The notes under the pieces were generated by a model, which ran no database searches, was not told where the DNA came from, and saw only the letters and a program-made list of their open reading frames with translations. Positions 1 through 47,155 of a stretch of DNA of 47,155 bases are shown in pieces. Origin of the DNA: Promethearchaeota archaeon. Its GTDB lineage: Archaea; Asgardarchaeota; Lokiarchaeia; Sigyniarchaeales; SOKP01. Position 1 is the first letter of the stretch; every line of letters begins with the position of its first letter. Location of the stretch: positions 1-47,155 of the forward strand of contig JAEOTA010000041.1 in assembly GCA_016840085.1 (NCBI GenBank), given 5' to 3'. A program made the position numbers and the translations under genes.

Positions 1-78
1 ACGTGGAGAATTAGAGAGATAAATACTGGAAACATCGCTGAGTTTAAGAATAGAATTATGGGTTTAAAAAGAGCCTAA
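1..78 (+). CDS. 3' end of a CDS entering from the left edge (TWRIREINTGNIAEFKNRIMGLKRA*), function unknown
   Basis: Open frame from base 1 to TAA at 76-78, converging on the next gene; translated by hand. Confidence 0.5.
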   Translation, partial: TWRIREINTGNIAEFKNRIMGLKRA

Positions 79-150
79 TCAAATTTGTCGAGTGAGTGGG
101 TTTTGACATTTAAGAAAAAAAAGAAAAAAAGAGATTATTTAAGGAATTCT

Positions 151-1236
151 TTAACTACTCTGACCATCTATATTTATATTTCCTGTGGTAGTTACTAAAT
201 CAAGAGTGTAAGTATAATTAGCAGTACCATAATCAAGCGAAAGAAAGGCAGTAGTTCCTATAACTTCAAATCCTCCTGAATTAGTAGGATTGAAATTACC
301 TGTTGTCATAGTACCTGAAAATGAAGCACCAACTGTAGATAAAGTATCTAAATAATCTATATTAATATTACCTGTAGTTACTTTCCAATCTCCTAGAATA
401 TTACCTCCCAATTCTACTTTTTGAACAATACTACAGTGGATACTTCCTGTTGTTGTTTCAAGATCCCATGTTAAATCACCAGTACATCTTGTATTATAAG
501 AATTAAAGTGTAAATTACCTGTAGTTACTTCAGCATTAATATCACCCCCAAGTAGACAATTAGATAGATTCAATCTCATAGTACCGGTAGTGGCATCAGC
601 AATTATGCCTGATGTAAGATTAACTTTTTTAGCGTATATAGAAGGATTACCTGTTGTAGCTTCTACTTCAAAACTCCCAATCGATAATTCTTCTAAAGTA
701 GTAATTGAATTACCTGTGGTTGTTTCAATATATAAAGAATCAACGTCTGAATTTTTGGGAATTGTTGTTTCAACATTACCTGTAGTTGCGTATACTTCAA
801 TTGCATATGTAATATCTGTTCTAAGAGTAACATCAATTTCAATTCGTTTGTTTGAAAACCAAGTAGAAGGATCAATCCAAAGATCCCGTTTAGTTCTTAA
901 ATAAAAAACTGTTTTATCATCAGAAGTTAAATTATCCCATTCTATTGTAAAAAAATCCGAAAACGACTTTCTTATCATGTATGTTCCACTTACTTTAACA
1001 TCATAATCGAGTTTAACGAAGAATGGGGTTGCTGAAGTATTATATTTAATATCAATATTTCCTACATCTGTCCGTATAACAATAGGTTCTGGATCTGAAG
1101 CTGTTATAGGCTCATAATAACGAGAACCAGATGATTCAATTTTCCCTTGAGTGAGAAAACCAATTAAGAAAAAAGTGCCAATTGCTCCAACAATTATGAT
1201 TATAAGAACAATTCCAATAATTTTTCCTCTTGCCAT
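151..1236 (-). CDS. Membrane-anchored beta-repeat protein, DUF4097/adhesin-like
   Basis: N-terminal hydrophobic helix (IIGIVLIIIIVGAIGTFFLIGFL) and nine TTG(N/T/S) repeats spaced about 20-40 aa apart. Confidence 0.7.
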   Translation of the reverse strand: MARGKIIGIVLIIIIVGAIGTFFLIGFLTQGKIESSGSRYYEPITASDPEPIVIRTDVGNIDIKYNTSATPFFVKLDYDVKVSGTYMIRKSFSDFFTIEWDNLTSDDKTVFYLRTKRDLWIDPSTWFSNKRIEIDVTLRTDITYAIEVYATTGNVETTIPKNSDVDSLYIETTTGNSITTLEELSIGSFEVEATTGNPSIYAKKVNLTSGIIADATTGTMRLNLSNCLLGGDINAEVTTGNLHFNSYNTRCTGDLTWDLETTTGSIHCSIVQKVELGGNILGDWKVTTGNINIDYLDTLSTVGASFSGTMTTGNFNPTNSGGFEVIGTTAFLSLDYGTANYTYTLDLVTTTGNINIDGQSS

Positions 1237-1372
1237 TTTTTTAAATCACTTTTTTTTATAGATTTATGAATTTAAATATTTCAAATAATATTTAAATCAA
1301 ATTTAGTCCAATTTTTGCGAAAATAAAGAAGACTAATTTTATCTTAGAAAAGAAAAAATAAGAAAAATATGG

Positions 1373-1903
1373 TTATAATTTATTAATTAATGATTGAGCA
1401 AATTTTTTAGCATTTAAAAGATCTTCTTCATTAGGTCTTCCTTTAAGCCAATTTTGGTGTTCTTCAGCTTCTTTTCGCTTCTCAGGTGGTAACCTCTCTA
1501 ACATTGTGTTACGCATTGCTTCAGGTACGCCTATATTATCGCCACAACAATCAAACTCCGCTATAATACTTGAAGAATCACCAATTTTTCTTTTTACCAC
1601 TTTAAATCCATCTTGATAAGGTTCTTTACTGGCATGAGTGTAGAAAAATATAAATTTTGGAGGTAATTCTGTAGCAGCACTTACTAAATTCGCTAAGGCT
1701 TGATTTACTCTGCTTGCATAAATTCCAGATCCTAAAAAGATTAATTCATAGTTTTTTAATTCTGAAGGATCTACTTCTTTAATAGGTTTTAAATCTACAT
1801 CTTCACCTTGGCATCCCTCATAAATACTTTTGGCAACTTTTTCTGTATTTCCTGTTTGTGAAAAATAAGTAACTAAAATTTTCAGTTTTTTCACCAATTC
1901 CAA
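1373..1903 (-). CDS. Flavodoxin family protein
   Basis: FMN-phosphate loop YFSQTGNTEKVA, LIFLGSGIY, C-terminal GRPNEEDL..AKKFA. Confidence 0.85.
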   Translation of the reverse strand: MELVKKLKILVTYFSQTGNTEKVAKSIYEGCQGEDVDLKPIKEVDPSELKNYELIFLGSGIYASRVNQALANLVSAATELPPKFIFFYTHASKEPYQDGFKVVKRKIGDSSSIIAEFDCCGDNIGVPEAMRNTMLERLPPEKRKEAEEHQNWLKGRPNEEDLLNAKKFAQSLINKL

Positions 1904-2017
1904 TTAAACAAAATCTTGGTATTTAAAAGAAATGAGGAGTTAGTTTTTAATCTATTGCTCTTAATCATTATTTCGAATACAATTAAACTTATTTTTTAAA
2001 AATGTTTAATTATAAAC

Positions 2018-2914
2018 TTATAGATTAAAAAATTGTTTAGCTTTCTGAATTGTTTTTTCACTTACTAGTTTTTGAGAGACTTTATGAGAAAATGCGATAG
2101 CTGCAACTGAATATCTCACATTTGAAGGGACATTTATCGGTCCCCTTTTATAGGGATGCTGATAATAAGAATCTGTTTCAGTGACTAATGATTCTATAGG
2201 TGAAAATCTTGTAACCTTCCTCCATCTATCAAAACCATATGCACTACTAGGAACAGAGAGAGTAAATCCCTGACCAGGTAATGTTCTACCGTATTCCTCT
2301 GGTCCTGAAAAACAATGCCACAGAACTTTTTTAGGATTAATATTAAATTCTTTTAAAATTCTGAGTATTTCTTTATTAGCTCCATCTCTTTTATTATATC
2401 TATGTTTTGGATTTTGTCTATCAAATTCATGCTCAGCAGCATTTCTCACATGCAGGATATAAGGTTTATCAAGGTCTTTTGTAAGTTCTAAAATTTGCAT
2501 AAAAACATCCACTTGACTATTTCTTTTATCTAATGTCTTTGCATGATGAAAATCTAATCCTATTTCTCCTATTCCAAGGTATTTTTCTGAATTATTCAAA
2601 GCGAAATCAATCCATTTTTGCCATTCTAAATTATATTTGTTTTTAGGAGTAAATGTTACCGTCTGTGGAGCCCAACCACATGTGAAACCGAAATTATTTT
2701 TATGATTTTTCATAAAATTTAATGTAAGATTTAACGTATGAATATCAATTGTGCTTGTAATTAGATATTGACCCCCCAATTTAAAGAAATTCTCATATTG
2801 CTCCCTATCTGAAGGTAATTGATCATTTTTGCGTCTGGGAAAAGGTAAATGACAATGTATATCAATAAATTGAAGTTCTTCTTCAGGTTCAGGAACATCA
2901 ATCTTTCTTGGCAT
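2018..2914 (-). CDS. tatD: TatD family metal-dependent nuclease
   Basis: Motifs IDIHCHL, GIGEIGLDF, ILHVR, WHCFSG, TETDS. Confidence 0.9.
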   Translation of the reverse strand: MPRKIDVPEPEEELQFIDIHCHLPFPRRKNDQLPSDREQYENFFKLGGQYLITSTIDIHTLNLTLNFMKNHKNNFGFTCGWAPQTVTFTPKNKYNLEWQKWIDFALNNSEKYLGIGEIGLDFHHAKTLDKRNSQVDVFMQILELTKDLDKPYILHVRNAAEHEFDRQNPKHRYNKRDGANKEILRILKEFNINPKKVLWHCFSGPEEYGRTLPGQGFTLSVPSSAYGFDRWRKVTRFSPIESLVTETDSYYQHPYKRGPINVPSNVRYSVAAIAFSHKVSQKLVSEKTIQKAKQFFNL

Positions 2915-3076
2915 AGTAATATATAAGAATATTTCAGCTATCTTTGATATTTGAAATTATGATAGAGATTTAACTTTTTTTAACCAAAAACAAATCAATT
3001 CTACTCTAAATATCATTTTTCTATCTTGTATGGGTTATACTAATCCTTTAAATAAAGTCTTTTATTTAAGAGTATT

Positions 3077-3490
3077 ATGATTGATCAACTAAAATCTAAA
3101 CTTGAAGATTTAGAATTAAAAAAGCAAGATATGAAGCCTAAAATCGATGAGATTAATGCTAGGAGAGAAGAAGAACTCCAAGATATAAATAAAAAATATG
3201 ATCACTTGATTTCTGAGATTAGTGTTGAAATAGAAAATTTCGAGAATGAACTTAATAATGAATTAATTCAATCTTTTGAGAATATTGTAATGCAAGAATT
3301 TGATACGAAAAGAAGCACTTCAATGTATTCAATTACGGATGGCTTTAAAGCATATAGGAATTCTATTGCTGAATTTGATTTGTTTCCTAAGGAATTACTT
3401 GACAGATTAGATAAAGTCATAGATGGTGCCCCTATAGATAATCTTGCATATGATCTTGAAAATATTAAAGGGAAATATACAAAATCTTAA
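3077..3490 (+). CDS. Hypothetical protein with N-terminal coiled coil
   Basis: 137-aa ORF with heptad-like K/E/L pattern and a TATA-like TTTAAATA about 25-30 nt upstream. Confidence 0.7.
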   Translation: MIDQLKSKLEDLELKKQDMKPKIDEINARREEELQDINKKYDHLISEISVEIENFENELNNELIQSFENIVMQEFDTKRSTSMYSITDGFKAYRNSIAEFDLFPKELLDRLDKVIDGAPIDNLAYDLENIKGKYTKS

Positions 3491-3564
3491 AATTTTAACC
3501 TTTTTATTAAATTTTTGCTGATAAAAGATAGTGGCAATTTTATTTTAAATAGAATATTATAAAC

Positions 3565-3653
3565 TTAGGATATTCGAATATGATGATAATTGTGGTCTGA
3601 ACAAAAGTTTAAGTTTTGATGTTGGAGCAGAGATCTGATTTCGAATATCCTAA
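3565..3653 (+). ncRNA. Box C/D methylation-guide sRNA
   Basis: Perfect 14-bp terminal stem TTAGGATATTCGAA (3565-3578)/TTCGAATATCCTAA (3640-3653); box C ATGATGA 3580-3586; D' CTGA 3597-3600; C' TTGATGT 3616-3622; D CTGA 3635-3638; intergenic. Confidence 0.85.
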
Positions 3654-3733
3654 ATAATATCTCAATATTACACTGATACATATGTTGTAATGAATCTCTT
3701 GGAATATAGGAAAATATAAGAGGTAACAATAAA

Positions 3734-3877
3734 ATGGAACTTTTCGAAGAAGAAGTTGAGATATATAATTCTAAACTAAGAAACTTGTCTTGGCTTTATG
3801 ATGAGCTAAAGCTCCAACCTGATGACATGAAAAATGTAATTAATGAAAAAGGGCAAAAATTACCTCTTAATCTTTAA
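3734..3877 (+). CDS. Putative 47-aa small protein (MELFEEEVEIYNSKLRNLSWLYDELKLQPDDMKNVINEKGQKLPLNL)
   Basis: ATG preceded by GAGGT, protein-like composition, below the ORF-track cutoff. Confidence 0.45.
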   Translation: MELFEEEVEIYNSKLRNLSWLYDELKLQPDDMKNVINEKGQKLPLNL

Positions 3878-3896
3878 AAAAGAGTATAAGTATCTT

Positions 3897-4448
3897 TTAA
3901 TGCACTTTCAATGAAGTCATTATTATTTCTTCAATATTTTTAAGGCAAGAGTATAATTCCATATTTTGAGGTATATGGATAAAAATAACAGGATATTCAT
4001 CATTAGAAAGGAAAAGTGCCCAATAATAAATATAATTACATAAATATGAGCCAGCAAAATAAGAAATTGAAATATTTGTCCTATTCTTTAGTTTCGAATA
4101 GATTTGATTTACATCGAGAATTGTTTTTATATAAAATGGAAAACCATATCTAATTAGTCCAAATTTCAATTTATTCTCATTATCTTTACCAAATGCTATA
4201 TTCCATCCAAATTTTTCGATATACATATTTTTGCTTGAATGTATTCCTAATAAAATTACTAATTCGAATCGAGTTTTTGGTAAAGCTATTGTTTTCTTAT
4301 AATACTCTAGACTCTGTGTCCAACTAACAGGTAATATTTTTTTAATAATTTGATGATAATTGATTTTTGATTTAATTTTTCTTACAATTTCACTACTAAG
4401 ATTTTTAGAAAATCTCCCAAATGGCTCAAAACCAGCTAGTAATATCAA
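3897..4448 (-). CDS. pcp: Pyroglutamyl-peptidase I (peptidase C15)
   Basis: LLAGFEPFG, AGSYLCN (catalytic Cys), FIHIP (catalytic His). Confidence 0.85.
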   Translation of the reverse strand: MILLAGFEPFGRFSKNLSSEIVRKIKSKINYHQIIKKILPVSWTQSLEYYKKTIALPKTRFELVILLGIHSSKNMYIEKFGWNIAFGKDNENKLKFGLIRYGFPFYIKTILDVNQIYSKLKNRTNISISYFAGSYLCNYIYYWALFLSNDEYPVIFIHIPQNMELYSCLKNIEEIIMTSLKVH

Positions 4449-4528
4449 AACTTCAGCCTAAAATATCAATCATTTAAAAAATGAATATTGTAATAAATAA
4501 GAAAAAAAATTGGAAAAAGTTAAAGAGG

Positions 4529-4966
4529 TTATTCTTCAGCTGCTTTTGCTGCTTCTGCTGCCGCTCTCGCTTTTTCTTTTTCTATAGCACTTAATTGTTT
4601 TTTTAATGCTTTAATTTCTCCCTGGACTTCCTTAATTTTAGTTTTCTTTTCGCCTTCAATTTCTTTTAATTTTACGTTTAATGCTTTTTCTTTATCCTTT
4701 TTAAGTCCAGAAAACTCTTTATTTGCTTCCTTGGCAGCGACTATTTTATCTTTCTTCTTCTGAGTCCATTCTGCTGCTGTATCAATAGCTTCATCTCGTA
4801 AACCTTCTTCTTCTGTTAATTTTGATTGAGCAGCCTCAATTTTAGGATTGTATTCTGCTTCAATTTCTGCTTCTGCCGTTGCTTCTTTCTTTGAAGCATC
4901 CTCTTCAATTCGAGTTACTTCATCTTCTTTGGCACTAATTTGGCCTCTAATATTTTCTTCAGACAT
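4529..4966 (-). CDS. All-helical coiled-coil protein, A/E/K rich
   Basis: 145-aa ORF, acidic N-half and basic C-half, a single Pro. Confidence 0.75.
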   Translation of the reverse strand: MSEENIRGQISAKEDEVTRIEEDASKKEATAEAEIEAEYNPKIEAAQSKLTEEEGLRDEAIDTAAEWTQKKKDKIVAAKEANKEFSGLKKDKEKALNVKLKEIEGEKKTKIKEVQGEIKALKKQLSAIEKEKARAAAEAAKAAEE

Positions 4967-5230
4967 AAATCATCAATTTTAATTAATCTTTATAATTTAA
5001 TATTTTTTTTTTGATATTTTTGTTAATTATTTAGATATTATAAATTATTGGCTTGTTATAGTTGTTTTAAGGAATCTATCTTTTTAAACTTTCTTTCATC
5101 ATCTTTTTAAGAGTTTTCTAAATTTGCTATTCTTAAATACGTGTAACTCAATTTTTTTTTGATCCTCAAATTTCGCTAGATACAGACTACGTTGTGGTGA
5201 ATTTGATTTAAAGCATTCCTCTGAGTAGGA

Positions 5231-5752
5231 TTATGTATCTTCTTTTATCATAAACTGCCAAGCACAATAATAATTGTCGGGGTGAGGTCCTGGGGGACAT
5301 GCTATACATTTTGTCTCGATTCTCGGATCAATCGTTTTAGCGAAAAGTCCATATTCTGTTACTCCCACCTGCTTACAAGAAAAGTCTGGAAGGCCTCTCC
5401 GTTTTCTAGCAGATTGTACACGACAATCATTCATTCTAAAAACACATCTTGTGTCTGAAACTTCAACAATTTCTTGTATATTTATATTAGCATATACTCT
5501 ATATTTAAGTGCCTTGATCAAACCAGGGATCCCACCATTTTCAGGAATATTAAATCGTTGCATGATTCTTTTAGCTTCAATTATCGTGAATCTCTCCCAT
5601 TGTTTCACATCTAATTCAATTGCTTTTTCGAGACCATATTCTGATTCAACAACCTGAAACCAAGTTCCATCGATAGCTAGCCAATTCTTAGAAATATCTT
5701 CGATATAATTTATTAATTCTTCTTTTGATAGTATAGACAGATCTTCTCTCAT
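5231..5752 (-). CDS. DUF6125-like protein
   Basis: KNWLAIDGTWF, CRVQSAR...FSCK, C-terminal CIACPP...YCAWQF Cys pattern. Confidence 0.65.
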   Translation of the reverse strand: MREDLSILSKEELINYIEDISKNWLAIDGTWFQVVESEYGLEKAIELDVKQWERFTIIEAKRIMQRFNIPENGGIPGLIKALKYRVYANINIQEIVEVSDTRCVFRMNDCRVQSARKRRGLPDFSCKQVGVTEYGLFAKTIDPRIETKCIACPPGPHPDNYYCAWQFMIKEDT

Positions 5753-5907
5753 TTTAAAATCGCTATATTATTTTGCTTTTAATAATAGAAAATAAAATGA
5801 GTTTTGGATTTTATAATTTAGTTTTAATTATTGAACTAATCTTTTTTTTTAATTATATTTTAAATTATTATAGTATTTAATAAAAAATAAAAAAATTGAG
5901 GAAAAAA

Positions 5908-7836
5908 ATGGGAAAAACTTTAACTGAAAAAATATTAGAACAGCATTTAATTGAGGGAGAATTAGAGAAAGGGACAGATGTAGCAGTCAAGATTGACCAA
6001 ACTCTCACACAAGACGCCACAGGAACTATGGCGTACCTCCAATTTGAAGCTATAGGAATAGCACGAGTACAAACGGAATTGTCTGTAAGTTATGTCGATC
6101 ATAATACTTTACAAACAGACTTTAAAAACCCTGATGATCATAGATATTTACAGAGTATTGCTGCTAAATATGGGCTTTATTTTTCTCGTCCTGGTAATGG
6201 TATATGTCATCAATTACACCTAGAACGATTTGCAAGACCGGGAAAAACATTACTCGGTTCAGATAGCCATACTCCAACAGGTGGTGGTGTAGGGATGATT
6301 GCTATTGGAGCAGGGGGTCTGGATGTTGCGGCTGCAATGGCAGGAGAATCTTTTCGCCTGAAAATGCCTAAAGTTGTAAATGTATATCTAACAGGAAAAT
6401 TTCCAGACTTTATATCAGCAAAAGATGTTATCTTAGAAGTTTTGAGGAGAATAGGAGTCAAAGGAGCAGTCAACAAAGTTTTGGAATATACAGGTCCAGG
6501 AATAAAAACTTTAACTGTTCCAGAACGGGGAACAATAACAAATATGGGAACTGAAACTGGAGCAACAACCTCAATATTTCCTTCAGATAATATTACTAAA
6601 GAATTTCTAGAAGCTCAAGAGAGAGGAGATCAATGGATCTCATTAGAACCAGATAATGATGCTGTATATGATGAAAAAATTGAGATAAATCTAAGTGAAT
6701 TAGAACCTCTTATAGCTCTTCCTCATAGTCCCGGAAATGTGAAAACTGTAAAAGAAGTCGAAGGATTAAATGTGGACCAAGTTTGTATTGGAAGTTGTAC
6801 AAATTCATCTTTAAGGGATTTGAAAGTGGTAGCGAGCATTTTAAAAGGAAAAACTATTAGTGAACATACTGTTCTTACTGTCTCACCAGGCTCTCGTCAA
6901 GTAGTAAATCATATGGTTAAATCTGGAGAAATGGTATATTTAGTAGAAGCAGGTGCTAGAATTCTTGAAAATGCTTGTGGTCCATGTATTGGTATGGGGC
7001 TCGCACCAAAGAGTGACGCAATATCATTACGAACTTTTAATAGAAACTTTCTCGGCAGATCAGGTACAAAAAGTGCTCAAGCATATCTTGTTAGCCCTGA
7101 AACTGCCGCGGTATCTGCTATTGAAGGTAAAATTACAGATCCAAGAAGGTTTGGAAAATTACCGAAATTTGAAATGCCTAAAAAATTCTTAGTAAATGAT
7201 AATATGATAATACCACCATTACCTCCAGAAAAAGCAAATTCAATTGAAATTGTTAGAGGTCCAAATATTAAACCTTTACCTGAATTTAATCCCTTACCAA
7301 ATAAACTAGAAGGAGAAGTGCTTCTTAAGGTTGAAGATGATATAACCACAGATCATATAATGCCAGCAGGAGCAAAAATTCTTCCTTTAAGATCTAATAT
7401 TCCAGAGATCAGCAAGTTTGTGTTCAATGTCGTGGATGAATCTTTTCATAATAGATCATTAGAAAAAGGAGGAGGATTTATTATAGGGGGAGAAAATTAT
7501 GGTCAAGGATCAAGTAGAGAACATGCTGCTATAGCACCTAAATATTTAGGAATCAAAGCAGTAATCGTAAAATCATTTGCTCGAATCCATTTAGCTAACC
7601 TTGTAAATTTTGGAATTGTTCCTTTAACTTTTGTCAATAAAGAAGACTACTCTAAAGTTGAACAAGGAGATGATTTTGAAATCAATTTAACTACACTTAA
7701 TACTGGCAAGGTAATTTTAAAAAATTTTACCAAAAACTTTGAAATTCCATTAACTCATTCCTTAAGTGAAACTGAAATTGATATTTTAAAAGCTGGAGGA
7801 AAATTACCATATATAAAACAAAAATATTCAAGATAA
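5908..7836 (+). CDS. Aconitate hydratase (short single-chain type, about 640 aa)
   Basis: QDATG, DHN, GNGICHQ, GSDSHT, IGSCTN and CGPCIG [4Fe-4S] ligands, TTDHI, YGQGSSREHA; ATG at 5908 follows GAGG (ORF track starts at TTG 5896). Confidence 0.9.
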   Translation: MGKTLTEKILEQHLIEGELEKGTDVAVKIDQTLTQDATGTMAYLQFEAIGIARVQTELSVSYVDHNTLQTDFKNPDDHRYLQSIAAKYGLYFSRPGNGICHQLHLERFARPGKTLLGSDSHTPTGGGVGMIAIGAGGLDVAAAMAGESFRLKMPKVVNVYLTGKFPDFISAKDVILEVLRRIGVKGAVNKVLEYTGPGIKTLTVPERGTITNMGTETGATTSIFPSDNITKEFLEAQERGDQWISLEPDNDAVYDEKIEINLSELEPLIALPHSPGNVKTVKEVEGLNVDQVCIGSCTNSSLRDLKVVASILKGKTISEHTVLTVSPGSRQVVNHMVKSGEMVYLVEAGARILENACGPCIGMGLAPKSDAISLRTFNRNFLGRSGTKSAQAYLVSPETAAVSAIEGKITDPRRFGKLPKFEMPKKFLVNDNMIIPPLPPEKANSIEIVRGPNIKPLPEFNPLPNKLEGEVLLKVEDDITTDHIMPAGAKILPLRSNIPEISKFVFNVVDESFHNRSLEKGGGFIIGGENYGQGSSREHAAIAPKYLGIKAVIVKSFARIHLANLVNFGIVPLTFVNKEDYSKVEQGDDFEINLTTLNTGKVILKNFTKNFEIPLTHSLSETEIDILKAGGKLPYIKQKYSR

Positions 7837-8006
7837 GTAATTAGATTTTTTTATTCTTTTTTTTTTTATTTAAACTGAATTTTATTTCTAATAATGAAAT
7901 TAAATTTCAGAAATCCTAAACAAATAATTTATGTAGATATGTTTAATTTTTTATAAAATAGAATTTTTTAAAAATTACACTAAAAAATGACATAAAGGTA
8001 AGAAAA

Positions 8007-8519
8007 ATGCCAATTATTTCGATTGAAATTAATGGAAAGATTAAATCTCCAAGAATTGATCCCTCATGTTGGATTTCAGAATCAGCGTGGATAATTGGGG
8101 ACGTTACGATGGGTTCAGAAAATGTTGTTTATCAGGGAGTAATAATACGAGGAGATTTTGCCAAGATTGAAATTGGGGAAAAAAATGTTTTTCAAGATGC
8201 TTGTATTGTAAATACCGCCGAAGGGTTTAATACTCATATCGGTGATAATAATTTAATAGGATTTGGAGCTATAGTTCACGGAGCAACCGTTAAAAACAAT
8301 GCTGTTATTGGCATTCAATCGGTATTGATGATTAACGTTATAGTTGAAGAAGATGCAATGATTGGAGCCACTTCTTTTGTTGGAATGGGAAAAAAAGTTT
8401 CTGCTGGGCAAAAATGGATTGGTCGTGAATTGAAAGGCGCAAACACTCAAGGAAAAATGTGGGAACTCGGAAGGCAATCATGGCGTAAAATGGGGCTTAT
8501 AATGAACAAACAAAAATAA
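8007..8519 (+). CDS. Gamma-carbonic anhydrase-like hexapeptide repeat protein (YrdA/CaiE/PaaY family)
   Basis: P.IDPS.WI...A.IIGDV, IRGD, QD motifs; two Zn-ligand His appear substituted. Confidence 0.8.
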   Translation: MPIISIEINGKIKSPRIDPSCWISESAWIIGDVTMGSENVVYQGVIIRGDFAKIEIGEKNVFQDACIVNTAEGFNTHIGDNNLIGFGAIVHGATVKNNAVIGIQSVLMINVIVEEDAMIGATSFVGMGKKVSAGQKWIGRELKGANTQGKMWELGRQSWRKMGLIMNKQK

Positions 8520-8610
8520 AAATCCTAGTTCTTTTTAATTTCCCTATTTTTTTTTTATACTATTTTTATTATCGATGATGTTTAATATTGATTGTATTAT
8601 CAATTCTATA

Positions 8611-10584
8611 TTATAATTTTTTTATAAAACCTTTTTTTTCTAATAGGTTAAGAAATTTCTGAACTTCACTTGGATAAAAGAAATGTTGAAATTCGAGTGT
8701 TAGCATAGCGCAAATCATTTTAAGGGTGAGTGAAAGACCTACTAGATTGAAGATTTCATGTAAATCTCCAAACCAGAGATCAGGAGGTTCAGGGACTTTT
8801 ACTTTATTATACTGAATTGATGTTACAATAGGCAGCAAATCAACTAAACTTTTAAGATTTTTCATAAGTAAAGTCCATTTATCTTTTAAAAAACTAGGCT
8901 CTTCAATAGCTTTAATATCAATACCAGCTTGTTTACATAATTTAATCCAAAGAGTTTTTTGATTTTGGAGCCATTGATTTAATTCCTTATGTTTTAGTTT
9001 TACAAATTCCTCTTCAAGAAAGTTTGAGTCATCATATCTCTTTAATGATTCCAAGATATTTTTTTCATAATATATAGCAGCATCTATTAATGCTTCTCCT
9101 AATATTGCAATTTCTCTCTTAGAATTTTTAGTTGTAAAATATATTAAATTATATAGGGTTAGTAAATTCTTTTTAACTTTACCTAACCTATGATAAAAAT
9201 TTTCTTCTAAAATTGGCCATATACTATATAATGATTCCGCATCTAATGTAGTAAAGATATAACTTGTACAAAGAGCAATTCCAATAACTCGTTGCATCTC
9301 TGTTGTATCAACATTTTCAATTGTATCAAGGGAACTGTGCCATAACGGATCTGGGTGCCCGAACATCATGCTAGGAATCCTTATTGCGTTATCTGCAAAT
9401 ACTTGTTGATCACTTCCACCCGAAAAGGGAAGTATACGGTATCTCATCGGCACATTTGTTCCATTTATACTTATTCCTTTTGGATGATCTGCTATTTTTT
9501 CTGTGAAATATCTAAGTATATCATTTAGAATTGAAGCTCTTGAATATGGAGCAAGGGAGACTTCACAAGGTTCTCCAATCTTCATTGGATGCTCTCCGAT
9601 CATATCTAAATTAAGATTAAGTAAAGCATTTTTAACTTTTCCTTCATGTTCCTTAGCCCATGGCCACGTACCATCGAATTCAGGAATCCAAAGAAATCTC
9701 AAAGTACGTTTTGGTGTAGCTAATATATTCTTTTTAATAAGAGTAGTCAAAGACCGCGCAAGTTCTATTAATCCTGCAGAACCACTTGCATTATCATTTG
9801 CTCCTGCTTTTGGATGACAAATATGTGCTGTTAAAATAATTTCTTCTTGGGGTATTTCAGTACCATGAATAGCAGCAGATATAACCTCTAATTCCCCTTT
9901 AAAAAGTTTAGCATCAATTTTAGCATGTATCTTTACAGTACCTTTCTTCAAAAGTTCTTTCAAATACATAGCTTGTTCGTAAGTAATACTAAATCCAAAT
10001 GTTGTTTTTTCTAATATTTCGCTTTTAGCTGGGAATCTACTATATATAGTCATACCACGATATCCTGCAGCTCTTTTTGGGTTTGGATATACAATAATTC
10101 CTATTGCTCCTTTTTTAATATAAAACGGTGGTACCATTAATTTTGGCGCTTCCATTAAGACAATTTTACCATTTACATCTTTTCTTTCATAATCTTTTTC
10201 TTGGATACCTTCTCCTACATCTATTAATTCTGTTGTAACATCACAACTCTTAGAATGTACTAATACACACATAGGTATATCTTTATACTGGCATAGCAAT
10301 TCTTTATTCGGTTCTAATAACCATAATTCTCCTGAATTAATCTCCCATCCAAAAGGAGCCACCCAATCCCAAGATTTAGATTTTCCATCTGCGGGATATT
10401 TATGAACTTTTACTTCATCTAAACCATATTTATTTAGTTCCTCGATTACTTGAACGACAACTTCATGATAATCTTTAGATCCTCTCATTCGATGATATTG
10501 GGAAATTCGTGACACCCAATCCCAAGCATTTTTACCACTTACCTCATTTAATACATCTTCGATCAATTTAGGCAAATCTTTCAT
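8611..10584 (-). CDS. M28 family aminopeptidase-like protein (DUF4910 type, PA domain)
   Basis: AHICHP, GANDNASG, WIPE, NLDMIG, GGSD, WHSSLD. Confidence 0.8.
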   Translation of the reverse strand: MKDLPKLIEDVLNEVSGKNAWDWVSRISQYHRMRGSKDYHEVVVQVIEELNKYGLDEVKVHKYPADGKSKSWDWVAPFGWEINSGELWLLEPNKELLCQYKDIPMCVLVHSKSCDVTTELIDVGEGIQEKDYERKDVNGKIVLMEAPKLMVPPFYIKKGAIGIIVYPNPKRAAGYRGMTIYSRFPAKSEILEKTTFGFSITYEQAMYLKELLKKGTVKIHAKIDAKLFKGELEVISAAIHGTEIPQEEIILTAHICHPKAGANDNASGSAGLIELARSLTTLIKKNILATPKRTLRFLWIPEFDGTWPWAKEHEGKVKNALLNLNLDMIGEHPMKIGEPCEVSLAPYSRASILNDILRYFTEKIADHPKGISINGTNVPMRYRILPFSGGSDQQVFADNAIRIPSMMFGHPDPLWHSSLDTIENVDTTEMQRVIGIALCTSYIFTTLDAESLYSIWPILEENFYHRLGKVKKNLLTLYNLIYFTTKNSKREIAILGEALIDAAIYYEKNILESLKRYDDSNFLEEEFVKLKHKELNQWLQNQKTLWIKLCKQAGIDIKAIEEPSFLKDKWTLLMKNLKSLVDLLPIVTSIQYNKVKVPEPPDLWFGDLHEIFNLVGLSLTLKMICAMLTLEFQHFFYPSEVQKFLNLLEKKGFIKKL

Positions 10585-10597
10585 AATTTCACCAAAC

Positions 10598-11977
10598 TTA
10601 TACCATTTTCTTAGGGTCTAATAACTCATCTAAATTATCTATTTTTAAACCTATTTCTTTAATAACTTCTCTAATTGTTTTTCCTTCTTTAAAGGCTTTT
10701 TGAGCAATTTCAGAAGATTTATCATATCCAAGTATAGGAGTTAATCTTGTTACTACCATAAGTATTTGTTCTAATTGGAACTTAATTCGTTCTTTATCGA
10801 CTTTTAAGTCTTTTAAACAATGATTATTAAATGAATTAATTCCTCCATTTAAGATTTCAATTGATTCAAGTAAATTTGATATCATAACAGGTTTACACAC
10901 ATTTAAATCTAAAATACTACCATAAGCTTCTCCAAATGAAATAACGGAATCATTTCCAATTACTTGAAGACAAACCTGTATTAATGCTTCAGATTGAGTT
11001 GGATTTACTTTACCCGGCATTATGGAGGATCCTGACTCATTTTGTGGCAAAATTAATTCTGATAATCCAGCTCGAGGACCACTTCCCATCAACCGAATAT
11101 CATTAGCCATTTTTAAGATAGATAAAGATAATAACCGTAGTGAGGCACTAACATTAACTATTGTATTGTGTGATGCAATTCCTTCAGCTTTTACTGGATT
11201 AAGTTTAAGAGGTAAGTTTGTAAATTTAGATAGATAATAAATTGTAAATTTTGCAAAATCTTTAGGAGTATTTAATCCTGTTCCTAATGCTGTACCACCA
11301 ATAGGAATATAATAAAGTTCATTACAAGCACATCGTAATCTTTCTATACTAGTTTCCATTTGCTTCTTGTAAACTTCAAATTCTAATGATAATGGTATAG
11401 GAACAGCATCTTGTAAATGGGTTCTGCCTACTTTAACTATATCTTTAAACTCGGTGATTTTATTGTCTAATTGCTTTATCAATTTTTCTAAAGTAAGTAA
11501 CAATTTTTGAATCATATGTAAAGCAGATATATGCATAGCACTAGGAATAACGTCATTTGAGGATTGTCCTTTATTTATATGATCGTTAGGATGGATTGGA
11601 TGTTTTTTACCCACAGGAAAACTTAATATTTCATTAGCTCGATTAGCTAAAACTTCATTCATGTTCATGTTAGTTTGAGTTCCTGAACCTGTTTGAAAAA
11701 TATCTATTGGAAATTGATCAAGATATCTGTTATCCTCTAAGATTTCGTTAACTGCCTGAAGAATTGCGTTTCCTTTTTCTTTATCAATCAAATCTAATTC
11801 TAAATTTGCTAATAAAGATGCTTTTTTTACTTGGGCTAATGAGATAATAAATATTTTGGGAAACTTCTTTCCACTTATTTGAAAATTCTCTATTGCTCTC
11901 TGAGTATTAATACCCCAATAAGCATTACTCGGGACTTTCACCTCCCCTAAGACATCTTTTTCAATACGAAAACTCAA
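10598..11977 (-). CDS. fumC: Class II fumarate hydratase
   Basis: FQTGSGTQTNMN, QSSND, GRTHLQDA, GSSIMPGKVNP signature; TTG start. Confidence 0.92.
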   Translation of the reverse strand: MSFRIEKDVLGEVKVPSNAYWGINTQRAIENFQISGKKFPKIFIISLAQVKKASLLANLELDLIDKEKGNAILQAVNEILEDNRYLDQFPIDIFQTGSGTQTNMNMNEVLANRANEILSFPVGKKHPIHPNDHINKGQSSNDVIPSAMHISALHMIQKLLLTLEKLIKQLDNKITEFKDIVKVGRTHLQDAVPIPLSLEFEVYKKQMETSIERLRCACNELYYIPIGGTALGTGLNTPKDFAKFTIYYLSKFTNLPLKLNPVKAEGIASHNTIVNVSASLRLLSLSILKMANDIRLMGSGPRAGLSELILPQNESGSSIMPGKVNPTQSEALIQVCLQVIGNDSVISFGEAYGSILDLNVCKPVMISNLLESIEILNGGINSFNNHCLKDLKVDKERIKFQLEQILMVVTRLTPILGYDKSSEIAQKAFKEGKTIREVIKEIGLKIDNLDELLDPKKMV

Positions 11978-12100
11978 ATTTAATCATTTTATAAACTAAT
12001 ATTCAATAATGTAATTAGACAAAAAACAATAAAAAAAGTTTATATTAATATTGAATAAAATCGAAAGGAATTTTCTCTTAAATTATAAAAGATATATAAT

Positions 12101-13012
12101 TTAAATAAAATCCCTTATTAATGCGTTTATCTTATCTGGTTGCTCATTAATAACCCAATGTGAACCATTAGAAATACGCTTAATTGTCAAGTTTGGAATA
12201 TAATCATCAAGACCTTCAAGATTGTGAACAGTTAAAGCTGTATCTTTTTCTGCCCAAATCACAAGAGTTGGAACATTAATTATTGTTTCCTTTACAAATG
12301 TTTCTTCACTCATCAATTGGTTTATTTTTTCTCCTTGAGCAGGAGGTGCCATGCTTGCTGCTCGATAATAGTTTAAACCACCTGTCAATGCTTCAGGTTG
12401 AGACCAGGCATTAATGTACATTGTAGCATCATCATCCGTAAATACCATATTTTTAGTTTTAATTATATTGAGTAAGTTAGAGTAATTATTAGCTGACAAC
12501 GTCTCCTCTGCTCGATTAGATCTGAAAATTAATACATATTGACTTGATTTTTGCTGGTCTTTATTCTTCGCTAATAACTTGGCAAATACATTTGGATGTG
12601 GAGCATTTATAATAATTAACTTTTCAACTAAATTTGGATGCCTATTAGCAAATGGATAAGCGACGACTCCACCCCAGTCGTGTCCAACTAATATAAAACT
12701 TTTACGACCAAAATGATCTTCAACCAATGCCCTAAGATCTTCAACCATATAATGGGTTTGATATTGTTCAATTTCCTTTGGTTTTGATGAGAGATTATAC
12801 CCTCTCATATCTGGCGCAACAGCTAAATAATCTTTTGAAAAGTCTAAGAGTTGGTCTCTCCACATGTACCAAAATTGGGGGAAACCATGCAAAAAAATAA
12901 TTAAATCTCCTTCTTCTGGACCTGCTTTAACATAATGAAGTTTTATATTATTAACATTAACAAATTCACTCTTAAATTGAGGAAACCTTTTATTTACAAT
13001 TTTTTCAGACAT
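12101..13012 (-). CDS. Alpha/beta hydrolase, epoxide hydrolase family
   Basis: HGFPQ, DMRGYN, GHDWGG (Asp nucleophile), NYYRA, SHW. Confidence 0.85.
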   Translation of the reverse strand: MSEKIVNKRFPQFKSEFVNVNNIKLHYVKAGPEEGDLIIFLHGFPQFWYMWRDQLLDFSKDYLAVAPDMRGYNLSSKPKEIEQYQTHYMVEDLRALVEDHFGRKSFILVGHDWGGVVAYPFANRHPNLVEKLIIINAPHPNVFAKLLAKNKDQQKSSQYVLIFRSNRAEETLSANNYSNLLNIIKTKNMVFTDDDATMYINAWSQPEALTGGLNYYRAASMAPPAQGEKINQLMSEETFVKETIINVPTLVIWAEKDTALTVHNLEGLDDYIPNLTIKRISNGSHWVINEQPDKINALIRDFI

Positions 13013-13174
13013 AATTAGTTCAGTTATCTTATTAAATTTAAAATGAAATAATCTTGATGGTAATAAAAACTTATAGTTTATAGATTTGAATAAGATTCAG
13101 TTAAGAAAAAAACGTAAAGAAATGATTATTGTTATTTTAAAATCCTTAATATTATAAAAGATAATTGTTAAGTT

Positions 13175-14155
13175 CTAAATTACATTTTTCTGAATGAATT
13201 TACTAATATTTTTAAGAGCATTTTTACTATCGGATAAATCATCCCCGAAATTATGAAAAACATGAGTCATTCCTTTCCATATTTCTAAATCCACGCTAAC
13301 TCCTGCAGATTTCGCGTTATTTGCTAATGAAATAGAATCATCTAAAAGTATTTCAATACTTCCTGCTTGAATAAGAAGAGGAGGTAAACCTTTTAAATCA
13401 GCAAAAACTGGAGATGCGAAAGGATTTGTCGACTTTTCTTTATTTAAATATGCATTTGCCATTATTTTAACGAGAATAGGACCAAATGGAGAGAATTTAG
13501 CATTAGTTTTCAATGATTCTCCTTTACATGTCAAATCTACCCAGGGTGACAATAATACTGCGGCAGTTGGTAATTGAAGCCCTAAATCTCTTAATCTCAA
13601 CATTGTTGCTATAGCCAATCCTCCTCCTGCTGATGATCCTGCTATAATTATGTTATTTGAGTTAATTCTTGTAGATAATAACCATTTATAAGCATTAACT
13701 GAATCTTCTAATGCTGCAGGAAATGGATGCTCAGGAGCAAGACGATAACCAATATTTAAACAACGTAATTTCGTTGCTCTTCCTAAAAGATACGGAATAA
13801 ATCGTCTCGTTTCAAGAGACCCCCACATATAACCACCACTAAATAGATAAAAAATAATTTGCTTATTTTTTGATTTGGGCGTTATAATCCATTCTGCTGG
13901 TACTCCATTTGCATCAATTTTTTCAAATATCACGTCGCTTGGAATAGATTTGTTTTTCTCGAAGGAAGTATATCTATCTATATACCTATTAAGCTCATTA
14001 ATTAATTTTAAATCACCTTTCAGCTCAATCGCATCATCTATATTAATTCCTTTTTTCAATGCGAATTCTTTAGCTGCCTTTTCACCTAATAGATTATTTT
14101 TTTCTATTAATTTTGCAAGATCTGGGCGAATTTTTGATATTTCTTCTACTGCCAT
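13175..14155 (-). CDS. HSL-family esterase/lactonase
   Basis: YRLAPEHPFPAALED, GSSAGG nucleophile elbow, SPWVDL, MTHVF; oxyanion HGGG appears as FSGG. Confidence 0.85.
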   Translation of the reverse strand: MAVEEISKIRPDLAKLIEKNNLLGEKAAKEFALKKGINIDDAIELKGDLKLINELNRYIDRYTSFEKNKSIPSDVIFEKIDANGVPAEWIITPKSKNKQIIFYLFSGGYMWGSLETRRFIPYLLGRATKLRCLNIGYRLAPEHPFPAALEDSVNAYKWLLSTRINSNNIIIAGSSAGGGLAIATMLRLRDLGLQLPTAAVLLSPWVDLTCKGESLKTNAKFSPFGPILVKIMANAYLNKEKSTNPFASPVFADLKGLPPLLIQAGSIEILLDDSISLANNAKSAGVSVDLEIWKGMTHVFHNFGDDLSDSKNALKNISKFIQKNVI

Positions 14156-14406
14156 CTTTTTCTACCTAATACTTTTTTATAATAATTAAATCAATATTTA
14201 GTAGCTATTATGCTAATGATAGGTTGTTTATTTTTTTTTAAGAAATCATTAATTTATATACCATTATAGTTTCTAAAAAGGTGTCATTTTAAAGCCATTT
14301 TTATAGCATATAAATATTTTTGAGATAGTTTATCAACCAATTTTTTATAAATTACGCTTAATTTACTTAAAAAAGGTATAAATTATTCAGTATAAATAAG
14401 AGTTCT

Positions 14407-15225
14407 ATGTCTGTTATTGGTATTGATAAAGAAAAATGTTCAAATTGTAAGCAATGTATCCCTGAATGCGGTCGTGGCTATTTTTATGTAAACGAAAACG
14501 GAGAAGTTGTTTTCAATGAAAGTTTAAACACCTGTAATATATGTGGACATTGCATAGCAATTTGTCCTGAGGATGCTATTATAACAAAAAATCTAAATGA
14601 TGTAGAGACTTTTCCAGGTATAGATTCACCAGAAACAATTGTAGACTACGACAAAATTTATAAACTCATTCGCGCAAAACGATCAATTCGACGCTATAAA
14701 GCTAAAAAGGTTCCACAAGAATTAATAGAAAAAGTCTTTAAGGCTATGAGATATGCTCCAAGTGCTTCTAATGCCCGAAAGTGGCGATACTTAATTTTAT
14801 CTAATCCTGAAAAAATTGAAGCATTGAGCGATGAAATTGTAAAAACTAATTATGCATATATGGGATTTCAATCAGGAGAACAAGCACTCAAATATTTCAA
14901 ATCTATAGGAAGGAGTATTTTTTATAAAGCACCCCACGTAATTATTTTATACTATAGAACCGTCGAAAAAAATGCTACAATGATAGGATTTCGAGCTAAT
15001 GATGCTGGAATTGCTTTAACTTATGGCATGCTCGCTGCTGAAAGTCTTGGTCTTGGAACTTGTTGGATTGGAATGGTTCAAGGAGCTGTTCCCATGAATC
15101 GGGAAATTTTAGATATTTTAGATATAAAAGGAATGGTATTAGGGGCTTTCACATTGGGGTATCCTGCAGTTAAATACCGTAGGACAGTCCCGCGTCCGCC
15201 ACTTAAAATAAAGGGATTAGATTAA
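14407..15225 (+). CDS. Nitroreductase with N-terminal 2x[4Fe-4S] domain
   Basis: CSNCKQCIPEC and CNICGHCIAICP; KRSIRRY, APSASN, GLGTCWIG. Confidence 0.88.
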   Translation: MSVIGIDKEKCSNCKQCIPECGRGYFYVNENGEVVFNESLNTCNICGHCIAICPEDAIITKNLNDVETFPGIDSPETIVDYDKIYKLIRAKRSIRRYKAKKVPQELIEKVFKAMRYAPSASNARKWRYLILSNPEKIEALSDEIVKTNYAYMGFQSGEQALKYFKSIGRSIFYKAPHVIILYYRTVEKNATMIGFRANDAGIALTYGMLAAESLGLGTCWIGMVQGAVPMNREILDILDIKGMVLGAFTLGYPAVKYRRTVPRPPLKIKGLD

Positions 15226-15350
15226 GATTAACCCTTCTATTTCCCTAAAAATTAATTTATAAAATATAATTTATTTAACAGTGCCATAAAAATTTATTTG
15301 TACTGTTCCTTAATTTCATTAGAGTTAGTTTTATATGTGGTAAAAATATT

Positions 15351-15746
15351 ATGTTTGATACTGAAGAGTATAATAGGTGGATGAATGAAGCGAACAATAC
15401 ATTTAAATCAGCAGTTATAGACAAGGAAAATGGGTTTTATAACTGGTGTTGTTTTAAATGTCACCAAGCTGCTGAATTCGCAATAAAAGCATTGTTATAT
15501 GGTCTAGGGTCAACCCCATTTGGTCATTCTTTAACTAAAATGGTTAATGATCTAAAAAATCAAAAAATGAATGTGTCTTTTATATTAACTAGCTGTAAAA
15601 AGCTCGATTTACATTATATTCCTTCTCGGTATCCAAATGCTCACCCTACTGGTTCACCTTTTGAATATCACGATGAAAATATCGCCGAAGATGCTTTAGA
15701 GAATGCAAAAAAAATATTAGATTTTGTTGAGGAGAATAAAAAATGA
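15351..15746 (+). CDS. HEPN domain protein
   Basis: HQAAEFAIKA, GHSL, HYIPSRYP; ATGA overlap with the downstream nucleotidyltransferase. Confidence 0.88.
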   Translation: MFDTEEYNRWMNEANNTFKSAVIDKENGFYNWCCFKCHQAAEFAIKALLYGLGSTPFGHSLTKMVNDLKNQKMNVSFILTSCKKLDLHYIPSRYPNAHPTGSPFEYHDENIAEDALENAKKILDFVEENKK

Positions 15747-16168
15747 CGAAATATTTAAGAAGGATCAATAATGGGATTAAAAAGTTTTGTAAAAAAGTTA
15801 TTAGAGAATTACACCCAGAATGCATCATATTGTATGGATCTTTCTCAAGAGGAGATTTTAATGAACGAAGTGATGTTGATATAATAGTTATATCCTCAAA
15901 ATTGCCTAAAACATATCAAAAAAGAGCAGAAAAGCTTTTCAGCATGGTTGAGACACTAGATCCAATTGAACCTTTTGGATTTACTCCTAATGAATTTATT
16001 AGTATGATAAAGAAAAGACATTGTACAAGTTTATTTGCTATGGAAGAGGGAAAAGCTATATACGGTAATGAATATTTTTTGTTTCTAAAAAAGATTCATA
16101 AAGAAGTTTTAAAGAAATATAAAATAATAAAAGGAAATTCAGCTTGGATTCCTCAGTTACTTGAATAG
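15743..16168 (+). CDS. Minimal nucleotidyltransferase (MNT), partner of HEPN
   Basis: LYGSFSRGD...SDVDI (GS-x10-DxD) motif. Confidence 0.88.
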   Translation: MTKYLRRINNGIKKFCKKVIRELHPECIILYGSFSRGDFNERSDVDIIVISSKLPKTYQKRAEKLFSMVETLDPIEPFGFTPNEFISMIKKRHCTSLFAMEEGKAIYGNEYFLFLKKIHKEVLKKYKIIKGNSAWIPQLLE

Positions 16169-16190
16169 AACGGAAGGTAGTACGAAAATT

Positions 16191-17624
16191 TTATAATCCC
16201 ATTTCATGCAATTTTTGCATAATTTCTTGTTTTTTCTTTCCTTTCAAGTCAAACCATTTATAAAAAATTATAGCACCAGTTATACAAAATAAAAAGGGAA
16301 AAAAGCCCTGGATTAAGCGGAGACCAAATAACGCTTTACTACTTGGATTAATAGGTTCATAAACTGTAATGATGTGTATAATTGCTATAATTAAGCTTTG
16401 AATTGTTACTGAAATTTTAAGAAAAAAATTTCTAATTCCTAGTAATGTAGCCTGTTGGTGTTTTTGAGTTTTTACAGCAATCTCATCATAGCAATCAGCG
16501 AAAATGGGTGAAAGCATAATTAAAAACATTGCAATCGCAGCACCTCTAAAAATTGCGGTGAGATAGAATTGGAATACATTTACAATAAATAAATTAAATA
16601 ATACAATAAACCCAAAAATGATTAATCCAAGTGAATACATGGTTGAATTTTCAATTTTTTTTGTCACATAAAACCATATCGGCATTGTTAATAAAGAAGA
16701 AATGAGCATTAAGAATGACTCTATGGTTCTAATCTCCTGTTTTGCATGTAAAACATCATCAACGAAATTAAATGAATTCATACTCACTAACCCCATTGCT
16801 ATCATAAATAAAATGTATGTAAACAATACTAACATGAAATTTCTTTGTTTTATGGCAATTTTCAATGTTTTGAAAAATGGTATTTTTTCTGCATTCTCAT
16901 AACCTACAATGAATCGTTCTTTTATTTCATCAGATTCTCTTGATCCAGGAATAAAAATAATTAAAGAAATACTTAAAAGTACTACACTTACCAATGCCGC
17001 AATTGTAAATGATCTAATATTTTCAGTATCAATAATTTGCGACCAGATAGCAATTGCTGAAAAATTTGCTATAAAAGTAAAGATTTGAGTTGAAAATCCT
17101 GCTTTCACACGCTCCTTATCACCTTTAAAGTGGGCAGCAAAAGCCCCAAAAGAATGTGTTTGAAGGAGTGCATAAAATGTGTCAAATAAACACACTATCA
17201 ATATATAATAAACTAAAATTGGGATTACACTTTCCACTCCTGTTACTTTTGGTGGCGTGAAAAGCAGGAAAAAAAATATTATAGTTGGAATTCCCCCAAT
17301 GATGATCCAAGGAGTGTGAAAACCCCTTTTCTTTGTCCATCTAAAGGGTTTATCTGTAAAATATCCTAAAAGAGGATTAGATACCATACTCCATATTGTA
17401 TATATCACATTCGCGATTGCCATGTATATTGGCCATAGAGATACGATCCCTATCAAGCCAAGTTCTACCTCATAAAAAGTCCATACATAAGAATTGAAAG
17501 CTACCATAACAAAGATATTGAGAAAATATCCCATAGAAAATGTAACCATTTTCGTTGTAGAAGTATATTGTAAATTATCTGATTTTTGGGTTTCAATGGA
17601 TTGATTCATTTTAATATTCAACAA
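16191..17624 (-). CDS. MFS transporter, GPH/MelB family
   Basis: About 12 hydrophobic segments; NPLLGYFTDK, ADCYDE motifs. Confidence 0.85.
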   Translation of the reverse strand: MLNIKMNQSIETQKSDNLQYTSTTKMVTFSMGYFLNIFVMVAFNSYVWTFYEVELGLIGIVSLWPIYMAIANVIYTIWSMVSNPLLGYFTDKPFRWTKKRGFHTPWIIIGGIPTIIFFFLLFTPPKVTGVESVIPILVYYILIVCLFDTFYALLQTHSFGAFAAHFKGDKERVKAGFSTQIFTFIANFSAIAIWSQIIDTENIRSFTIAALVSVVLLSISLIIFIPGSRESDEIKERFIVGYENAEKIPFFKTLKIAIKQRNFMLVLFTYILFMIAMGLVSMNSFNFVDDVLHAKQEIRTIESFLMLISSLLTMPIWFYVTKKIENSTMYSLGLIIFGFIVLFNLFIVNVFQFYLTAIFRGAAIAMFLIMLSPIFADCYDEIAVKTQKHQQATLLGIRNFFLKISVTIQSLIIAIIHIITVYEPINPSSKALFGLRLIQGFFPFLFCITGAIIFYKWFDLKGKKKQEIMQKLHEMGL

Positions 17625-17824
17625 AATTTACTTGTAATTATTTATTTCACCTTATCATATATTAAAGTATTATAAAAAACAACAGTAAAGAAGCAGAACC
17701 TAACTAAATTCCATTATTTATTTTATAGATTATTAGAAAAAGTTTTATTATTAAATGAATGAATTTCATATTAATTTGAAAGTTGATTGCTTCTACTGAG
17801 CAAACAAAGAAAGAGGGAAATAAT

Positions 17825-18949
17825 ATTCGATTACTTGAATATGAAAGCAAAAGAATTTTCAGTAAATTTGGGATTCCTTTAGCAAACAATATAATTATTG
17901 AAAAGGGAGAAAATATAGAAGAAAAAATAAAGCAATTCACATTTCCTGCAATTGTTAAGTCTCAAATCGCTATTGGAAGTCGAAAGAAAGCTGGATTGAT
18001 AAAAATAGCTAATTCTAAGGAGGAAGCAAAATCTCTCTGTAATGAATTTTTTAATAAAGAAGTTGCTGGTTACCAAGTAGAGGCTATTCTTATAGAAGTA
18101 TTAGCTCAAATTGACCATGAATATTATTGCTCAATCGCCTTAGATGCATCAAGGAGACAATTTTTTATTATTGCAAGTAAAAAAGGTGGAATTGACATTG
18201 AAGAGATATCTAAAACCAATCCTGAAGCAATAATAAAGGAAAGTTTTACTTTAAGTGGAGGCTTATCAGAAGATCTCGCTAAAAAAGTTTCAAAACAGTT
18301 AGGCTTTACAGGAGAGCTCTTGGATTCTACAATAAATTTATTTAAAAAATTATGGGAAATTACTAAAAGCGTTGAAGCACAGCTTGTAGAGATAAATCCG
18401 TTAGTTCTTACTCCTTCTGGATTAGTAGCAGTTGATGGTAAAATGATATTAGATGATGATACTGCATTTCGACAACCAATCGTTCAAGAGTTACAAAACA
18501 AAAAACTTACATCATTAGAAAAATTAGCGAAAGAAGCTGGTTTTTCATTTGTAGAACTCTCTGGTGATATTGGTATTTTAGCAAATTGAGCTGGATTAAC
18601 AATGGCATTATTGGATGTTTTATCAGAATTAGGATTAAAACCTGCAAATTTTTTAGATGTAGGCGGTGGAGCAAGTAAAGAACGGGTATATAGCGCTTTA
18701 GAATTGTTATTTAAAATGAACCCTAAAGCAGTATTAGTAAATATTTATGGTGGCATTACTCGATGTGATGTAGTTGCAGAAGCCATAATTCAAGCATTAG
18801 AGGATTTTAAAGATAATCCTCCTATGGTAATAAGATTAACTGGCACAAATGATAAAGAAGGAATCGCCCTTCTTAATGATGCAGGAATTACTGCTTTTCA
18901 AAATGTAATAGATGCTATACAAAAAGTAAAAGAGGTTATAGGGGGATAA
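17825..18949 (+). pseudogene. sucC: Succinyl-CoA synthetase beta-like subunit interrupted by an in-frame TGA (18587-18589)
   Basis: The two ORFs are in one frame: GILAN*AGLTMA versus conserved NGAGL; also GGIDIEE, EINPL, PANFLDVGGGA, GGITRCD, RLTGTN. The expected Met position is ATT (17825); an upstream TTG lies at 17783. Confidence 0.8.
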
Positions 18950-18950
18950 A

Positions 18951-19811
18951 ATGTACATCAATGAAAACTCCAAAGTAGTCGTTCAAGGAATTACTGGAAA
19001 TCAAGGCAAATTCCATACTCGGTTAATGCTAGATTATGGTACTAGCGTTGTAGCTGGAGTCACACCTAATAAAAGAGGTCAAGTTGTTCTTGAGATTCCC
19101 GTTTTTAATACTGTAAATGAAGCCGTTAAAGAAACAGATTGTAATACTAGTATTATTTTTGTACCAGCACGATTTACTTTTAATGCGGTTAAGGAAAGCC
19201 TAATCGCTGGAATTAAAATGACATGTATTATAACTGAAAATGTTCCTGTGTTTGACATGATTCAATTGGTTGAAATGGCTAAAAAGCGATATTTACATTT
19301 AGTAGGTCCCAATTGTCCAGGTATGTTGATACCAGATAAAATCAAATTGGGAATAATGCCAAGTGATATGTGCCATTATGGAAAAGCAGTGGTTATATCA
19401 AAAAGTGGTACATTATCCTATGAAATCACAAAAGCAATTGGTAATGCGGGGATTGGTGTATCTGCCTATCTTGGAATTGGGGGAGATCCTGTACGTGGTA
19501 CAACAATGATAGAGGCAGTTGAATATTATTCAAATGATCCTAATAGCAAACTTATTGTTCTTATTGGCGAAATTGGTAGCAATGAAGAAGAAAAAACTGC
19601 TGATTTTATAAAACATCATGTTGATAAACCAGTTGTGGCATATATAGCCGGAAGAAGTACCCCAAAAGGTAAACGAATGGGTCATGCTGGTACAATTATC
19701 TCTGGTTATTTTGGTACTGCACAAGGTAAAATTAGAGCTCTCACAGGAGCAGGAGCTTTAATTGCTGATACTCCTTGGGATGTACCAAAATTGATTAAAG
19801 AAGTACTTTAA
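18951..19811 (+). CDS. sucD: Succinyl-CoA synthetase alpha subunit
   Basis: VQGITG, GPNCPG, SKSGTLSYE, GIGGD, IGEIG, RMGHAG phospho-His. Confidence 0.9.
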   Translation: MYINENSKVVVQGITGNQGKFHTRLMLDYGTSVVAGVTPNKRGQVVLEIPVFNTVNEAVKETDCNTSIIFVPARFTFNAVKESLIAGIKMTCIITENVPVFDMIQLVEMAKKRYLHLVGPNCPGMLIPDKIKLGIMPSDMCHYGKAVVISKSGTLSYEITKAIGNAGIGVSAYLGIGGDPVRGTTMIEAVEYYSNDPNSKLIVLIGEIGSNEEEKTADFIKHHVDKPVVAYIAGRSTPKGKRMGHAGTIISGYFGTAQGKIRALTGAGALIADTPWDVPKLIKEVL

Positions 19812-19917
19812 AAATTAAAAAGAAGTTTCTACTCGATACGTTTAGATAAGATAAAAATTTTGCAAATATTAAAAATTTTAAAATTAAAATTTTGGTAAAA
19901 CATATATGTGATTAATA

Positions 19918-21156
19918 ATGAGGAAAGTAGCTATAATTGGGGTAGGAATTACTCCATTTAAAACAAGATATTTAGATAAGACATATTTCGAACTTGCTTA
20001 TGATGCAACAAAACTGGCTCTGGAAGATGCGAATAAGAATGGTGCGGAAATAATCCATAAAGATCTTCAGTCTACTGTATATGGAATATATAATGAACTT
20101 TTTGAACGACAATTCATGCCTGATATTTTTATTAACTCATATTTGGGTTTAAATAATAAACCAGGAGTTAGAATTGCTACTGGAGGTGCAACTGGTGGCT
20201 ATACAGTTCGCACGGCTTATGCTGAAATCGCTTCGGGATTATCTGATTTGAATCTATGTCTTGGGGTAGAGAAGTGTAATGATTGTTATGATGAACAAAC
20301 AGGAACTACTACACCTGAAGTGCTTAACTCTATAGCATATTCAACAGATATGACGTATGAATATCCTATGGGGGTGATGGCAGCAAGCTCTTATGTCAGT
20401 ATGGTAAATGCTCATTTTGAGGAATTTGGGAATCCTACAGAAGAACAAATGGCACTGGTATCAGTAAAAAATCATGGAAATGCGATGAATAATCCTAAAG
20501 CTCAATCACCAATGAAGATCACAGTAGAAGATGTAATAAATTCGAGAATTATATGTTACCCATTTAAATTGTTAGATTGCTGTTTATATTCAGAAGGATC
20601 AGCGGCATTGATTTTAGCAAGTGAAGAAAAAGTTAAAGAGTTAAAGGTTAAGAATCCAATTTGGATAATAGGGATCGGTGCAGCGAATACAGATTGTTTT
20701 ATAGGGAATAGAGAAGATATGGGAAGATTATATTCGAATATCTATGCGGCAAAAGCGGCATATAAAATGGCAGGATTAGATTACGATAAAATTAAAAGCC
20801 AAATTGATTTAGCAGAATTACATGATGCATTTTCTGGGCAAGAAGTTATATCTTACGAAGAATTAGGTTTTGTTCCTTTCGGGGAAGGTGGTAGATGGAT
20901 TGAATCAGGAGGTCCGCTAATGGATGGTGAAGTACCATGTTGTCCATCAGGAGGGCTCATTGGATGTGGTCATGCGGTAGGTGCAACAGGAATTATGTCT
21001 ACTGGAGAAGCTGCACTTCAATTAAGAGGAAATGCTGGAAAACATCAGGTAAAAACAATTGAAAATGGAAGGGCTATTTCCCATTCTATTGGAGGCCCAG
21101 GTGCGGCATATGCTGCTATAATTGTAATGGAAAATGAGGAGGGGATGAAAAAATAA
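19918..21156 (+). CDS. SCP-x type thiolase-superfamily protein lacking the nucleophilic Cys
   Basis: KNHGNA..NPKAQ, LLDCC..SEGSAA, ELHDAF, PSGG, GHAVGATG; nucleophile loop reads IATGGATGG. Confidence 0.85.
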   Translation: MRKVAIIGVGITPFKTRYLDKTYFELAYDATKLALEDANKNGAEIIHKDLQSTVYGIYNELFERQFMPDIFINSYLGLNNKPGVRIATGGATGGYTVRTAYAEIASGLSDLNLCLGVEKCNDCYDEQTGTTTPEVLNSIAYSTDMTYEYPMGVMAASSYVSMVNAHFEEFGNPTEEQMALVSVKNHGNAMNNPKAQSPMKITVEDVINSRIICYPFKLLDCCLYSEGSAALILASEEKVKELKVKNPIWIIGIGAANTDCFIGNREDMGRLYSNIYAAKAAYKMAGLDYDKIKSQIDLAELHDAFSGQEVISYEELGFVPFGEGGRWIESGGPLMDGEVPCCPSGGLIGCGHAVGATGIMSTGEAALQLRGNAGKHQVKTIENGRAISHSIGGPGAAYAAIIVMENEEGMKK

Positions 21157-21650
21157 TGAGTAATGAATTTCAAGCGCATGAAATTAGAGACATAATGAAG
21201 ATAAATTATAAATATACGATGGGTGGACAATCCAAGTTTTTTTTAGAATTAATGAAGAATAAAAAGATTTTGGGTGCAAAATGTACAAAATGCGGGAAAA
21301 TTTGGATGCCACCTAGAATTAATTGTTCAGAATGTTTTGTTCCCACTGAATGGTACGAAGTCAAACAAACAGGTATAATTGAAGTAAGTACAATAGTATG
21401 GTTCACTACATCAGCTTTCATTAAAAATATACCCTATGCTACTGGATATATTAAATTAGATGAAGCTGATACTGCATTATTACAAGGGATTTTCTCCGAA
21501 AATTTAGTACCTTCCAAGATTAAAAAAGGAAAACGAGTAAGGGCTGTGTTTCAAAAAGAGAGAGAAGGAAAAATGACTGATTTTTTCTTTGTCCCTGAAG
21601 ATGAATATTTAAATTGGATAAGTAAACCTGAATATGAAGGAGGAGAATAG
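21156..21650 (+). CDS. DUF35 Zn-ribbon/OB-fold thiolase partner
   Basis: CTKC...PPR..CSEC zinc ribbon followed by an OB-fold; TAATG overlap with the thiolase. Confidence 0.88.
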   Translation: MSNEFQAHEIRDIMKINYKYTMGGQSKFFLELMKNKKILGAKCTKCGKIWMPPRINCSECFVPTEWYEVKQTGIIEVSTIVWFTTSAFIKNIPYATGYIKLDEADTALLQGIFSENLVPSKIKKGKRVRAVFQKEREGKMTDFFFVPEDEYLNWISKPEYEGGE

Positions 21651-21652
21651 AA

Positions 21653-22024
21653 TTGGGAGTTGCACGAGAAAATTTAATGAAAATAGTTGAAAGAATGAAC
21701 AAAAAACCTAAAGCTCTCCAAGTGTTTGTGACAGATATTGGCGGAAAACCAGTAAATTGGAATATGACATTTCAATTTAATTTGAACGAGGAAGATCCAT
21801 TTTATTTGGTAATTAAAGATCAAGAAATAGTTCTCAATACAGGAACTTCACAAAATGCTGAAATCGTCATGTCAGGAGACAACAACGCTATTACAAAAGT
21901 CTGTCAAGGTAAAGGGGACTTTACTCACGCAATCAGTCGTGAAGAAATCACTGTAGAAAAAGGTAAAGTTATGGATGTTATTAGGCTTACAAGAGCAATA
22001 ACCATTGTTCTAAAAACAGGGTAA
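21653..22024 (+). CDS. SCP2 sterol/lipid-binding domain protein
   Basis: FQFNL...FYLVIKD...AEIVMSG...EEITVEKG pattern, 123 aa, GGAG upstream of TTG, thiolase operon context. Confidence 0.7.
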   Translation: MGVARENLMKIVERMNKKPKALQVFVTDIGGKPVNWNMTFQFNLNEEDPFYLVIKDQEIVLNTGTSQNAEIVMSGDNNAITKVCQGKGDFTHAISREEITVEKGKVMDVIRLTRAITIVLKTG

Positions 22025-22205
22025 CTATATTCATCTCATTTTTTTTAATTCAAATTACAATTCAAGAAAAAATTTATTAAGACTTTATTTCTTCTTATTT
22101 TTCTGAAATGCCACGACTTTTTGAGGATATTATTATATTGCCTATCTTATTTTACTGTAGAAAAAGTTATTTATATATTAATTTCATAGTTAAATTTAAG
22201 AGAAA

Positions 22206-23693
22206 ATGTCTAAATTTATTGCCTTTGATATTGGCGCAAGTTCAGGTAGAACAATTGTTGGGGAATTAGAAAAAGCTCTTCTCCATTTAGATGAGATTCA
22301 CAGATTTCAGAATAAGGGAGTTCAAATTGATACTAATTTATACTGGAACGTTTTACAGCTCTATATAGAAATATTAAATGGACTGAAAAAGTATGTAGAA
22401 AAATATGGTAAAATTGTAGATGGAATAGGAATTGATACTTGGGGTGTTGATTTTGTCCTTCTGGATAAGAATGATGAACTCATTGGATACCCTTATCATT
22501 ATCGAGATTTAAGGACTAAAGGTATGCTTAAAAAAATGTTTAAGAAAGTACCAATGGAAGATATTTTTTCAGAAACAGGAATACAATTTATGGAGCTCAA
22601 TAGCTCAACTCAGTTATACTCAATGATTTTTAACAATTCTTCCCAATTATCCATTACGGATACTCTCTTGATGGTTCCAGATTATCTAAATTTCTTATTA
22701 TCAGGTAAAAAATTAACTGAATATTCTATAGCCACTACATCTCAATTATTTAATCCAATTAAAAATAATTGGGCATTTTCATTAATAGAACAATTAGGTT
22801 TAAAACCTAATTGGTTTAGAAGTATTATTCCTTCTGGAACACTCTTAGGAACTATAAAAGATTATATAGCTAAAGAAGTTGGATTAGATACCAATACTAA
22901 GATTATAGTACCTGCTTCTCATGACACAGGTTCGGCAGTTGCTGCAGTTCCAGTAGATATGGAAATCTATCTAAATGGAGAATGGGCTTATTTGAGCTCA
23001 GGAACGTGGAGTCTTTTGGGTGTCGAATTAGACCGTCCATTAATTAACAAAAAAGTGTTAGAATATAATTTTACAAATGAGGGTGGAATCAATAACACAA
23101 TAAGATTCTTAAAAAATATAACAGGAATGTGGTTGATTCAAGAATGCAAACGATTATGGGATAATAAGGGACTAGATTTAACTTGGGAGGATATTATCTT
23201 AGAAGCAAAAAAAGCTCCAGCATTTCAGTATTTTATCAATCCGAATAATTCGAAGTTTTTAAACCCAAGAAATATGATAAACGCTATTCAAGAATATTGT
23301 AAAGAAAGTAATCAAGATTCCCCCAGAACTGTAGGAGAAATTTCTAGAACTATTTTTGAAAGCCTTTCCTTTACGTATAAATCTGTTATGGAAAAATTGG
23401 AAGAATTATTAAATAAAAAAATAAAAATACTTCATATCATCAGTGGTGGTTCTTCAAACACTCTATTAAATCAATTTACCGCTAATATTCTCGATATTCC
23501 TATTAGAACGGGACCGGTCGAGGCAACCGCAATAGGAAATATTTTAACTCAAGCATATGCATTAGGAGAAATTAATAATATTTATGAACTAAGAGCAATT
23601 GTTAAAAATTCCTTTGAAATTAAGACGTATAGTCCCAAAAATTCAGAAGAATGGAACATTTTTTATTGTAAGTATAAAAGGTTCATAAAATAA
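22206..23693 (+). CDS. rhaB: FGGY sugar kinase, rhamnulokinase type (probable L-fuculo/rhamnulokinase)
   Basis: DIGASSGR, IDTWGVD, HDTGSAV, SSGTWSL, TNEGG, GPVEATAIGN. Confidence 0.85.
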   Translation: MSKFIAFDIGASSGRTIVGELEKALLHLDEIHRFQNKGVQIDTNLYWNVLQLYIEILNGLKKYVEKYGKIVDGIGIDTWGVDFVLLDKNDELIGYPYHYRDLRTKGMLKKMFKKVPMEDIFSETGIQFMELNSSTQLYSMIFNNSSQLSITDTLLMVPDYLNFLLSGKKLTEYSIATTSQLFNPIKNNWAFSLIEQLGLKPNWFRSIIPSGTLLGTIKDYIAKEVGLDTNTKIIVPASHDTGSAVAAVPVDMEIYLNGEWAYLSSGTWSLLGVELDRPLINKKVLEYNFTNEGGINNTIRFLKNITGMWLIQECKRLWDNKGLDLTWEDIILEAKKAPAFQYFINPNNSKFLNPRNMINAIQEYCKESNQDSPRTVGEISRTIFESLSFTYKSVMEKLEELLNKKIKILHIISGGSSNTLLNQFTANILDIPIRTGPVEATAIGNILTQAYALGEINNIYELRAIVKNSFEIKTYSPKNSEEWNIFYCKYKRFIK

Positions 23694-23783
23694 ATTTATA
23701 ATAATTGGAATTAAATTTTCTAATTTATTAATAAAAATAAATGATAATGTATCCTAACACTCTTGTAAGGCTTTAATTTGCAA

Positions 23784-25145
23784 TTATTTCAACTTTTCTC
23801 TTTTCTCACTATGGATTTTTCTCAAATCTTCTTGCAATTTTTCTAGAATGTCACCATGAAGTGGATAAAAATATATGAAAATAAGCCCAATCGCCGAAAC
23901 TATTATGGGGATTAAAAACATTAATATTTTTATCCCAATTATGGCGGAATCCGGCTGTATATCAGCTCCTTGAACAAAACCAAATGTCGTTAGAATCACT
24001 GTCGCTATTATGGGTCCTAGACTTTGAGCAGGTTTATGGAATAGCGCGTTAATTCCTAGAAACATACCTTCTCTTCGTGAACCATGTTCTAATTCATCTT
24101 TATCGACAGATAAATATAGAAGGGGGGTGTTAAATATTGTATATCCTCCAAAAAATGTTAAAACAGTCAAACCAATAATTGTAATTATCGGGTCATCAAC
24201 AAATAATACAGTCAAAAATAAAACAAAAGTACCAGTTACCTTAATTATTCCAAATCTTAGCATTATCCTTCGCATTCCCCACTTCGAACGTAATTTTATA
24301 CAAATCATATTTGAACTATATCCAATGATAATAATTATTACAAAATAATAGAGTAAGCCACCCTCACCAAGTATAAATAGATAAGCAAATAAATAACTTA
24401 ATCCTATTGAACCTAGAAATGCATTACAAAAGATATAGCCGATGTAGATTAAAAATGGCTTTGATTTTACAGTCTCCTTTACTGCTGTCCATAAAGGAGG
24501 TGGTTTATCTTTTTGAAATTCTGGTTTTTCTTTGCATAAATATGCTGTTAACCAAAGTAGTATGAGAGATAAGATAGCAACAATTATCATTAAGAATAAA
24601 TATTTGGTTGAAGTTGGATCAATATCTCCTAAAATTAGTAAAAATGGAATAACTACTAGGGCTCCTATGAATAGTGCAAAGAAATTACCTTTATTTCTTT
24701 CATCCAAATCTGAAGTCATCTCTGGTAATAATGCCATCCAAACAAGAACAACCAGAGTAAAAAAGGTATCAAATAAACATATGCTGATTATGTAATGAAA
24801 AAAAATAATGATTTGATTCTCAAAATCCCATGGAATCCATACTAAAAGAAAGCTAAAAATCCAAAGTGGAGCTCCATATTTTATATAGATTATTCTTCGG
24901 CTTCCCCACTTTTCTCTATTAGTTTTATCTGAAAGTTGTCCTAATAAAGGATCGTTAAATGCATTTATAACCATATATATGACTTGCCCAATAATAAAAA
25001 AAACCGGATTCAATTGTAATTTGTCATAAAAAAATTCAATATACTTAAGAGAAAATATAAATACTAATAATCCTGCAGGAATTGCTCCTAAGGAATATCC
25101 CCATAAATTTCGAGAACTAAGTTGTCTTTCTGTTTTGTTTTCCAT
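23784..25145 (-). CDS. MFS transporter, GPH/MelB family
   Basis: NAFNDPLLGQLSD, DEL..G.RREG.F.G motifs; about 12 TM segments. Confidence 0.88.
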   Translation of the reverse strand: MENKTERQLSSRNLWGYSLGAIPAGLLVFIFSLKYIEFFYDKLQLNPVFFIIGQVIYMVINAFNDPLLGQLSDKTNREKWGSRRIIYIKYGAPLWIFSFLLVWIPWDFENQIIIFFHYIISICLFDTFFTLVVLVWMALLPEMTSDLDERNKGNFFALFIGALVVIPFLLILGDIDPTSTKYLFLMIIVAILSLILLWLTAYLCKEKPEFQKDKPPPLWTAVKETVKSKPFLIYIGYIFCNAFLGSIGLSYLFAYLFILGEGGLLYYFVIIIIIGYSSNMICIKLRSKWGMRRIMLRFGIIKVTGTFVLFLTVLFVDDPIITIIGLTVLTFFGGYTIFNTPLLYLSVDKDELEHGSRREGMFLGINALFHKPAQSLGPIIATVILTTFGFVQGADIQPDSAIIGIKILMFLIPIIVSAIGLIFIYFYPLHGDILEKLQEDLRKIHSEKREKLK

Positions 25146-25257
25146 AAGAATAAAAATTACTATTTATTATATTTTAAAATTTGAAAATTGATAATAATTG
25201 AATTTATCAATTTATAAAGGTTTATTTAAAACTATAAAGACTAAAAAAATAAGAGCA

Positions 25258-26748
25258 CTATTTAATATCTAACCATACTTTTCGAAAGCTATTCATCGGC
25301 GCAAATTCAACCTTAGGGTGAACTCCTAACATCATGGTTGCACGCTTTTGAATATCATAAGGAGGCCATTCTGGTTGGCCTTTATGATTTGGGTTTCCTG
25401 TACGTGCAAAACTTATCCATGTATCCATTATATTTTTAGCCACTGTTTCTGCCTCTTCAATAGAGTCTATTGCTCCTTCTGGTATATCTGCAGTTTTGAA
25501 AGTCCCAAAAACAAATGGAATTTCAAATGTATGATAAGCCCCTCCATATTTAGATGATTTATAAGTAAAAATATAACAAAAAACATTGGATTGATGTTCT
25601 AAATGCGCCTTAAGTTGGCGAATAGTTGGAATTCCAAACATAGCATCAGAAAGTATTGCATCCCAATGCTTATATGCATTATCTGGATATTTTGTTTTCA
25701 TTATTGGTTTATAAACCTTAAGCAATTTGTCTATTCCATCATCAGTTACTCCATAATTGCGGATACGAGATCGTATCATCCCAATTATAATTTTTTTCCT
25801 CTCCTCATTAACTTGATTAAGAAAATTTCCAATAATTCCTAATTCATCTTCATTCCAACCAAGCATTAAAGGAACTTTACTTGCATTTCCTTTTCTTATA
25901 ATTTCATAAGGTTTTTCTGGGATTATTACTCCATCTACAAATGGTCTGAATGGATTTTCTTTGCCATCAGTTATAGTTCCAGCTATTTTTTTTTGAACTC
26001 TTATTAATTTACTAATTTGAACTTCTCGTAAGGTCTTAATATCCTCTCGATCAATGTGGAATTTTGATACAAGCTCTTTAGCACCTTTTCTTGATAGCTC
26101 TCTTTTATAAGAAAGTGGATTTGCTACGCCACTTTGCATAATTGCTCTGTGAAATAAACCTTTAGCTAATGGAATTGAAAGCAGAATTACAACCGATTCA
26201 CTTCCCGAAGATTCTCCGAAAATCGTAATATTATTTGGATCTCCGCCAAATGCATGAATATTCTCTCGAACCCATTGTAAAGCTGCAATTTGATCTTGAA
26301 TTCCTATATTAGGAGGAATATTTGGTAAATCAAGAAAACCTAAGGCGCCTAAGCGATAATTAAAAGTAACTAGAACAACATCCCCATAGGATGCTAATGT
26401 TCCCCCATTCAATCTTGGTCTAGAGCCAGCACCTATGAGGAACCCACCACCATGAATCCAAAACATGACGGGTCTAACTTTTTCATCCGCGCCTGGAGTC
26501 CAAATGTTAAGATATAGGCAATCCTCATTTTCCTCTTGTTCAATCGGTGTGGAATCTATATGATTTTGAGGTGCGATTGGTCCAAATTTTGTAGCATCTT
26601 TGATACCGTCCCAAGGATCCATAGGTTGTGGTTCACAAAAGCGTAAATCACCTATAGGAGGTTTTGCATAGGGAAGACCTAAGAAACACCGATGATCTAA
26701 TTGTTGAATTCCTTTTATCTTTCCATAATTAGTTGATAGAATTACCAT
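25258..26748 (-). CDS. Type B carboxylesterase (PnbA-like)
   Basis: GLPYA.PP.G.LRF, EDCLYLNIW, WIHGGG, NYRLG, FGESSG, AYHTFEI. Confidence 0.9.
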   Translation of the reverse strand: MVILSTNYGKIKGIQQLDHRCFLGLPYAKPPIGDLRFCEPQPMDPWDGIKDATKFGPIAPQNHIDSTPIEQEENEDCLYLNIWTPGADEKVRPVMFWIHGGGFLIGAGSRPRLNGGTLASYGDVVLVTFNYRLGALGFLDLPNIPPNIGIQDQIAALQWVRENIHAFGGDPNNITIFGESSGSESVVILLSIPLAKGLFHRAIMQSGVANPLSYKRELSRKGAKELVSKFHIDREDIKTLREVQISKLIRVQKKIAGTITDGKENPFRPFVDGVIIPEKPYEIIRKGNASKVPLMLGWNEDELGIIGNFLNQVNEERKKIIIGMIRSRIRNYGVTDDGIDKLLKVYKPIMKTKYPDNAYKHWDAILSDAMFGIPTIRQLKAHLEHQSNVFCYIFTYKSSKYGGAYHTFEIPFVFGTFKTADIPEGAIDSIEEAETVAKNIMDTWISFARTGNPNHKGQPEWPPYDIQKRATMMLGVHPKVEFAPMNSFRKVWLDIK

Positions 26749-26808
26749 ATTTTTTAAAAATGAGACGTTTCTTAAATCATATTATAGTATTTAAAAAAAA
26801 ATTAACAA

Positions 26809-28635
26809 TTGGCTTGGACAAATAAGTATATGGAAGGTATGAATAATCAATTTTTAAAGGTAAACTTAACTGATGAAAAAATTTCAGTGCATCCCCTTAA
26901 TAATGAAAGTCTCGAAAATTTTTTAGGGGGAAGAGGATTAGGTATAAAATTGTTATCAGAGAATATTTCAAAAGGAATTGAATCCCTGTCAAAAGAAAAT
27001 CCACTAATATTTTCAATAGGCCCTATTACGGGAAGTACAGTTCCAACAAGTGGTCGATTTTCCTTAGTTACTAAATCTCCATTAACAAACACAATATTTC
27101 ATTCAAATTCAGGAGGATATTGGGGTCCTTATTTTAAGCGATGTGGATATGATTGTTTATATATTTATGGGAAATTAAATGATGATGATAAAGGTTATGT
27201 TCTTATTGATGGCACTGATAAGGTAGAGGTTAAAGATGCTACTGATTTATGGGGATTAAATACAATAGAAACTGTTGAAAAATTAAAAGAGTTTGAGGGT
27301 AAGAATTGTCATGTACTATGTATAGGTCCTGCTGGTGAACATTTGGTTAAATTAGCCTCAATAATGAATGATGCACATAGAGCTTTTGGAAGAGGAGGAG
27401 TAGGGGCAGTGATGGGTTCAAAAAACCTAAAAGCAATCGTTGTTAAGAATGGTACTAAGAAATTTCCTATAAAAAATAAAGGTTATATGAAAAAATTAAA
27501 TGTTATAGCTCTAGATAAAATTAAAGTCACTCCTATAACTTCTCAAGGATTAGCACTTTTAGGAACTGCTGCGTTAGTAAAAGTTATTAACCTTTTTGGT
27601 ATGTTCCCCATTAGAAATTTCCAAATTGCTTTTACTGATTCTTCTAAAATAGATTTGGTTAGTGGTGAACTGTTAAGAGACAAATTTTTTGTAGAAAATG
27701 AAGGATGTTATAATTGTGTTATTAGGTGTGGTAGAATAACTGATACGGGAGTAATGAGTGGCAAAGGTCCTGAATATGAATCCCTATGGGCATTAGGTCC
27801 TTTAATAGGAATATTTGACCTAAAAGAAATTGCTCATGCGAATTACTTATGCAATAATTATGGGTTAGATACAATATCAACGGGAAGTACAATAGCTTGT
27901 GCTATGGAATTACGGCAAAAAGGGATTATTAATAATTCCTCTTTAAAATTTGGAAATAAAGATAACCTTTGTCGCATTATTGAAAAAATGGCTTTACGAA
28001 AAGATATAGGAAATGAATTAGCAGAAGGATCTCTTAGGTTTGCTAAAAGTTATTCTGCCCAAAATTATGCCATGCAAGTAAAAGGATTAGAAATCCCCGC
28101 TTATGATCCTCGAGGAGCTGTTGGACATGCATTAAACTATGCGGTCAGTTCAAGGGGTGCATGTCATTTAACTGGATTTTTAGTTGCCTTAGAAATTTTA
28201 GGTGTACCAAAACTTATTGATAGATTTTCAATTAATGGCAAATCTGATCTTTTGTTTTTAAAACAAAATCAGAGTGCGGTTGAAGATTCACTTATCATCT
28301 GCAAATTCGTTGGATACGCTTTGGGATTTGAGTTTCAAGCAAGATTTTTAAGTACAATATTAGATAAAAAAATAAACATAACTGATCTAATTACTATTGG
28401 AGAAAGAATTTACACATTGGAAAGATTATTTAATGTGAGAGAAGGTTTTACAAGAGAAGATGATACATTACCGCCTAGATTTTTAAAAGTTCCTCTAAAA
28501 GAGGGAGTATCAAAAGGAAAAATAGTGTCACTCGAACAATTACTAAGAGATTACTATAAAGTAAGGCAATGGGATGAGAATGGTATCCCTTCAGATGAAT
28601 TACTTGAAAGATTATCCATCAAAAGACTAGAATAA
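26809..28635 (+). CDS. aor: Tungsten/molybdenum aldehyde:ferredoxin oxidoreductase
   Basis: GGRGLG, KSPLT, CIGPAGE, GRGGVGAVMGSKNLKA, CYNCVIRC, PEYESL, GLDTIS, YDPRG, RGACH; real start may be ATG 26830 or 26839. Confidence 0.92.
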   Translation: MAWTNKYMEGMNNQFLKVNLTDEKISVHPLNNESLENFLGGRGLGIKLLSENISKGIESLSKENPLIFSIGPITGSTVPTSGRFSLVTKSPLTNTIFHSNSGGYWGPYFKRCGYDCLYIYGKLNDDDKGYVLIDGTDKVEVKDATDLWGLNTIETVEKLKEFEGKNCHVLCIGPAGEHLVKLASIMNDAHRAFGRGGVGAVMGSKNLKAIVVKNGTKKFPIKNKGYMKKLNVIALDKIKVTPITSQGLALLGTAALVKVINLFGMFPIRNFQIAFTDSSKIDLVSGELLRDKFFVENEGCYNCVIRCGRITDTGVMSGKGPEYESLWALGPLIGIFDLKEIAHANYLCNNYGLDTISTGSTIACAMELRQKGIINNSSLKFGNKDNLCRIIEKMALRKDIGNELAEGSLRFAKSYSAQNYAMQVKGLEIPAYDPRGAVGHALNYAVSSRGACHLTGFLVALEILGVPKLIDRFSINGKSDLLFLKQNQSAVEDSLIICKFVGYALGFEFQARFLSTILDKKINITDLITIGERIYTLERLFNVREGFTREDDTLPPRFLKVPLKEGVSKGKIVSLEQLLRDYYKVRQWDENGIPSDELLERLSIKRLE

Positions 28636-28678
28636 TAATTATATTTAAATGTTAATGAAATCTTAATTGAGGTATATA

Positions 28679-29290
28679 ATGATTGATCCTGAAACATATA
28701 AGCAATTTAAAATTACGGGTAAGATTTTAACGGATCACAGATATAATACGTCCCATTCCGGAAATATTAGTATGAGATCAGGAGGTAAGATCCTCATTAA
28801 GCGAAGAGGGGCAATGCTTGGATATTTAGAACCAGAAGACATAATTGAAACAGATCTTTATACTACAGATTCAGGAATTATGTTATCAAGTACGGAAACG
28901 GACGTTCATCGTCAAATTTATTTGAACACAGATGCCATGGCTATAATTCATGCTCATAATCCTTTCTGTGTTATCTTATCACTTATTGAAGATGAAATCA
29001 CTTGTCTTGATGCTGAAGGGATATATATGTATAGAAAGATCCCTATCATTGAAGTTGAAAATCCTGCAGGACCTACTGACGCGGCAAGAGAAGTACCAAA
29101 AGTTCTTAAAGATTATCCAATAGTTGTGGTGAGAGCACATGGAGTTTTTGCTAAAGGAAATACATTGTATGATGCGCTCCAAAATGTCACTGGAGCTGAA
29201 CAATCCGCAATGATAAGATACTATACGATGTCATCAGGTAAACCATTAAAAAGAGATTATTCTAAAGAGAAGTATTTCTCAGAATGGTAA
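28679..29290 (+). CDS. fucA: Class II aldolase, L-fuculose-1-phosphate aldolase-like
   Basis: SGNIS, SSTE..VH..IY, IIHAH and AHG Zn ligands; GAGGT precedes ATG 28679; adjacent to fucI. Confidence 0.8.
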   Translation: MIDPETYKQFKITGKILTDHRYNTSHSGNISMRSGGKILIKRRGAMLGYLEPEDIIETDLYTTDSGIMLSSTETDVHRQIYLNTDAMAIIHAHNPFCVILSLIEDEITCLDAEGIYMYRKIPIIEVENPAGPTDAAREVPKVLKDYPIVVVRAHGVFAKGNTLYDALQNVTGAEQSAMIRYYTMSSGKPLKRDYSKEKYFSEW

Positions 29291-29370
29291 AAAAATAAAT
29301 TTTTATAGTATTAACTTTCAAAATTATAATCCAATATAAATTTATTATTACAGAATCAAATTATAATAAG

Positions 29371-31185
29371 GTGTTAAAATTGGAAAAACATATAGGAGTA
29401 AAAAGGCTTAGAGGATCTATTCCTAAAATCGGCATTCGTCCTACGATTGATGGAAGAGAAAAAGGTGTACGCGAATCGTTAGAAGAGCAAACTTTAGGGA
29501 TGGCTCAATCTGTAGTAGAGTTATTATCTAGTAATTTAAGGCACCCTAATGGATTGCCAGTTGAATGTATTATCGCAGATACAACAATCGGAGGGATTGC
29601 TCAAGCAGCTATTTGTGCTGAGAAATTTAAAAGAGAAAATGTAGGTCTATCTATAACAGTAACACCTTGTTGGTGCTATGGATCAGAAACAATGGATATT
29701 AATCCTTATATACCCAAAGCAATTTGGGGTTTTAATGGAACTGAAAGACCTGGTGCTGTTTATCTTGCGGCAGTTTTGGCTGCTCACGCGCAAAAAGGTC
29801 TACCCGCGTTTGGTATCTATGGAAAAGATGTTCAAGATGAAGATGACACAAGTATTCCTGAAGATGTTGAAGAAAAAATTTTACGATTTGCGAGAGCAGG
29901 CTTAGCTGTAGCATGGATGAGGGGAAAATCATATTTATCTATAGGTGGAGTATCAATGGGGATTGCAGGTTCGATAGTTAATGAAAAATATTTTCAGGAT
30001 TATCTCGGGATGAGAAATGAATATGTAGATATGTCCGAAATTTCTAGAAGATTAAGCGAAAAAATTTATGACTATGAAGAATTCAACAGCGCTATAAAAT
30101 GGGTTAGAAAAAATTGTAAAGAGGGAAAAGATACAAATCCCCCTGAAGTTCAAAAATCAAGAGAACAGAAGGATCAAGAATGGGAAATTATGGTCAAGAT
30201 GACAATGATTTGTAGAGACCTTATGATTGGTAATCCTAAATTAAAAGAATTAGGATTCGGAGAGGAATCATTAGGACATAACGCTATAGCTGCAGGTTTC
30301 CAAGGACAACGCCATTGGACAGACTTTATGCCAAATGGAGATTTTACAGAAACAATTTTAAACAGCTCCTTTGATTGGAATGGTATTAGGCAACCTTATA
30401 TTCTAACGACTGAAAATGATGCCTTAAATGGTATTGCGATGTTATTTGGGCACCTTTTAACTCAAACATCTCAGATTTTCGCAGATGTGAGAACTTATTG
30501 GAGTCCAGAAGCAGTTAAACGTGTTACTGGTAAAGTCTTATCTGGTAAGGCAGAAAATGGATTAATTCACCTAATTAATTCCGGTTCCGCAACAATAGAC
30601 GGTACAGGACTACAAGAGATTAATGAAAAGCCTGCTTTAAAGCCATTTTGGCAAATAATTGAGGATGAGGTTGAGAAATGTTTAACAGCTACAAAATGGG
30701 ATGCGGCAATTCACGAGTATTTCCGTGGGGGAGGTTTTTCCTCTAATTTTTTAACAAGGGGAGAAATGCCAATGACCTTATCACGAGTAAATATTATTAA
30801 AGGAATTGGATTAGTACTTCAATTGGCAGAAGGATGGGCAATCAATATTCCAGAGGAAATTCATAGAATTTTAGATGATCGCACAAATAATACATGGCCG
30901 ACAACTTGGTTTGTACCAAGATTAACAAGCGAGGGAGCCTTTCAAACAGTCTATGATGTCATTAATAAATGGGGCGCAAATCATGGTTCATTATGTTATG
31001 GTCATATCGGTTCTGATCTAATTACCCTTGCATCGATGTTAAGAATTCCAGTGTGTATGCATAATATTCAGAAGGTCAGCATATTTAGACCAAGTACATG
31101 GAATGGTTTTGGAACAGAAGATTTGGAAAGTGCCGATTTTCGTGCCTGTGCAAATTTTGGACCTCTCTATGGTAATTTCAAATAA
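29371..31185 (+). CDS. fucI: L-fucose isomerase
   Basis: [67 protein letters not shown]. Confidence 0.95.
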
Positions 31186-31214
31186 AATTTAATATATAAT
31201 TACGTTGTAATAGT

Positions 31215-32588
31215 GTGTTAAAAAAAATGAACTATACTTCTGAGAAAGACTCAATAAAGAACCATCAAGTTCCCAAATGGTTTCACGATGCTAAGCTTGG
31301 CATTTTTATCCATTGGGGGCTCTTTTCTGTTCCCGCATTTGCGGTTGGAAAATTTGATTTAGGAGAATCCATGAAAAGAGGAATTGAAGAGCATTTTAAA
31401 AATAATCCGTATGCTGAATGGTATTTAAATTCTTTAAGAATTGCTGGAAGTCCAACTCAAAAATTTCATAAGGAAAATTATGGAGATAACTTTTCTTACG
31501 ATGATTTTGTCCCTATATTTAATGATGAAATAAAAAAATGGAATCCGGATGAAATGGTTGATTTATTTAAAAGAGCAGGTGCTAAATATGCTGTTCTTGT
31601 TACAAAACATCATGACGGGTTCTTACTATGGCCAAGTAAACACCCCAATCCCAAAAAGGAAGGTTATCATGCAAGACGTAATATAGTCGGTGAGCTTAGT
31701 AAAGCGGTTAAAAAAAAAGGATTAAAGATGGGATTTTACTATTCTGGAGCATTAGATTGGTCTTGGACTCCGAATCCAATTAAAGATGGTAAGAGTTTTT
31801 TAACAAATGGTCCAAGTGAAATTGAATATACTCATTATGCTAACAACCATTGGTATGAGTTAATTGATGATTATGACCCTATTATCTTATGGAATGATAT
31901 AGGATATCCACCAAATACAAATGTTTATGAAATTTTCGCATATTTTTATAACAAACATCCCGACGGTGTAATTAATGATAGATGGAGGCAATATCATAAA
32001 TCTGAAATAAAGCATCCTAAAGTTAAGCATTGGGACTTTACAACTCCAGAATATGCAATGATGCCAAATATAACTGATTATAAATGGGAAAGTACTCGTG
32101 GAATTGGCTACTCCTTTGGATATAATAAAATGGAGGATGATGACGATTATCTTAATTCGGAAAAATTAATACGAATGTTTATAGACATCGTAAGTAAAAA
32201 TGGAAATCTTTTACTTAATGTTGGACCTATGGCGGATGGTACAATACCAGAACCGCAAAAGAAAGCAATATTGGGTCTTGGAAAATGGCTTGATCTAAAT
32301 AATGAAGCAATATTTGGAACTCGACCTTGGAAAAGAGCAGAGGGAAAAACTATAGATGATATTGATCTAAGATTTACAAAGAAAAATGATGAATTATACA
32401 TACATCTATTAGATAAACCACAAGGAAATACCATAACAATCCTATCACTAAATTTAGCAGAGTCCAAAAAAATACAGTTATTAGGTGATAAAGGGAATCT
32501 AAAATGGAAACAAGATGGTGAAAACATTGTGGTTTCTTTACCAGAAGATTTATCTGAATCTGCTGCTTATGTTTTAAAAATATTTTAA
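31215..32588 (+). CDS. Alpha-L-fucosidase, GH29
   Basis: P.WF.DAKLGIFIHWG, AEWY, TKHHDGF, LWND nucleophile, INDRW, VSKNGNLLLNVGP; no signal peptide apparent. Confidence 0.93.
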   Translation: MLKKMNYTSEKDSIKNHQVPKWFHDAKLGIFIHWGLFSVPAFAVGKFDLGESMKRGIEEHFKNNPYAEWYLNSLRIAGSPTQKFHKENYGDNFSYDDFVPIFNDEIKKWNPDEMVDLFKRAGAKYAVLVTKHHDGFLLWPSKHPNPKKEGYHARRNIVGELSKAVKKKGLKMGFYYSGALDWSWTPNPIKDGKSFLTNGPSEIEYTHYANNHWYELIDDYDPIILWNDIGYPPNTNVYEIFAYFYNKHPDGVINDRWRQYHKSEIKHPKVKHWDFTTPEYAMMPNITDYKWESTRGIGYSFGYNKMEDDDDYLNSEKLIRMFIDIVSKNGNLLLNVGPMADGTIPEPQKKAILGLGKWLDLNNEAIFGTRPWKRAEGKTIDDIDLRFTKKNDELYIHLLDKPQGNTITILSLNLAESKKIQLLGDKGNLKWKQDGENIVVSLPEDLSESAAYVLKIF

Positions 32589-32610
32589 ATCTACCTTTTT
32601 TCATTTTCGG

Positions 32611-35304
32611 TTAGCTAGAAAACTCATAATAACCTGAACCAATATTAAACACCACATAATTATCCTCTTTTGACTTAAAGGTTATGCCTAAATGACCTGG
32701 TTCTTTTTCCCCGTTATCCCATATAACATTATTACCCTCTTTAATAATGGGATCTTTATCTTTAATTGGAACCCACACTTCAGCATCACACCCAACAGGA
32801 ACGATTACAGTAAGCTTGAAATTTAAATCTTTTTTCTCCCATGCACTGTAAATTAGCCCTTTAATTGTATTTAGTTTTGCTTGAGCAAAATTCATATCTT
32901 CTGATATAAATGGTTTTATTCTAAATATTTCCCATCCAGGTGTTAAAGATTTAATTCCGGCTATTGTTTTATAAAACCATGTATCTACTGATCCAAGCAT
33001 AATGTGATTGTGTGAATTCATCCCTGAGCTTTCAAGTTTTTCCCACCTTTCCCATAAGGTAGTTGCCCCTTCTCTTATCATATAACCGTAACTGGGAAAA
33101 CTCTTTTGATTTATCATCTTATATGCGATTTCAGGGTATCCATTATCAGATAGCACTTCAAAAATATATCTCGTTCCCACAATCCCGGTGTCAATGTGAT
33201 AATCATAATGCCCCTTTATAGCTTCTATGAGGTAATTCAATATCGACTTTTCTTTATTTTCTGGAACCATATTTAGGTAAAGTGGAAGGACATTTGCTGT
33301 TTGACTTATCGCCCCATCCGTAAAGGATACTTTAATATATTTATAAGTACGCATTAGAAATTCTCTATTAAAATCATTCTTAATTTCTTCTGCCTTTTCA
33401 GAGTATTCATTGCAATCACTGTCATTGCTTAAGATTTTTGCAATTTTTGAAAATATTAATGTATCATGATAATAATACCAGGTTGAAACCAAATCCAACG
33501 GCGTTCTTTTTGAAACGATACACATTGGAGGGCACCAATCACCATATTTACTTCCTACTGACAGAATATTGTCTTTAGCGTTGCTATAAAGAAAATCGAT
33601 ATAATTTTTCAATGATTCATAATGTTCTTTAAGTATTTCTATGTCATTATAATACCAGTACATATACCATGCTATTGTGATATAAGCGGAACCCCATGCA
33701 GGATCAGCAGGATATATAGGCCAATAAGGAGGAACTACATCAGAGAGACTACCATTTTCCTTTTGGGATAACTTTATATCTCGCAAATATTTAGTATAGA
33801 AACGTGCCATATCAAAATTTAACATCGCCTCCTCACTTACAAGTTGTGCATCTCCCATCCATCCATGTCTTTCATCCCTCTGTGGACAATCTGTTGGAAT
33901 GCTCATTAAATTACTTAACTGCCCCCAAATGATATTTGTATGAATCTTATTGATTAAATCATTAGAGCAAATGAATTCACTTACCTTAGGTACATTACTA
34001 TGGAAAAAATATCCTTCAATAGATTCTTTTGATGGAACACCTGGATATCCTGTCAACTCAACATATCTAAATCCATGATAAGTGAATTGAGGTTGATATA
34101 TTTCTTCTCCTTCTCCTTTAAGAATATAAATCTCGTTTACGGAGGCATTTCTATTAGTAGCATAATTTAAAGTCCCATCTTCTTTTAAAATTTCAGCAAA
34201 TTTTAAAGTTACTTGACATCCTCTAGGCCCTCGGACTTTTAAGCGGACAAATCCTGTAAAATTTTGACCAAAATCATAAACATACATTCCAGATTGAGGA
34301 CTGTCTATTTTTTTAGGTTTCATAATTTTTGTTATGCGGATAGGTTGCATTAACTGGGAAGCTAAATTATAACCCTCGACTACAGATACGTTATCCCATG
34401 CAGAATCCTCAAACTTTGGTTTGTCCCATCCTGGCATTTCAAATCGAGCATCGTATTTCTCACCATAATAGATTCCATTCTCTAAAATTGGTCCAGTTGA
34501 TACTTTCCAACTCTCGTCAGTACATATAATTCCGCTTGTACCATCTGTATATTGTATTTGAATCTGTACAATGAGTTTAGGGTAATCATACCCATAAAGT
34601 TCAACACATCGCACATTTCCTAATATCACTCCAATGGCGTTGCTTTCTTGCAGATCATTAGAAATATCATAGGTGGAATAGAGTGCAATTTTATTGTAAT
34701 CCGTCTGAGCAGGATCTAATATTCGATCTCCAATTCTGATTCCATTTAATCTCAATACATAATATCCTAATCCGCTTATATAGAGTTTAGCTGTTTCAAT
34801 TGGTTTTTTCACATCAAATTCTTTTCTTAAATAGATTGCATTAACTTCTTTTAATCTACCAAAAAGACCTCTTTGTCCTGATTTATACTGCAAATTTCTC
34901 CTTGTTTGTTTATCAACAAATTCTTTTTTGCTTATCCATTTTGCTTTCCAATCAGATTCTTCTAAAAGTGCCGTTCCAAAAGAAGAAATTTCACTAAAAC
35001 TGCTTTCTGAGCCATCTTTATCCCACCATTTTACACGCCAATAATATATATTATTACTTTTCAATGGTTTGCCATTATATTCTATACTGATATTACTATC
35101 TGAAATAACCTTTCCAGTATCCCACACATCACCTTCCTCTAAACTTGAGAGGGATTCTTCTGAAGAAACAATGATTTGGTAAGCTGATTGAGATTGATTT
35201 CTCTTTTCATGATTTAAAATCCAAGAGAAACGTGGATTTGGTATATCTAATTCGATAGGGTTTTCGAGATATTCACATCTTAAATCAAAAGGAGGTTGAA
35301 TCAT
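32611..35304 (-). CDS. Alpha-L-rhamnosidase, GH78
   Basis: DLRCEYLENP, DFGQN, FTYHGFRY, PTDCPQRDER.GW.GD, GATTLWERW, SHNH. Confidence 0.92.
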   Translation of the reverse strand: MIQPPFDLRCEYLENPIELDIPNPRFSWILNHEKRNQSQSAYQIIVSSEESLSSLEEGDVWDTGKVISDSNISIEYNGKPLKSNNIYYWRVKWWDKDGSESSFSEISSFGTALLEESDWKAKWISKKEFVDKQTRRNLQYKSGQRGLFGRLKEVNAIYLRKEFDVKKPIETAKLYISGLGYYVLRLNGIRIGDRILDPAQTDYNKIALYSTYDISNDLQESNAIGVILGNVRCVELYGYDYPKLIVQIQIQYTDGTSGIICTDESWKVSTGPILENGIYYGEKYDARFEMPGWDKPKFEDSAWDNVSVVEGYNLASQLMQPIRITKIMKPKKIDSPQSGMYVYDFGQNFTGFVRLKVRGPRGCQVTLKFAEILKEDGTLNYATNRNASVNEIYILKGEGEEIYQPQFTYHGFRYVELTGYPGVPSKESIEGYFFHSNVPKVSEFICSNDLINKIHTNIIWGQLSNLMSIPTDCPQRDERHGWMGDAQLVSEEAMLNFDMARFYTKYLRDIKLSQKENGSLSDVVPPYWPIYPADPAWGSAYITIAWYMYWYYNDIEILKEHYESLKNYIDFLYSNAKDNILSVGSKYGDWCPPMCIVSKRTPLDLVSTWYYYHDTLIFSKIAKILSNDSDCNEYSEKAEEIKNDFNREFLMRTYKYIKVSFTDGAISQTANVLPLYLNMVPENKEKSILNYLIEAIKGHYDYHIDTGIVGTRYIFEVLSDNGYPEIAYKMINQKSFPSYGYMIREGATTLWERWEKLESSGMNSHNHIMLGSVDTWFYKTIAGIKSLTPGWEIFRIKPFISEDMNFAQAKLNTIKGLIYSAWEKKDLNFKLTVIVPVGCDAEVWVPIKDKDPIIKEGNNVIWDNGEKEPGHLGITFKSKEDNYVVFNIGSGYYEFSS

Positions 35305-35505
35305 AACTAGTTTAATATCGACTATCTTAAAAATATAGCATTAGATATTAAGAATTATACATTAATGGAAAAAGCATTCAACATATAGATAGTTAAAATA
35401 TTTGCTTTTCTTACCTTTTTTATTGACTCTATTGAAATGATTATTAACTTTTATTAATAGAAAAAAGCTATTATGATCAGTATAAATTAGAAATCATGAA
35501 ATGAT

Positions 35506-36282
35506 ATGGATGAAAAATTTCTTGAAGGGAAAGGGGCAGTAATAACAGGTGGAGCATCTGGATTTGGCAGAGGAGCCGCATATACTCTCACAGAAAAAGG
35601 AGCAGATGTCGTATTAGCTGATATTAATGAAGAACTTCTAGAAGAAACAACAACAAAAGTAGAACAGACGACAACTAAGAAAGTAATCCCGATTGTCTGC
35701 GATGTTTCAATATCCGATCAAGTAAAAGCAATGGCAAAACAAACATTCGAAGAATTAAATAATGTATTTATTTTATTTAATAATGCAGGGACCGCAGATT
35801 ATTCTCTCAGGGATATAACACAAGTAAAGGAAGTAGACTGGGATAGAATATTGAATGTAAATTTGAAAGGACAATGGCTTGTTGCGAATTCTTTATTAAA
35901 AAAAATGAGAAAACAACCGTTTGAGCCTCTTGCTGGAAAAATGATATGTACATCTTCAATGGGTACTAAACAATTATCACCAATACTCCCAACCTATTGT
36001 ATATCAAAAGTTGGTGTCATTGCAATGGCAAAATTATTTGCAAAAGCTTTAGCACCTAAAATAACTGTAAATACAATATTACCTGGTATCCATACTACGG
36101 GCATATATCTAAATTCAGAAGATCTTATAAGAACAATGTTGAAAGCGGGGAATACCAGAATCCCTCTGGGTAGGATTGGGACAGTTGAGGATGTGACAAA
36201 TGTTTTGATGTCTTTAGCATCTCCTGCTTCAGATTATATTACAGGTCAGGAATTTCTTGTTACAGGTGGATTAGCTATTTAA
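35506..36282 (+). CDS. Short-chain dehydrogenase/reductase
   Basis: TGGASGFG, NNAG, YCISK (YxxxK), YITGQ. Confidence 0.9.
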   Translation: MDEKFLEGKGAVITGGASGFGRGAAYTLTEKGADVVLADINEELLEETTTKVEQTTTKKVIPIVCDVSISDQVKAMAKQTFEELNNVFILFNNAGTADYSLRDITQVKEVDWDRILNVNLKGQWLVANSLLKKMRKQPFEPLAGKMICTSSMGTKQLSPILPTYCISKVGVIAMAKLFAKALAPKITVNTILPGIHTTGIYLNSEDLIRTMLKAGNTRIPLGRIGTVEDVTNVLMSLASPASDYITGQEFLVTGGLAI

Positions 36283-36311
36283 TAAAGATTTGAAAATAAT
36301 TTAAAAACAGT

Positions 36312-37259
36312 GTGAAAGAAATGAGAGTAGCAGCAATCCAAATGACAACAGAATTAGGGAATATAAAAGTAAATTTAAAATCTGCAGAGCAGTTAGCACG
36401 TAGTGCGTTCAATGACGGTGCTGAATTGGTAATTTTACCTGAATTTTTTACAAGCGCAGTAGCATTTCATCCAAAAATGTTAGATGTTGTTAGACCTATT
36501 AACGGAGAGCCAACCCATTTACTAAGCCAACTTGCTAAAAAATATAATGGAATTATTGGAGGATCGTTTATTGCTCTGAGGGGTAAAGAAAGTTATAATA
36601 CTTTTGTTTTAACTTTTCCAGATGGCTCTTTATATTTCCATGATAAAGATCAACCAACGATGTGGGAAAATTGCTATTATATTGGTGGAACAGATGATGG
36701 AGTGCTTGAAACTAAGATTGGGAATATTGGCGCAGTGCTCTGTTGGGAATTTGTACGATCTCGAACAGCGAAACGCATGTTGGATCGCGTAGATATAGTA
36801 ATAGGAGGCTCATGCTGGTGGTCATTGTCCGAACAACCACTTGGAGGAACTCCATCAGAACTTCGGGAAAAGTCCTTGGAAATGATGATAGAAACGCCAT
36901 CTAAGTTTGCTCGAATGTTAGGTGTCCATGTAATACATGCTGCTCACGCAGGAGATTTTATTAGTGAAATGCCACTTATGCCAGATTTCCAATATAAGTC
37001 TTATTATGTAGGAGAAACTCAAATAGTAGATGGAAGTGGGAAAATTCTTGCTCGTATGAAACGTGAAGATGGTGAAGGATTTATTATAGTTGATATTGAT
37101 CTTAAAAAAAAATGGAAACCATCAGAAACAATCCCCGATCGCTTCTGGATACCGGATATGCCAAAAGAATTAAACCAGGCTTGGGAACTGTTAAATAATC
37201 ATGGGGAATCATATTATCGAGAAACAACGAAACCATATAGAAAGGAAAATCAAATATAA
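36312..37259 (+). CDS. Carbon-nitrogen hydrolase (nitrilase superfamily)
   Basis: E-K-C triad in LPEFF, HDK, LCWE. Confidence 0.85.
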   Translation: MKEMRVAAIQMTTELGNIKVNLKSAEQLARSAFNDGAELVILPEFFTSAVAFHPKMLDVVRPINGEPTHLLSQLAKKYNGIIGGSFIALRGKESYNTFVLTFPDGSLYFHDKDQPTMWENCYYIGGTDDGVLETKIGNIGAVLCWEFVRSRTAKRMLDRVDIVIGGSCWWSLSEQPLGGTPSELREKSLEMMIETPSKFARMLGVHVIHAAHAGDFISEMPLMPDFQYKSYYVGETQIVDGSGKILARMKREDGEGFIIVDIDLKKKWKPSETIPDRFWIPDMPKELNQAWELLNNHGESYYRETTKPYRKENQI

Positions 37260-37393
37260 ATCAAAAATTTGAATAATAATATTATATCAACTTTTTTTAA
37301 AAAAGAGATAAGCAAAAAGAGTCTATAAATTTATAGAGGTAGACGACTTAAAATTATTAATACAACTAAAAATATTTATTTCATAGAAAAATT

Positions 37394-37555
37394 ATGGATC
37401 AGAAAAAAGCAAAACGTGATCCTATTCATATTACTCTTGCAGATGTAGAACGAGCATATAAAAAAGTAGAGGAATTTCAACGTTTAATAGAGCGGGGAAA
37501 AACTCCAGAACAGATATTTAAGGATATGCTTAGGCTAATTGAAATTGATAAGTAA
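37394..37555 (+). CDS. Putative 53-aa small protein (MDQKKAKRDPIHITLADVERAYKKVEEFQRLIERGKTPEQIFKDMLRLIEIDK)
   Basis: ATG-TAA ORF with amphipathic helical composition in an otherwise very AT-rich gap; below ORF-track cutoff. Confidence 0.6.
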   Translation: MDQKKAKRDPIHITLADVERAYKKVEEFQRLIERGKTPEQIFKDMLRLIEIDK

Positions 37556-37791
37556 ATTTAGGTAAATTTAAAAATTCACTTTAAAAGATTACAATAATTG
37601 AACTTAAGCTAAGTTTTTTATATTTCTGATTTTCAATTTTTATTATTACTTAAGATCTTTTTACAATTGACTTATATTGGAGAGTAAATTCCCATATAAA
37701 TAATGTAAGAAAAATTTTTATTAAAAAAGACTCTACACTAATTATCAGTTTAATGCAAATTTGTACAAATAATAAGAAGAGATAGAGAAAG

Positions 37792-39084
37792 TTGGCTCAA
37801 AAAAATATATATGAATATGACGCTAAAAAGCTTTTACAGAGCTTATTACCGAAATACTTTCCAAAATTTAACTATCATGAGAAAGTAGCAGTAATAACTA
37901 ATGATATGAGTCTAGAAGAATTAGCTACTAATAATCCTTGGATCAAAACTGATAAGGTTGTGGCTAAACCTGATCAACTTTTTGGAAAGAGGGGTAAGGC
38001 TAATTTAATTTTACTTGATGCGAATTATGATAAATTAAAGGCTTTTTGTAATGAAAAATTAGGGAAGGAATTTCTAATTGGAAATAAAAAGGGAGAATTA
38101 ACACGTCTAATTATTGAACCATTTATCCCTCATAAAAAGGAATATTATGTTTCTATAACATCTGAAAGGTATAATGATGTAATTCATTTTAGTTTTGAAG
38201 GGGGTATATTTATTGAAGAAAATTGGGATAAAGTGACACATATTAAAATTCCTATAGGGATGGATATAAATTCATTTGATTTAAAAAGCAAATTGCCAGA
38301 TTTGGGTGACCTTGCTGAAATTTTAATACCTTTTATAAAAGGGCTTTATCAGGTGTATATAGATCAAGATTTTGCATTTCTTGAAATTAATCCATTTGCT
38401 ATAACTGAAGATAAGGAATTAGTCCCTTTAGACGTGAAAGCCCGATTAGACGACACAGCTATTTTTCTACATGGAGATACATGGGGTAATCCAGAAAACC
38501 CAATAGAATTTCCAGCTGGGTTTGGTCAAACAATGTCGGAAGAAGAAGCAAAAATTCATGAATTAGATGAAAAGACAGGGGCATCTCTAAAATTTACCAT
38601 TTTAAATAGGGATGGAAGGGTATGGACTATGGTTGCAGGGGGTGGTGCTTCAGTTATTTATACTGACACTGTAGTTGATCTTGGATTTGGGGATGAATTA
38701 GGAAATTATGGTGAATATAGTGGTAATCCTTCACGAGAACATACTGAAATCTATGCTCAAACAATTATAGACTTGATAACAGAGAATCCTGATCCCCAAG
38801 GAAAACCAAAATATCTTATTATTGGAGGTGGAATTGCTAATTTTACAGATGTGAAGGCGACGTTTACAGGAATTGTTAGTGCTATTAAAAACTCTATTGA
38901 TAAGCTTAAGAAAGCTAATATTAAAATATTTGTTCGCAGAGGCGGACCTAATGAGAAACAAGGTTTAGAACTTATGAAACATGTCGGCGAAGAAACCGGT
39001 ATTCAAATTGAAGTATATGATAGATATACACACATGACTAGGGTAGTTGAATTAATAAAAAAAGCAGAAGAGGGCAAAACCTAA
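37792..39084 (+). CDS. aclB: ATP-citrate lyase, ATP-grasp/citrate-binding subunit
   Basis: KPDQLFGKRGK, GRVWTMVAGGGASVIY.D, NYGEYSG, IGGGIANFTDV, RRGGPN. Confidence 0.92.
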   Translation: MAQKNIYEYDAKKLLQSLLPKYFPKFNYHEKVAVITNDMSLEELATNNPWIKTDKVVAKPDQLFGKRGKANLILLDANYDKLKAFCNEKLGKEFLIGNKKGELTRLIIEPFIPHKKEYYVSITSERYNDVIHFSFEGGIFIEENWDKVTHIKIPIGMDINSFDLKSKLPDLGDLAEILIPFIKGLYQVYIDQDFAFLEINPFAITEDKELVPLDVKARLDDTAIFLHGDTWGNPENPIEFPAGFGQTMSEEEAKIHELDEKTGASLKFTILNRDGRVWTMVAGGGASVIYTDTVVDLGFGDELGNYGEYSGNPSREHTEIYAQTIIDLITENPDPQGKPKYLIIGGGIANFTDVKATFTGIVSAIKNSIDKLKKANIKIFVRRGGPNEKQGLELMKHVGEETGIQIEVYDRYTHMTRVVELIKKAEEGKT

Positions 39085-39102
39085 TAAAGAGGAGATATAA
39101 AA

Positions 39103-40938
39103 ATGGAAGATTACGATTTGTTTGATGAAAATACCCAGGCTATTATTTATGGTTTTCAAGCAAGAGCCATACAAAGAATGTTAGATTTTGATTATGTCTG
39201 CAAAAGAGAAAAACCTTCAGTTGCTGCGGTAATTCGCCCGACTCAAGCTGCTGCTGTTGCGTATCATAAAGTATTTTGGGGATCAAATGAGATTGTTGTA
39301 CCCGTATATAAGACATTGCAATTAGCTATTAGAAACCATTCTAGTGCTGATGTCATGGTAAATTTTGCTTCATTTCGATCTGCATATCCTACAAGTAAAG
39401 AAGCACTTGAATCTGAGACAATTCGGACTGTTGCCATTATTGCAGAAGGTTTACCAGAAAGACAAACTAGGCATTTGATCAAAATTGCTAATGAAAGAAA
39501 TAAAGTAATTATTGGTCCTGCAACAGTAGGCGGAATTAAAGCTGGTACTTTTAAGATCGGAAACACTGCTGGAACTATTGAAAATATCGAGTTATCTAAA
39601 CTTTATAGACCCGGTTCGGTAGGATTTGTATCTAAATCTGGTGGTTTATCAAATGAAATGAACTTCATGATTTCTCAAACAACAGATGGAATTTATGAAG
39701 GAATAGCTATTGGGGGAGATAGATATCCAGGATCTCAATTAATTGACCATATATTACGTTATGAAGCTAATCCCAATATTAAAATGCTAGTTGCATTAGG
39801 AGAAATTGGGGGAAAAGATGAATATGCGATTATAGATGCTATTAAAGCCGGAACTATTACTAAACCATTAGTAATTTGGGTTGCTGGAACGGGAGCACGG
39901 ATTCTTCCAGCAGGACTACAATTTGGACACGCAGGAGCTATGGCAGGAAGTGATATGGAAACTGCAGAAGCAAAAAATAAAGCTCTTAGGGAAGCTGGAG
40001 CAATTGTTCCCGAATCTTATGAAAACTTAGATAAAATGATTAGGCAAACATTTGAAAATTTAGTAAAAGAAGGGAAAGTTAAGCCAGCTGAAGATTTTGA
40101 ACCACCAAAAGTACCATTAGATTTTAATGATGCTACAAGATTAGGTGTAGTGAGACGACCTACTGATGTTATTGTATCAATAAGTGATGATAGGGGAGAA
40201 ATTGTTACATTTAATCAGGTTCCCTTGGACATTATTATAAAAGAGAACAAATCGATAGGCTACGTAATAGGTTTGCTCTGGTTTAAACGCGAATTACCAG
40301 ATTTTGCACAACAATATATAGAAATGGTAATTAAACTAACTGCTGATCACGGTCCAGCTGTTTCAGGAGCTCATAATGCGATAATTACTGCTCGAGCAGG
40401 GAAAGATTTAATGTCTGCTTTAGCGAGTGGAATCCTTACAATTGGTCCTCGCTTTGGGGGAGCGGTGTCTGATGCCGCTAAATATTTTAGAGAGGCAATG
40501 CACAAGGAAATGACACCGGTAGAGTTCATGAATTACATGAAAGAAGTTGTGCAAATAAATATCCCGGGAATAGGCCACAGAGTAAAATCAGTTCAAAATC
40601 CTGACATGCGTGTGGTATTGTTAAAAGAATTCATATTCAAGAATTTTCCAAAACATCCTCATTTAGATTATGCTTTAGAAGTGGAAAGTGTTACAACCTC
40701 AAAAAGAAATAACTTAATATTAAACGTTGACGGTTGTATTGGGATTACCTTTTTAGATTTATTAGAAAATTTAGATTACACCAAAGAAGAAATTGAGGAT
40801 GTAATTTACAGTGAAACTTTAAACGGATTATTCGTCTTAGGAAGATCTATTGGGATGATGGGTCATATCTTCGATCAGAAGCGTCAAAGAGCTGGATTGT
40901 TTCGACAACCTTATGATGAAATTTTGTTTACTGAATAA
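39103..40938 (+). CDS. aclA: ATP-citrate lyase, CoA-binding/citryl-CoA lyase subunit
   Basis: MLDFDY.C.R..PSV, NFASFRS, IGPATVGG, QFGHAGA phospho-His, ADHGPAVSGAHN, GIGHRVKS, NVDG. Confidence 0.93.
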   Translation: MEDYDLFDENTQAIIYGFQARAIQRMLDFDYVCKREKPSVAAVIRPTQAAAVAYHKVFWGSNEIVVPVYKTLQLAIRNHSSADVMVNFASFRSAYPTSKEALESETIRTVAIIAEGLPERQTRHLIKIANERNKVIIGPATVGGIKAGTFKIGNTAGTIENIELSKLYRPGSVGFVSKSGGLSNEMNFMISQTTDGIYEGIAIGGDRYPGSQLIDHILRYEANPNIKMLVALGEIGGKDEYAIIDAIKAGTITKPLVIWVAGTGARILPAGLQFGHAGAMAGSDMETAEAKNKALREAGAIVPESYENLDKMIRQTFENLVKEGKVKPAEDFEPPKVPLDFNDATRLGVVRRPTDVIVSISDDRGEIVTFNQVPLDIIIKENKSIGYVIGLLWFKRELPDFAQQYIEMVIKLTADHGPAVSGAHNAIITARAGKDLMSALASGILTIGPRFGGAVSDAAKYFREAMHKEMTPVEFMNYMKEVVQINIPGIGHRVKSVQNPDMRVVLLKEFIFKNFPKHPHLDYALEVESVTTSKRNNLILNVDGCIGITFLDLLENLDYTKEEIEDVIYSETLNGLFVLGRSIGMMGHIFDQKRQRAGLFRQPYDEILFTE

Positions 40939-41019
40939 TTTTATTAAAATTTAATAAAAAAAGCTTTTTACAAATAAAAATCAAAAATAAACATTTAAAA
41001 AAAATTGGAGGAAATTTAA

Positions 41020-42213
41020 ATGAACGAAATTGTTGAGAATGCAAAGGAACACTTTGCCAAACTTGTAGAAGAACAGCTTGAAAGAGTTGAACGCATGAAA
41101 AAAGCTGCTGATTGGACAGACTATTCCAAACTAAAACCTATTATTATTGGACTCATCGGTGGGGATGGAATCGGACCATACATCACAAAACATGCACAAT
41201 TAATATTAAAGTTTTTACTAAAGGATGAAGTAAATAGGGGAGCTATAGAATTAAGAGTTATTGAGGGATTAACTATTGAAAACAGAGCAAAGGTAATGAA
41301 AGCCATTCCTGATGATGTTTTAGAAGAAATTAAGAAGTGTCATGTTCTGCTAAAAGGACCTACAACAACACCACGTAAAGGAGATAAATGGCCTAATATC
41401 GAAAGCGCTAATGTTACAATGAGACGAGAATTAGATTTATTCGCGAATGTTAGACCAGTAAAAGTTCCGGAATTAGGAATAGATTGGATGTTCTTCAGAG
41501 AAAATACTGAAGGTGCTTACGTACTTGGCTCAAAAGGGATTAATATTACTGACGATTTATCCATAGATTTCAAAGTAATAACAAAACAAGGCTCAGATCG
41601 AATTATACGTCTCGCTTTTGAATATGCGGCTAAGAATAATATCAATCGTGTTTCAGTAGTAACTAAAGCAAACGTGGTAAAAGCTACTGATGGTAGATTT
41701 CTTGCCATGGCTGAAGAAATTGCAAAGGAATACCCACAAGTAAAATGGGATGATTGGTATATAGATATTGCAACAGCAAAACTCGTTGACCCTGCGCGTC
41801 AAAGTGATTTTAAAGTGTTTGTCGCACCTAACCTTTATGGAGATATAATAACAGATGAAGCCGCTCAAATACAAGGTGGAGTTGGAACTGCTGGTAGTGC
41901 TAATATAGGTAAAGAATATTCAATGTTTGAAGCAATTCATGGTTCAGCTCCTAGAATGGTTGAAGAAGGACGAGCAAAATATGCTGATCCCTCGAGTATC
42001 ATAAAAGCTGCCGCATTACTTTTAAACCACATAGGATTTGTAGATAAAGCGAAAAAACTTGAAATGGCTCTTGATATATGTGCCACCTATGAAAAGAAAT
42101 TGGTTATAACTGGAAGAGATACTGGTGCTAAGGGAGAAGAGTATGCAAAATATATTATGGAAACAATTCAAGATCCTAATCTTGAAGATAAGTGGAATAG
42201 CTATCAAAAATAA
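41020..42213 (+). CDS. icd: Isocitrate/isopropylmalate dehydrogenase family, probable isocitrate dehydrogenase
   Basis: GDGIGP, KGPTTTP, ESANVTMRR (S-x-N is typical of IDH/HICDH rather than IPMDH), RENTEG, NLYGDI, EAIHGSAP. Confidence 0.75.
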   Translation: MNEIVENAKEHFAKLVEEQLERVERMKKAADWTDYSKLKPIIIGLIGGDGIGPYITKHAQLILKFLLKDEVNRGAIELRVIEGLTIENRAKVMKAIPDDVLEEIKKCHVLLKGPTTTPRKGDKWPNIESANVTMRRELDLFANVRPVKVPELGIDWMFFRENTEGAYVLGSKGINITDDLSIDFKVITKQGSDRIIRLAFEYAAKNNINRVSVVTKANVVKATDGRFLAMAEEIAKEYPQVKWDDWYIDIATAKLVDPARQSDFKVFVAPNLYGDIITDEAAQIQGGVGTAGSANIGKEYSMFEAIHGSAPRMVEEGRAKYADPSSIIKAAALLLNHIGFVDKAKKLEMALDICATYEKKLVITGRDTGAKGEEYAKYIMETIQDPNLEDKWNSYQK

Positions 42214-42301
42214 AAATTAGGGTTCAATTAATTTAATTTTAAAATTCAAATATTTTTTTATGGTTATAATTCTAAAAAATTCTTTAGTATTAAATTAATT
42301 A

Positions 42302-43057
42302 TTAATCCAACTTTAATTTCAAATAACAGACTAATCCTCCAAATTGGTCTACGATAGCACCCGCCTCGGATTCTTGACTAACGATTTTAGTTTTAATCTC
42401 AAGATTTTTTGCGATTTGTAAAATTCGATGTGTTTTATTTCTATTTTTTGGATTTTTTTGATAATCTTCAGTTAGAATAATATAATTTGGCTTTGGTAAA
42501 TTAGGATTTTTTTTAATGAGTCTTAGTTCATAATCGATTTCTCTCCACGTATAAAGAATTTTTGAGTACTTTTCATTTTTGTTAATTATTTCCATCAATT
42601 CTTCCAATATCAACAAACCTTCTTTATTTGAAGTTTCATCAACTATGTCTTTAAAATATTCTTGTGTTTTTAGGTAATAGACATCCTTTTGAGTCTTTGC
42701 CTGATTGCCTATGATCTTAGAAAAAACAACCTGTTTATCTCCTTTTTTTAATAACCATGAATGATGTTTATTAACGTGATTAAGAAACTCATCTGAATAT
42801 TCTTCTTTCGGTGGGGAAAGCAGTATTACACTTCTGATACCTTCTTTAATTATAGGTCTTAATGAATTGATGATTTCCTCATGAAAATGATATAATTGCT
42901 TTTTATTTTGATTTCTTCTCTTCCTTCCACGATTTATTTTGAAGTGTAGTCTAATGGTCTCACTAAATATTCTCCAAAATACAGCATCATTATTATGCAG
43001 CCCAATAAGAATTGCTATTGGATGACCACGTTTTATACGTTTTTTTCTTTTAGCCAT
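42302..43057 (-). CDS. Pelota/aRF1-like protein, domains 2-3 only
   Basis: C-terminus KIVSQESEAGAIVDQFGGLVCYLK resembles the eRF1_3 end; AILIGL...AVFW and VILLSPP resemble eRF1_2 strands; no GGQ or NIKS. Confidence 0.6.
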   Translation of the reverse strand: MAKRKKRIKRGHPIAILIGLHNNDAVFWRIFSETIRLHFKINRGRKRRNQNKKQLYHFHEEIINSLRPIIKEGIRSVILLSPPKEEYSDEFLNHVNKHHSWLLKKGDKQVVFSKIIGNQAKTQKDVYYLKTQEYFKDIVDETSNKEGLLILEELMEIINKNEKYSKILYTWREIDYELRLIKKNPNLPKPNYIILTEDYQKNPKNRNKTHRILQIAKNLEIKTKIVSQESEAGAIVDQFGGLVCYLKLKLD

Positions 43058-43215
43058 GATAAAATAGAAAAATTAAAAAGATAAAATGAAATTTAAATAC
43101 GTTTCAATTAATGATGGAAGAGATTATAATTATGGGAATTTTTCAAGATTTGCATTCCATGGGGCTTCATTTTGATGGATTCGGGATGGAACTGAATACG
43201 CCTATTATAAATTTA

Positions 43216-43623
43216 CTAGTATTTTATGATATTTATACCTTCAATTCTTTCAAAATGGTTTATATTTCTGGTGATTATTTTCTTAATCCCATTTGTTAAC
43301 ATGATACCCGCAATAAGAATGTCATTATCATCAATTCTTTCACCTTGAGATTCTAGCAAATCATAAATCTTGGCGGCCCTTTCAGCTTCCTTATATCCTA
43401 AAGGAAAGATTTCCATATTATTTATAAATTCTAGCCAAGGTTTGTAAAGTTGCTTATATCTTTTCTCAGAAATTTTACGTCTGGTCCTTTCAAACCCCAT
43501 ATTCATTTCATAGATAGTTATAGAAGTAATGTGGATCAGATCTTCTTGATCTTCAATTGCATTTTTGAGTTCTTTATTTCCATTTAAATAATCGACGCAT
43601 GCAGAAGTATCTAGAAGAATCAT
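43216..43623 (-). CDS. vapC: VapC-type PIN ribonuclease toxin
   Basis: LLDTS, TIYE, NDILIAG, ITRN..HF acidic PIN pattern. Confidence 0.9.
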   Translation of the reverse strand: MILLDTSACVDYLNGNKELKNAIEDQEDLIHITSITIYEMNMGFERTRRKISEKRYKQLYKPWLEFINNMEIFPLGYKEAERAAKIYDLLESQGERIDDNDILIAGIMLTNGIKKIITRNINHFERIEGINIIKY

Positions 43624-43655
43624 TTGAAATCCTCTAAATTTGATTTATTCCAATT

Positions 43656-43859
43656 TCATCCATTACGAGTTGATATTCCTACCCAAATCTCTTTCTCTTC
43701 CTCCTCTGAAAGGTCCCATGCTCCAAAAGATTTTTCAAGTGTATTTTTCTGTATTTTTAAGAGCCTTAAGAATAGCTCTGAAAAACTTTCATTGTTGCGT
43801 TTAATTTTAAGTAGTTTATTATAAACATCCTCAGTAATACTAATATTTTTAGAAGTCAT
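43656..43859 (-). CDS. vapB: VapB-type antitoxin (DUF217-like), possibly truncated by a premature TGA
   Basis: MTSKNISITEDVY..L...K...ESFSE...RLL, FGAW; start set at MTS (43859); the frame continues past TGA to an ATGA overlap with vapC. Confidence 0.8.
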   Translation of the reverse strand: MTSKNISITEDVYNKLLKIKRNNESFSELFLRLLKIQKNTLEKSFGAWDLSEEEEKEIWVGISTRNG

Positions 43860-43860
43860 A

Positions 43861-43885
43861 TGTATACACATATACATACACATAT
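43861..43885 (-). promoter_or_regulatory. Putative autoregulatory operator of vapBC
   Basis: Palindrome TGTATACA (43861-43868) and direct repeat ATACACATAT x2, directly before the vapB ATG. Confidence 0.5.
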
Positions 43886-44118
43886 TTATAACTATCTTTG
43901 ATTTTAAGTATAAACCAAATTTAAAATATTAAAACTCATACTTTTAATTTTTCTCGTTCTCGTTTCCGTTTCCGTTTACAAAAATTTTGATCATAATTGA
44001 ATATATTATAATAAAGTAGTTATAAATCTTATATAACAATTTAAAAATATCTATTTGTTCTTGCAAGGTAAAATAAAATAAAAAAATTATTAGCTCTCCA
44101 TTGTTTCAACTGCTTTTG

Positions 44119-44640
44119 CTATTTCTTTTTCTTCATTTTTCTTATCTTTCTCTTTGTGAGAATTTCTCGATATTTTTCTGATTTGGTTTTGTATATTATT
44201 ATAAAATATGTTCCAAGTAATCTAAATGCGATTCCCATAGCGAATGTAAGCGCAACCATAGTTAAAGTACCACTATAAATCACAGATTGTAGAAATGGAG
44301 CAGAAGCAGCCGCCATTATCCCTCCCATAAAAAACATTGCTATGTTTATTTTGTAAGATTTTCGCAGATCCTTTTCAGTAACTAGTTGTTCCTCTCCTGA
44401 AACAGTTGCTTCTTGAGGAGGTTTCTTAATGTAAGCCCCAGATTTGTATTTTCTATACACTTTAAGGAGAATTATTATACCTAGTATCATAAAAAATATC
44501 CCAATTGAGTAAAAATAGACTGGCATTCCTGGAGTAAGGAAGGTAACTACAAGAACCTCAATAACAATCAAGAGCATTAAGAAGATACCAATAGCTATAG
44601 TTCCTTTAGGAATTTTTTGATTCGTGCCCATATTAATCAA
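44119..44640 (-). CDS. Hypothetical 4-TM membrane protein
   Basis: Four hydrophobic segments and a basic C-tail; start may be the internal ATG (MGTNQ). Confidence 0.75.
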   Translation of the reverse strand: MINMGTNQKIPKGTIAIGIFLMLLIVIEVLVVTFLTPGMPVYFYSIGIFFMILGIIILLKVYRKYKSGAYIKKPPQEATVSGEEQLVTEKDLRKSYKINIAMFFMGGIMAAASAPFLQSVIYSGTLTMVALTFAMGIAFRLLGTYFIIIYKTKSEKYREILTKRKIRKMKKKK

Positions 44641-44830
44641 TCACTCTATTCAATTTTAAAATTAAAATTAAGATTGTTGAATATTATATTCTGATATCTA
44701 TAAATTTTGATGAGTAAGTCTTATTTTTCGACGCTATAGTCGAAAGAGGTTAAAAACAATGTTTTTTCACGAGACTTAAAAGATAATAGAGACTTCTCTG
44801 ACTTACTAATAGTAATACTATCCAAGATAA

Positions 44831-45010
44831 GATAATGCTAAATATGCTGATGTTTTTGTAATAAATAAAATGAATAGTGTGAAACCAGAAGATGTGAAAA
44901 TAATCGAGAAAAATCTGGAGGAATTAAATCCAAGTGTGATTAAATTATTTACAAATTCAGTTGCTATGGCAGAAGATCTATTAAAATTGAAAGGGAAAAA
45001 AGTATTCGGA
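44831..45010 (+). pseudogene. Internal fragment resembling a COG2403 predicted GTPase / cyclic 2,3-DPG synthetase-like protein
   Basis: Frame extended upstream of the ATG reads NAKYADVFVINKMNSVKPEDVKIIEKNLEELNPS...KGKKV, like ADV.VINK.D.....NP...KGKRV; in-frame TAA at 44828 and no N-terminus. Confidence 0.5.
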
Positions 45011-45106
45011 GGGAGGACAATGTCTTTGTTCGATTATAGTAATAAATTTCTTATCATCTTGTTTAGATGCTTGTTTAGGTGAATGAATGAGCATTGGAAA
45101 GCTAAA

Positions 45107-45137
45107 TGTTTATATACAAATTAAGATATTGTATACA
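45107..45137 (+). promoter_or_regulatory. TATA box and palindromic operator of the second PIN module
   Basis: TTTATATA 45109-45116 inside near-palindrome TGTTTATATACA; TGTATACA 45130-45137 overlaps the ATG. Confidence 0.5.
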
Positions 45138-45445
45138 TGATTATGAAGACATTATCAGTTCGCATTGAAGAGAAAGAAGACCAAGAGCTCGATTCTATAG
45201 CAAAAAAAATGAAAACAGATAAATCTAACGTAGCCCGTAAAGCTATTGAATTAGGAATCAGAGAATTGAAGAGAAAGGAAGCATTAGAAAAAGTGAGAAT
45301 TAAAGAATGGACAGTTTGGAAAGCTGCTGAATATTGCGATGAATCATATCGATCATTTTTACGTATACTACGTGATGAAAACGTGCCTTTTCCGCTTTCG
45401 ACTCAGGAGTTAGAGCGTGAAATCAATGAGAATAGCAGTAAGTAA
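45137..45445 (+). CDS. Putative antitoxin, RHH plus UPF0175-like domain
   Basis: KTLSVRI beta-ribbon, KSNVARKAI, TVWKAAE...SY..F...L; overlaps the PIN gene. Confidence 0.75.
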   Translation: MIMKTLSVRIEEKEDQELDSIAKKMKTDKSNVARKAIELGIRELKRKEALEKVRIKEWTVWKAAEYCDESYRSFLRILRDENVPFPLSTQELEREINENSSK

Positions 45446-45950
45446 TTCTGGTCCATTAATACATCTTTCGCTAGTAGGATTGCTTGATTTACTTTTTAAG
45501 CTTTATGATGTAATCCTTATTCCACAATCAGTTTATGATGAGATAGTTGTAAAAGGTAAAGAACAAGGATATTCGGACGCTGTTATTCTTGAGCGTGCCA
45601 TTATTAACGAAAAAATTAAAGTGAAAAAAGTAAAAAAAGAAAATTATAATATATCATCATCAAAATTGCATATTGGAGAGATTAACGCGATAATACTTGC
45701 CCTTCAGTTAAAAATAGAAATTATATTAATAGATGATGAAGAAGCTCGGATGTTTGCTCGAAATCTAGGGATAAAGGTTATTGGAACGTTAGGAATCCTT
45801 ATTGAGTTATTTAAACATGGTTTATTAGTTTTGAATAAAGCAATTCAATATCTCAGAAAACTTAATGAAATTATGTATTTATCTTCAGATGTTTACAGTT
45901 TTGTAGCAAATAAGCTTAATGAAATAGCAAGAACAAAGAAAATGGATTAA
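45426..45950 (+). CDS. PIN-domain protein, DUF3368 family
   Basis: VSNSGPLI.L, IPQSVYDE, LH.GE..AI.LA, LIDDEEAR, VIGTLGIL; probable start MRIAVS (ORF track begins 45417). Confidence 0.85.
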   Translation: MRIAVSNSGPLIHLSLVGLLDLLFKLYDVILIPQSVYDEIVVKGKEQGYSDAVILERAIINEKIKVKKVKKENYNISSSKLHIGEINAIILALQLKIEIILIDDEEARMFARNLGIKVIGTLGILIELFKHGLLVLNKAIQYLRKLNEIMYLSSDVYSFVANKLNEIARTKKMD

Positions 45951-46878
45951 AAAACCGATATATAAGATATAGCGAGTATAATCTTATTTCTACTTTTTAT
46001 ACTATTTCTCTAATTATTATAAATTAGTTTATCTTACCATATGAGTGGGTTGCCATTCCCATATTATTATCAAAAACTATTATTACAAATCACAAATTAA
46101 CTATTATAATAATGTAAAGAACACTATTCGAAAGGTTTGTATCTATGAAAAAAAAGAAAGTAATTATAATTGGGGTCTTACATTTAGAAGTTCTCTTCTT
46201 AAAAATAATTGTACGGCTTACCAAATTCGCCAAAAACTGCAATTTTCATAATTCCATCTACATTTTTTAATTTTTTTTCAAATTAATATTAAATTTTAAT
46301 CATTAAAGACACTTAAGACAAGATTTTCATGCCATCTATTAGAAAATAACTTAGGATTTTAAAAGTCAAACTACAGAATCTTGGGAATCTTTTCTTTTAA
46401 TCCTTATTCCAGACTATAAATCCAAATAAATTTATAGATCTTTTATTCAGAAATGCGGATTTTAGGAGATTAAACTTAAAAAAATTTCAGTTTTTAATTT
46501 TAAAAAAAAAGAAATAATAAGTCTGCTGAGTTTTAAGAATTTAGAATTATTTAAAGATAAATATAAATATCATTATTACTTATTTTAATACAGACACAAA
46601 AAAAATTTGAGACCATTAAAATCTTAAAGTTTTAGATTTGTTTTTTAACCATATCTCATGTATCATTGTCGTTCTTAATGATTTCGACAATAGGAGTGAC
46701 AAATATCTTATAGCTTTTTTAACAGTGATTCCTTAAAATTGAAGATATTATGAGATTAGAAAAGGGATAATCACTCAAAACAACAATAAACTATCAGGGG
46801 AATAGAGCGATTTTTCTAAAAATTAACCCCTCATTTCTCTATTCACCTAACATAAAATTGAAAAAAGGTTTAAAATAA

Positions 46879-47155
46879 ATGACAATATATACAGAAAGTA
46901 AATCTAATATTTTGAGAAATTATCCTTTCTCATTATTAGATATAGACGGTTTATCGGAAATGTGGAAGATAATATATAATCCTTACATAGATTTAATCGA
47001 GAGTAAAATTATTATGTCAAAAAACGATTCTATTAGTACATTTAGAAATCATAATTTTGCTTTTAATAATGCATTACAGCAAAGAATTGCTGATTTAATT
47101 ATTAGTGAACTTGAAGAACAGATTTCTAATCCAGTTTCTAAGAGTTCAAGAAATA
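46879..47155 (+). CDS. 5' part of a hypothetical protein running off the window (MTIYTESKSNILRNYPFSLLDIDGLSEMWKIIYNPY...)
   Basis: 92 codons open to the right edge; no family recognised. Confidence 0.6.
   Translation, partial: MTIYTESKSNILRNYPFSLLDIDGLSEMWKIIYNPYIDLIESKIIMSKNDSISTFRNHNFAFNNALQQRIADLIISELEEQISNPVSKSSRN

Follow-up and report, generated by a model that had tools for sequence, protein, structure and literature searches.

A patchily distributed box C/D sRNA gene in a Lokiarchaeia genus and its predicted pairing with helix 28 of 16S rRNA

The window, i.e. the whole stretch of 47,155 nucleotides that was analysed, comes from the genome (4.68 Mb) of a Promethearchaeota archaeon belonging to a Lokiarchaeia genus. 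Between a 137-aa ORF that ends at 3490 and a conserved 47-aa ORF that starts at 3734 lies an intergenic candidate box C/D element, which is present as a single copy in the host genome. Every box, guide and stem arm described for this element in the initial annotation was found in its place (Table 1). In at least 14 congeners the 47-aa ORF (3734-3877, + strand) recurs at 70-82% identity, sharing its start and stop and varying synonymously, and a conserved motif is located upstream of it at about 3651-3730. A box-like motif within this ORF (3793-3851) varies synonymously and was dismissed.

Table 1. Features of the box C/D element and its upstream region; 16S positions follow E. coli numbering
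Feature	Position	Strand	Remark
TATA-like box (putative promoter)	3538-3545	+	5-mer conserved among homologs
-10 TATAA-like element (putative)	3558-3562	+	same position in 11 of 15 homologs
Terminal stem, 5' arm	3565-3578	+	conserved part 3568-3578
Predicted transcription start	about 3567-3568	+	at the 5' arm of the stem
Box C (AUGAUGA)	3580-3586	+	invariant in 15 of 15 homologs
D' guide, 10 nt	3587-3596	+	invariant core 3591-3595 complementary to 16S 933-937
N+5 base of D' guide	G3592	+	faces C936 by sequence pairing; 7 bp in host
Box D' (CUGA)	3597-3600	+	AUGA, UUGA, UUAA, CUAA in homologs
D'-C' spacer, 15 nt	3601-3615	+	short variable hairpin; up to 25 nt in homologs
Box C' (degenerate)	3616-3622	+	
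D guide, 12 nt	3623-3634	+	3624-3634 pair with 16S 1379-1389
N+5 base of D guide	G3630	+	faces C1383; A3631 faces order-specific U1382
Box D (CUGA)	3635-3638	+	invariant in 15 of 15 homologs
Terminal stem, 3' arm	3640-3653	+	conserved part 3640-3650

The 121-nt region folds with a z-score of -3.57, and none of 200 shuffled sequences was as stable. Among all candidates with a box C followed by a box D in the 4.68-Mb genome, the closing stem of 14 Watson-Crick pairs is by far the longest, the next best having 8 bp; in three block-shuffled genomes, which served as the control for this genome-wide scan, the closing stem never exceeded 6 bp. The perfect 14-bp stem noted initially is present in the host, but only its inner 11 bp are conserved: these are retained in 14-15 of the 15 homologs, whereas the three outermost pairs are seen in 5, 10 and 4 of them. 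The layout is that of an archaeal C/D RNA, with boxes C and D brought side by side by the terminal stem, boxes D' and C' in order, a compact core of 59 nt, and guides of 10 and 12 nt. No Rfam family was matched at the gathering threshold; generic C/D-box models gave weak matches only (E 1.5-9).

Searches by DNA similarity, by pattern and by covariance model showed intact copies in 15 of the 54 genomes of the genus; among the remainder, one genome contains a relic of the 3' half and 38 are without the element. Metagenomes yield four further copies. The remaining 81 genomes of the family gave no copy, nor did a pattern search of 400 Asgard genomes, and no homolog was found in the cultured Promethearchaeum and Lokiarchaeum. 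Outside the genus strict pattern scans, including one across GTDB, gave nothing with both the boxes and the stem. Weak model matches in two genomes (G088, where the match lies inside an ORF, and G081) were attributed to chance. The D guide is identical in 13 homologs and carries one mismatch in the other two, and the D' guide retains its five-base core, while C', D' and the internal spacer drift. The initial annotation had held that conserved flanks around unconserved boxes would speak against a guide RNA; the reverse was observed, with guides and boxes conserved while spacer and flanks drift. Stem covariation with conserved boxes, which it had proposed to seek in related genomes, was also found. 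Compensatory changes occur at three of the inner 11 stem pairs, and the covariation score of 0.239 was reached by 2 of 500 shuffles. The homologs are kin from about four lineages, so that covariation and shuffle statistics overstate the case, but the slid controls, 26-47% paired as against 87% for the true stem, agree with them. The host genome encodes fibrillarin and, adjoining it, a single Nop5, its only Nop-domain gene, as well as L7Ae. The original assignment to the box C/D guide RNAs of an Asgard archaeon is supported by the conserved sequence and covarying stem, by a target in rRNA and by the presence of the core proteins, and as predicted from sequence the element is almost certainly a real box C/D sRNA gene.

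The gene sits in four unrelated gene neighbourhoods. The site that it occupies in the host is empty in the ten relatives measured, and is about 95 nt shorter in nine. In a Nop5 gene tree of 50 genomes (a single marker with a midpoint root and weak deep branches), the four contexts fall in separate groups that are interleaved with non-carriers, and therefore repeated loss or transfer is needed. The patchiness does not reflect sensitivity only, since a like search recovers another C/D RNA from most congeners; incomplete assemblies may hide some copies. A MITE-like mobile or decaying element that merely resembles a C/D RNA would also carry a terminal inverted repeat, occupy several contexts, leave syntenic sites empty and appear patchy on the Nop5 tree, and C/D-like MITEs exist in Pyrobaculum (PMC6009581). 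However, there is one copy per genome, in contrast to the multicopy repeat that the initial annotation had named as refuting its reading, and no target-site duplication abuts the ends. The G-U pairs kept in the stem function only on the + strand, and together with the conservation of guides and boxes beside a drifting spacer and flanks, and the fit of the D guide to rRNA, they count against a mobile element, which is very improbable. Gene mobility and genus-limited long-range guides have been described for Pyrobaculum (PMC6009581). The relic (G085 contig C14, L043 about 1490-1530) has C', the D guide, box D and the 3' arm intact and has lost the 5' half; its gene neighbourhood is the one in which G099 has its intact copy.

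In 14 of the 15 homologs a 5-mer of the form TTTA(T/A) or TATA(T/A) precedes the conserved stem by 28-31 nt, and it is found in three of the four genomic contexts, within an AT-rich background. The constant spacing of this TATA-like box from the stem suggests that transcription starts at the stem and that the RNA is not trimmed from a host transcript. A scan for sigma-70 promoters and terminators was uninformative for an archaeal host. The length of 89 nt had earlier been taken to indicate a precursor of the eukaryotic type. This view is not supported: the stem is counted in the 89 nt, the C-to-D core measures 59 nt (59-69 nt in homologs) where archaeal C/D cores are typically about 60 nt (PMC7229835), the guides are 10 and 12 nt long, Nop5 is single, and the TATA-like box predicts a promoter of its own. 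What may remain of the resemblance to eukaryotes is the unevenness of the guides, one being strong and the second providing a short conserved pairing, together with the degenerate C'/D'. The sRNAs of Methanococcus maripaludis, verified by RNA-seq, have long D'-C' spacers and terminal stems of about 5-7 bp, as read by eye from the supplement of Dennis et al. (2015) (PMC4644070). Of these, sR101-sR107 offer a likeness in their mesophilic, AT-rich host, the small number of sRNAs, their 5-7 bp stems and their hairpin spacers, but no stem reaches 11 bp and the guides are unrelated. The 11-bp stem is longer than these, and than the 4-9 bp of a second C/D RNA of the genus, and differs from them in degree only.

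The second box C/D sRNA (L349; G000 contig C85, 8985-9047, + strand) has matches in about 45 of the 54 congeners, and its stem measures 4-9 bp. The D guide of this RNA forms eight Watson-Crick pairs and one G-U pair with the P-loop of 23S rRNA, at the position equivalent to E. coli G2251, and its D' guide is conserved with no clear target. Two weaker C/D-like candidates were also noted in G000: L350 (contig C24, 105959-105903, - strand) with a 7-bp stem, and L351 (contig C88, 45996-45936, - strand) with a 5-bp stem.

The rRNA of the host is not assembled, and targets were therefore read from the 16S and 23S of congeners. The D guide pairs with 16S 1379-1389 (E. coli numbering) through ten Watson-Crick pairs and one G-U pair, which adjoins the box. 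At -20.3 kcal/mol this is the best duplex in 16S and 23S; runs of at least 10 Watson-Crick pairs arise with 9 of 400 shuffled guides. The duplex is longer than the 8 bp asked of a guide to rRNA or tRNA, and its N+5 pair is Watson-Crick. Every one of the 50 matched genomes from this order has U at position 1382, where the three from other orders and the seven archaea examined by Dennis et al. have C; the D guide carries an A that fits this U. Carriers G024, G100 and G111 contain the matching 16S site. A 16S with C1382 on contig C18 of G100 was set aside as mis-binned, the other copy in this genome having U; the 16S of this contig is 79% and its 23S 66% identical to congeners, and it is probably mis-binned. 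In G111, the 16S and 23S genes on contig C1 are about 52 kb apart, and ARAGORN calls a tRNA-Sec (L340) on contig C15 at about 137830-137920. By the N+5 rule, the methylation site of the D guide is very probably C1383, a residue of the 3' strand of helix 28.

Two other targets were weighed for the D guide. The tRNA-Trp anticodon loop suggested by the initial annotation has no support: recovered tRNAs, among which there was no reliable tRNA-Trp gene, form at most six Watson-Crick pairs with the guide as against ten plus one G-U in 16S, and on tRNA-Trp the N+5 rule would point to position 29 instead of 32 or 34. The other is an aldehyde:ferredoxin oxidoreductase gene, identified by Pfam (contig C60, L064 6305-8143), in which exact 12-nt and 10-nt matches to the two guides stand 8 nt apart in the order of a double guide (G000 C60, 67582-67611), an arrangement with a chance estimate of about 7e-5 for the host genome. 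These matches, however, are on the coding strand, so that the guides cannot bind the mRNA and would have to target the template strand or an antisense RNA. In addition, the best such genes in nine other carriers have one to four differences from the D guide and none to five from their own D' guide; the differences are synonymous, are about as many as in non-carriers, and do not covary with the guides. The double match was judged a coincidence on account of its strand and its lack of conservation in homologous genes, and a target in this gene is hardly credible.

In the 16S and 23S of G111, the invariant core of the D' guide has a single complementary site, at 16S 933-937. Positions 928-933 of the Loki 16S are complementary to 1384-1389, the pairing of helix 28, and over part of its length the D guide has the sequence of the natural 5' strand of this helix. 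The D and D' sites would therefore lie on opposite sides of a single helix, with about 450 nt between them, as in a long-range arrangement. The duplex has 7 bp in the host and 5-6 bp in most homologs, with a Watson-Crick G-C pair at N+5 in all 15. Shuffled guides often reach 7 bp, so that the D' duplex is not significant when considered alone, and rival sites exist. In terms of mean energy, the T-stem of tRNA-Gln (the best, at -8.6) and a G-U-rich 16S site are slightly better than the 933-938 site (-7.7), and a 23S hairpin pairs 8-10 nt with the D' guide of nine of the 15 homologs.

A comparable arrangement is known from Nanoarchaeum equitans sR17, in which the D guide is directed to the 3' strand of helix 28 and the D' guide to the 5' side, and which was proposed to act as a folding chaperone (Dennis et al. 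2015, PMC4644070). Pyrobaculum sR56 likewise has its D guide on the 3' strand and its D' guide on the 5' side. The guide cores of sR17 are near-identical to those of the Asgard RNA (GGAGCAG for D and UUGUG for D'), with the same assignment to D and D'. There are several differences, however. By our own mapping of the sR17 sequences to E. coli positions, sR17 predicts about U1384 and A933, whereas the Asgard RNA predicts C1383 and C936; each guide of sR17 forms about 9-10 bp, as against 5-7 bp at D' in the Asgard RNA; and sR17 combines good C'/D' boxes and a 5-nt internal spacer with hardly any terminal stem, whereas the Asgard RNA has degenerate C'/D' and a conserved stem of 11 bp. Strict patterns showed no homolog that would link the two RNAs in 400 Asgard genomes or in the GTDB-wide scan, and therefore convergence with sR17 appears more likely than descent.

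Taken with this precedent, the D' core probably pairs with 16S 933-938. It is less likely, indeed rather improbable, that the RNA is a C/D sRNA with a single rRNA guide, in which D methylates C1383 and the D' core is kept for another reason or another RNA, such as the 23S hairpin (near 749 of the G111 23S match) or the tRNA-Gln T-stem. The 23S site is invariant in eight congeneric 23S genes, pairs 10/10 with the D' variant that occurs most often and would account for the A that never varies at guide position 8, and the tRNA-Gln site has the energy advantage given above. But pairing with the 23S site puts a G-U at an invariant position and, for the host guide, a U-U mismatch, and this site is outside the top ten over all D' variants, and the tRNA-Gln site is mismatched at position 7 in ten of the 15 homologs. 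Neither site is near the D target, and the example of sR17 favours 16S.

Pairing of D' with 16S does not imply methylation. The initial annotation predicted a Cm from both guides; this holds for the D side, at C1383, but on the D' side the 5-7 bp (7 bp here) fall below the guide pairing threshold of 8 bp given by Lui et al. (PMC6009581), and the D' guide is therefore more likely an anchor than a methylation guide. Methylation of C936 from the D' side is accordingly doubtful. A full double guide with methylation at C1383 as well as C936, exactly as in sR17, would agree with that precedent, with the invariant G-C pair at N+5 and with the perfect D' box and seven contiguous pairs of the host; apart from the short duplex, it is opposed by a spacing of 10 nt instead of the usual 12 (PMC7229835) and by the degeneration of box D' in 12 of the 15 homologs, and it is quite unlikely.

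The following model of an anchored C1383 guide is considered reasonably likely on the basis of these sequence comparisons. An archaeal box C/D sRNA of about 85 nt may be transcribed independently and would bind L7Ae, Nop5 and fibrillarin, as is usual in the family and as the presence of the genes allows. The long stem may stabilise the C/D kink-turn in an AU-rich RNA. The D guide would pair with nascent 16S rRNA at 1379-1389, on the 3' strand of helix 28, and direct 2'-O-methylation of C1383 by the N+5 rule; since part of the guide copies the 5' strand of this helix, it must bind before the helix closes or displace it. The invariant D' core would pair with 933-937/938 beside the 5' strand, about 450 nt away, and serve mainly as an anchor, so that the RNP might keep the two ends of the small-subunit head domain together until it is released, a role already suggested for N. 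equitans sR17. The gene appears to be dispensable and may have moved between loci together with its promoter. Because 38 of the 54 congeners are without the gene and yet share the target, any chaperone role is not essential.

A more specific possibility, which is tentative and on balance unlikely, is an RNP that is asymmetric in the eukaryotic manner, in which only the D guide is catalytic and D' is a short conserved, non-methylating anchor on the far strand of helix 28, the RNA acting mainly as a folding chaperone of the ribosomal neck. In eukaryotic snoRNAs, extra base-pairing of 4-11 bp occurs near the target (van Nues et al. 2011, PMC3116282). The Asgard RNA resembles such snoRNAs in having a strong guide with a short conserved element and divergent C'/D'. 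It differs from them since its second site lies about 450 nt from the first and is near it in the folded rRNA only, the D' register is canonical, the host has a single Nop5 instead of Nop56/Nop58, and the gene has an apparent promoter of its own. If true, the asymmetric reading would provide an archaeal case of extra base-pairing, between the symmetric double guides of archaea and eukaryotic snoRNAs.

C/D-like boxes with two short guides are also a property of the tigRNAs of TIGR-Tas systems and of the bridge RNA of IS110 (PMC11213020). Unlike these, the Asgard RNA forms no array and has no Nop-domain effector beside the gene, and its D guide fits rRNA.

In the literature searched, the coverage of which is incomplete, no description of an individual Asgard C/D sRNA or its target was found. 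The known roles of C/D RNAs are left unchanged by the present finding, and the claim of a eukaryote-like precursor is not borne out; the RNA is of an ordinary archaeal guide type and provides a concrete Asgard example. Carriers and non-carriers of the gene share the same target and thus offer a natural comparison. A guide that bridges helix 28 in a mesophile, with an apparently independent origin, would support the chaperone idea of Dennis et al.

Follow-up and report, generated by a model that had tools for sequence, protein, structure and literature searches.

An accessory gene island with an aor-aldolase core in a Loki-type Asgard archaeon and its probable role in L-fucose and L-rhamnose catabolism

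Gene content and layout of the island

The window, i.e. the whole stretch of 47,155 nucleotides that was analysed, contains a block of eight genes at positions 22206-35304 (Table 1). Pfam and NCBIfam profiles confirmed all eight at the coordinates of the first-pass annotation and bore out its gene set, namely a GH29 enzyme, FucI, a RhaB-type kinase, a class II aldolase, a GPH transporter, a carboxylesterase, a GH78 enzyme and the product of aor. The genes for the aldehyde:ferredoxin oxidoreductase (aor), the aldolase (ald), FucI and the GH29 enzyme all have the same orientation and are separated by 31 nt (aor-ald), 80 nt (ald-fucI) and 29 nt (fucI-GH29), in agreement with the gaps of about 30-80 nt described before. 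Their clustering is not due to chance, for it is seen again in at least 16 Asgard genomes.

No regulator is evident within the block, and no lactaldehyde reductase or NAD-dependent dehydrogenase, as expected at a fucPIKAO-type locus, was found in the whole window. A fucose mutarotase (FucU) was looked for and not found. Beyond the GH78 gene lies the gene of an SDR oxidoreductase, but it is missing from the equivalent position in the same-genus genome G002 and did not turn up in the Asgard relatives' clusters either, and it is doubtful that it is part of the module.

Table 1. Genes of the island and the adjoining SDR gene, with positions in the window and profile matches
Product and proposed role	Position	Strand	Profile evidence
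RhaB/FucK-type FGGY ketose kinase; putative dual L-fuculokinase/L-rhamnulokinase	22206..23693	+	TIGR02627 505.8 bits
GPH-family glycoside:cation symporter; putative importer of fucosylated/rhamnosylated oligosaccharides or glycosides	23784..25145	-	MFS_2 176 bits, TIGR00792 130 bits
Type-B carboxylesterase; putative deacetylase of imported glycans	25258..26748	-	COesterase 426 bits
Tungsten-type aldehyde:ferredoxin oxidoreductase (AOR); putative L-lactaldehyde:ferredoxin oxidoreductase	26809..28635	+	AFOR_N + AFOR_C
PRK08660-type class II (zinc) aldolase; putative L-fuculose-1-P/L-rhamnulose-1-P aldolase	28667..29290	+	Aldolase_II 104.6 bits
L-fucose isomerase FucI	29371..31185	+	NF008220 1084.3 bits (cut-off 775); TIGR01089 1062.4 bits (cut-off 850)
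GH29 alpha-L-fucosidase, predicted cytoplasmic	31215..32588	+	Alpha_L_fucos 300 bits
GH78 alpha-L-rhamnosidase, predicted cytoplasmic	32611..35304	-	five Pfam rhamnosidase domains, catalytic domain 358 bits
SDR oxidoreductase, uncertain role	35506..36282	+	adh_short_C2 174 bits; best NCBIfam glucose 1-dehydrogenase subfamily, 188 vs cut-off 215

Transporter, esterase and glycosidases

The GPH symporter has about ten transmembrane segments, and its orthologues are found with 64-68% identity in the rhaA-aor-ald clusters of relatives. Orthologues of the esterase (53-62% identity) recur in five clusters. Compared with the T. maritima fucosidase 1HL8, the GH29 enzyme reaches 414 bits, with D228 and E279 at the positions of the nucleophile D224 and the acid/base E266, respectively. 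The GH78 protein has the six-hairpin catalytic domain together with accessory domains, and G002, otherwise devoid of the block, has a copy with 80% identity at this position. The esterase, the GH29 and the GH78 enzyme show no N-terminal hydrophobic signal-like segment. For the two glycosidases this agrees, together with the presence of the symporter, with the earlier view that oligosaccharides are imported, and with their cleavage in the cytoplasm.

Isomerases and kinase

FucI matches both curated equivalog models over its full length and above their cut-offs (Table 1); its full-length scores against the structures 3A9R and 1FUI, the latter from E. coli, are 968 and 888 bits, respectively. The motifs TEND (E348) and FADVRTYW (D372) are retained in the alignment to these two structures; the catalytic Glu and Asp are E337 and D361 of the E. 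coli enzyme. FucI is 84% identical within the genus, 69-75% within family and order and 65-70% to the genes of bacterial clusters, and the archaeal sequences are nested among the bacterial ones in the tree. These results and the identity of the kinase to bacterial cluster genes (32-48%) support the bacterial-like character of the route that had been proposed from the sequence of the window.

The kinase retains the SHDT motif with Asp240. Its score narrowly misses the cut-off of the rhamnulokinase equivalog TIGR02627 (527.95 bits) and is far below that of the E. coli-type L-fuculokinase TIGR02628 (125.5 vs 470.9 bits). Since its scores against E. coli RhaB (2CGJ, 318 bits) and S. pneumoniae FucK (4C23, 316 bits) are practically the same, we assign it to the RhaB/FucK type rather than to one of the two specificities. 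The genome has no second kinase of this type. A stand-alone rhaA gene is present on another contig (C4) of the same genome, unlinked to the island. Because rhaA is located elsewhere and only one RhaB/FucK-type kinase exists, the island is probably a common trunk for both 6-deoxyhexoses, L-fucose and L-rhamnose.

Aldolase and aldehyde oxidoreductase

The match of the aldolase to the class II aldolase/adducin family (PF00596) is well above the gathering threshold of 22.2 bits. In the alignment with T. thermophilus FucA (2FK5), Glu77 occupies the place of the catalytic Glu and His95, His97 and His158 those of the zinc-binding His residues, and the true start of the gene is likely at 28679. The protein is not a bacterial FucA (TIGR01086, 29.6 bits vs a cut-off of 400), and RhaD is absent from the best 25 of 30 families. 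NF006413, the equivalog of the PRK08660 type, is its best-matching family, and we therefore regard it as a near member of this type, although the score lies below the cut-off (190 vs 203 bits); the counterpart from Anaerolineales passes it with 228 bits. In the tree, a long branch divides the clade of the island aldolase from the FucA-like aldolases. The route can thus be called chimeric, as the first-pass annotation had suggested, since this clade stands apart from the FucA encoded next to fucI in bacteria. The second part of that suggestion, an aldolase of archaeal type, is not affirmed, because the same type occurs also in Anaerolineales and there, too, always adjoins an AOR.

The AOR scores 248 bits with PF02730 and 429 bits with PF01314, and reaches 524 bits against the structure 9G7J and 508 bits against 1AOR; the CxxCxxxC motif is found at residues 300-307. 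Its true start is likely the ATG at 26830, as relatives begin at residue 8. In the tree it falls into one clade with all aldolase-adjacent Asgard AORs, apart from the ten other AOR paralogues of the genome that were placed. It probably removes lactaldehyde, the toxic by-product of the route. We found no literature that pairs lactaldehyde with aldehyde ferredoxin oxidoreductase.

The cluster of one relative (G174) contains both isomerases, and between its fucI and ald genes lie a lactate racemase gene (larA) and a gene for an FAD/Fe-S oxidase resembling lactate dehydrogenase. The same pair is present in our genome on contig C20, with 65% and 77% identity to the G174 proteins, respectively, and is unlinked to the island. 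Lactate as the product of the AOR fits the presence of these genes within the G174 cluster.

Genomic context and distribution

The genes flanking the block (sucCD and aclBA-icd) are syntenic with same-genus genomes, with protein identities of 80-93%. The order in G002 is sucCD - GH78 - CN hydrolase - aclBA - icd, and G024 has sucCD - aclBA - icd with nothing in between. The TCA gene cluster is conserved, and the block is inserted into it as an accessory element. The neighbouring sucC gene carries an in-frame TGA, which is not present in sucC of G002. The contig has a GC content of 0.313 and lies, as does its tetranucleotide use, within the spread of the bin, the genome encodes four eukaryote-like actin homologues (up to 443 bits), and the operon was found again in independent Asgard MAGs, on contigs 102 kb and 132 kb long. 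The contig is thus a native part of the genome of an uncultured Asgard archaeon of the Loki type (Promethearchaeia).

The survey of fucI that had been suggested was carried out within the Asgard archaea, in one draw of 300 genomes of the phylum, and revealed the gene in seven genomes. In the same draw, rhaA was found in 16 genomes, the kinase in 25 and the aldolase orthologue in 22, and an isomerase, the kinase and the aldolase occur together in 13; across genomes, the PRK08660-type aldolase co-varies with isomerase and kinase. The adjacency of aor and ald was observed in 16 Asgard genomes, with the order rhaA-aor-ald in six and aor-ald-fucI-GH29 in four of them. Six genomes have rhaA, aor and ald end to end or overlapping in a single operon, with no second aldolase nearby. 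There are also aor-ald pairs without a nearby isomerase, at three loci belonging to two families. Across the Asgard relatives, the part that stays constant is aor next to the aldolase gene, mostly in the order rhaA-aor-ald; fucI is a rarer add-on to what is ancestrally a rhamnose module. The identity of 58-96% between orthologues of the island genes from different genera points to purifying selection.

Clusters of the type fucI-kinase-(FucA-like)-aor-ald are present in bacteria of the Anaerolineales, where the aldolase gene directly follows aor in 10 of 12 loci. Since these clusters hold a FucA-like aldolase besides the aor-linked one, the latter may be more restricted in its substrate or act on another one. 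We found no published description of an Asgard aor-aldolase module for fucose or rhamnose.

Proposed pathway and alternative explanations

Taken together, we consider the block to be an accessory island for the catabolism of L-fucose and L-rhamnose, by an anaerobic, ferredoxin-yielding variant of the bacterial phosphorylative pathway with an aor-aldolase core, and assign this reading a probability of roughly 65%. The GPH symporter would import fucosylated or rhamnosylated oligosaccharides or glycosides, which would lose their ester groups to the carboxylesterase and be hydrolysed by the GH29 and GH78 enzymes in the cytoplasm. FucI would convert L-fucose to L-fuculose and the stand-alone RhaA would convert L-rhamnose to L-rhamnulose; the isomerases would be interchangeable front ends on the conserved core. 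The single kinase would provide the ketose 1-phosphates, and the PRK08660-type aldolase would cleave these to DHAP and L-lactaldehyde. The latter would be oxidized to L-lactate by the co-transcribed AOR with reduction of ferredoxin, and a further conversion of lactate to pyruvate might be possible via the LarA racemase and the lactate dehydrogenase-like enzyme encoded on C20. FucA and RhaD act on C4 epimers, and a single aldolase for both sugars therefore needs a relaxed stereospecificity.

A different division of labour would leave isomerase and kinase in the proposed roles, with the aor-aldolase pair acting on another (deoxy)ketose 1-phosphate and thus producing a different aldehyde. In this case, a FucA-like aldolase encoded on contig C83 would split L-fuculose 1-phosphate and an Fe-ADH or ALDH would take the lactaldehyde, as in bacteria. 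Indeed, the two FucA/AraD-like class II aldolases on C83 score 118 and 109 bits on the bacterial FucA models, on which the island aldolase is so weak, and six Fe-ADH and two ALDH genes in the genome could take over a step. The co-occurrence of FucA-like and aor-linked aldolases in Anaerolineales and the aor-ald pairs lacking an isomerase close by point in the same direction. However, the C83 aldolase genes are kept in same-genus genomes without fucI, rhaA and the kinase and hence do not co-vary with the pathway, ald is placed between aor and fucI in the island, and the six single-operon genomes speak for a role of the pair in the pathway itself, so that we regard this arrangement as unlikely. 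Still considerably less probable is a main function in the use of D-arabinose or another FucI substrate, by which D-arabinose would be isomerized to D-ribulose, phosphorylated to D-ribulose 1-phosphate and cleaved to DHAP and glycolaldehyde, with the AOR oxidizing the glycolaldehyde. It is true that 3A9R, the closest solved homologue of FucI, was deposited as a D-arabinose isomerase, and in E. coli the fuc enzymes serve the use of D-arabinose. But GH29 belongs to the operon, GH78 adjoins it and rhaA replaces fucI in relatives; D-arabinose use could be a side activity, not the main role.

The patchy distribution, the unlinked rhaA gene and the in-frame TGA in sucC might indicate a decaying or incomplete acquisition without a current role. 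We consider this to be highly improbable as well, since all eight reading frames are intact and of full length compared with solved homologues, the catalytic residues examined are retained and the identity of the orthologues indicates purifying selection. A bacterial or chimeric contig had been named at the outset as one result that would overturn the proposal of an archaeal pathway, and with a contamination estimate of 7.6% for the bin and the high similarity of FucI to bacterial enzymes, contamination of an archaeon that itself lacks the pathway had to be considered. It can hardly be maintained in view of the same-genus synteny on both flanks, the GH78 gene at the same site in G002, the inconspicuous base composition, the recovery of the operon in independent MAGs and FucI identities that track the relatedness of the hosts. 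Synteny and actin homologues rather establish the archaeal host that had been proposed.

Building on the fucose and rhamnose pathway, a more far-reaching reading may be put forward tentatively, which we judge to be possible but clearly less probable than the pathway as such. AOR and aldolase might form a physical unit in which L-lactaldehyde passes straight to the tungsten centre; the unit would be the equivalent of RhaEW with a link to ferredoxin, and its aldolase would accept both C4 epimers, L-fuculose 1-phosphate and L-rhamnulose 1-phosphate. This would be an undescribed ferredoxin-yielding fermentation of 6-deoxyhexoses, common to Asgard archaea and Anaerolineales via inter-domain transfer, whose low-potential electrons could feed an H2-based syntrophy.

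If the proposed pathway is correct, a phosphorylative route for fucose and rhamnose in Asgard archaea would widen the known sugar metabolism of archaea, and the island would be a case of a whole catabolic module common to two domains by inter-domain sharing. An L-lactaldehyde:ferredoxin oxidoreductase would be a new physiological role for the AOR family, by which lactaldehyde could be fully oxidized under anoxic conditions and its electrons transferred to ferredoxin. The island would be a further source of reduced ferredoxin, and hence of H2, for a syntrophic lifestyle, and suggests that some Loki-type archaea of coastal sediments might feed on fucose- and rhamnose-rich glycans of algae and plants and not on peptides alone.

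Comparison with known systems

In the phosphorylative L-fucose pathway of the E. coli type, FucP, FucI, FucK and FucA are followed by FucO or AldA (PMC13406643). The island shares with it the sequence of isomerase, 1-kinase and class II aldolase leading to DHAP and L-lactaldehyde, and FucI is a clear equivalog. It differs in its archaeal host, in a kinase of the RhaB/FucK type as in S. pneumoniae, in an aldolase of the PRK08660 type instead of FucA, and in a GPH transporter instead of FucP, and FucU was not detected. Moreover, there is no FucO or AldA in the island, and a ferredoxin-linked AOR adjoins the aldolase instead. Bacteria oxidize lactaldehyde with NAD in the presence of oxygen (AldA) and reduce it to propanediol in its absence (FucO).

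A close coupling of the aldolase to an enzyme for the conversion of L-lactaldehyde to L-lactate is also known from RhaEW, a fusion of aldolase and L-lactaldehyde dehydrogenase in the phosphorylative L-rhamnose pathway (Rodionova et al. 2013; PMC3870299). This system occurs in Chloroflexi, where lactate dehydrogenase genes sometimes prolong the route to pyruvate, and archaea are not mentioned in that paper (PMC3870299). In contrast to RhaEW, the island has two separate adjacent genes, and a predicted ferredoxin-reducing tungstopterin AOR takes the place of the NAD-linked SDR domain.

The L-fucose pathway of Saccharolobus solfataricus and the L-rhamnose pathway of Haloferax volcanii are oxidative and non-phosphorylative, with a dehydrogenase, a lactonase and a dehydratase followed by an aldolase or a diketo-hydrolase. 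Host domain and sugars are the same as those proposed here, but none of the enzymes of these oxidative routes is evident in the block. Finally, the island AOR belongs to the same family as the AOR of Pyrococcus furiosus (1AOR), has the same length and retains the Fe-S cysteine motif. The known roles of AORs are the oxidation of aldehydes from amino acid or alcohol metabolism. Unlike the P. furiosus enzyme, the island AOR belongs to a distinct clade, whose members always adjoin a class II aldolase.

Gene content and spacing of the island

The eight genes that the first-pass annotation had placed between 22206 and 35304 were all found, each of them intact, and the genes for the aldehyde:ferredoxin oxidoreductase (aor), the class II aldolase (ald), FucI and the GH29 enzyme do lie close together on the same strand, with gaps of 31, 80 and 29 nt. 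Since the start codons in related genomes are located further in than annotated here (by seven codons for AOR and by four for the aldolase), the aor-ald gap is probably about 43 nt. A lack of signal peptides had been noted for the glycosidases, and indeed neither GH29 nor GH78 possesses a signal-like N-terminus, nor does the carboxylesterase. The GPH transporter has about 10 hydrophobic segments.

Genes of the island and adjacent features discussed in the text
Feature	Position	Strand	Family score
sucC	17783-18949		
Thiolase - DUF35 - SCP2 trio	19918-22024		
RhaB-like FGGY kinase	22206-23693	+	TIGR02627, 505.8 bits (cut-off 528)
GPH symporter	23784-25145	-	
Type-B carboxylesterase	25258-26748	-	
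AOR	26809-28635	+	
Class II aldolase	28667-29290	+	
FucI	29371-31185	+	1084 bits (cut-off 775)
GH29	31215-32588	+	
GH78	32611-35304	-	
SDR	35506-36282	+	

All functional assignments are inferred from sequence, gene order and co-occurrence. Glu77, His95, His97 and His158 of the aldolase are in place in an alignment to FucA of T. thermophilus (2FK5), FucI has kept the TEND and FADVRTYW motifs, and the kinase its SHDT motif. D228 and E279 of GH29 align with D224 and E266 in 1HL8, while AOR contains the CxxCxxxC motif and reaches 508 bits against 1AOR. No shared operator or promoter motif was apparent by eye in the AT-rich intergenic regions of the island or 5' of aor in the relatives, and the genome contains no match to a fucose mutarotase.

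Host and origin of the contig

The bin comprises 4.68 Mb in 89 contigs (30% GC, 98.8% completeness, 7.6% contamination), and the window is the whole of contig C31, with 47,155 bases. A bacterial or chimeric contig, an objection already raised by the first-pass annotation, is ruled out by the synteny of the flanks, the composition and the recurrence of the module in other genomes. The synteny is the strongest line of evidence that the contig is native to the archaeon. One genome of the same genus (G002) has the order GPH - sucC - sucD - GH78 - CN hydrolase - aclB - aclA - icd, with proteins that are 80-93% identical, and in another one (G024) aclBA-icd directly follows sucCD. Both GC content and tetranucleotide use lie inside the spread of the bin. 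The genome encodes four actin homologs (443, 441, 291 and 207 bits on Pfam Actin), a TFIIB-family gene is present on one contig among those examined, and the records nearest to FucI and to the aldolase carry the names Promethearchaeia, Promethearchaeota, Lokiarchaeota, Helarchaeota, Thorarchaeota or Hermodarchaeota.

A conserved cluster of TCA-cycle genes is interrupted by an accessory insertion, which runs from the thiolase trio through GH29 (19918-32588) and to which the SDR gene also belongs; GH78 is already present at the same site in G002. The thiolase - DUF35 - SCP2 trio belongs to this rearranged or inserted stretch; it lies between sucD and the kinase gene here, but G002 has it and sucCD on separate contigs. 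sucC itself carries an in-frame TGA at 18586-18588 (ILAN*AGL). G002 reads ILANGAGL without a stop, so the TGA is specific to the genome of the window and represents a mutation, a sequencing error or recoding.

Distribution and architecture of the module

A survey of fucI had been proposed, and within the Asgard phylum it revealed that the gene is rare, with 7 occurrences in an even draw of 300 genomes across the phylum. It was detected in 1 of the 24 other genomes of the genus and in 7 of 16 from the other families of the order. In the same draw of 300, the aldolase ortholog (at least 50% identity) was present in 22 genomes, the kinase in 25 and rhaA, encoding rhamnose isomerase, in 16; 13 genomes combined an isomerase with both the kinase and the aldolase, and rhaA accompanies fucI in five of its seven genomes. 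Bathyarchaeota appeared to be a second archaeal phylum with FucI, but the protein in question is identical to that of a genome from the order of the window, and the discrepancy is one of naming. A 5.5 kb contig of 'Ca. Hodarchaeum mangrovi' (loci L011 / L076) carries a fucI that has 80% identity and nests within the Loki-type family clade, which suggests a recent transfer or mis-binning.

What stays constant among the fetched loci is that aor and ald lie side by side on one strand, as they do in 16 Asgard genomes. Six of these have a rhaA-aor-ald operon in which rhaA abuts aor, with genes for GH78, GPH, kinase and esterase, and sometimes GH29, nearby; four, including the window, show the form aor-ald-fucI-GH29. 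A relative (G174) even holds both isomerases and the kinase in a single cluster. In the genome of the window, a full-length rhaA (599 bits) stands alone on another contig (C4), between an XPD-type helicase gene with a glycine-cleavage cluster on one side and the gene of an LRR protein on the other. Because of this stand-alone rhaA and because the genome has just one RhaB/FucK-type kinase, the simplest reading is that kinase, aldolase and AOR form a shared trunk into which two isomerases feed. The module was originally one for rhamnose, and fucI is a later addition.

The clusters differ in some further genes. In the fucI-type clusters of relatives (loci L010:14655-15692, L059, L072 and L074), fucI-GH29 is followed by a URO-D/MtaA-family gene (345 aa) and a second GH29 gene, both of which are missing from the window. 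Two other loci (L071:10259-11176 and L080, from G240 and G307) contain a gene for 305-310 aa with a faint creatininase-family match between ald and aor, as well as an SCP2 gene upstream of aor.

Kinase, FucI and aldolase

The kinase is equally similar to rhamnulokinase of E. coli (2CGJ, 318 bits) and to L-fuculokinase of S. pneumoniae (4C23, 316 bits), and RhaB-like kinases accompany fucI in Anaerolineales, Treponema, Brachyspira and Alphaproteobacteria. Judged by its sequence, the enzyme appears compatible with both L-fuculose and L-rhamnulose, and does not single out one of them. In the FucI tree, the archaeal proteins are nested among the bacterial ones, and most of the Asgard copies form one supported clade.

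The island aldolase matches best to NF006413 (PRK08660) with 190 bits (cut-off 203) and reaches only 29.6 bits on bacterial FucA. On a first tblastn impression it was the single class II aldolase of the genome, but a Pfam search identified two more on contig C83, and these FucA-like proteins might cleave fuculose-1-phosphate in its place. In a tree, the aldolases linked to aor, whether from Asgard archaea or from Anaerolineales, group as a single clade, and a branch as long as 1.9 changes per site (support 99) sets this clade apart from the FucA-like aldolases beside bacterial fucI and from the two C83 proteins. The C83 genes are core genes of the genus without linkage to the module, and genomes of the genus without fucI, rhaA and the kinase have them too, whereas the PRK08660-type gene occurs in the same-genus comparison only where the module is present. 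This co-occurrence supports the island gene as the one encoding the pathway aldolase, although the C83 proteins may still contribute. For a single aldolase to act in the breakdown of both sugars, it would have to accept C4 epimers.

The C83 genes belong to a second sugar-type cluster (about 144800-154500, locus L086) with an AI-2/xylulokinase-like FGGY kinase, a DapA-like protein and an amidohydrolase. One of its aldolases is a 575-aa fusion of a D-2-hydroxyacid dehydrogenase and a FucA-like class II aldolase, the other a 227-aa FucA/AraD-like protein; both genes are conserved across the genus.

AOR and the fate of lactaldehyde

Lactaldehyde is canonically oxidized by AldA in the presence of oxygen or reduced by FucO in its absence (PMC13406643). 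The window contains no AldA- or FucO-type gene; six Fe-ADH and two ALDH genes are located elsewhere in the genome. AOR probably converts L-lactaldehyde to lactate instead and passes the electrons to ferredoxin, and it is to such a ferredoxin-linked oxidation that the tight aor-ald linkage points.

The genome encodes about 13 AOR paralogs, and the aldolase-adjacent AORs from all Asgard loci group together in a single well-supported clade that excludes the 10 other paralogs placed in the tree. A search against 1.84 billion representatives retrieved only a handful of close 50%-identity clusters (at 76%, 58% and then 44-49%), and the nearest named ones are archaeal (Thermoplasmata, Verstraetearchaeota). 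In Anaerolineales, the order fucI - kinase - FucA-like aldolase - aor - PRK08660-type aldolase was found; 14 genomes beyond the query genome encode the PRK08660-type aldolase (200-genome draw of that order), and in 10 of 12 fetched loci AOR lies directly upstream of it, and a kinase follows once. Given this and the adjacency in Asgard archaea, aor and ald constitute a two-gene unit that is conserved across two domains. With limited sampling, the AORs of Anaerolineales were sister to those of Asgard archaea (support 92), but this grouping dissolved after adding the 25 nearest 50%-identity representatives, and we therefore assign no direction of transfer.

Some of the AORs nearest to that of the island (P0125, P0136 and P0224) are fused C-terminally to an OMPdecase/HUMPS (3-hexulose-6-phosphate synthase-like) domain, which is a further coupling of an aldehyde-releasing lyase to AOR, the aldehyde here probably being formaldehyde. 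Two near-identical AOR paralogs each adjoin an Fe-ADH gene (C24:115063-118142 and C35:33216-36298), and these could be pairs for acid/aldehyde/alcohol conversion.

Lactate as the product is also linked to two other genes by association. G174 carries genes for a LarA-type lactate racemase and a FAD oxidase with an Fe-S domain between fucI and ald, and the genome of the window has the same two side by side on contig C20 (65% and 77% identity; 430 bits on Ni-dependent LarA with a cut-off of 460, and 389 bits on GlcD-like).

In the open literature, we found no paper linking Asgard archaea to fucose or rhamnose isomerase, nothing relevant on the two sugars in Asgard archaea among the titles and abstracts listed, and no paper joining lactaldehyde to aldehyde ferredoxin oxidoreductase; a study of Baltic sediment reported fucose isomerase ORFs without assigning them to Lokiarchaeota. 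A close functional precedent for the aor-ald coupling is RhaEW from Chloroflexi, Bacilli and others, a fusion of a class II-type aldolase and an NAD-linked lactaldehyde dehydrogenase, in which aldolase turnover needed the dehydrogenase activity and whose regulon is sometimes extended by lactate dehydrogenase genes (PMC3870299). The partner of the aldolase is NAD-linked in RhaEW, whereas that in the island is proposed to be ferredoxin-linked.

Follow-up and report, generated by a model that had tools for sequence, protein, structure and literature searches.

In E. coli, L-fucose and L-rhamnose are degraded by FucI-FucK-FucA and RhaA-RhaB-RhaD, respectively, followed by FucO or AldA; dihydroxyacetone phosphate (DHAP) and L-lactaldehyde are the only products that fucose and rhamnose routes have in common. 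The aldehyde:ferredoxin oxidoreductase (AOR) of P. furiosus is tied to amino-acid-derived aldehydes and not to a sugar operon, and, to our knowledge, most enzymes of the AOR family have no known physiological substrate. The DHAP shunt, a term that goes with the work of North et al. and Beaudoin et al., reportedly salvages 5′-deoxyadenosine and methylthioadenosine by means of a phosphorylase, an MtnA-type isomerase and a class II aldolase, and the released aldehyde is said to be reduced by an alcohol dehydrogenase.

In RhaEW (YuxG) of Bacillus subtilis and Chloroflexus aurantiacus, the aldolase is fused to an NAD-dependent short-chain dehydrogenase (SDR) and the lactaldehyde product is oxidised to lactate, in loci that are often extended by lactate-utilisation genes (PMC3870299). 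WOR1 of E. limosum, an electron-bifurcating tungstoenzyme of the AOR family that uses both NAD and ferredoxin, was assigned to lactate metabolism and aldehyde detoxification, and its in vitro oxidation of lactaldehyde, among other aldehydes, makes such an activity biochemically plausible for an AOR (PMC11725836). The earlier note on the present locus knew of no fucose pathway ending in an AOR, and in the literature we likewise encountered no AOR described as part of a fucose, rhamnose or DHAP-shunt operon, nor any report linking the DHAP shunt to an AOR. The nearest is a passing remark by Williams et al. 2022 (PMC9324843) that, in the absence of microcompartments, lactaldehyde from rhamnose could be detoxified by the multiple AORs of Ca. 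Lernaellota, made in one sentence from gene presence, with no gene linkage, clade definition or test.

The locus described here lies in a window of 47,155 nt, by which we mean the whole stretch of DNA analysed, from contig JAEOTA010000041.1 of a Promethearchaeota archaeon. We think it likely that it constitutes an accessory island for the 6-deoxyhexoses L-fucose and L-rhamnose, in which an AOR oxidises L-lactaldehyde to L-lactate with ferredoxin. Like the E. coli pathways, it would lead through an isomerase, a 1-kinase and a class II aldolase to DHAP and L-lactaldehyde, and its FucI is a clear equivalog; unlike in E. coli, where the last step belongs to NAD-linked FucO or AldA, the enzyme proposed for it is an AOR-family pterin/4Fe-4S protein, the kinase resembles RhaB rather than FucK, the aldolase is short (203 aa), and the host is an archaeon. 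As in RhaEW, the aldolase is tightly coupled to a predicted oxidiser of its lactaldehyde product, here through gene arrangement, but two separate genes are involved, the oxidoreductase is of the ferredoxin type, and RhaEW itself (TIGR02632) was not found in the genome, the best match reaching 125 bits, in the SDR part only, versus a cut-off of 567.75. WOR1 shares the AOR family with the window enzyme; unlike the latter, which has no flanking partner-subunit genes, it has neither an aldolase nor deoxy-sugar genes encoded alongside it. The likeness to the DHAP shunt lies in a class II aldolase that splits a ketose 1-phosphate into DHAP and a small aldehyde, and two related loci (L040 and L101, see below) share its gene context, whereas the window itself contains no shunt genes.

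Gene order and enzyme families

On the plus strand, a rhamnulokinase-like FGGY sugar kinase (22206..23693; Pfam FGGY_N and FGGY_C), presumably an L-fuculose/L-rhamnulose 1-kinase, is followed by two minus-strand genes, a GPH/MFS_2 sugar:cation symporter (23784..25145; PF13347, 176 bits) and a carboxylesterase of the COesterase family (25258..26748; PF00135, 426 bits). The carboxylesterase is divergent from the AOR gene (26830..28635, plus strand), and in the 81-nt region between them (26749..26829) an A/T-rich TATA-like run, TTTAAAAAAAA, lies about 30-40 nt upstream of the AOR ATG; it is a putative archaeal promoter, such runs being common at a genomic G+C content of about 30%. The AOR, the FucA-like class II aldolase (28679..29290, plus; PF00596, 104.6 bits), FucI (29371..31185, plus; TIGR01089, 1062 bits; NF008220, 1084 bits) and a GH29 alpha-L-fucosidase (31215..32588, plus; PF01120, 300.5 bits, and Fucosidase_C) are co-oriented and separated by 43, 80 and 29 nt. 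They are followed by a GH78 alpha-L-rhamnosidase with five rhamnosidase Pfam domains (32611..35304, minus) and by an SDR oxidoreductase (35506..36282, plus; adh_short_C2), the role of which in the pathway is uncertain.

The earlier note had placed the end of the AOR gene about 43 nt before the aldolase, and the spacer (28636..28678) is exactly of that length, running from the AOR stop codon (TAA, 28633-28635) to the aldolase ATG at 28679; were the upstream TTG at 28667 the start, the gap would be 31 nt. The ATG is preceded at 6 nt by a GAGGT motif and yields a protein of 203 aa, the same length as in orthologues. A second A/T-rich TATA-like run is found inside the 43-nt spacer, so that separate transcription of the aldolase is possible. 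In agreement with the earlier note, no FucO, AldA or microcompartment gene is present: Pfam scans of the window ORFs of at least 100 aa, with a few small or nested ones left out, detected no iron-containing alcohol dehydrogenase (Fe-ADH), aldehyde dehydrogenase (Aldedh) or BMC protein, although Fe-ADH and Aldedh genes occur elsewhere in this organism.

The largest AOR ORF extends from a TTG at 26809 to 28635 and comprises both AFOR_N (248.1 bits, cut-off 29.8) and AFOR_C (429.5 bits, cut-off 27). Its likely starts are ATG 26830, giving 601 aa, the length of the window protein P0001, or ATG 26839, giving 598 aa as in many orthologues. Among solved structures, 9g7j (524 bits) and 1aor (508 bits) are nearest, with 9g7j, 1aor and 9mqx spanning 503-524 bits and 8c0z at 419 bits; with all four, including P. 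furiosus AOR (1aor), the window protein shares the fold family, the domain pair, the cluster cysteines and the Glu/His columns. All of 10 orthologues share residues C293, C296, C300, C491, E317 and H446, and the same columns align with 9g7j; we take the four cysteines to be the 4Fe-4S ligands and the Glu and His to be catalytic, by equivalence to the P. furiosus AOR residues of the 1aor literature. The closest paralogue in the same genome is just 39% identical. Identity as a GAPOR was rejected, the score against NF040818 being 49 bits versus a cut-off of 1300. No gene for an electron-transfer or partner subunit flanks the AOR in the window Pfam scans, which fits a simple ferredoxin-coupled form of the enzyme, and WtpA (TIGR03730), the one tungstate-binding protein looked for, was not found in the genome. 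The metal would be W or Mo, in a tungsto/molybdo-pterin enzyme with a 4Fe-4S cluster, and the acceptor would be ferredoxin.

The aldolase is the sole class II aldolase in the genome. Its closest solved structure is the fuculose-1-phosphate aldolase of T. thermophilus (2fk5/2flf), and 15 orthologues all retain the catalytic glutamate (E73) and the three metal-binding histidines (H91, H93 and H154). It stays under the FucA equivalog cut-offs (TIGR01086, 29.6 versus 400; NF040649 FucA_Meth, 75.4 versus 250), and the best curated model is PRK08660, named simply “aldolase” (190 versus a cut-off of 203). FucI, in contrast to the aldolase, passes as an equivalog at 1062.4 bits against a TIGR01089 cut-off of 850. 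The kinase is RhaB-like and not FucK, scoring 505.8 with the rhamnulokinase model TIGR02627 (cut-off 527.95) and 125.5 with the fuculokinase model TIGR02628 (cut-off 470.9). FucI and the FGGY kinase of this type are each single-copy, and RhaA is found alone on contig C4, with no rhamnose neighbours. With only one copy each of aldolase, kinase and FucI, and with RhaA encoded elsewhere, the AOR-aldolase pair probably serves both fucose and rhamnose.

Linkage of the AOR-aldolase pair across genomes

The earlier note had proposed a search for the same neighbourhood elsewhere, and the linkage proved not to be unique to this genome, being present in 39 independent loci. In this set, which was collected with a query made from linked AORs and compared for order and spacing, the aldolase lies downstream of the AOR on the same strand in 39/39 cases, with a median gap of 32 nt and with no more than 100 nt between the genes in 34 of the 39. 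The archaeal loci belong to Asgard, Bathyarchaeota, Nezhaarchaeales and Thermoplasmata, and the bacterial ones to Chloroflexota, Bacillota (Moorellaceae and Desulfotomaculaceae), Bacteroidales, Firestonebacteria, Actinomycetota and Deltaproteobacteria. Divergence of the two genes runs in parallel: identities to the window AOR and to the window aldolase are correlated over the 39 loci (Spearman 0.83). In AOR trees, which were built by quick search with SH-aLRT as their sole measure of support, all 41 of the linked AORs fall inside one clade of 53 tips (SH-aLRT 99 and 94), while none of the 51 AORs outside it is linked to an aldolase. L114, chosen to represent P. furiosus AOR on account of its 1088 bits with 1aor, is among those outside, which sets the P. 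furiosus enzyme apart from the window AOR. In the Asgard sample, an AOR of at least 52% identity occurs in 17 of 251 genomes, with the aldolase adjacent in all 17; 18 further genomes from the genus of the present archaeon yielded neither gene of the pair.

The assembly is 98.8% complete and carries 7.6% contamination, so that its whole-genome context involves some risk. When the contig was checked for mis-binning by its ACL subunit, the best match came from the same genus (83%), with other genera giving similar values (78-83%); the genus with the closest aldolase has no ACL, which speaks against it as the source of the contig.

The commonest neighbours of the pair are FGGY kinase (13 of 40 linked loci), FucI (10) and GH78 (8), with GH29 and an MFS_2 transporter recurring in six loci each and RhaA in five. 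One locus (L023) has the order FGGY-RhaA-AOR-aldolase, and another (L066), from a Moorellaceae genome record that, alone among the carriers found, is without a MAG label, reads FGGY-FucU-FucI-ABC-AOR-aldolase-FGGY. The statement that the AOR heads the fucose operon holds for the window but not in general: in L021, an SDR and an FGGY kinase precede the AOR on the same strand, the kinase directly upstream. The carboxylesterase keeps its window position in L017 and L018 and is also present in L032, and an SDR recurs near the cluster in L017, L021 and L071, with copies in the first two 72-79% identical. The pair directly adjoins a LutB-LutA-like fusion gene in two loci, L024 and L031, and has one in its vicinity in L025.

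Other neighbourhoods point beyond deoxy-sugars. The genes flanking the pair in L040 are those for PNP_UDP_1, IF-2B (MtnA-type), AdoHcyase and an amidohydrolase, and L101 matches this context in part, sharing the PNP and AdoHcyase families. The pair in these loci may act in a DHAP-shunt-like salvage of S-adenosylmethionine by-products, where the aldehyde, in L040 and partly in L101, would be acetaldehyde or methylthioacetaldehyde; two loci of this kind would imply that the module removes whatever aldehyde the aldolase releases. The AOR may accordingly be pictured as having no preference for lactaldehyde, the pair being a portable “ketose-1-phosphate aldolase plus aldehyde remover” for the local pathway, whether this yields lactaldehyde, glycolaldehyde (from D-arabinose or ribulose-1-phosphate), or the acetaldehyde or methylthioacetaldehyde that S-adenosylmethionine by-products give rise to. 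No sugar gene lies within 7 kb of several of the pairs, and a clade-signature scan singles out only one column, Lys458 in the ILGVPK stretch (numbered from ATG 26839), which at least 85% of linked AORs possess, as against no more than 15% of the others. Characterised AORs, moreover, are broad-spectrum (PMC11725836), and “lactaldehyde-specific” may for this reason overstate the case. Nevertheless, sugar-pathway genes are by far the commonest neighbours, and the window encodes no upstream enzymes besides FucI and the kinase, which together with the aldolase would yield lactaldehyde; we therefore regard an AOR indifferent to lactaldehyde as rather unlikely. This reading refines that of a lactaldehyde oxidoreductase more than it contradicts it.

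Other enzymes that might handle lactaldehyde

Outside the window, the genome contains two Aldedh genes and six Fe-ADH matches, of which one is broken by a stop. The five intact Fe-ADHs reach at most 231 bits with the FucO model (cut-off 523) and have no sugar context. One ALDH (C2:5723-7231) has as its best NCBIfam match the methanogen lactaldehyde dehydrogenase (CofA-type), at 468.6 versus a cut-off of 650, and adjoins methylmalonyl-CoA mutase and hydrolase genes, again with no sugar context. The best genome score with NF007497 (PRK10090, “aldehyde dehydrogenase”), which we take to be an AldA-type model, is 328.6 versus a cut-off of 500. For the BMC shell protein PF00936 the genome gave no match, while controls matched; for the diol dehydratase PF02286 neither the genome nor the control genomes gave one.

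The CofA-like ALDH and the five Fe-ADHs could also take lactaldehyde, providing an NAD-linked bypass. It is conceivable that one of these NAD(P)-linked enzymes, or the neighbouring SDR, handles the aldehyde and that the AOR has another job, such as carboxylic-acid reduction or oxidation of amino-acid-derived aldehydes, with adjacency reflecting shared regulation only. The CofA-type top match on C2, the partial FucO similarity of the Fe-ADHs and the recurrence of the SDR near the cluster speak for such an arrangement, but all candidates are under curated cut-offs and lack sugar context, the similarity of the SDR to the RhaW domain is generic only (91.9 bits versus the TIGR02632 cut-off of 567.75), and the fixation of the pair across phyla, within a single AOR clade, would be left unexplained, all of which makes it improbable in our estimation. 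That the AOR runs in reverse, reducing lactate to lactaldehyde with reduced ferredoxin, which the aldolase would join to DHAP in anabolic formation of deoxy-ketose phosphates or which would go to propanediol, is very hard to credit: AOR reactions are reversible in principle, and AOR plus Fe-ADH pairs exist on contigs C24 and C35 of the same genome, but the glycosidases, symporter, isomerase and kinase of the operon are catabolic, the locus has no alcohol dehydrogenase, and reduction of acids by ferredoxin is thermodynamically uphill.

A proposed ferredoxin-linked end to deoxy-sugar catabolism

In the pathway that we favour, ending in ferredoxin-linked oxidation of lactaldehyde, GH29 and GH78 enzymes would release the sugars and the GPH symporter would bring them in; FucI, and RhaA encoded elsewhere in the genome, would isomerise L-fucose and L-rhamnose, the single FGGY kinase would form the ketose 1-phosphate, and the single class II aldolase would cleave it to DHAP and L-lactaldehyde. 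The AOR would then convert L-lactaldehyde to L-lactate, passing two electrons via its 4Fe-4S cluster to ferredoxin, in place of the bacterial NAD-linked FucO or AldA step, so avoiding 1,2-propanediol and microcompartments. Reduced ferredoxin could be used for H2 or handed to a partner, and lactate could be converted to pyruvate by a LutA/LutB-type system; the genome has both a LutA/LutB-like pair and the large subunit of a NiFe hydrogenase. The recurrence of this pair next to genes for fucose and rhamnose use, in many anaerobes, makes it most likely that the AOR oxidises the toxic by-product lactaldehyde with ferredoxin, not NAD. Ferredoxin-linked lactaldehyde oxidation, as the earlier note proposed it, is thus supported by comparative genomics, although not as a fucose-specific trait, the pair being found also in rhamnose and S-adenosylmethionine salvage loci. 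The substrate, the direction of the reaction and co-transcription are predictions based on comparative genomics and not on biochemistry.

A broader proposal, which we put forward tentatively, is that the pair is a portable two-gene module, spread horizontally between Archaea and Bacteria, that would close any ketose-1-phosphate pathway (fucose, rhamnose or DHAP shunt) by turning the aldehyde into acid and reduced ferredoxin, and that it may define an AOR clade that would be the first to be assigned a class of physiological substrates. Its two proteins may also channel physically, as the fused RhaEW does; a prediction of the AOR+aldolase complex, with each input given as an alignment, scored 0.11 relative to a mark of 0.32, and a search for fused aldolases longer than 357 aa, a weak one in that long proteins crowd the word index, found none.

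Gene order links this AOR clade to one particular aldolase, which permits a testable substrate assignment. If the assignment is correct, anaerobic fermentation of fucose and rhamnose would be altered in its redox balance and its products: in place of 1,2-propanediol and microcompartments, there would be lactate or pyruvate together with low-potential electrons available for H2. This is relevant to the flow of carbon from the deoxy-sugars of algae, plants and mucin in sediments and guts, and the same module is suggested to serve salvage of S-adenosylmethionine by-products. Asgard archaea would thereby possess a bacterial-style phosphorylative deoxy-sugar route suited to syntrophy.

Gene order in the window

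The AOR open reading frame (26809-28635, plus strand) carries both domains of the aldehyde:ferredoxin oxidoreductase family (AFOR_N, 248 bits; AFOR_C, 430 bits), and its start codon is likely to be either ATG 26830 (601 aa) or ATG 26839 (598 aa). As the earlier note had proposed, it ends shortly before an aldolase gene: a spacer of 43 nt, with a GAGGT motif inside, lies between the stop codon at 28633-28635 and the ATG at 28679 of a 203-aa class II aldolase identified by domain scan (28679-29290, plus strand). FucI (29371-31185; 1062 bits to TIGR01089, cut-off 850) and a GH29 fucosidase (31215-32588) follow on the same strand. Around this four-gene core are a RhaB-like FGGY kinase (22206-23693), a GH78 rhamnosidase, an SDR, and a GPH symporter and a carboxylesterase, the last two on the strand opposite to AOR. 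The locus had also been described as having no recognisable FucO, AldA (the NAD-linked bacterial lactaldehyde enzymes) or microcompartment (BMC) gene, and indeed the window ORFs scanned include no Fe-ADH, ALDH or BMC gene.

Also encoded at scattered sites on this contig are an aconitase, a class II fumarase, the two subunits of ATP-citrate lyase (ACL) and an isocitrate dehydrogenase (5896-7836, 10598-11977 and 37792-42213). A SucC-like ligase (17783-18949) is broken up, one ORF of 268 aa encoding the ATP-grasp part and another, of 115 aa, the Ligase_CoA part; downstream come genes for SucD, a thiolase and proteins of the DUF35-like and SCP2 types. A HEPN and nucleotidyltransferase pair and a VapC-like PIN gene (15351-16168 and 43216-43623) represent ordinary toxin-antitoxin-type modules.

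Conservation of the AOR-aldolase pair

A species-genome scan, with an alignment of AOR orthologues as the query, yielded 80 loci, which were searched by tblastn with the window proteins. The linkage is not unique to this genome: an aldolase lies immediately 3′ of AOR in archaea (Asgard, Bathyarchaeota, Nezhaarchaeales and Thermoplasmata) as well as in bacteria (Chloroflexota, Bacillota, Bacteroidales, Firestonebacteria, Actinomycetota and Deltaproteobacteria). Every one of the 39 non-redundant linked loci, a set collected by querying with linked AORs, has the aldolase 3′ of AOR and co-directional with it; the gap has a median of 32 nt and does not exceed 100 nt in 34 of them. Identities of AOR and aldolase to the window pair covary among linked loci (Spearman 0.83), the pattern expected of two genes inherited or transferred together.

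A tree was built from 104 AORs, namely those of the loci, 11 paralogues encoded in the genome under study, and relatives of a Thermococci genome. Its 41 aldolase-linked members all group within a single 53-tip clade, and none of the 51 sequences outside that clade is linked. The SH-aLRT support of the clade was 99 in the first tree and 94 in the second, both obtained by quick search without bootstraps. The classical P. furiosus enzyme was represented by the AOR of locus L114, chosen because it scores 1088 bits against 1aor; this sequence was placed outside the clade. Lys458 (counting ATG 26839 as residue 1) is the only column cleanly separating the two groups, being present in 93% of aldolase-linked AORs versus 7% of the others. 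The genome harbors about 13 AOR-family genes, and the window AOR is without a close paralogue among them, the best being 39% identical. Two other paralogues, on contigs C24 (115063-118142) and C35 (33216-36298), are each about 1.4 kb from a same-strand Fe-ADH gene. They are closely related, being sister tips in the tree whose terminal branches measure 0.06 and 0.12 changes per site, and look like a duplicated AOR-alcohol dehydrogenase module with no relation to the aldolase-linked clade.

Within Asgard archaea, an AOR at least 52% identical to the query was found in 17 of 251 genomes, in every case beside an aldolase, a count that is descriptive rather than a statistical test, since related genomes are not independent. 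The gap is at most 50 nt in 16 of these and 1087 nt in one, and no aldolase neighbors the paralogues of 47-50% identity in the 251 genomes. Searches of 18 further genomes from this genus turned up neither AOR nor aldolase; therefore, the sugar island (22206-35304) is accessory or recently acquired. Both genes occur in 9/21 and 2/3 genomes of two sister genera, and locus L017 is related to the window and syntenic with it. The close AOR homologues come from sources named Promethearchaeota, Thorarchaeota and Lokiarchaeota, which identifies the host as an Asgard archaeon. The assembly of which the window is contig C31 (4.68 Mb in 89 contigs, about 30% G+C) is 98.8% complete with 7.6% contamination. 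In a binning check, the ACL subunit matched its own genus best (83%), with comparable values in other genera (range 78-83%).

Sugar context and the probable aldehyde substrate

In contigs with AORs 57-87% identical to that of the window, the order AOR-aldolase-FucI-GH29 recurs in three Asgard loci (L017, L019 and L021), with SDR-FGGY-AOR-aldolase-FucI in L021, and FGGY-RhaA-AOR-aldolase in L023; another arrangement seen is GH4-AOR-aldolase-MFS-fucosidase. Locus L066, whose source is a Moorellaceae genome record that carries no MAG label, reads FGGY-FucU-FucI-ABC transporter-AOR-aldolase-FGGY; in L050 and L071 the aldolase is followed by a xylose-isomerase-like TIM barrel and FGGY. When every ORF lying up to 7 kb from the pair was clustered across 40 loci, FGGY kinases were found in 13, FucI in 10, GH78 in 8, GH29 and MFS_2 transporters in 6 each, and RhaA in 5. 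In related Asgard loci (L019:17191-18219, L021:16521-17489, L017:18649-19836 and L023:18787-20584), URO-D/MtaA-family genes adjoin those for a fucosidase or a rhamnosidase, accompanied in L023 by a gene for a B12-binding protein; a role in corrinoid-dependent demethylation of O-methylated deoxy-sugars is speculative.

The aldolase retains the catalytic Glu and three metal-binding His residues, and its nearest solved structure is the T. thermophilus fuculose-1-phosphate aldolase; its score is below every curated FucA cut-off. A C-terminal Trp is nearly invariant as the last residue of its orthologues. The fucose and rhamnose routes have only DHAP and L-lactaldehyde as common cleavage products, which makes lactaldehyde the most economical candidate substrate for AOR. 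As aldolase, kinase and FucI are each single-copy in the genome, and RhaA is isolated on contig C4 amid glycine-cleavage genes, one aldolase-AOR pair probably serves both sugars. Comparative genomics thus supports the earlier proposal of a lactaldehyde:ferredoxin oxidoreductase in the fucose operon, and we regard ferredoxin-linked conversion of L-lactaldehyde to lactate as the likely physiological role in the window.

It is possible that NAD-linked enzymes encoded elsewhere provide a lactaldehyde bypass. An ALDH outside the window has the methanogen lactaldehyde dehydrogenase as its best model (468.6 bits, cut-off 650), and five intact Fe-ADHs score up to 231 bits against the FucO cut-off of 523. 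These candidates, however, have no sugar context, and such a bypass does not explain the fixation of the AOR-aldolase pair. Neither BMC shell genes nor the fused aldolase/SDR RhaEW were found in the genome.

The pair also occurs in a second context. In L040 (Bacillota UBA2595, 5977-12877), its flanking genes encode a phosphorylase of the PNP_UDP_1 family, an isomerase of the IF-2B/MtnA type, SAH hydrolase and an amidohydrolase, a combination that we take to represent the DHAP shunt for 5′-deoxyadenosine and methylthioadenosine; the phosphorylase and SAH hydrolase families are also found near the pair in L101 (Nezhaarchaeales, 2181-8846). The aldolase of that shunt releases acetaldehyde or methylthioacetaldehyde, which AOR would then oxidise. 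Given this DHAP-shunt-like context, the most fitting description of the module is an aldolase paired with an oxidoreductase that acts on the released aldehyde, lactaldehyde being the case in the window.

Known pathways and possible product fate

Up to the aldolase step, the predicted route parallels the pathways by which E. coli uses fucose and rhamnose. Beyond that step it resembles RhaEW, in which an aldolase is likewise coupled to oxidation of its lactaldehyde product (PMC3870299); the window system differs from RhaEW in that its oxidoreductase is a ferredoxin-type pterin enzyme encoded by a separate gene. The AOR-family enzyme WOR1 of E. limosum oxidises lactaldehyde in vitro (PMC11725836), and a genome paper names AORs, in one sentence, as a possible means of detoxifying rhamnose-derived lactaldehyde (PMC9324843). 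A full-text literature search, with most subscription journals outside its coverage, returned no description of the AOR-aldolase gene pair, its clade or this pathway ending, and no paper connecting AOR with the DHAP shunt. AOR would appear to be a non-orthologous replacement of FucO/AldA in a known pathway, not a new kind of system.

In L024 and L025, a fused LutB-LutA-like gene with LUD, Fer4 and CCG domains lies beside or near the pair. The genome under study has, on contig C3, two paired genes resembling LutA and LutB, and it also encodes a NiFe hydrogenase large subunit; hence, in this organism, lactate could be converted to pyruvate by the Lut-like proteins, and reduced ferredoxin could yield H2 via the hydrogenase.
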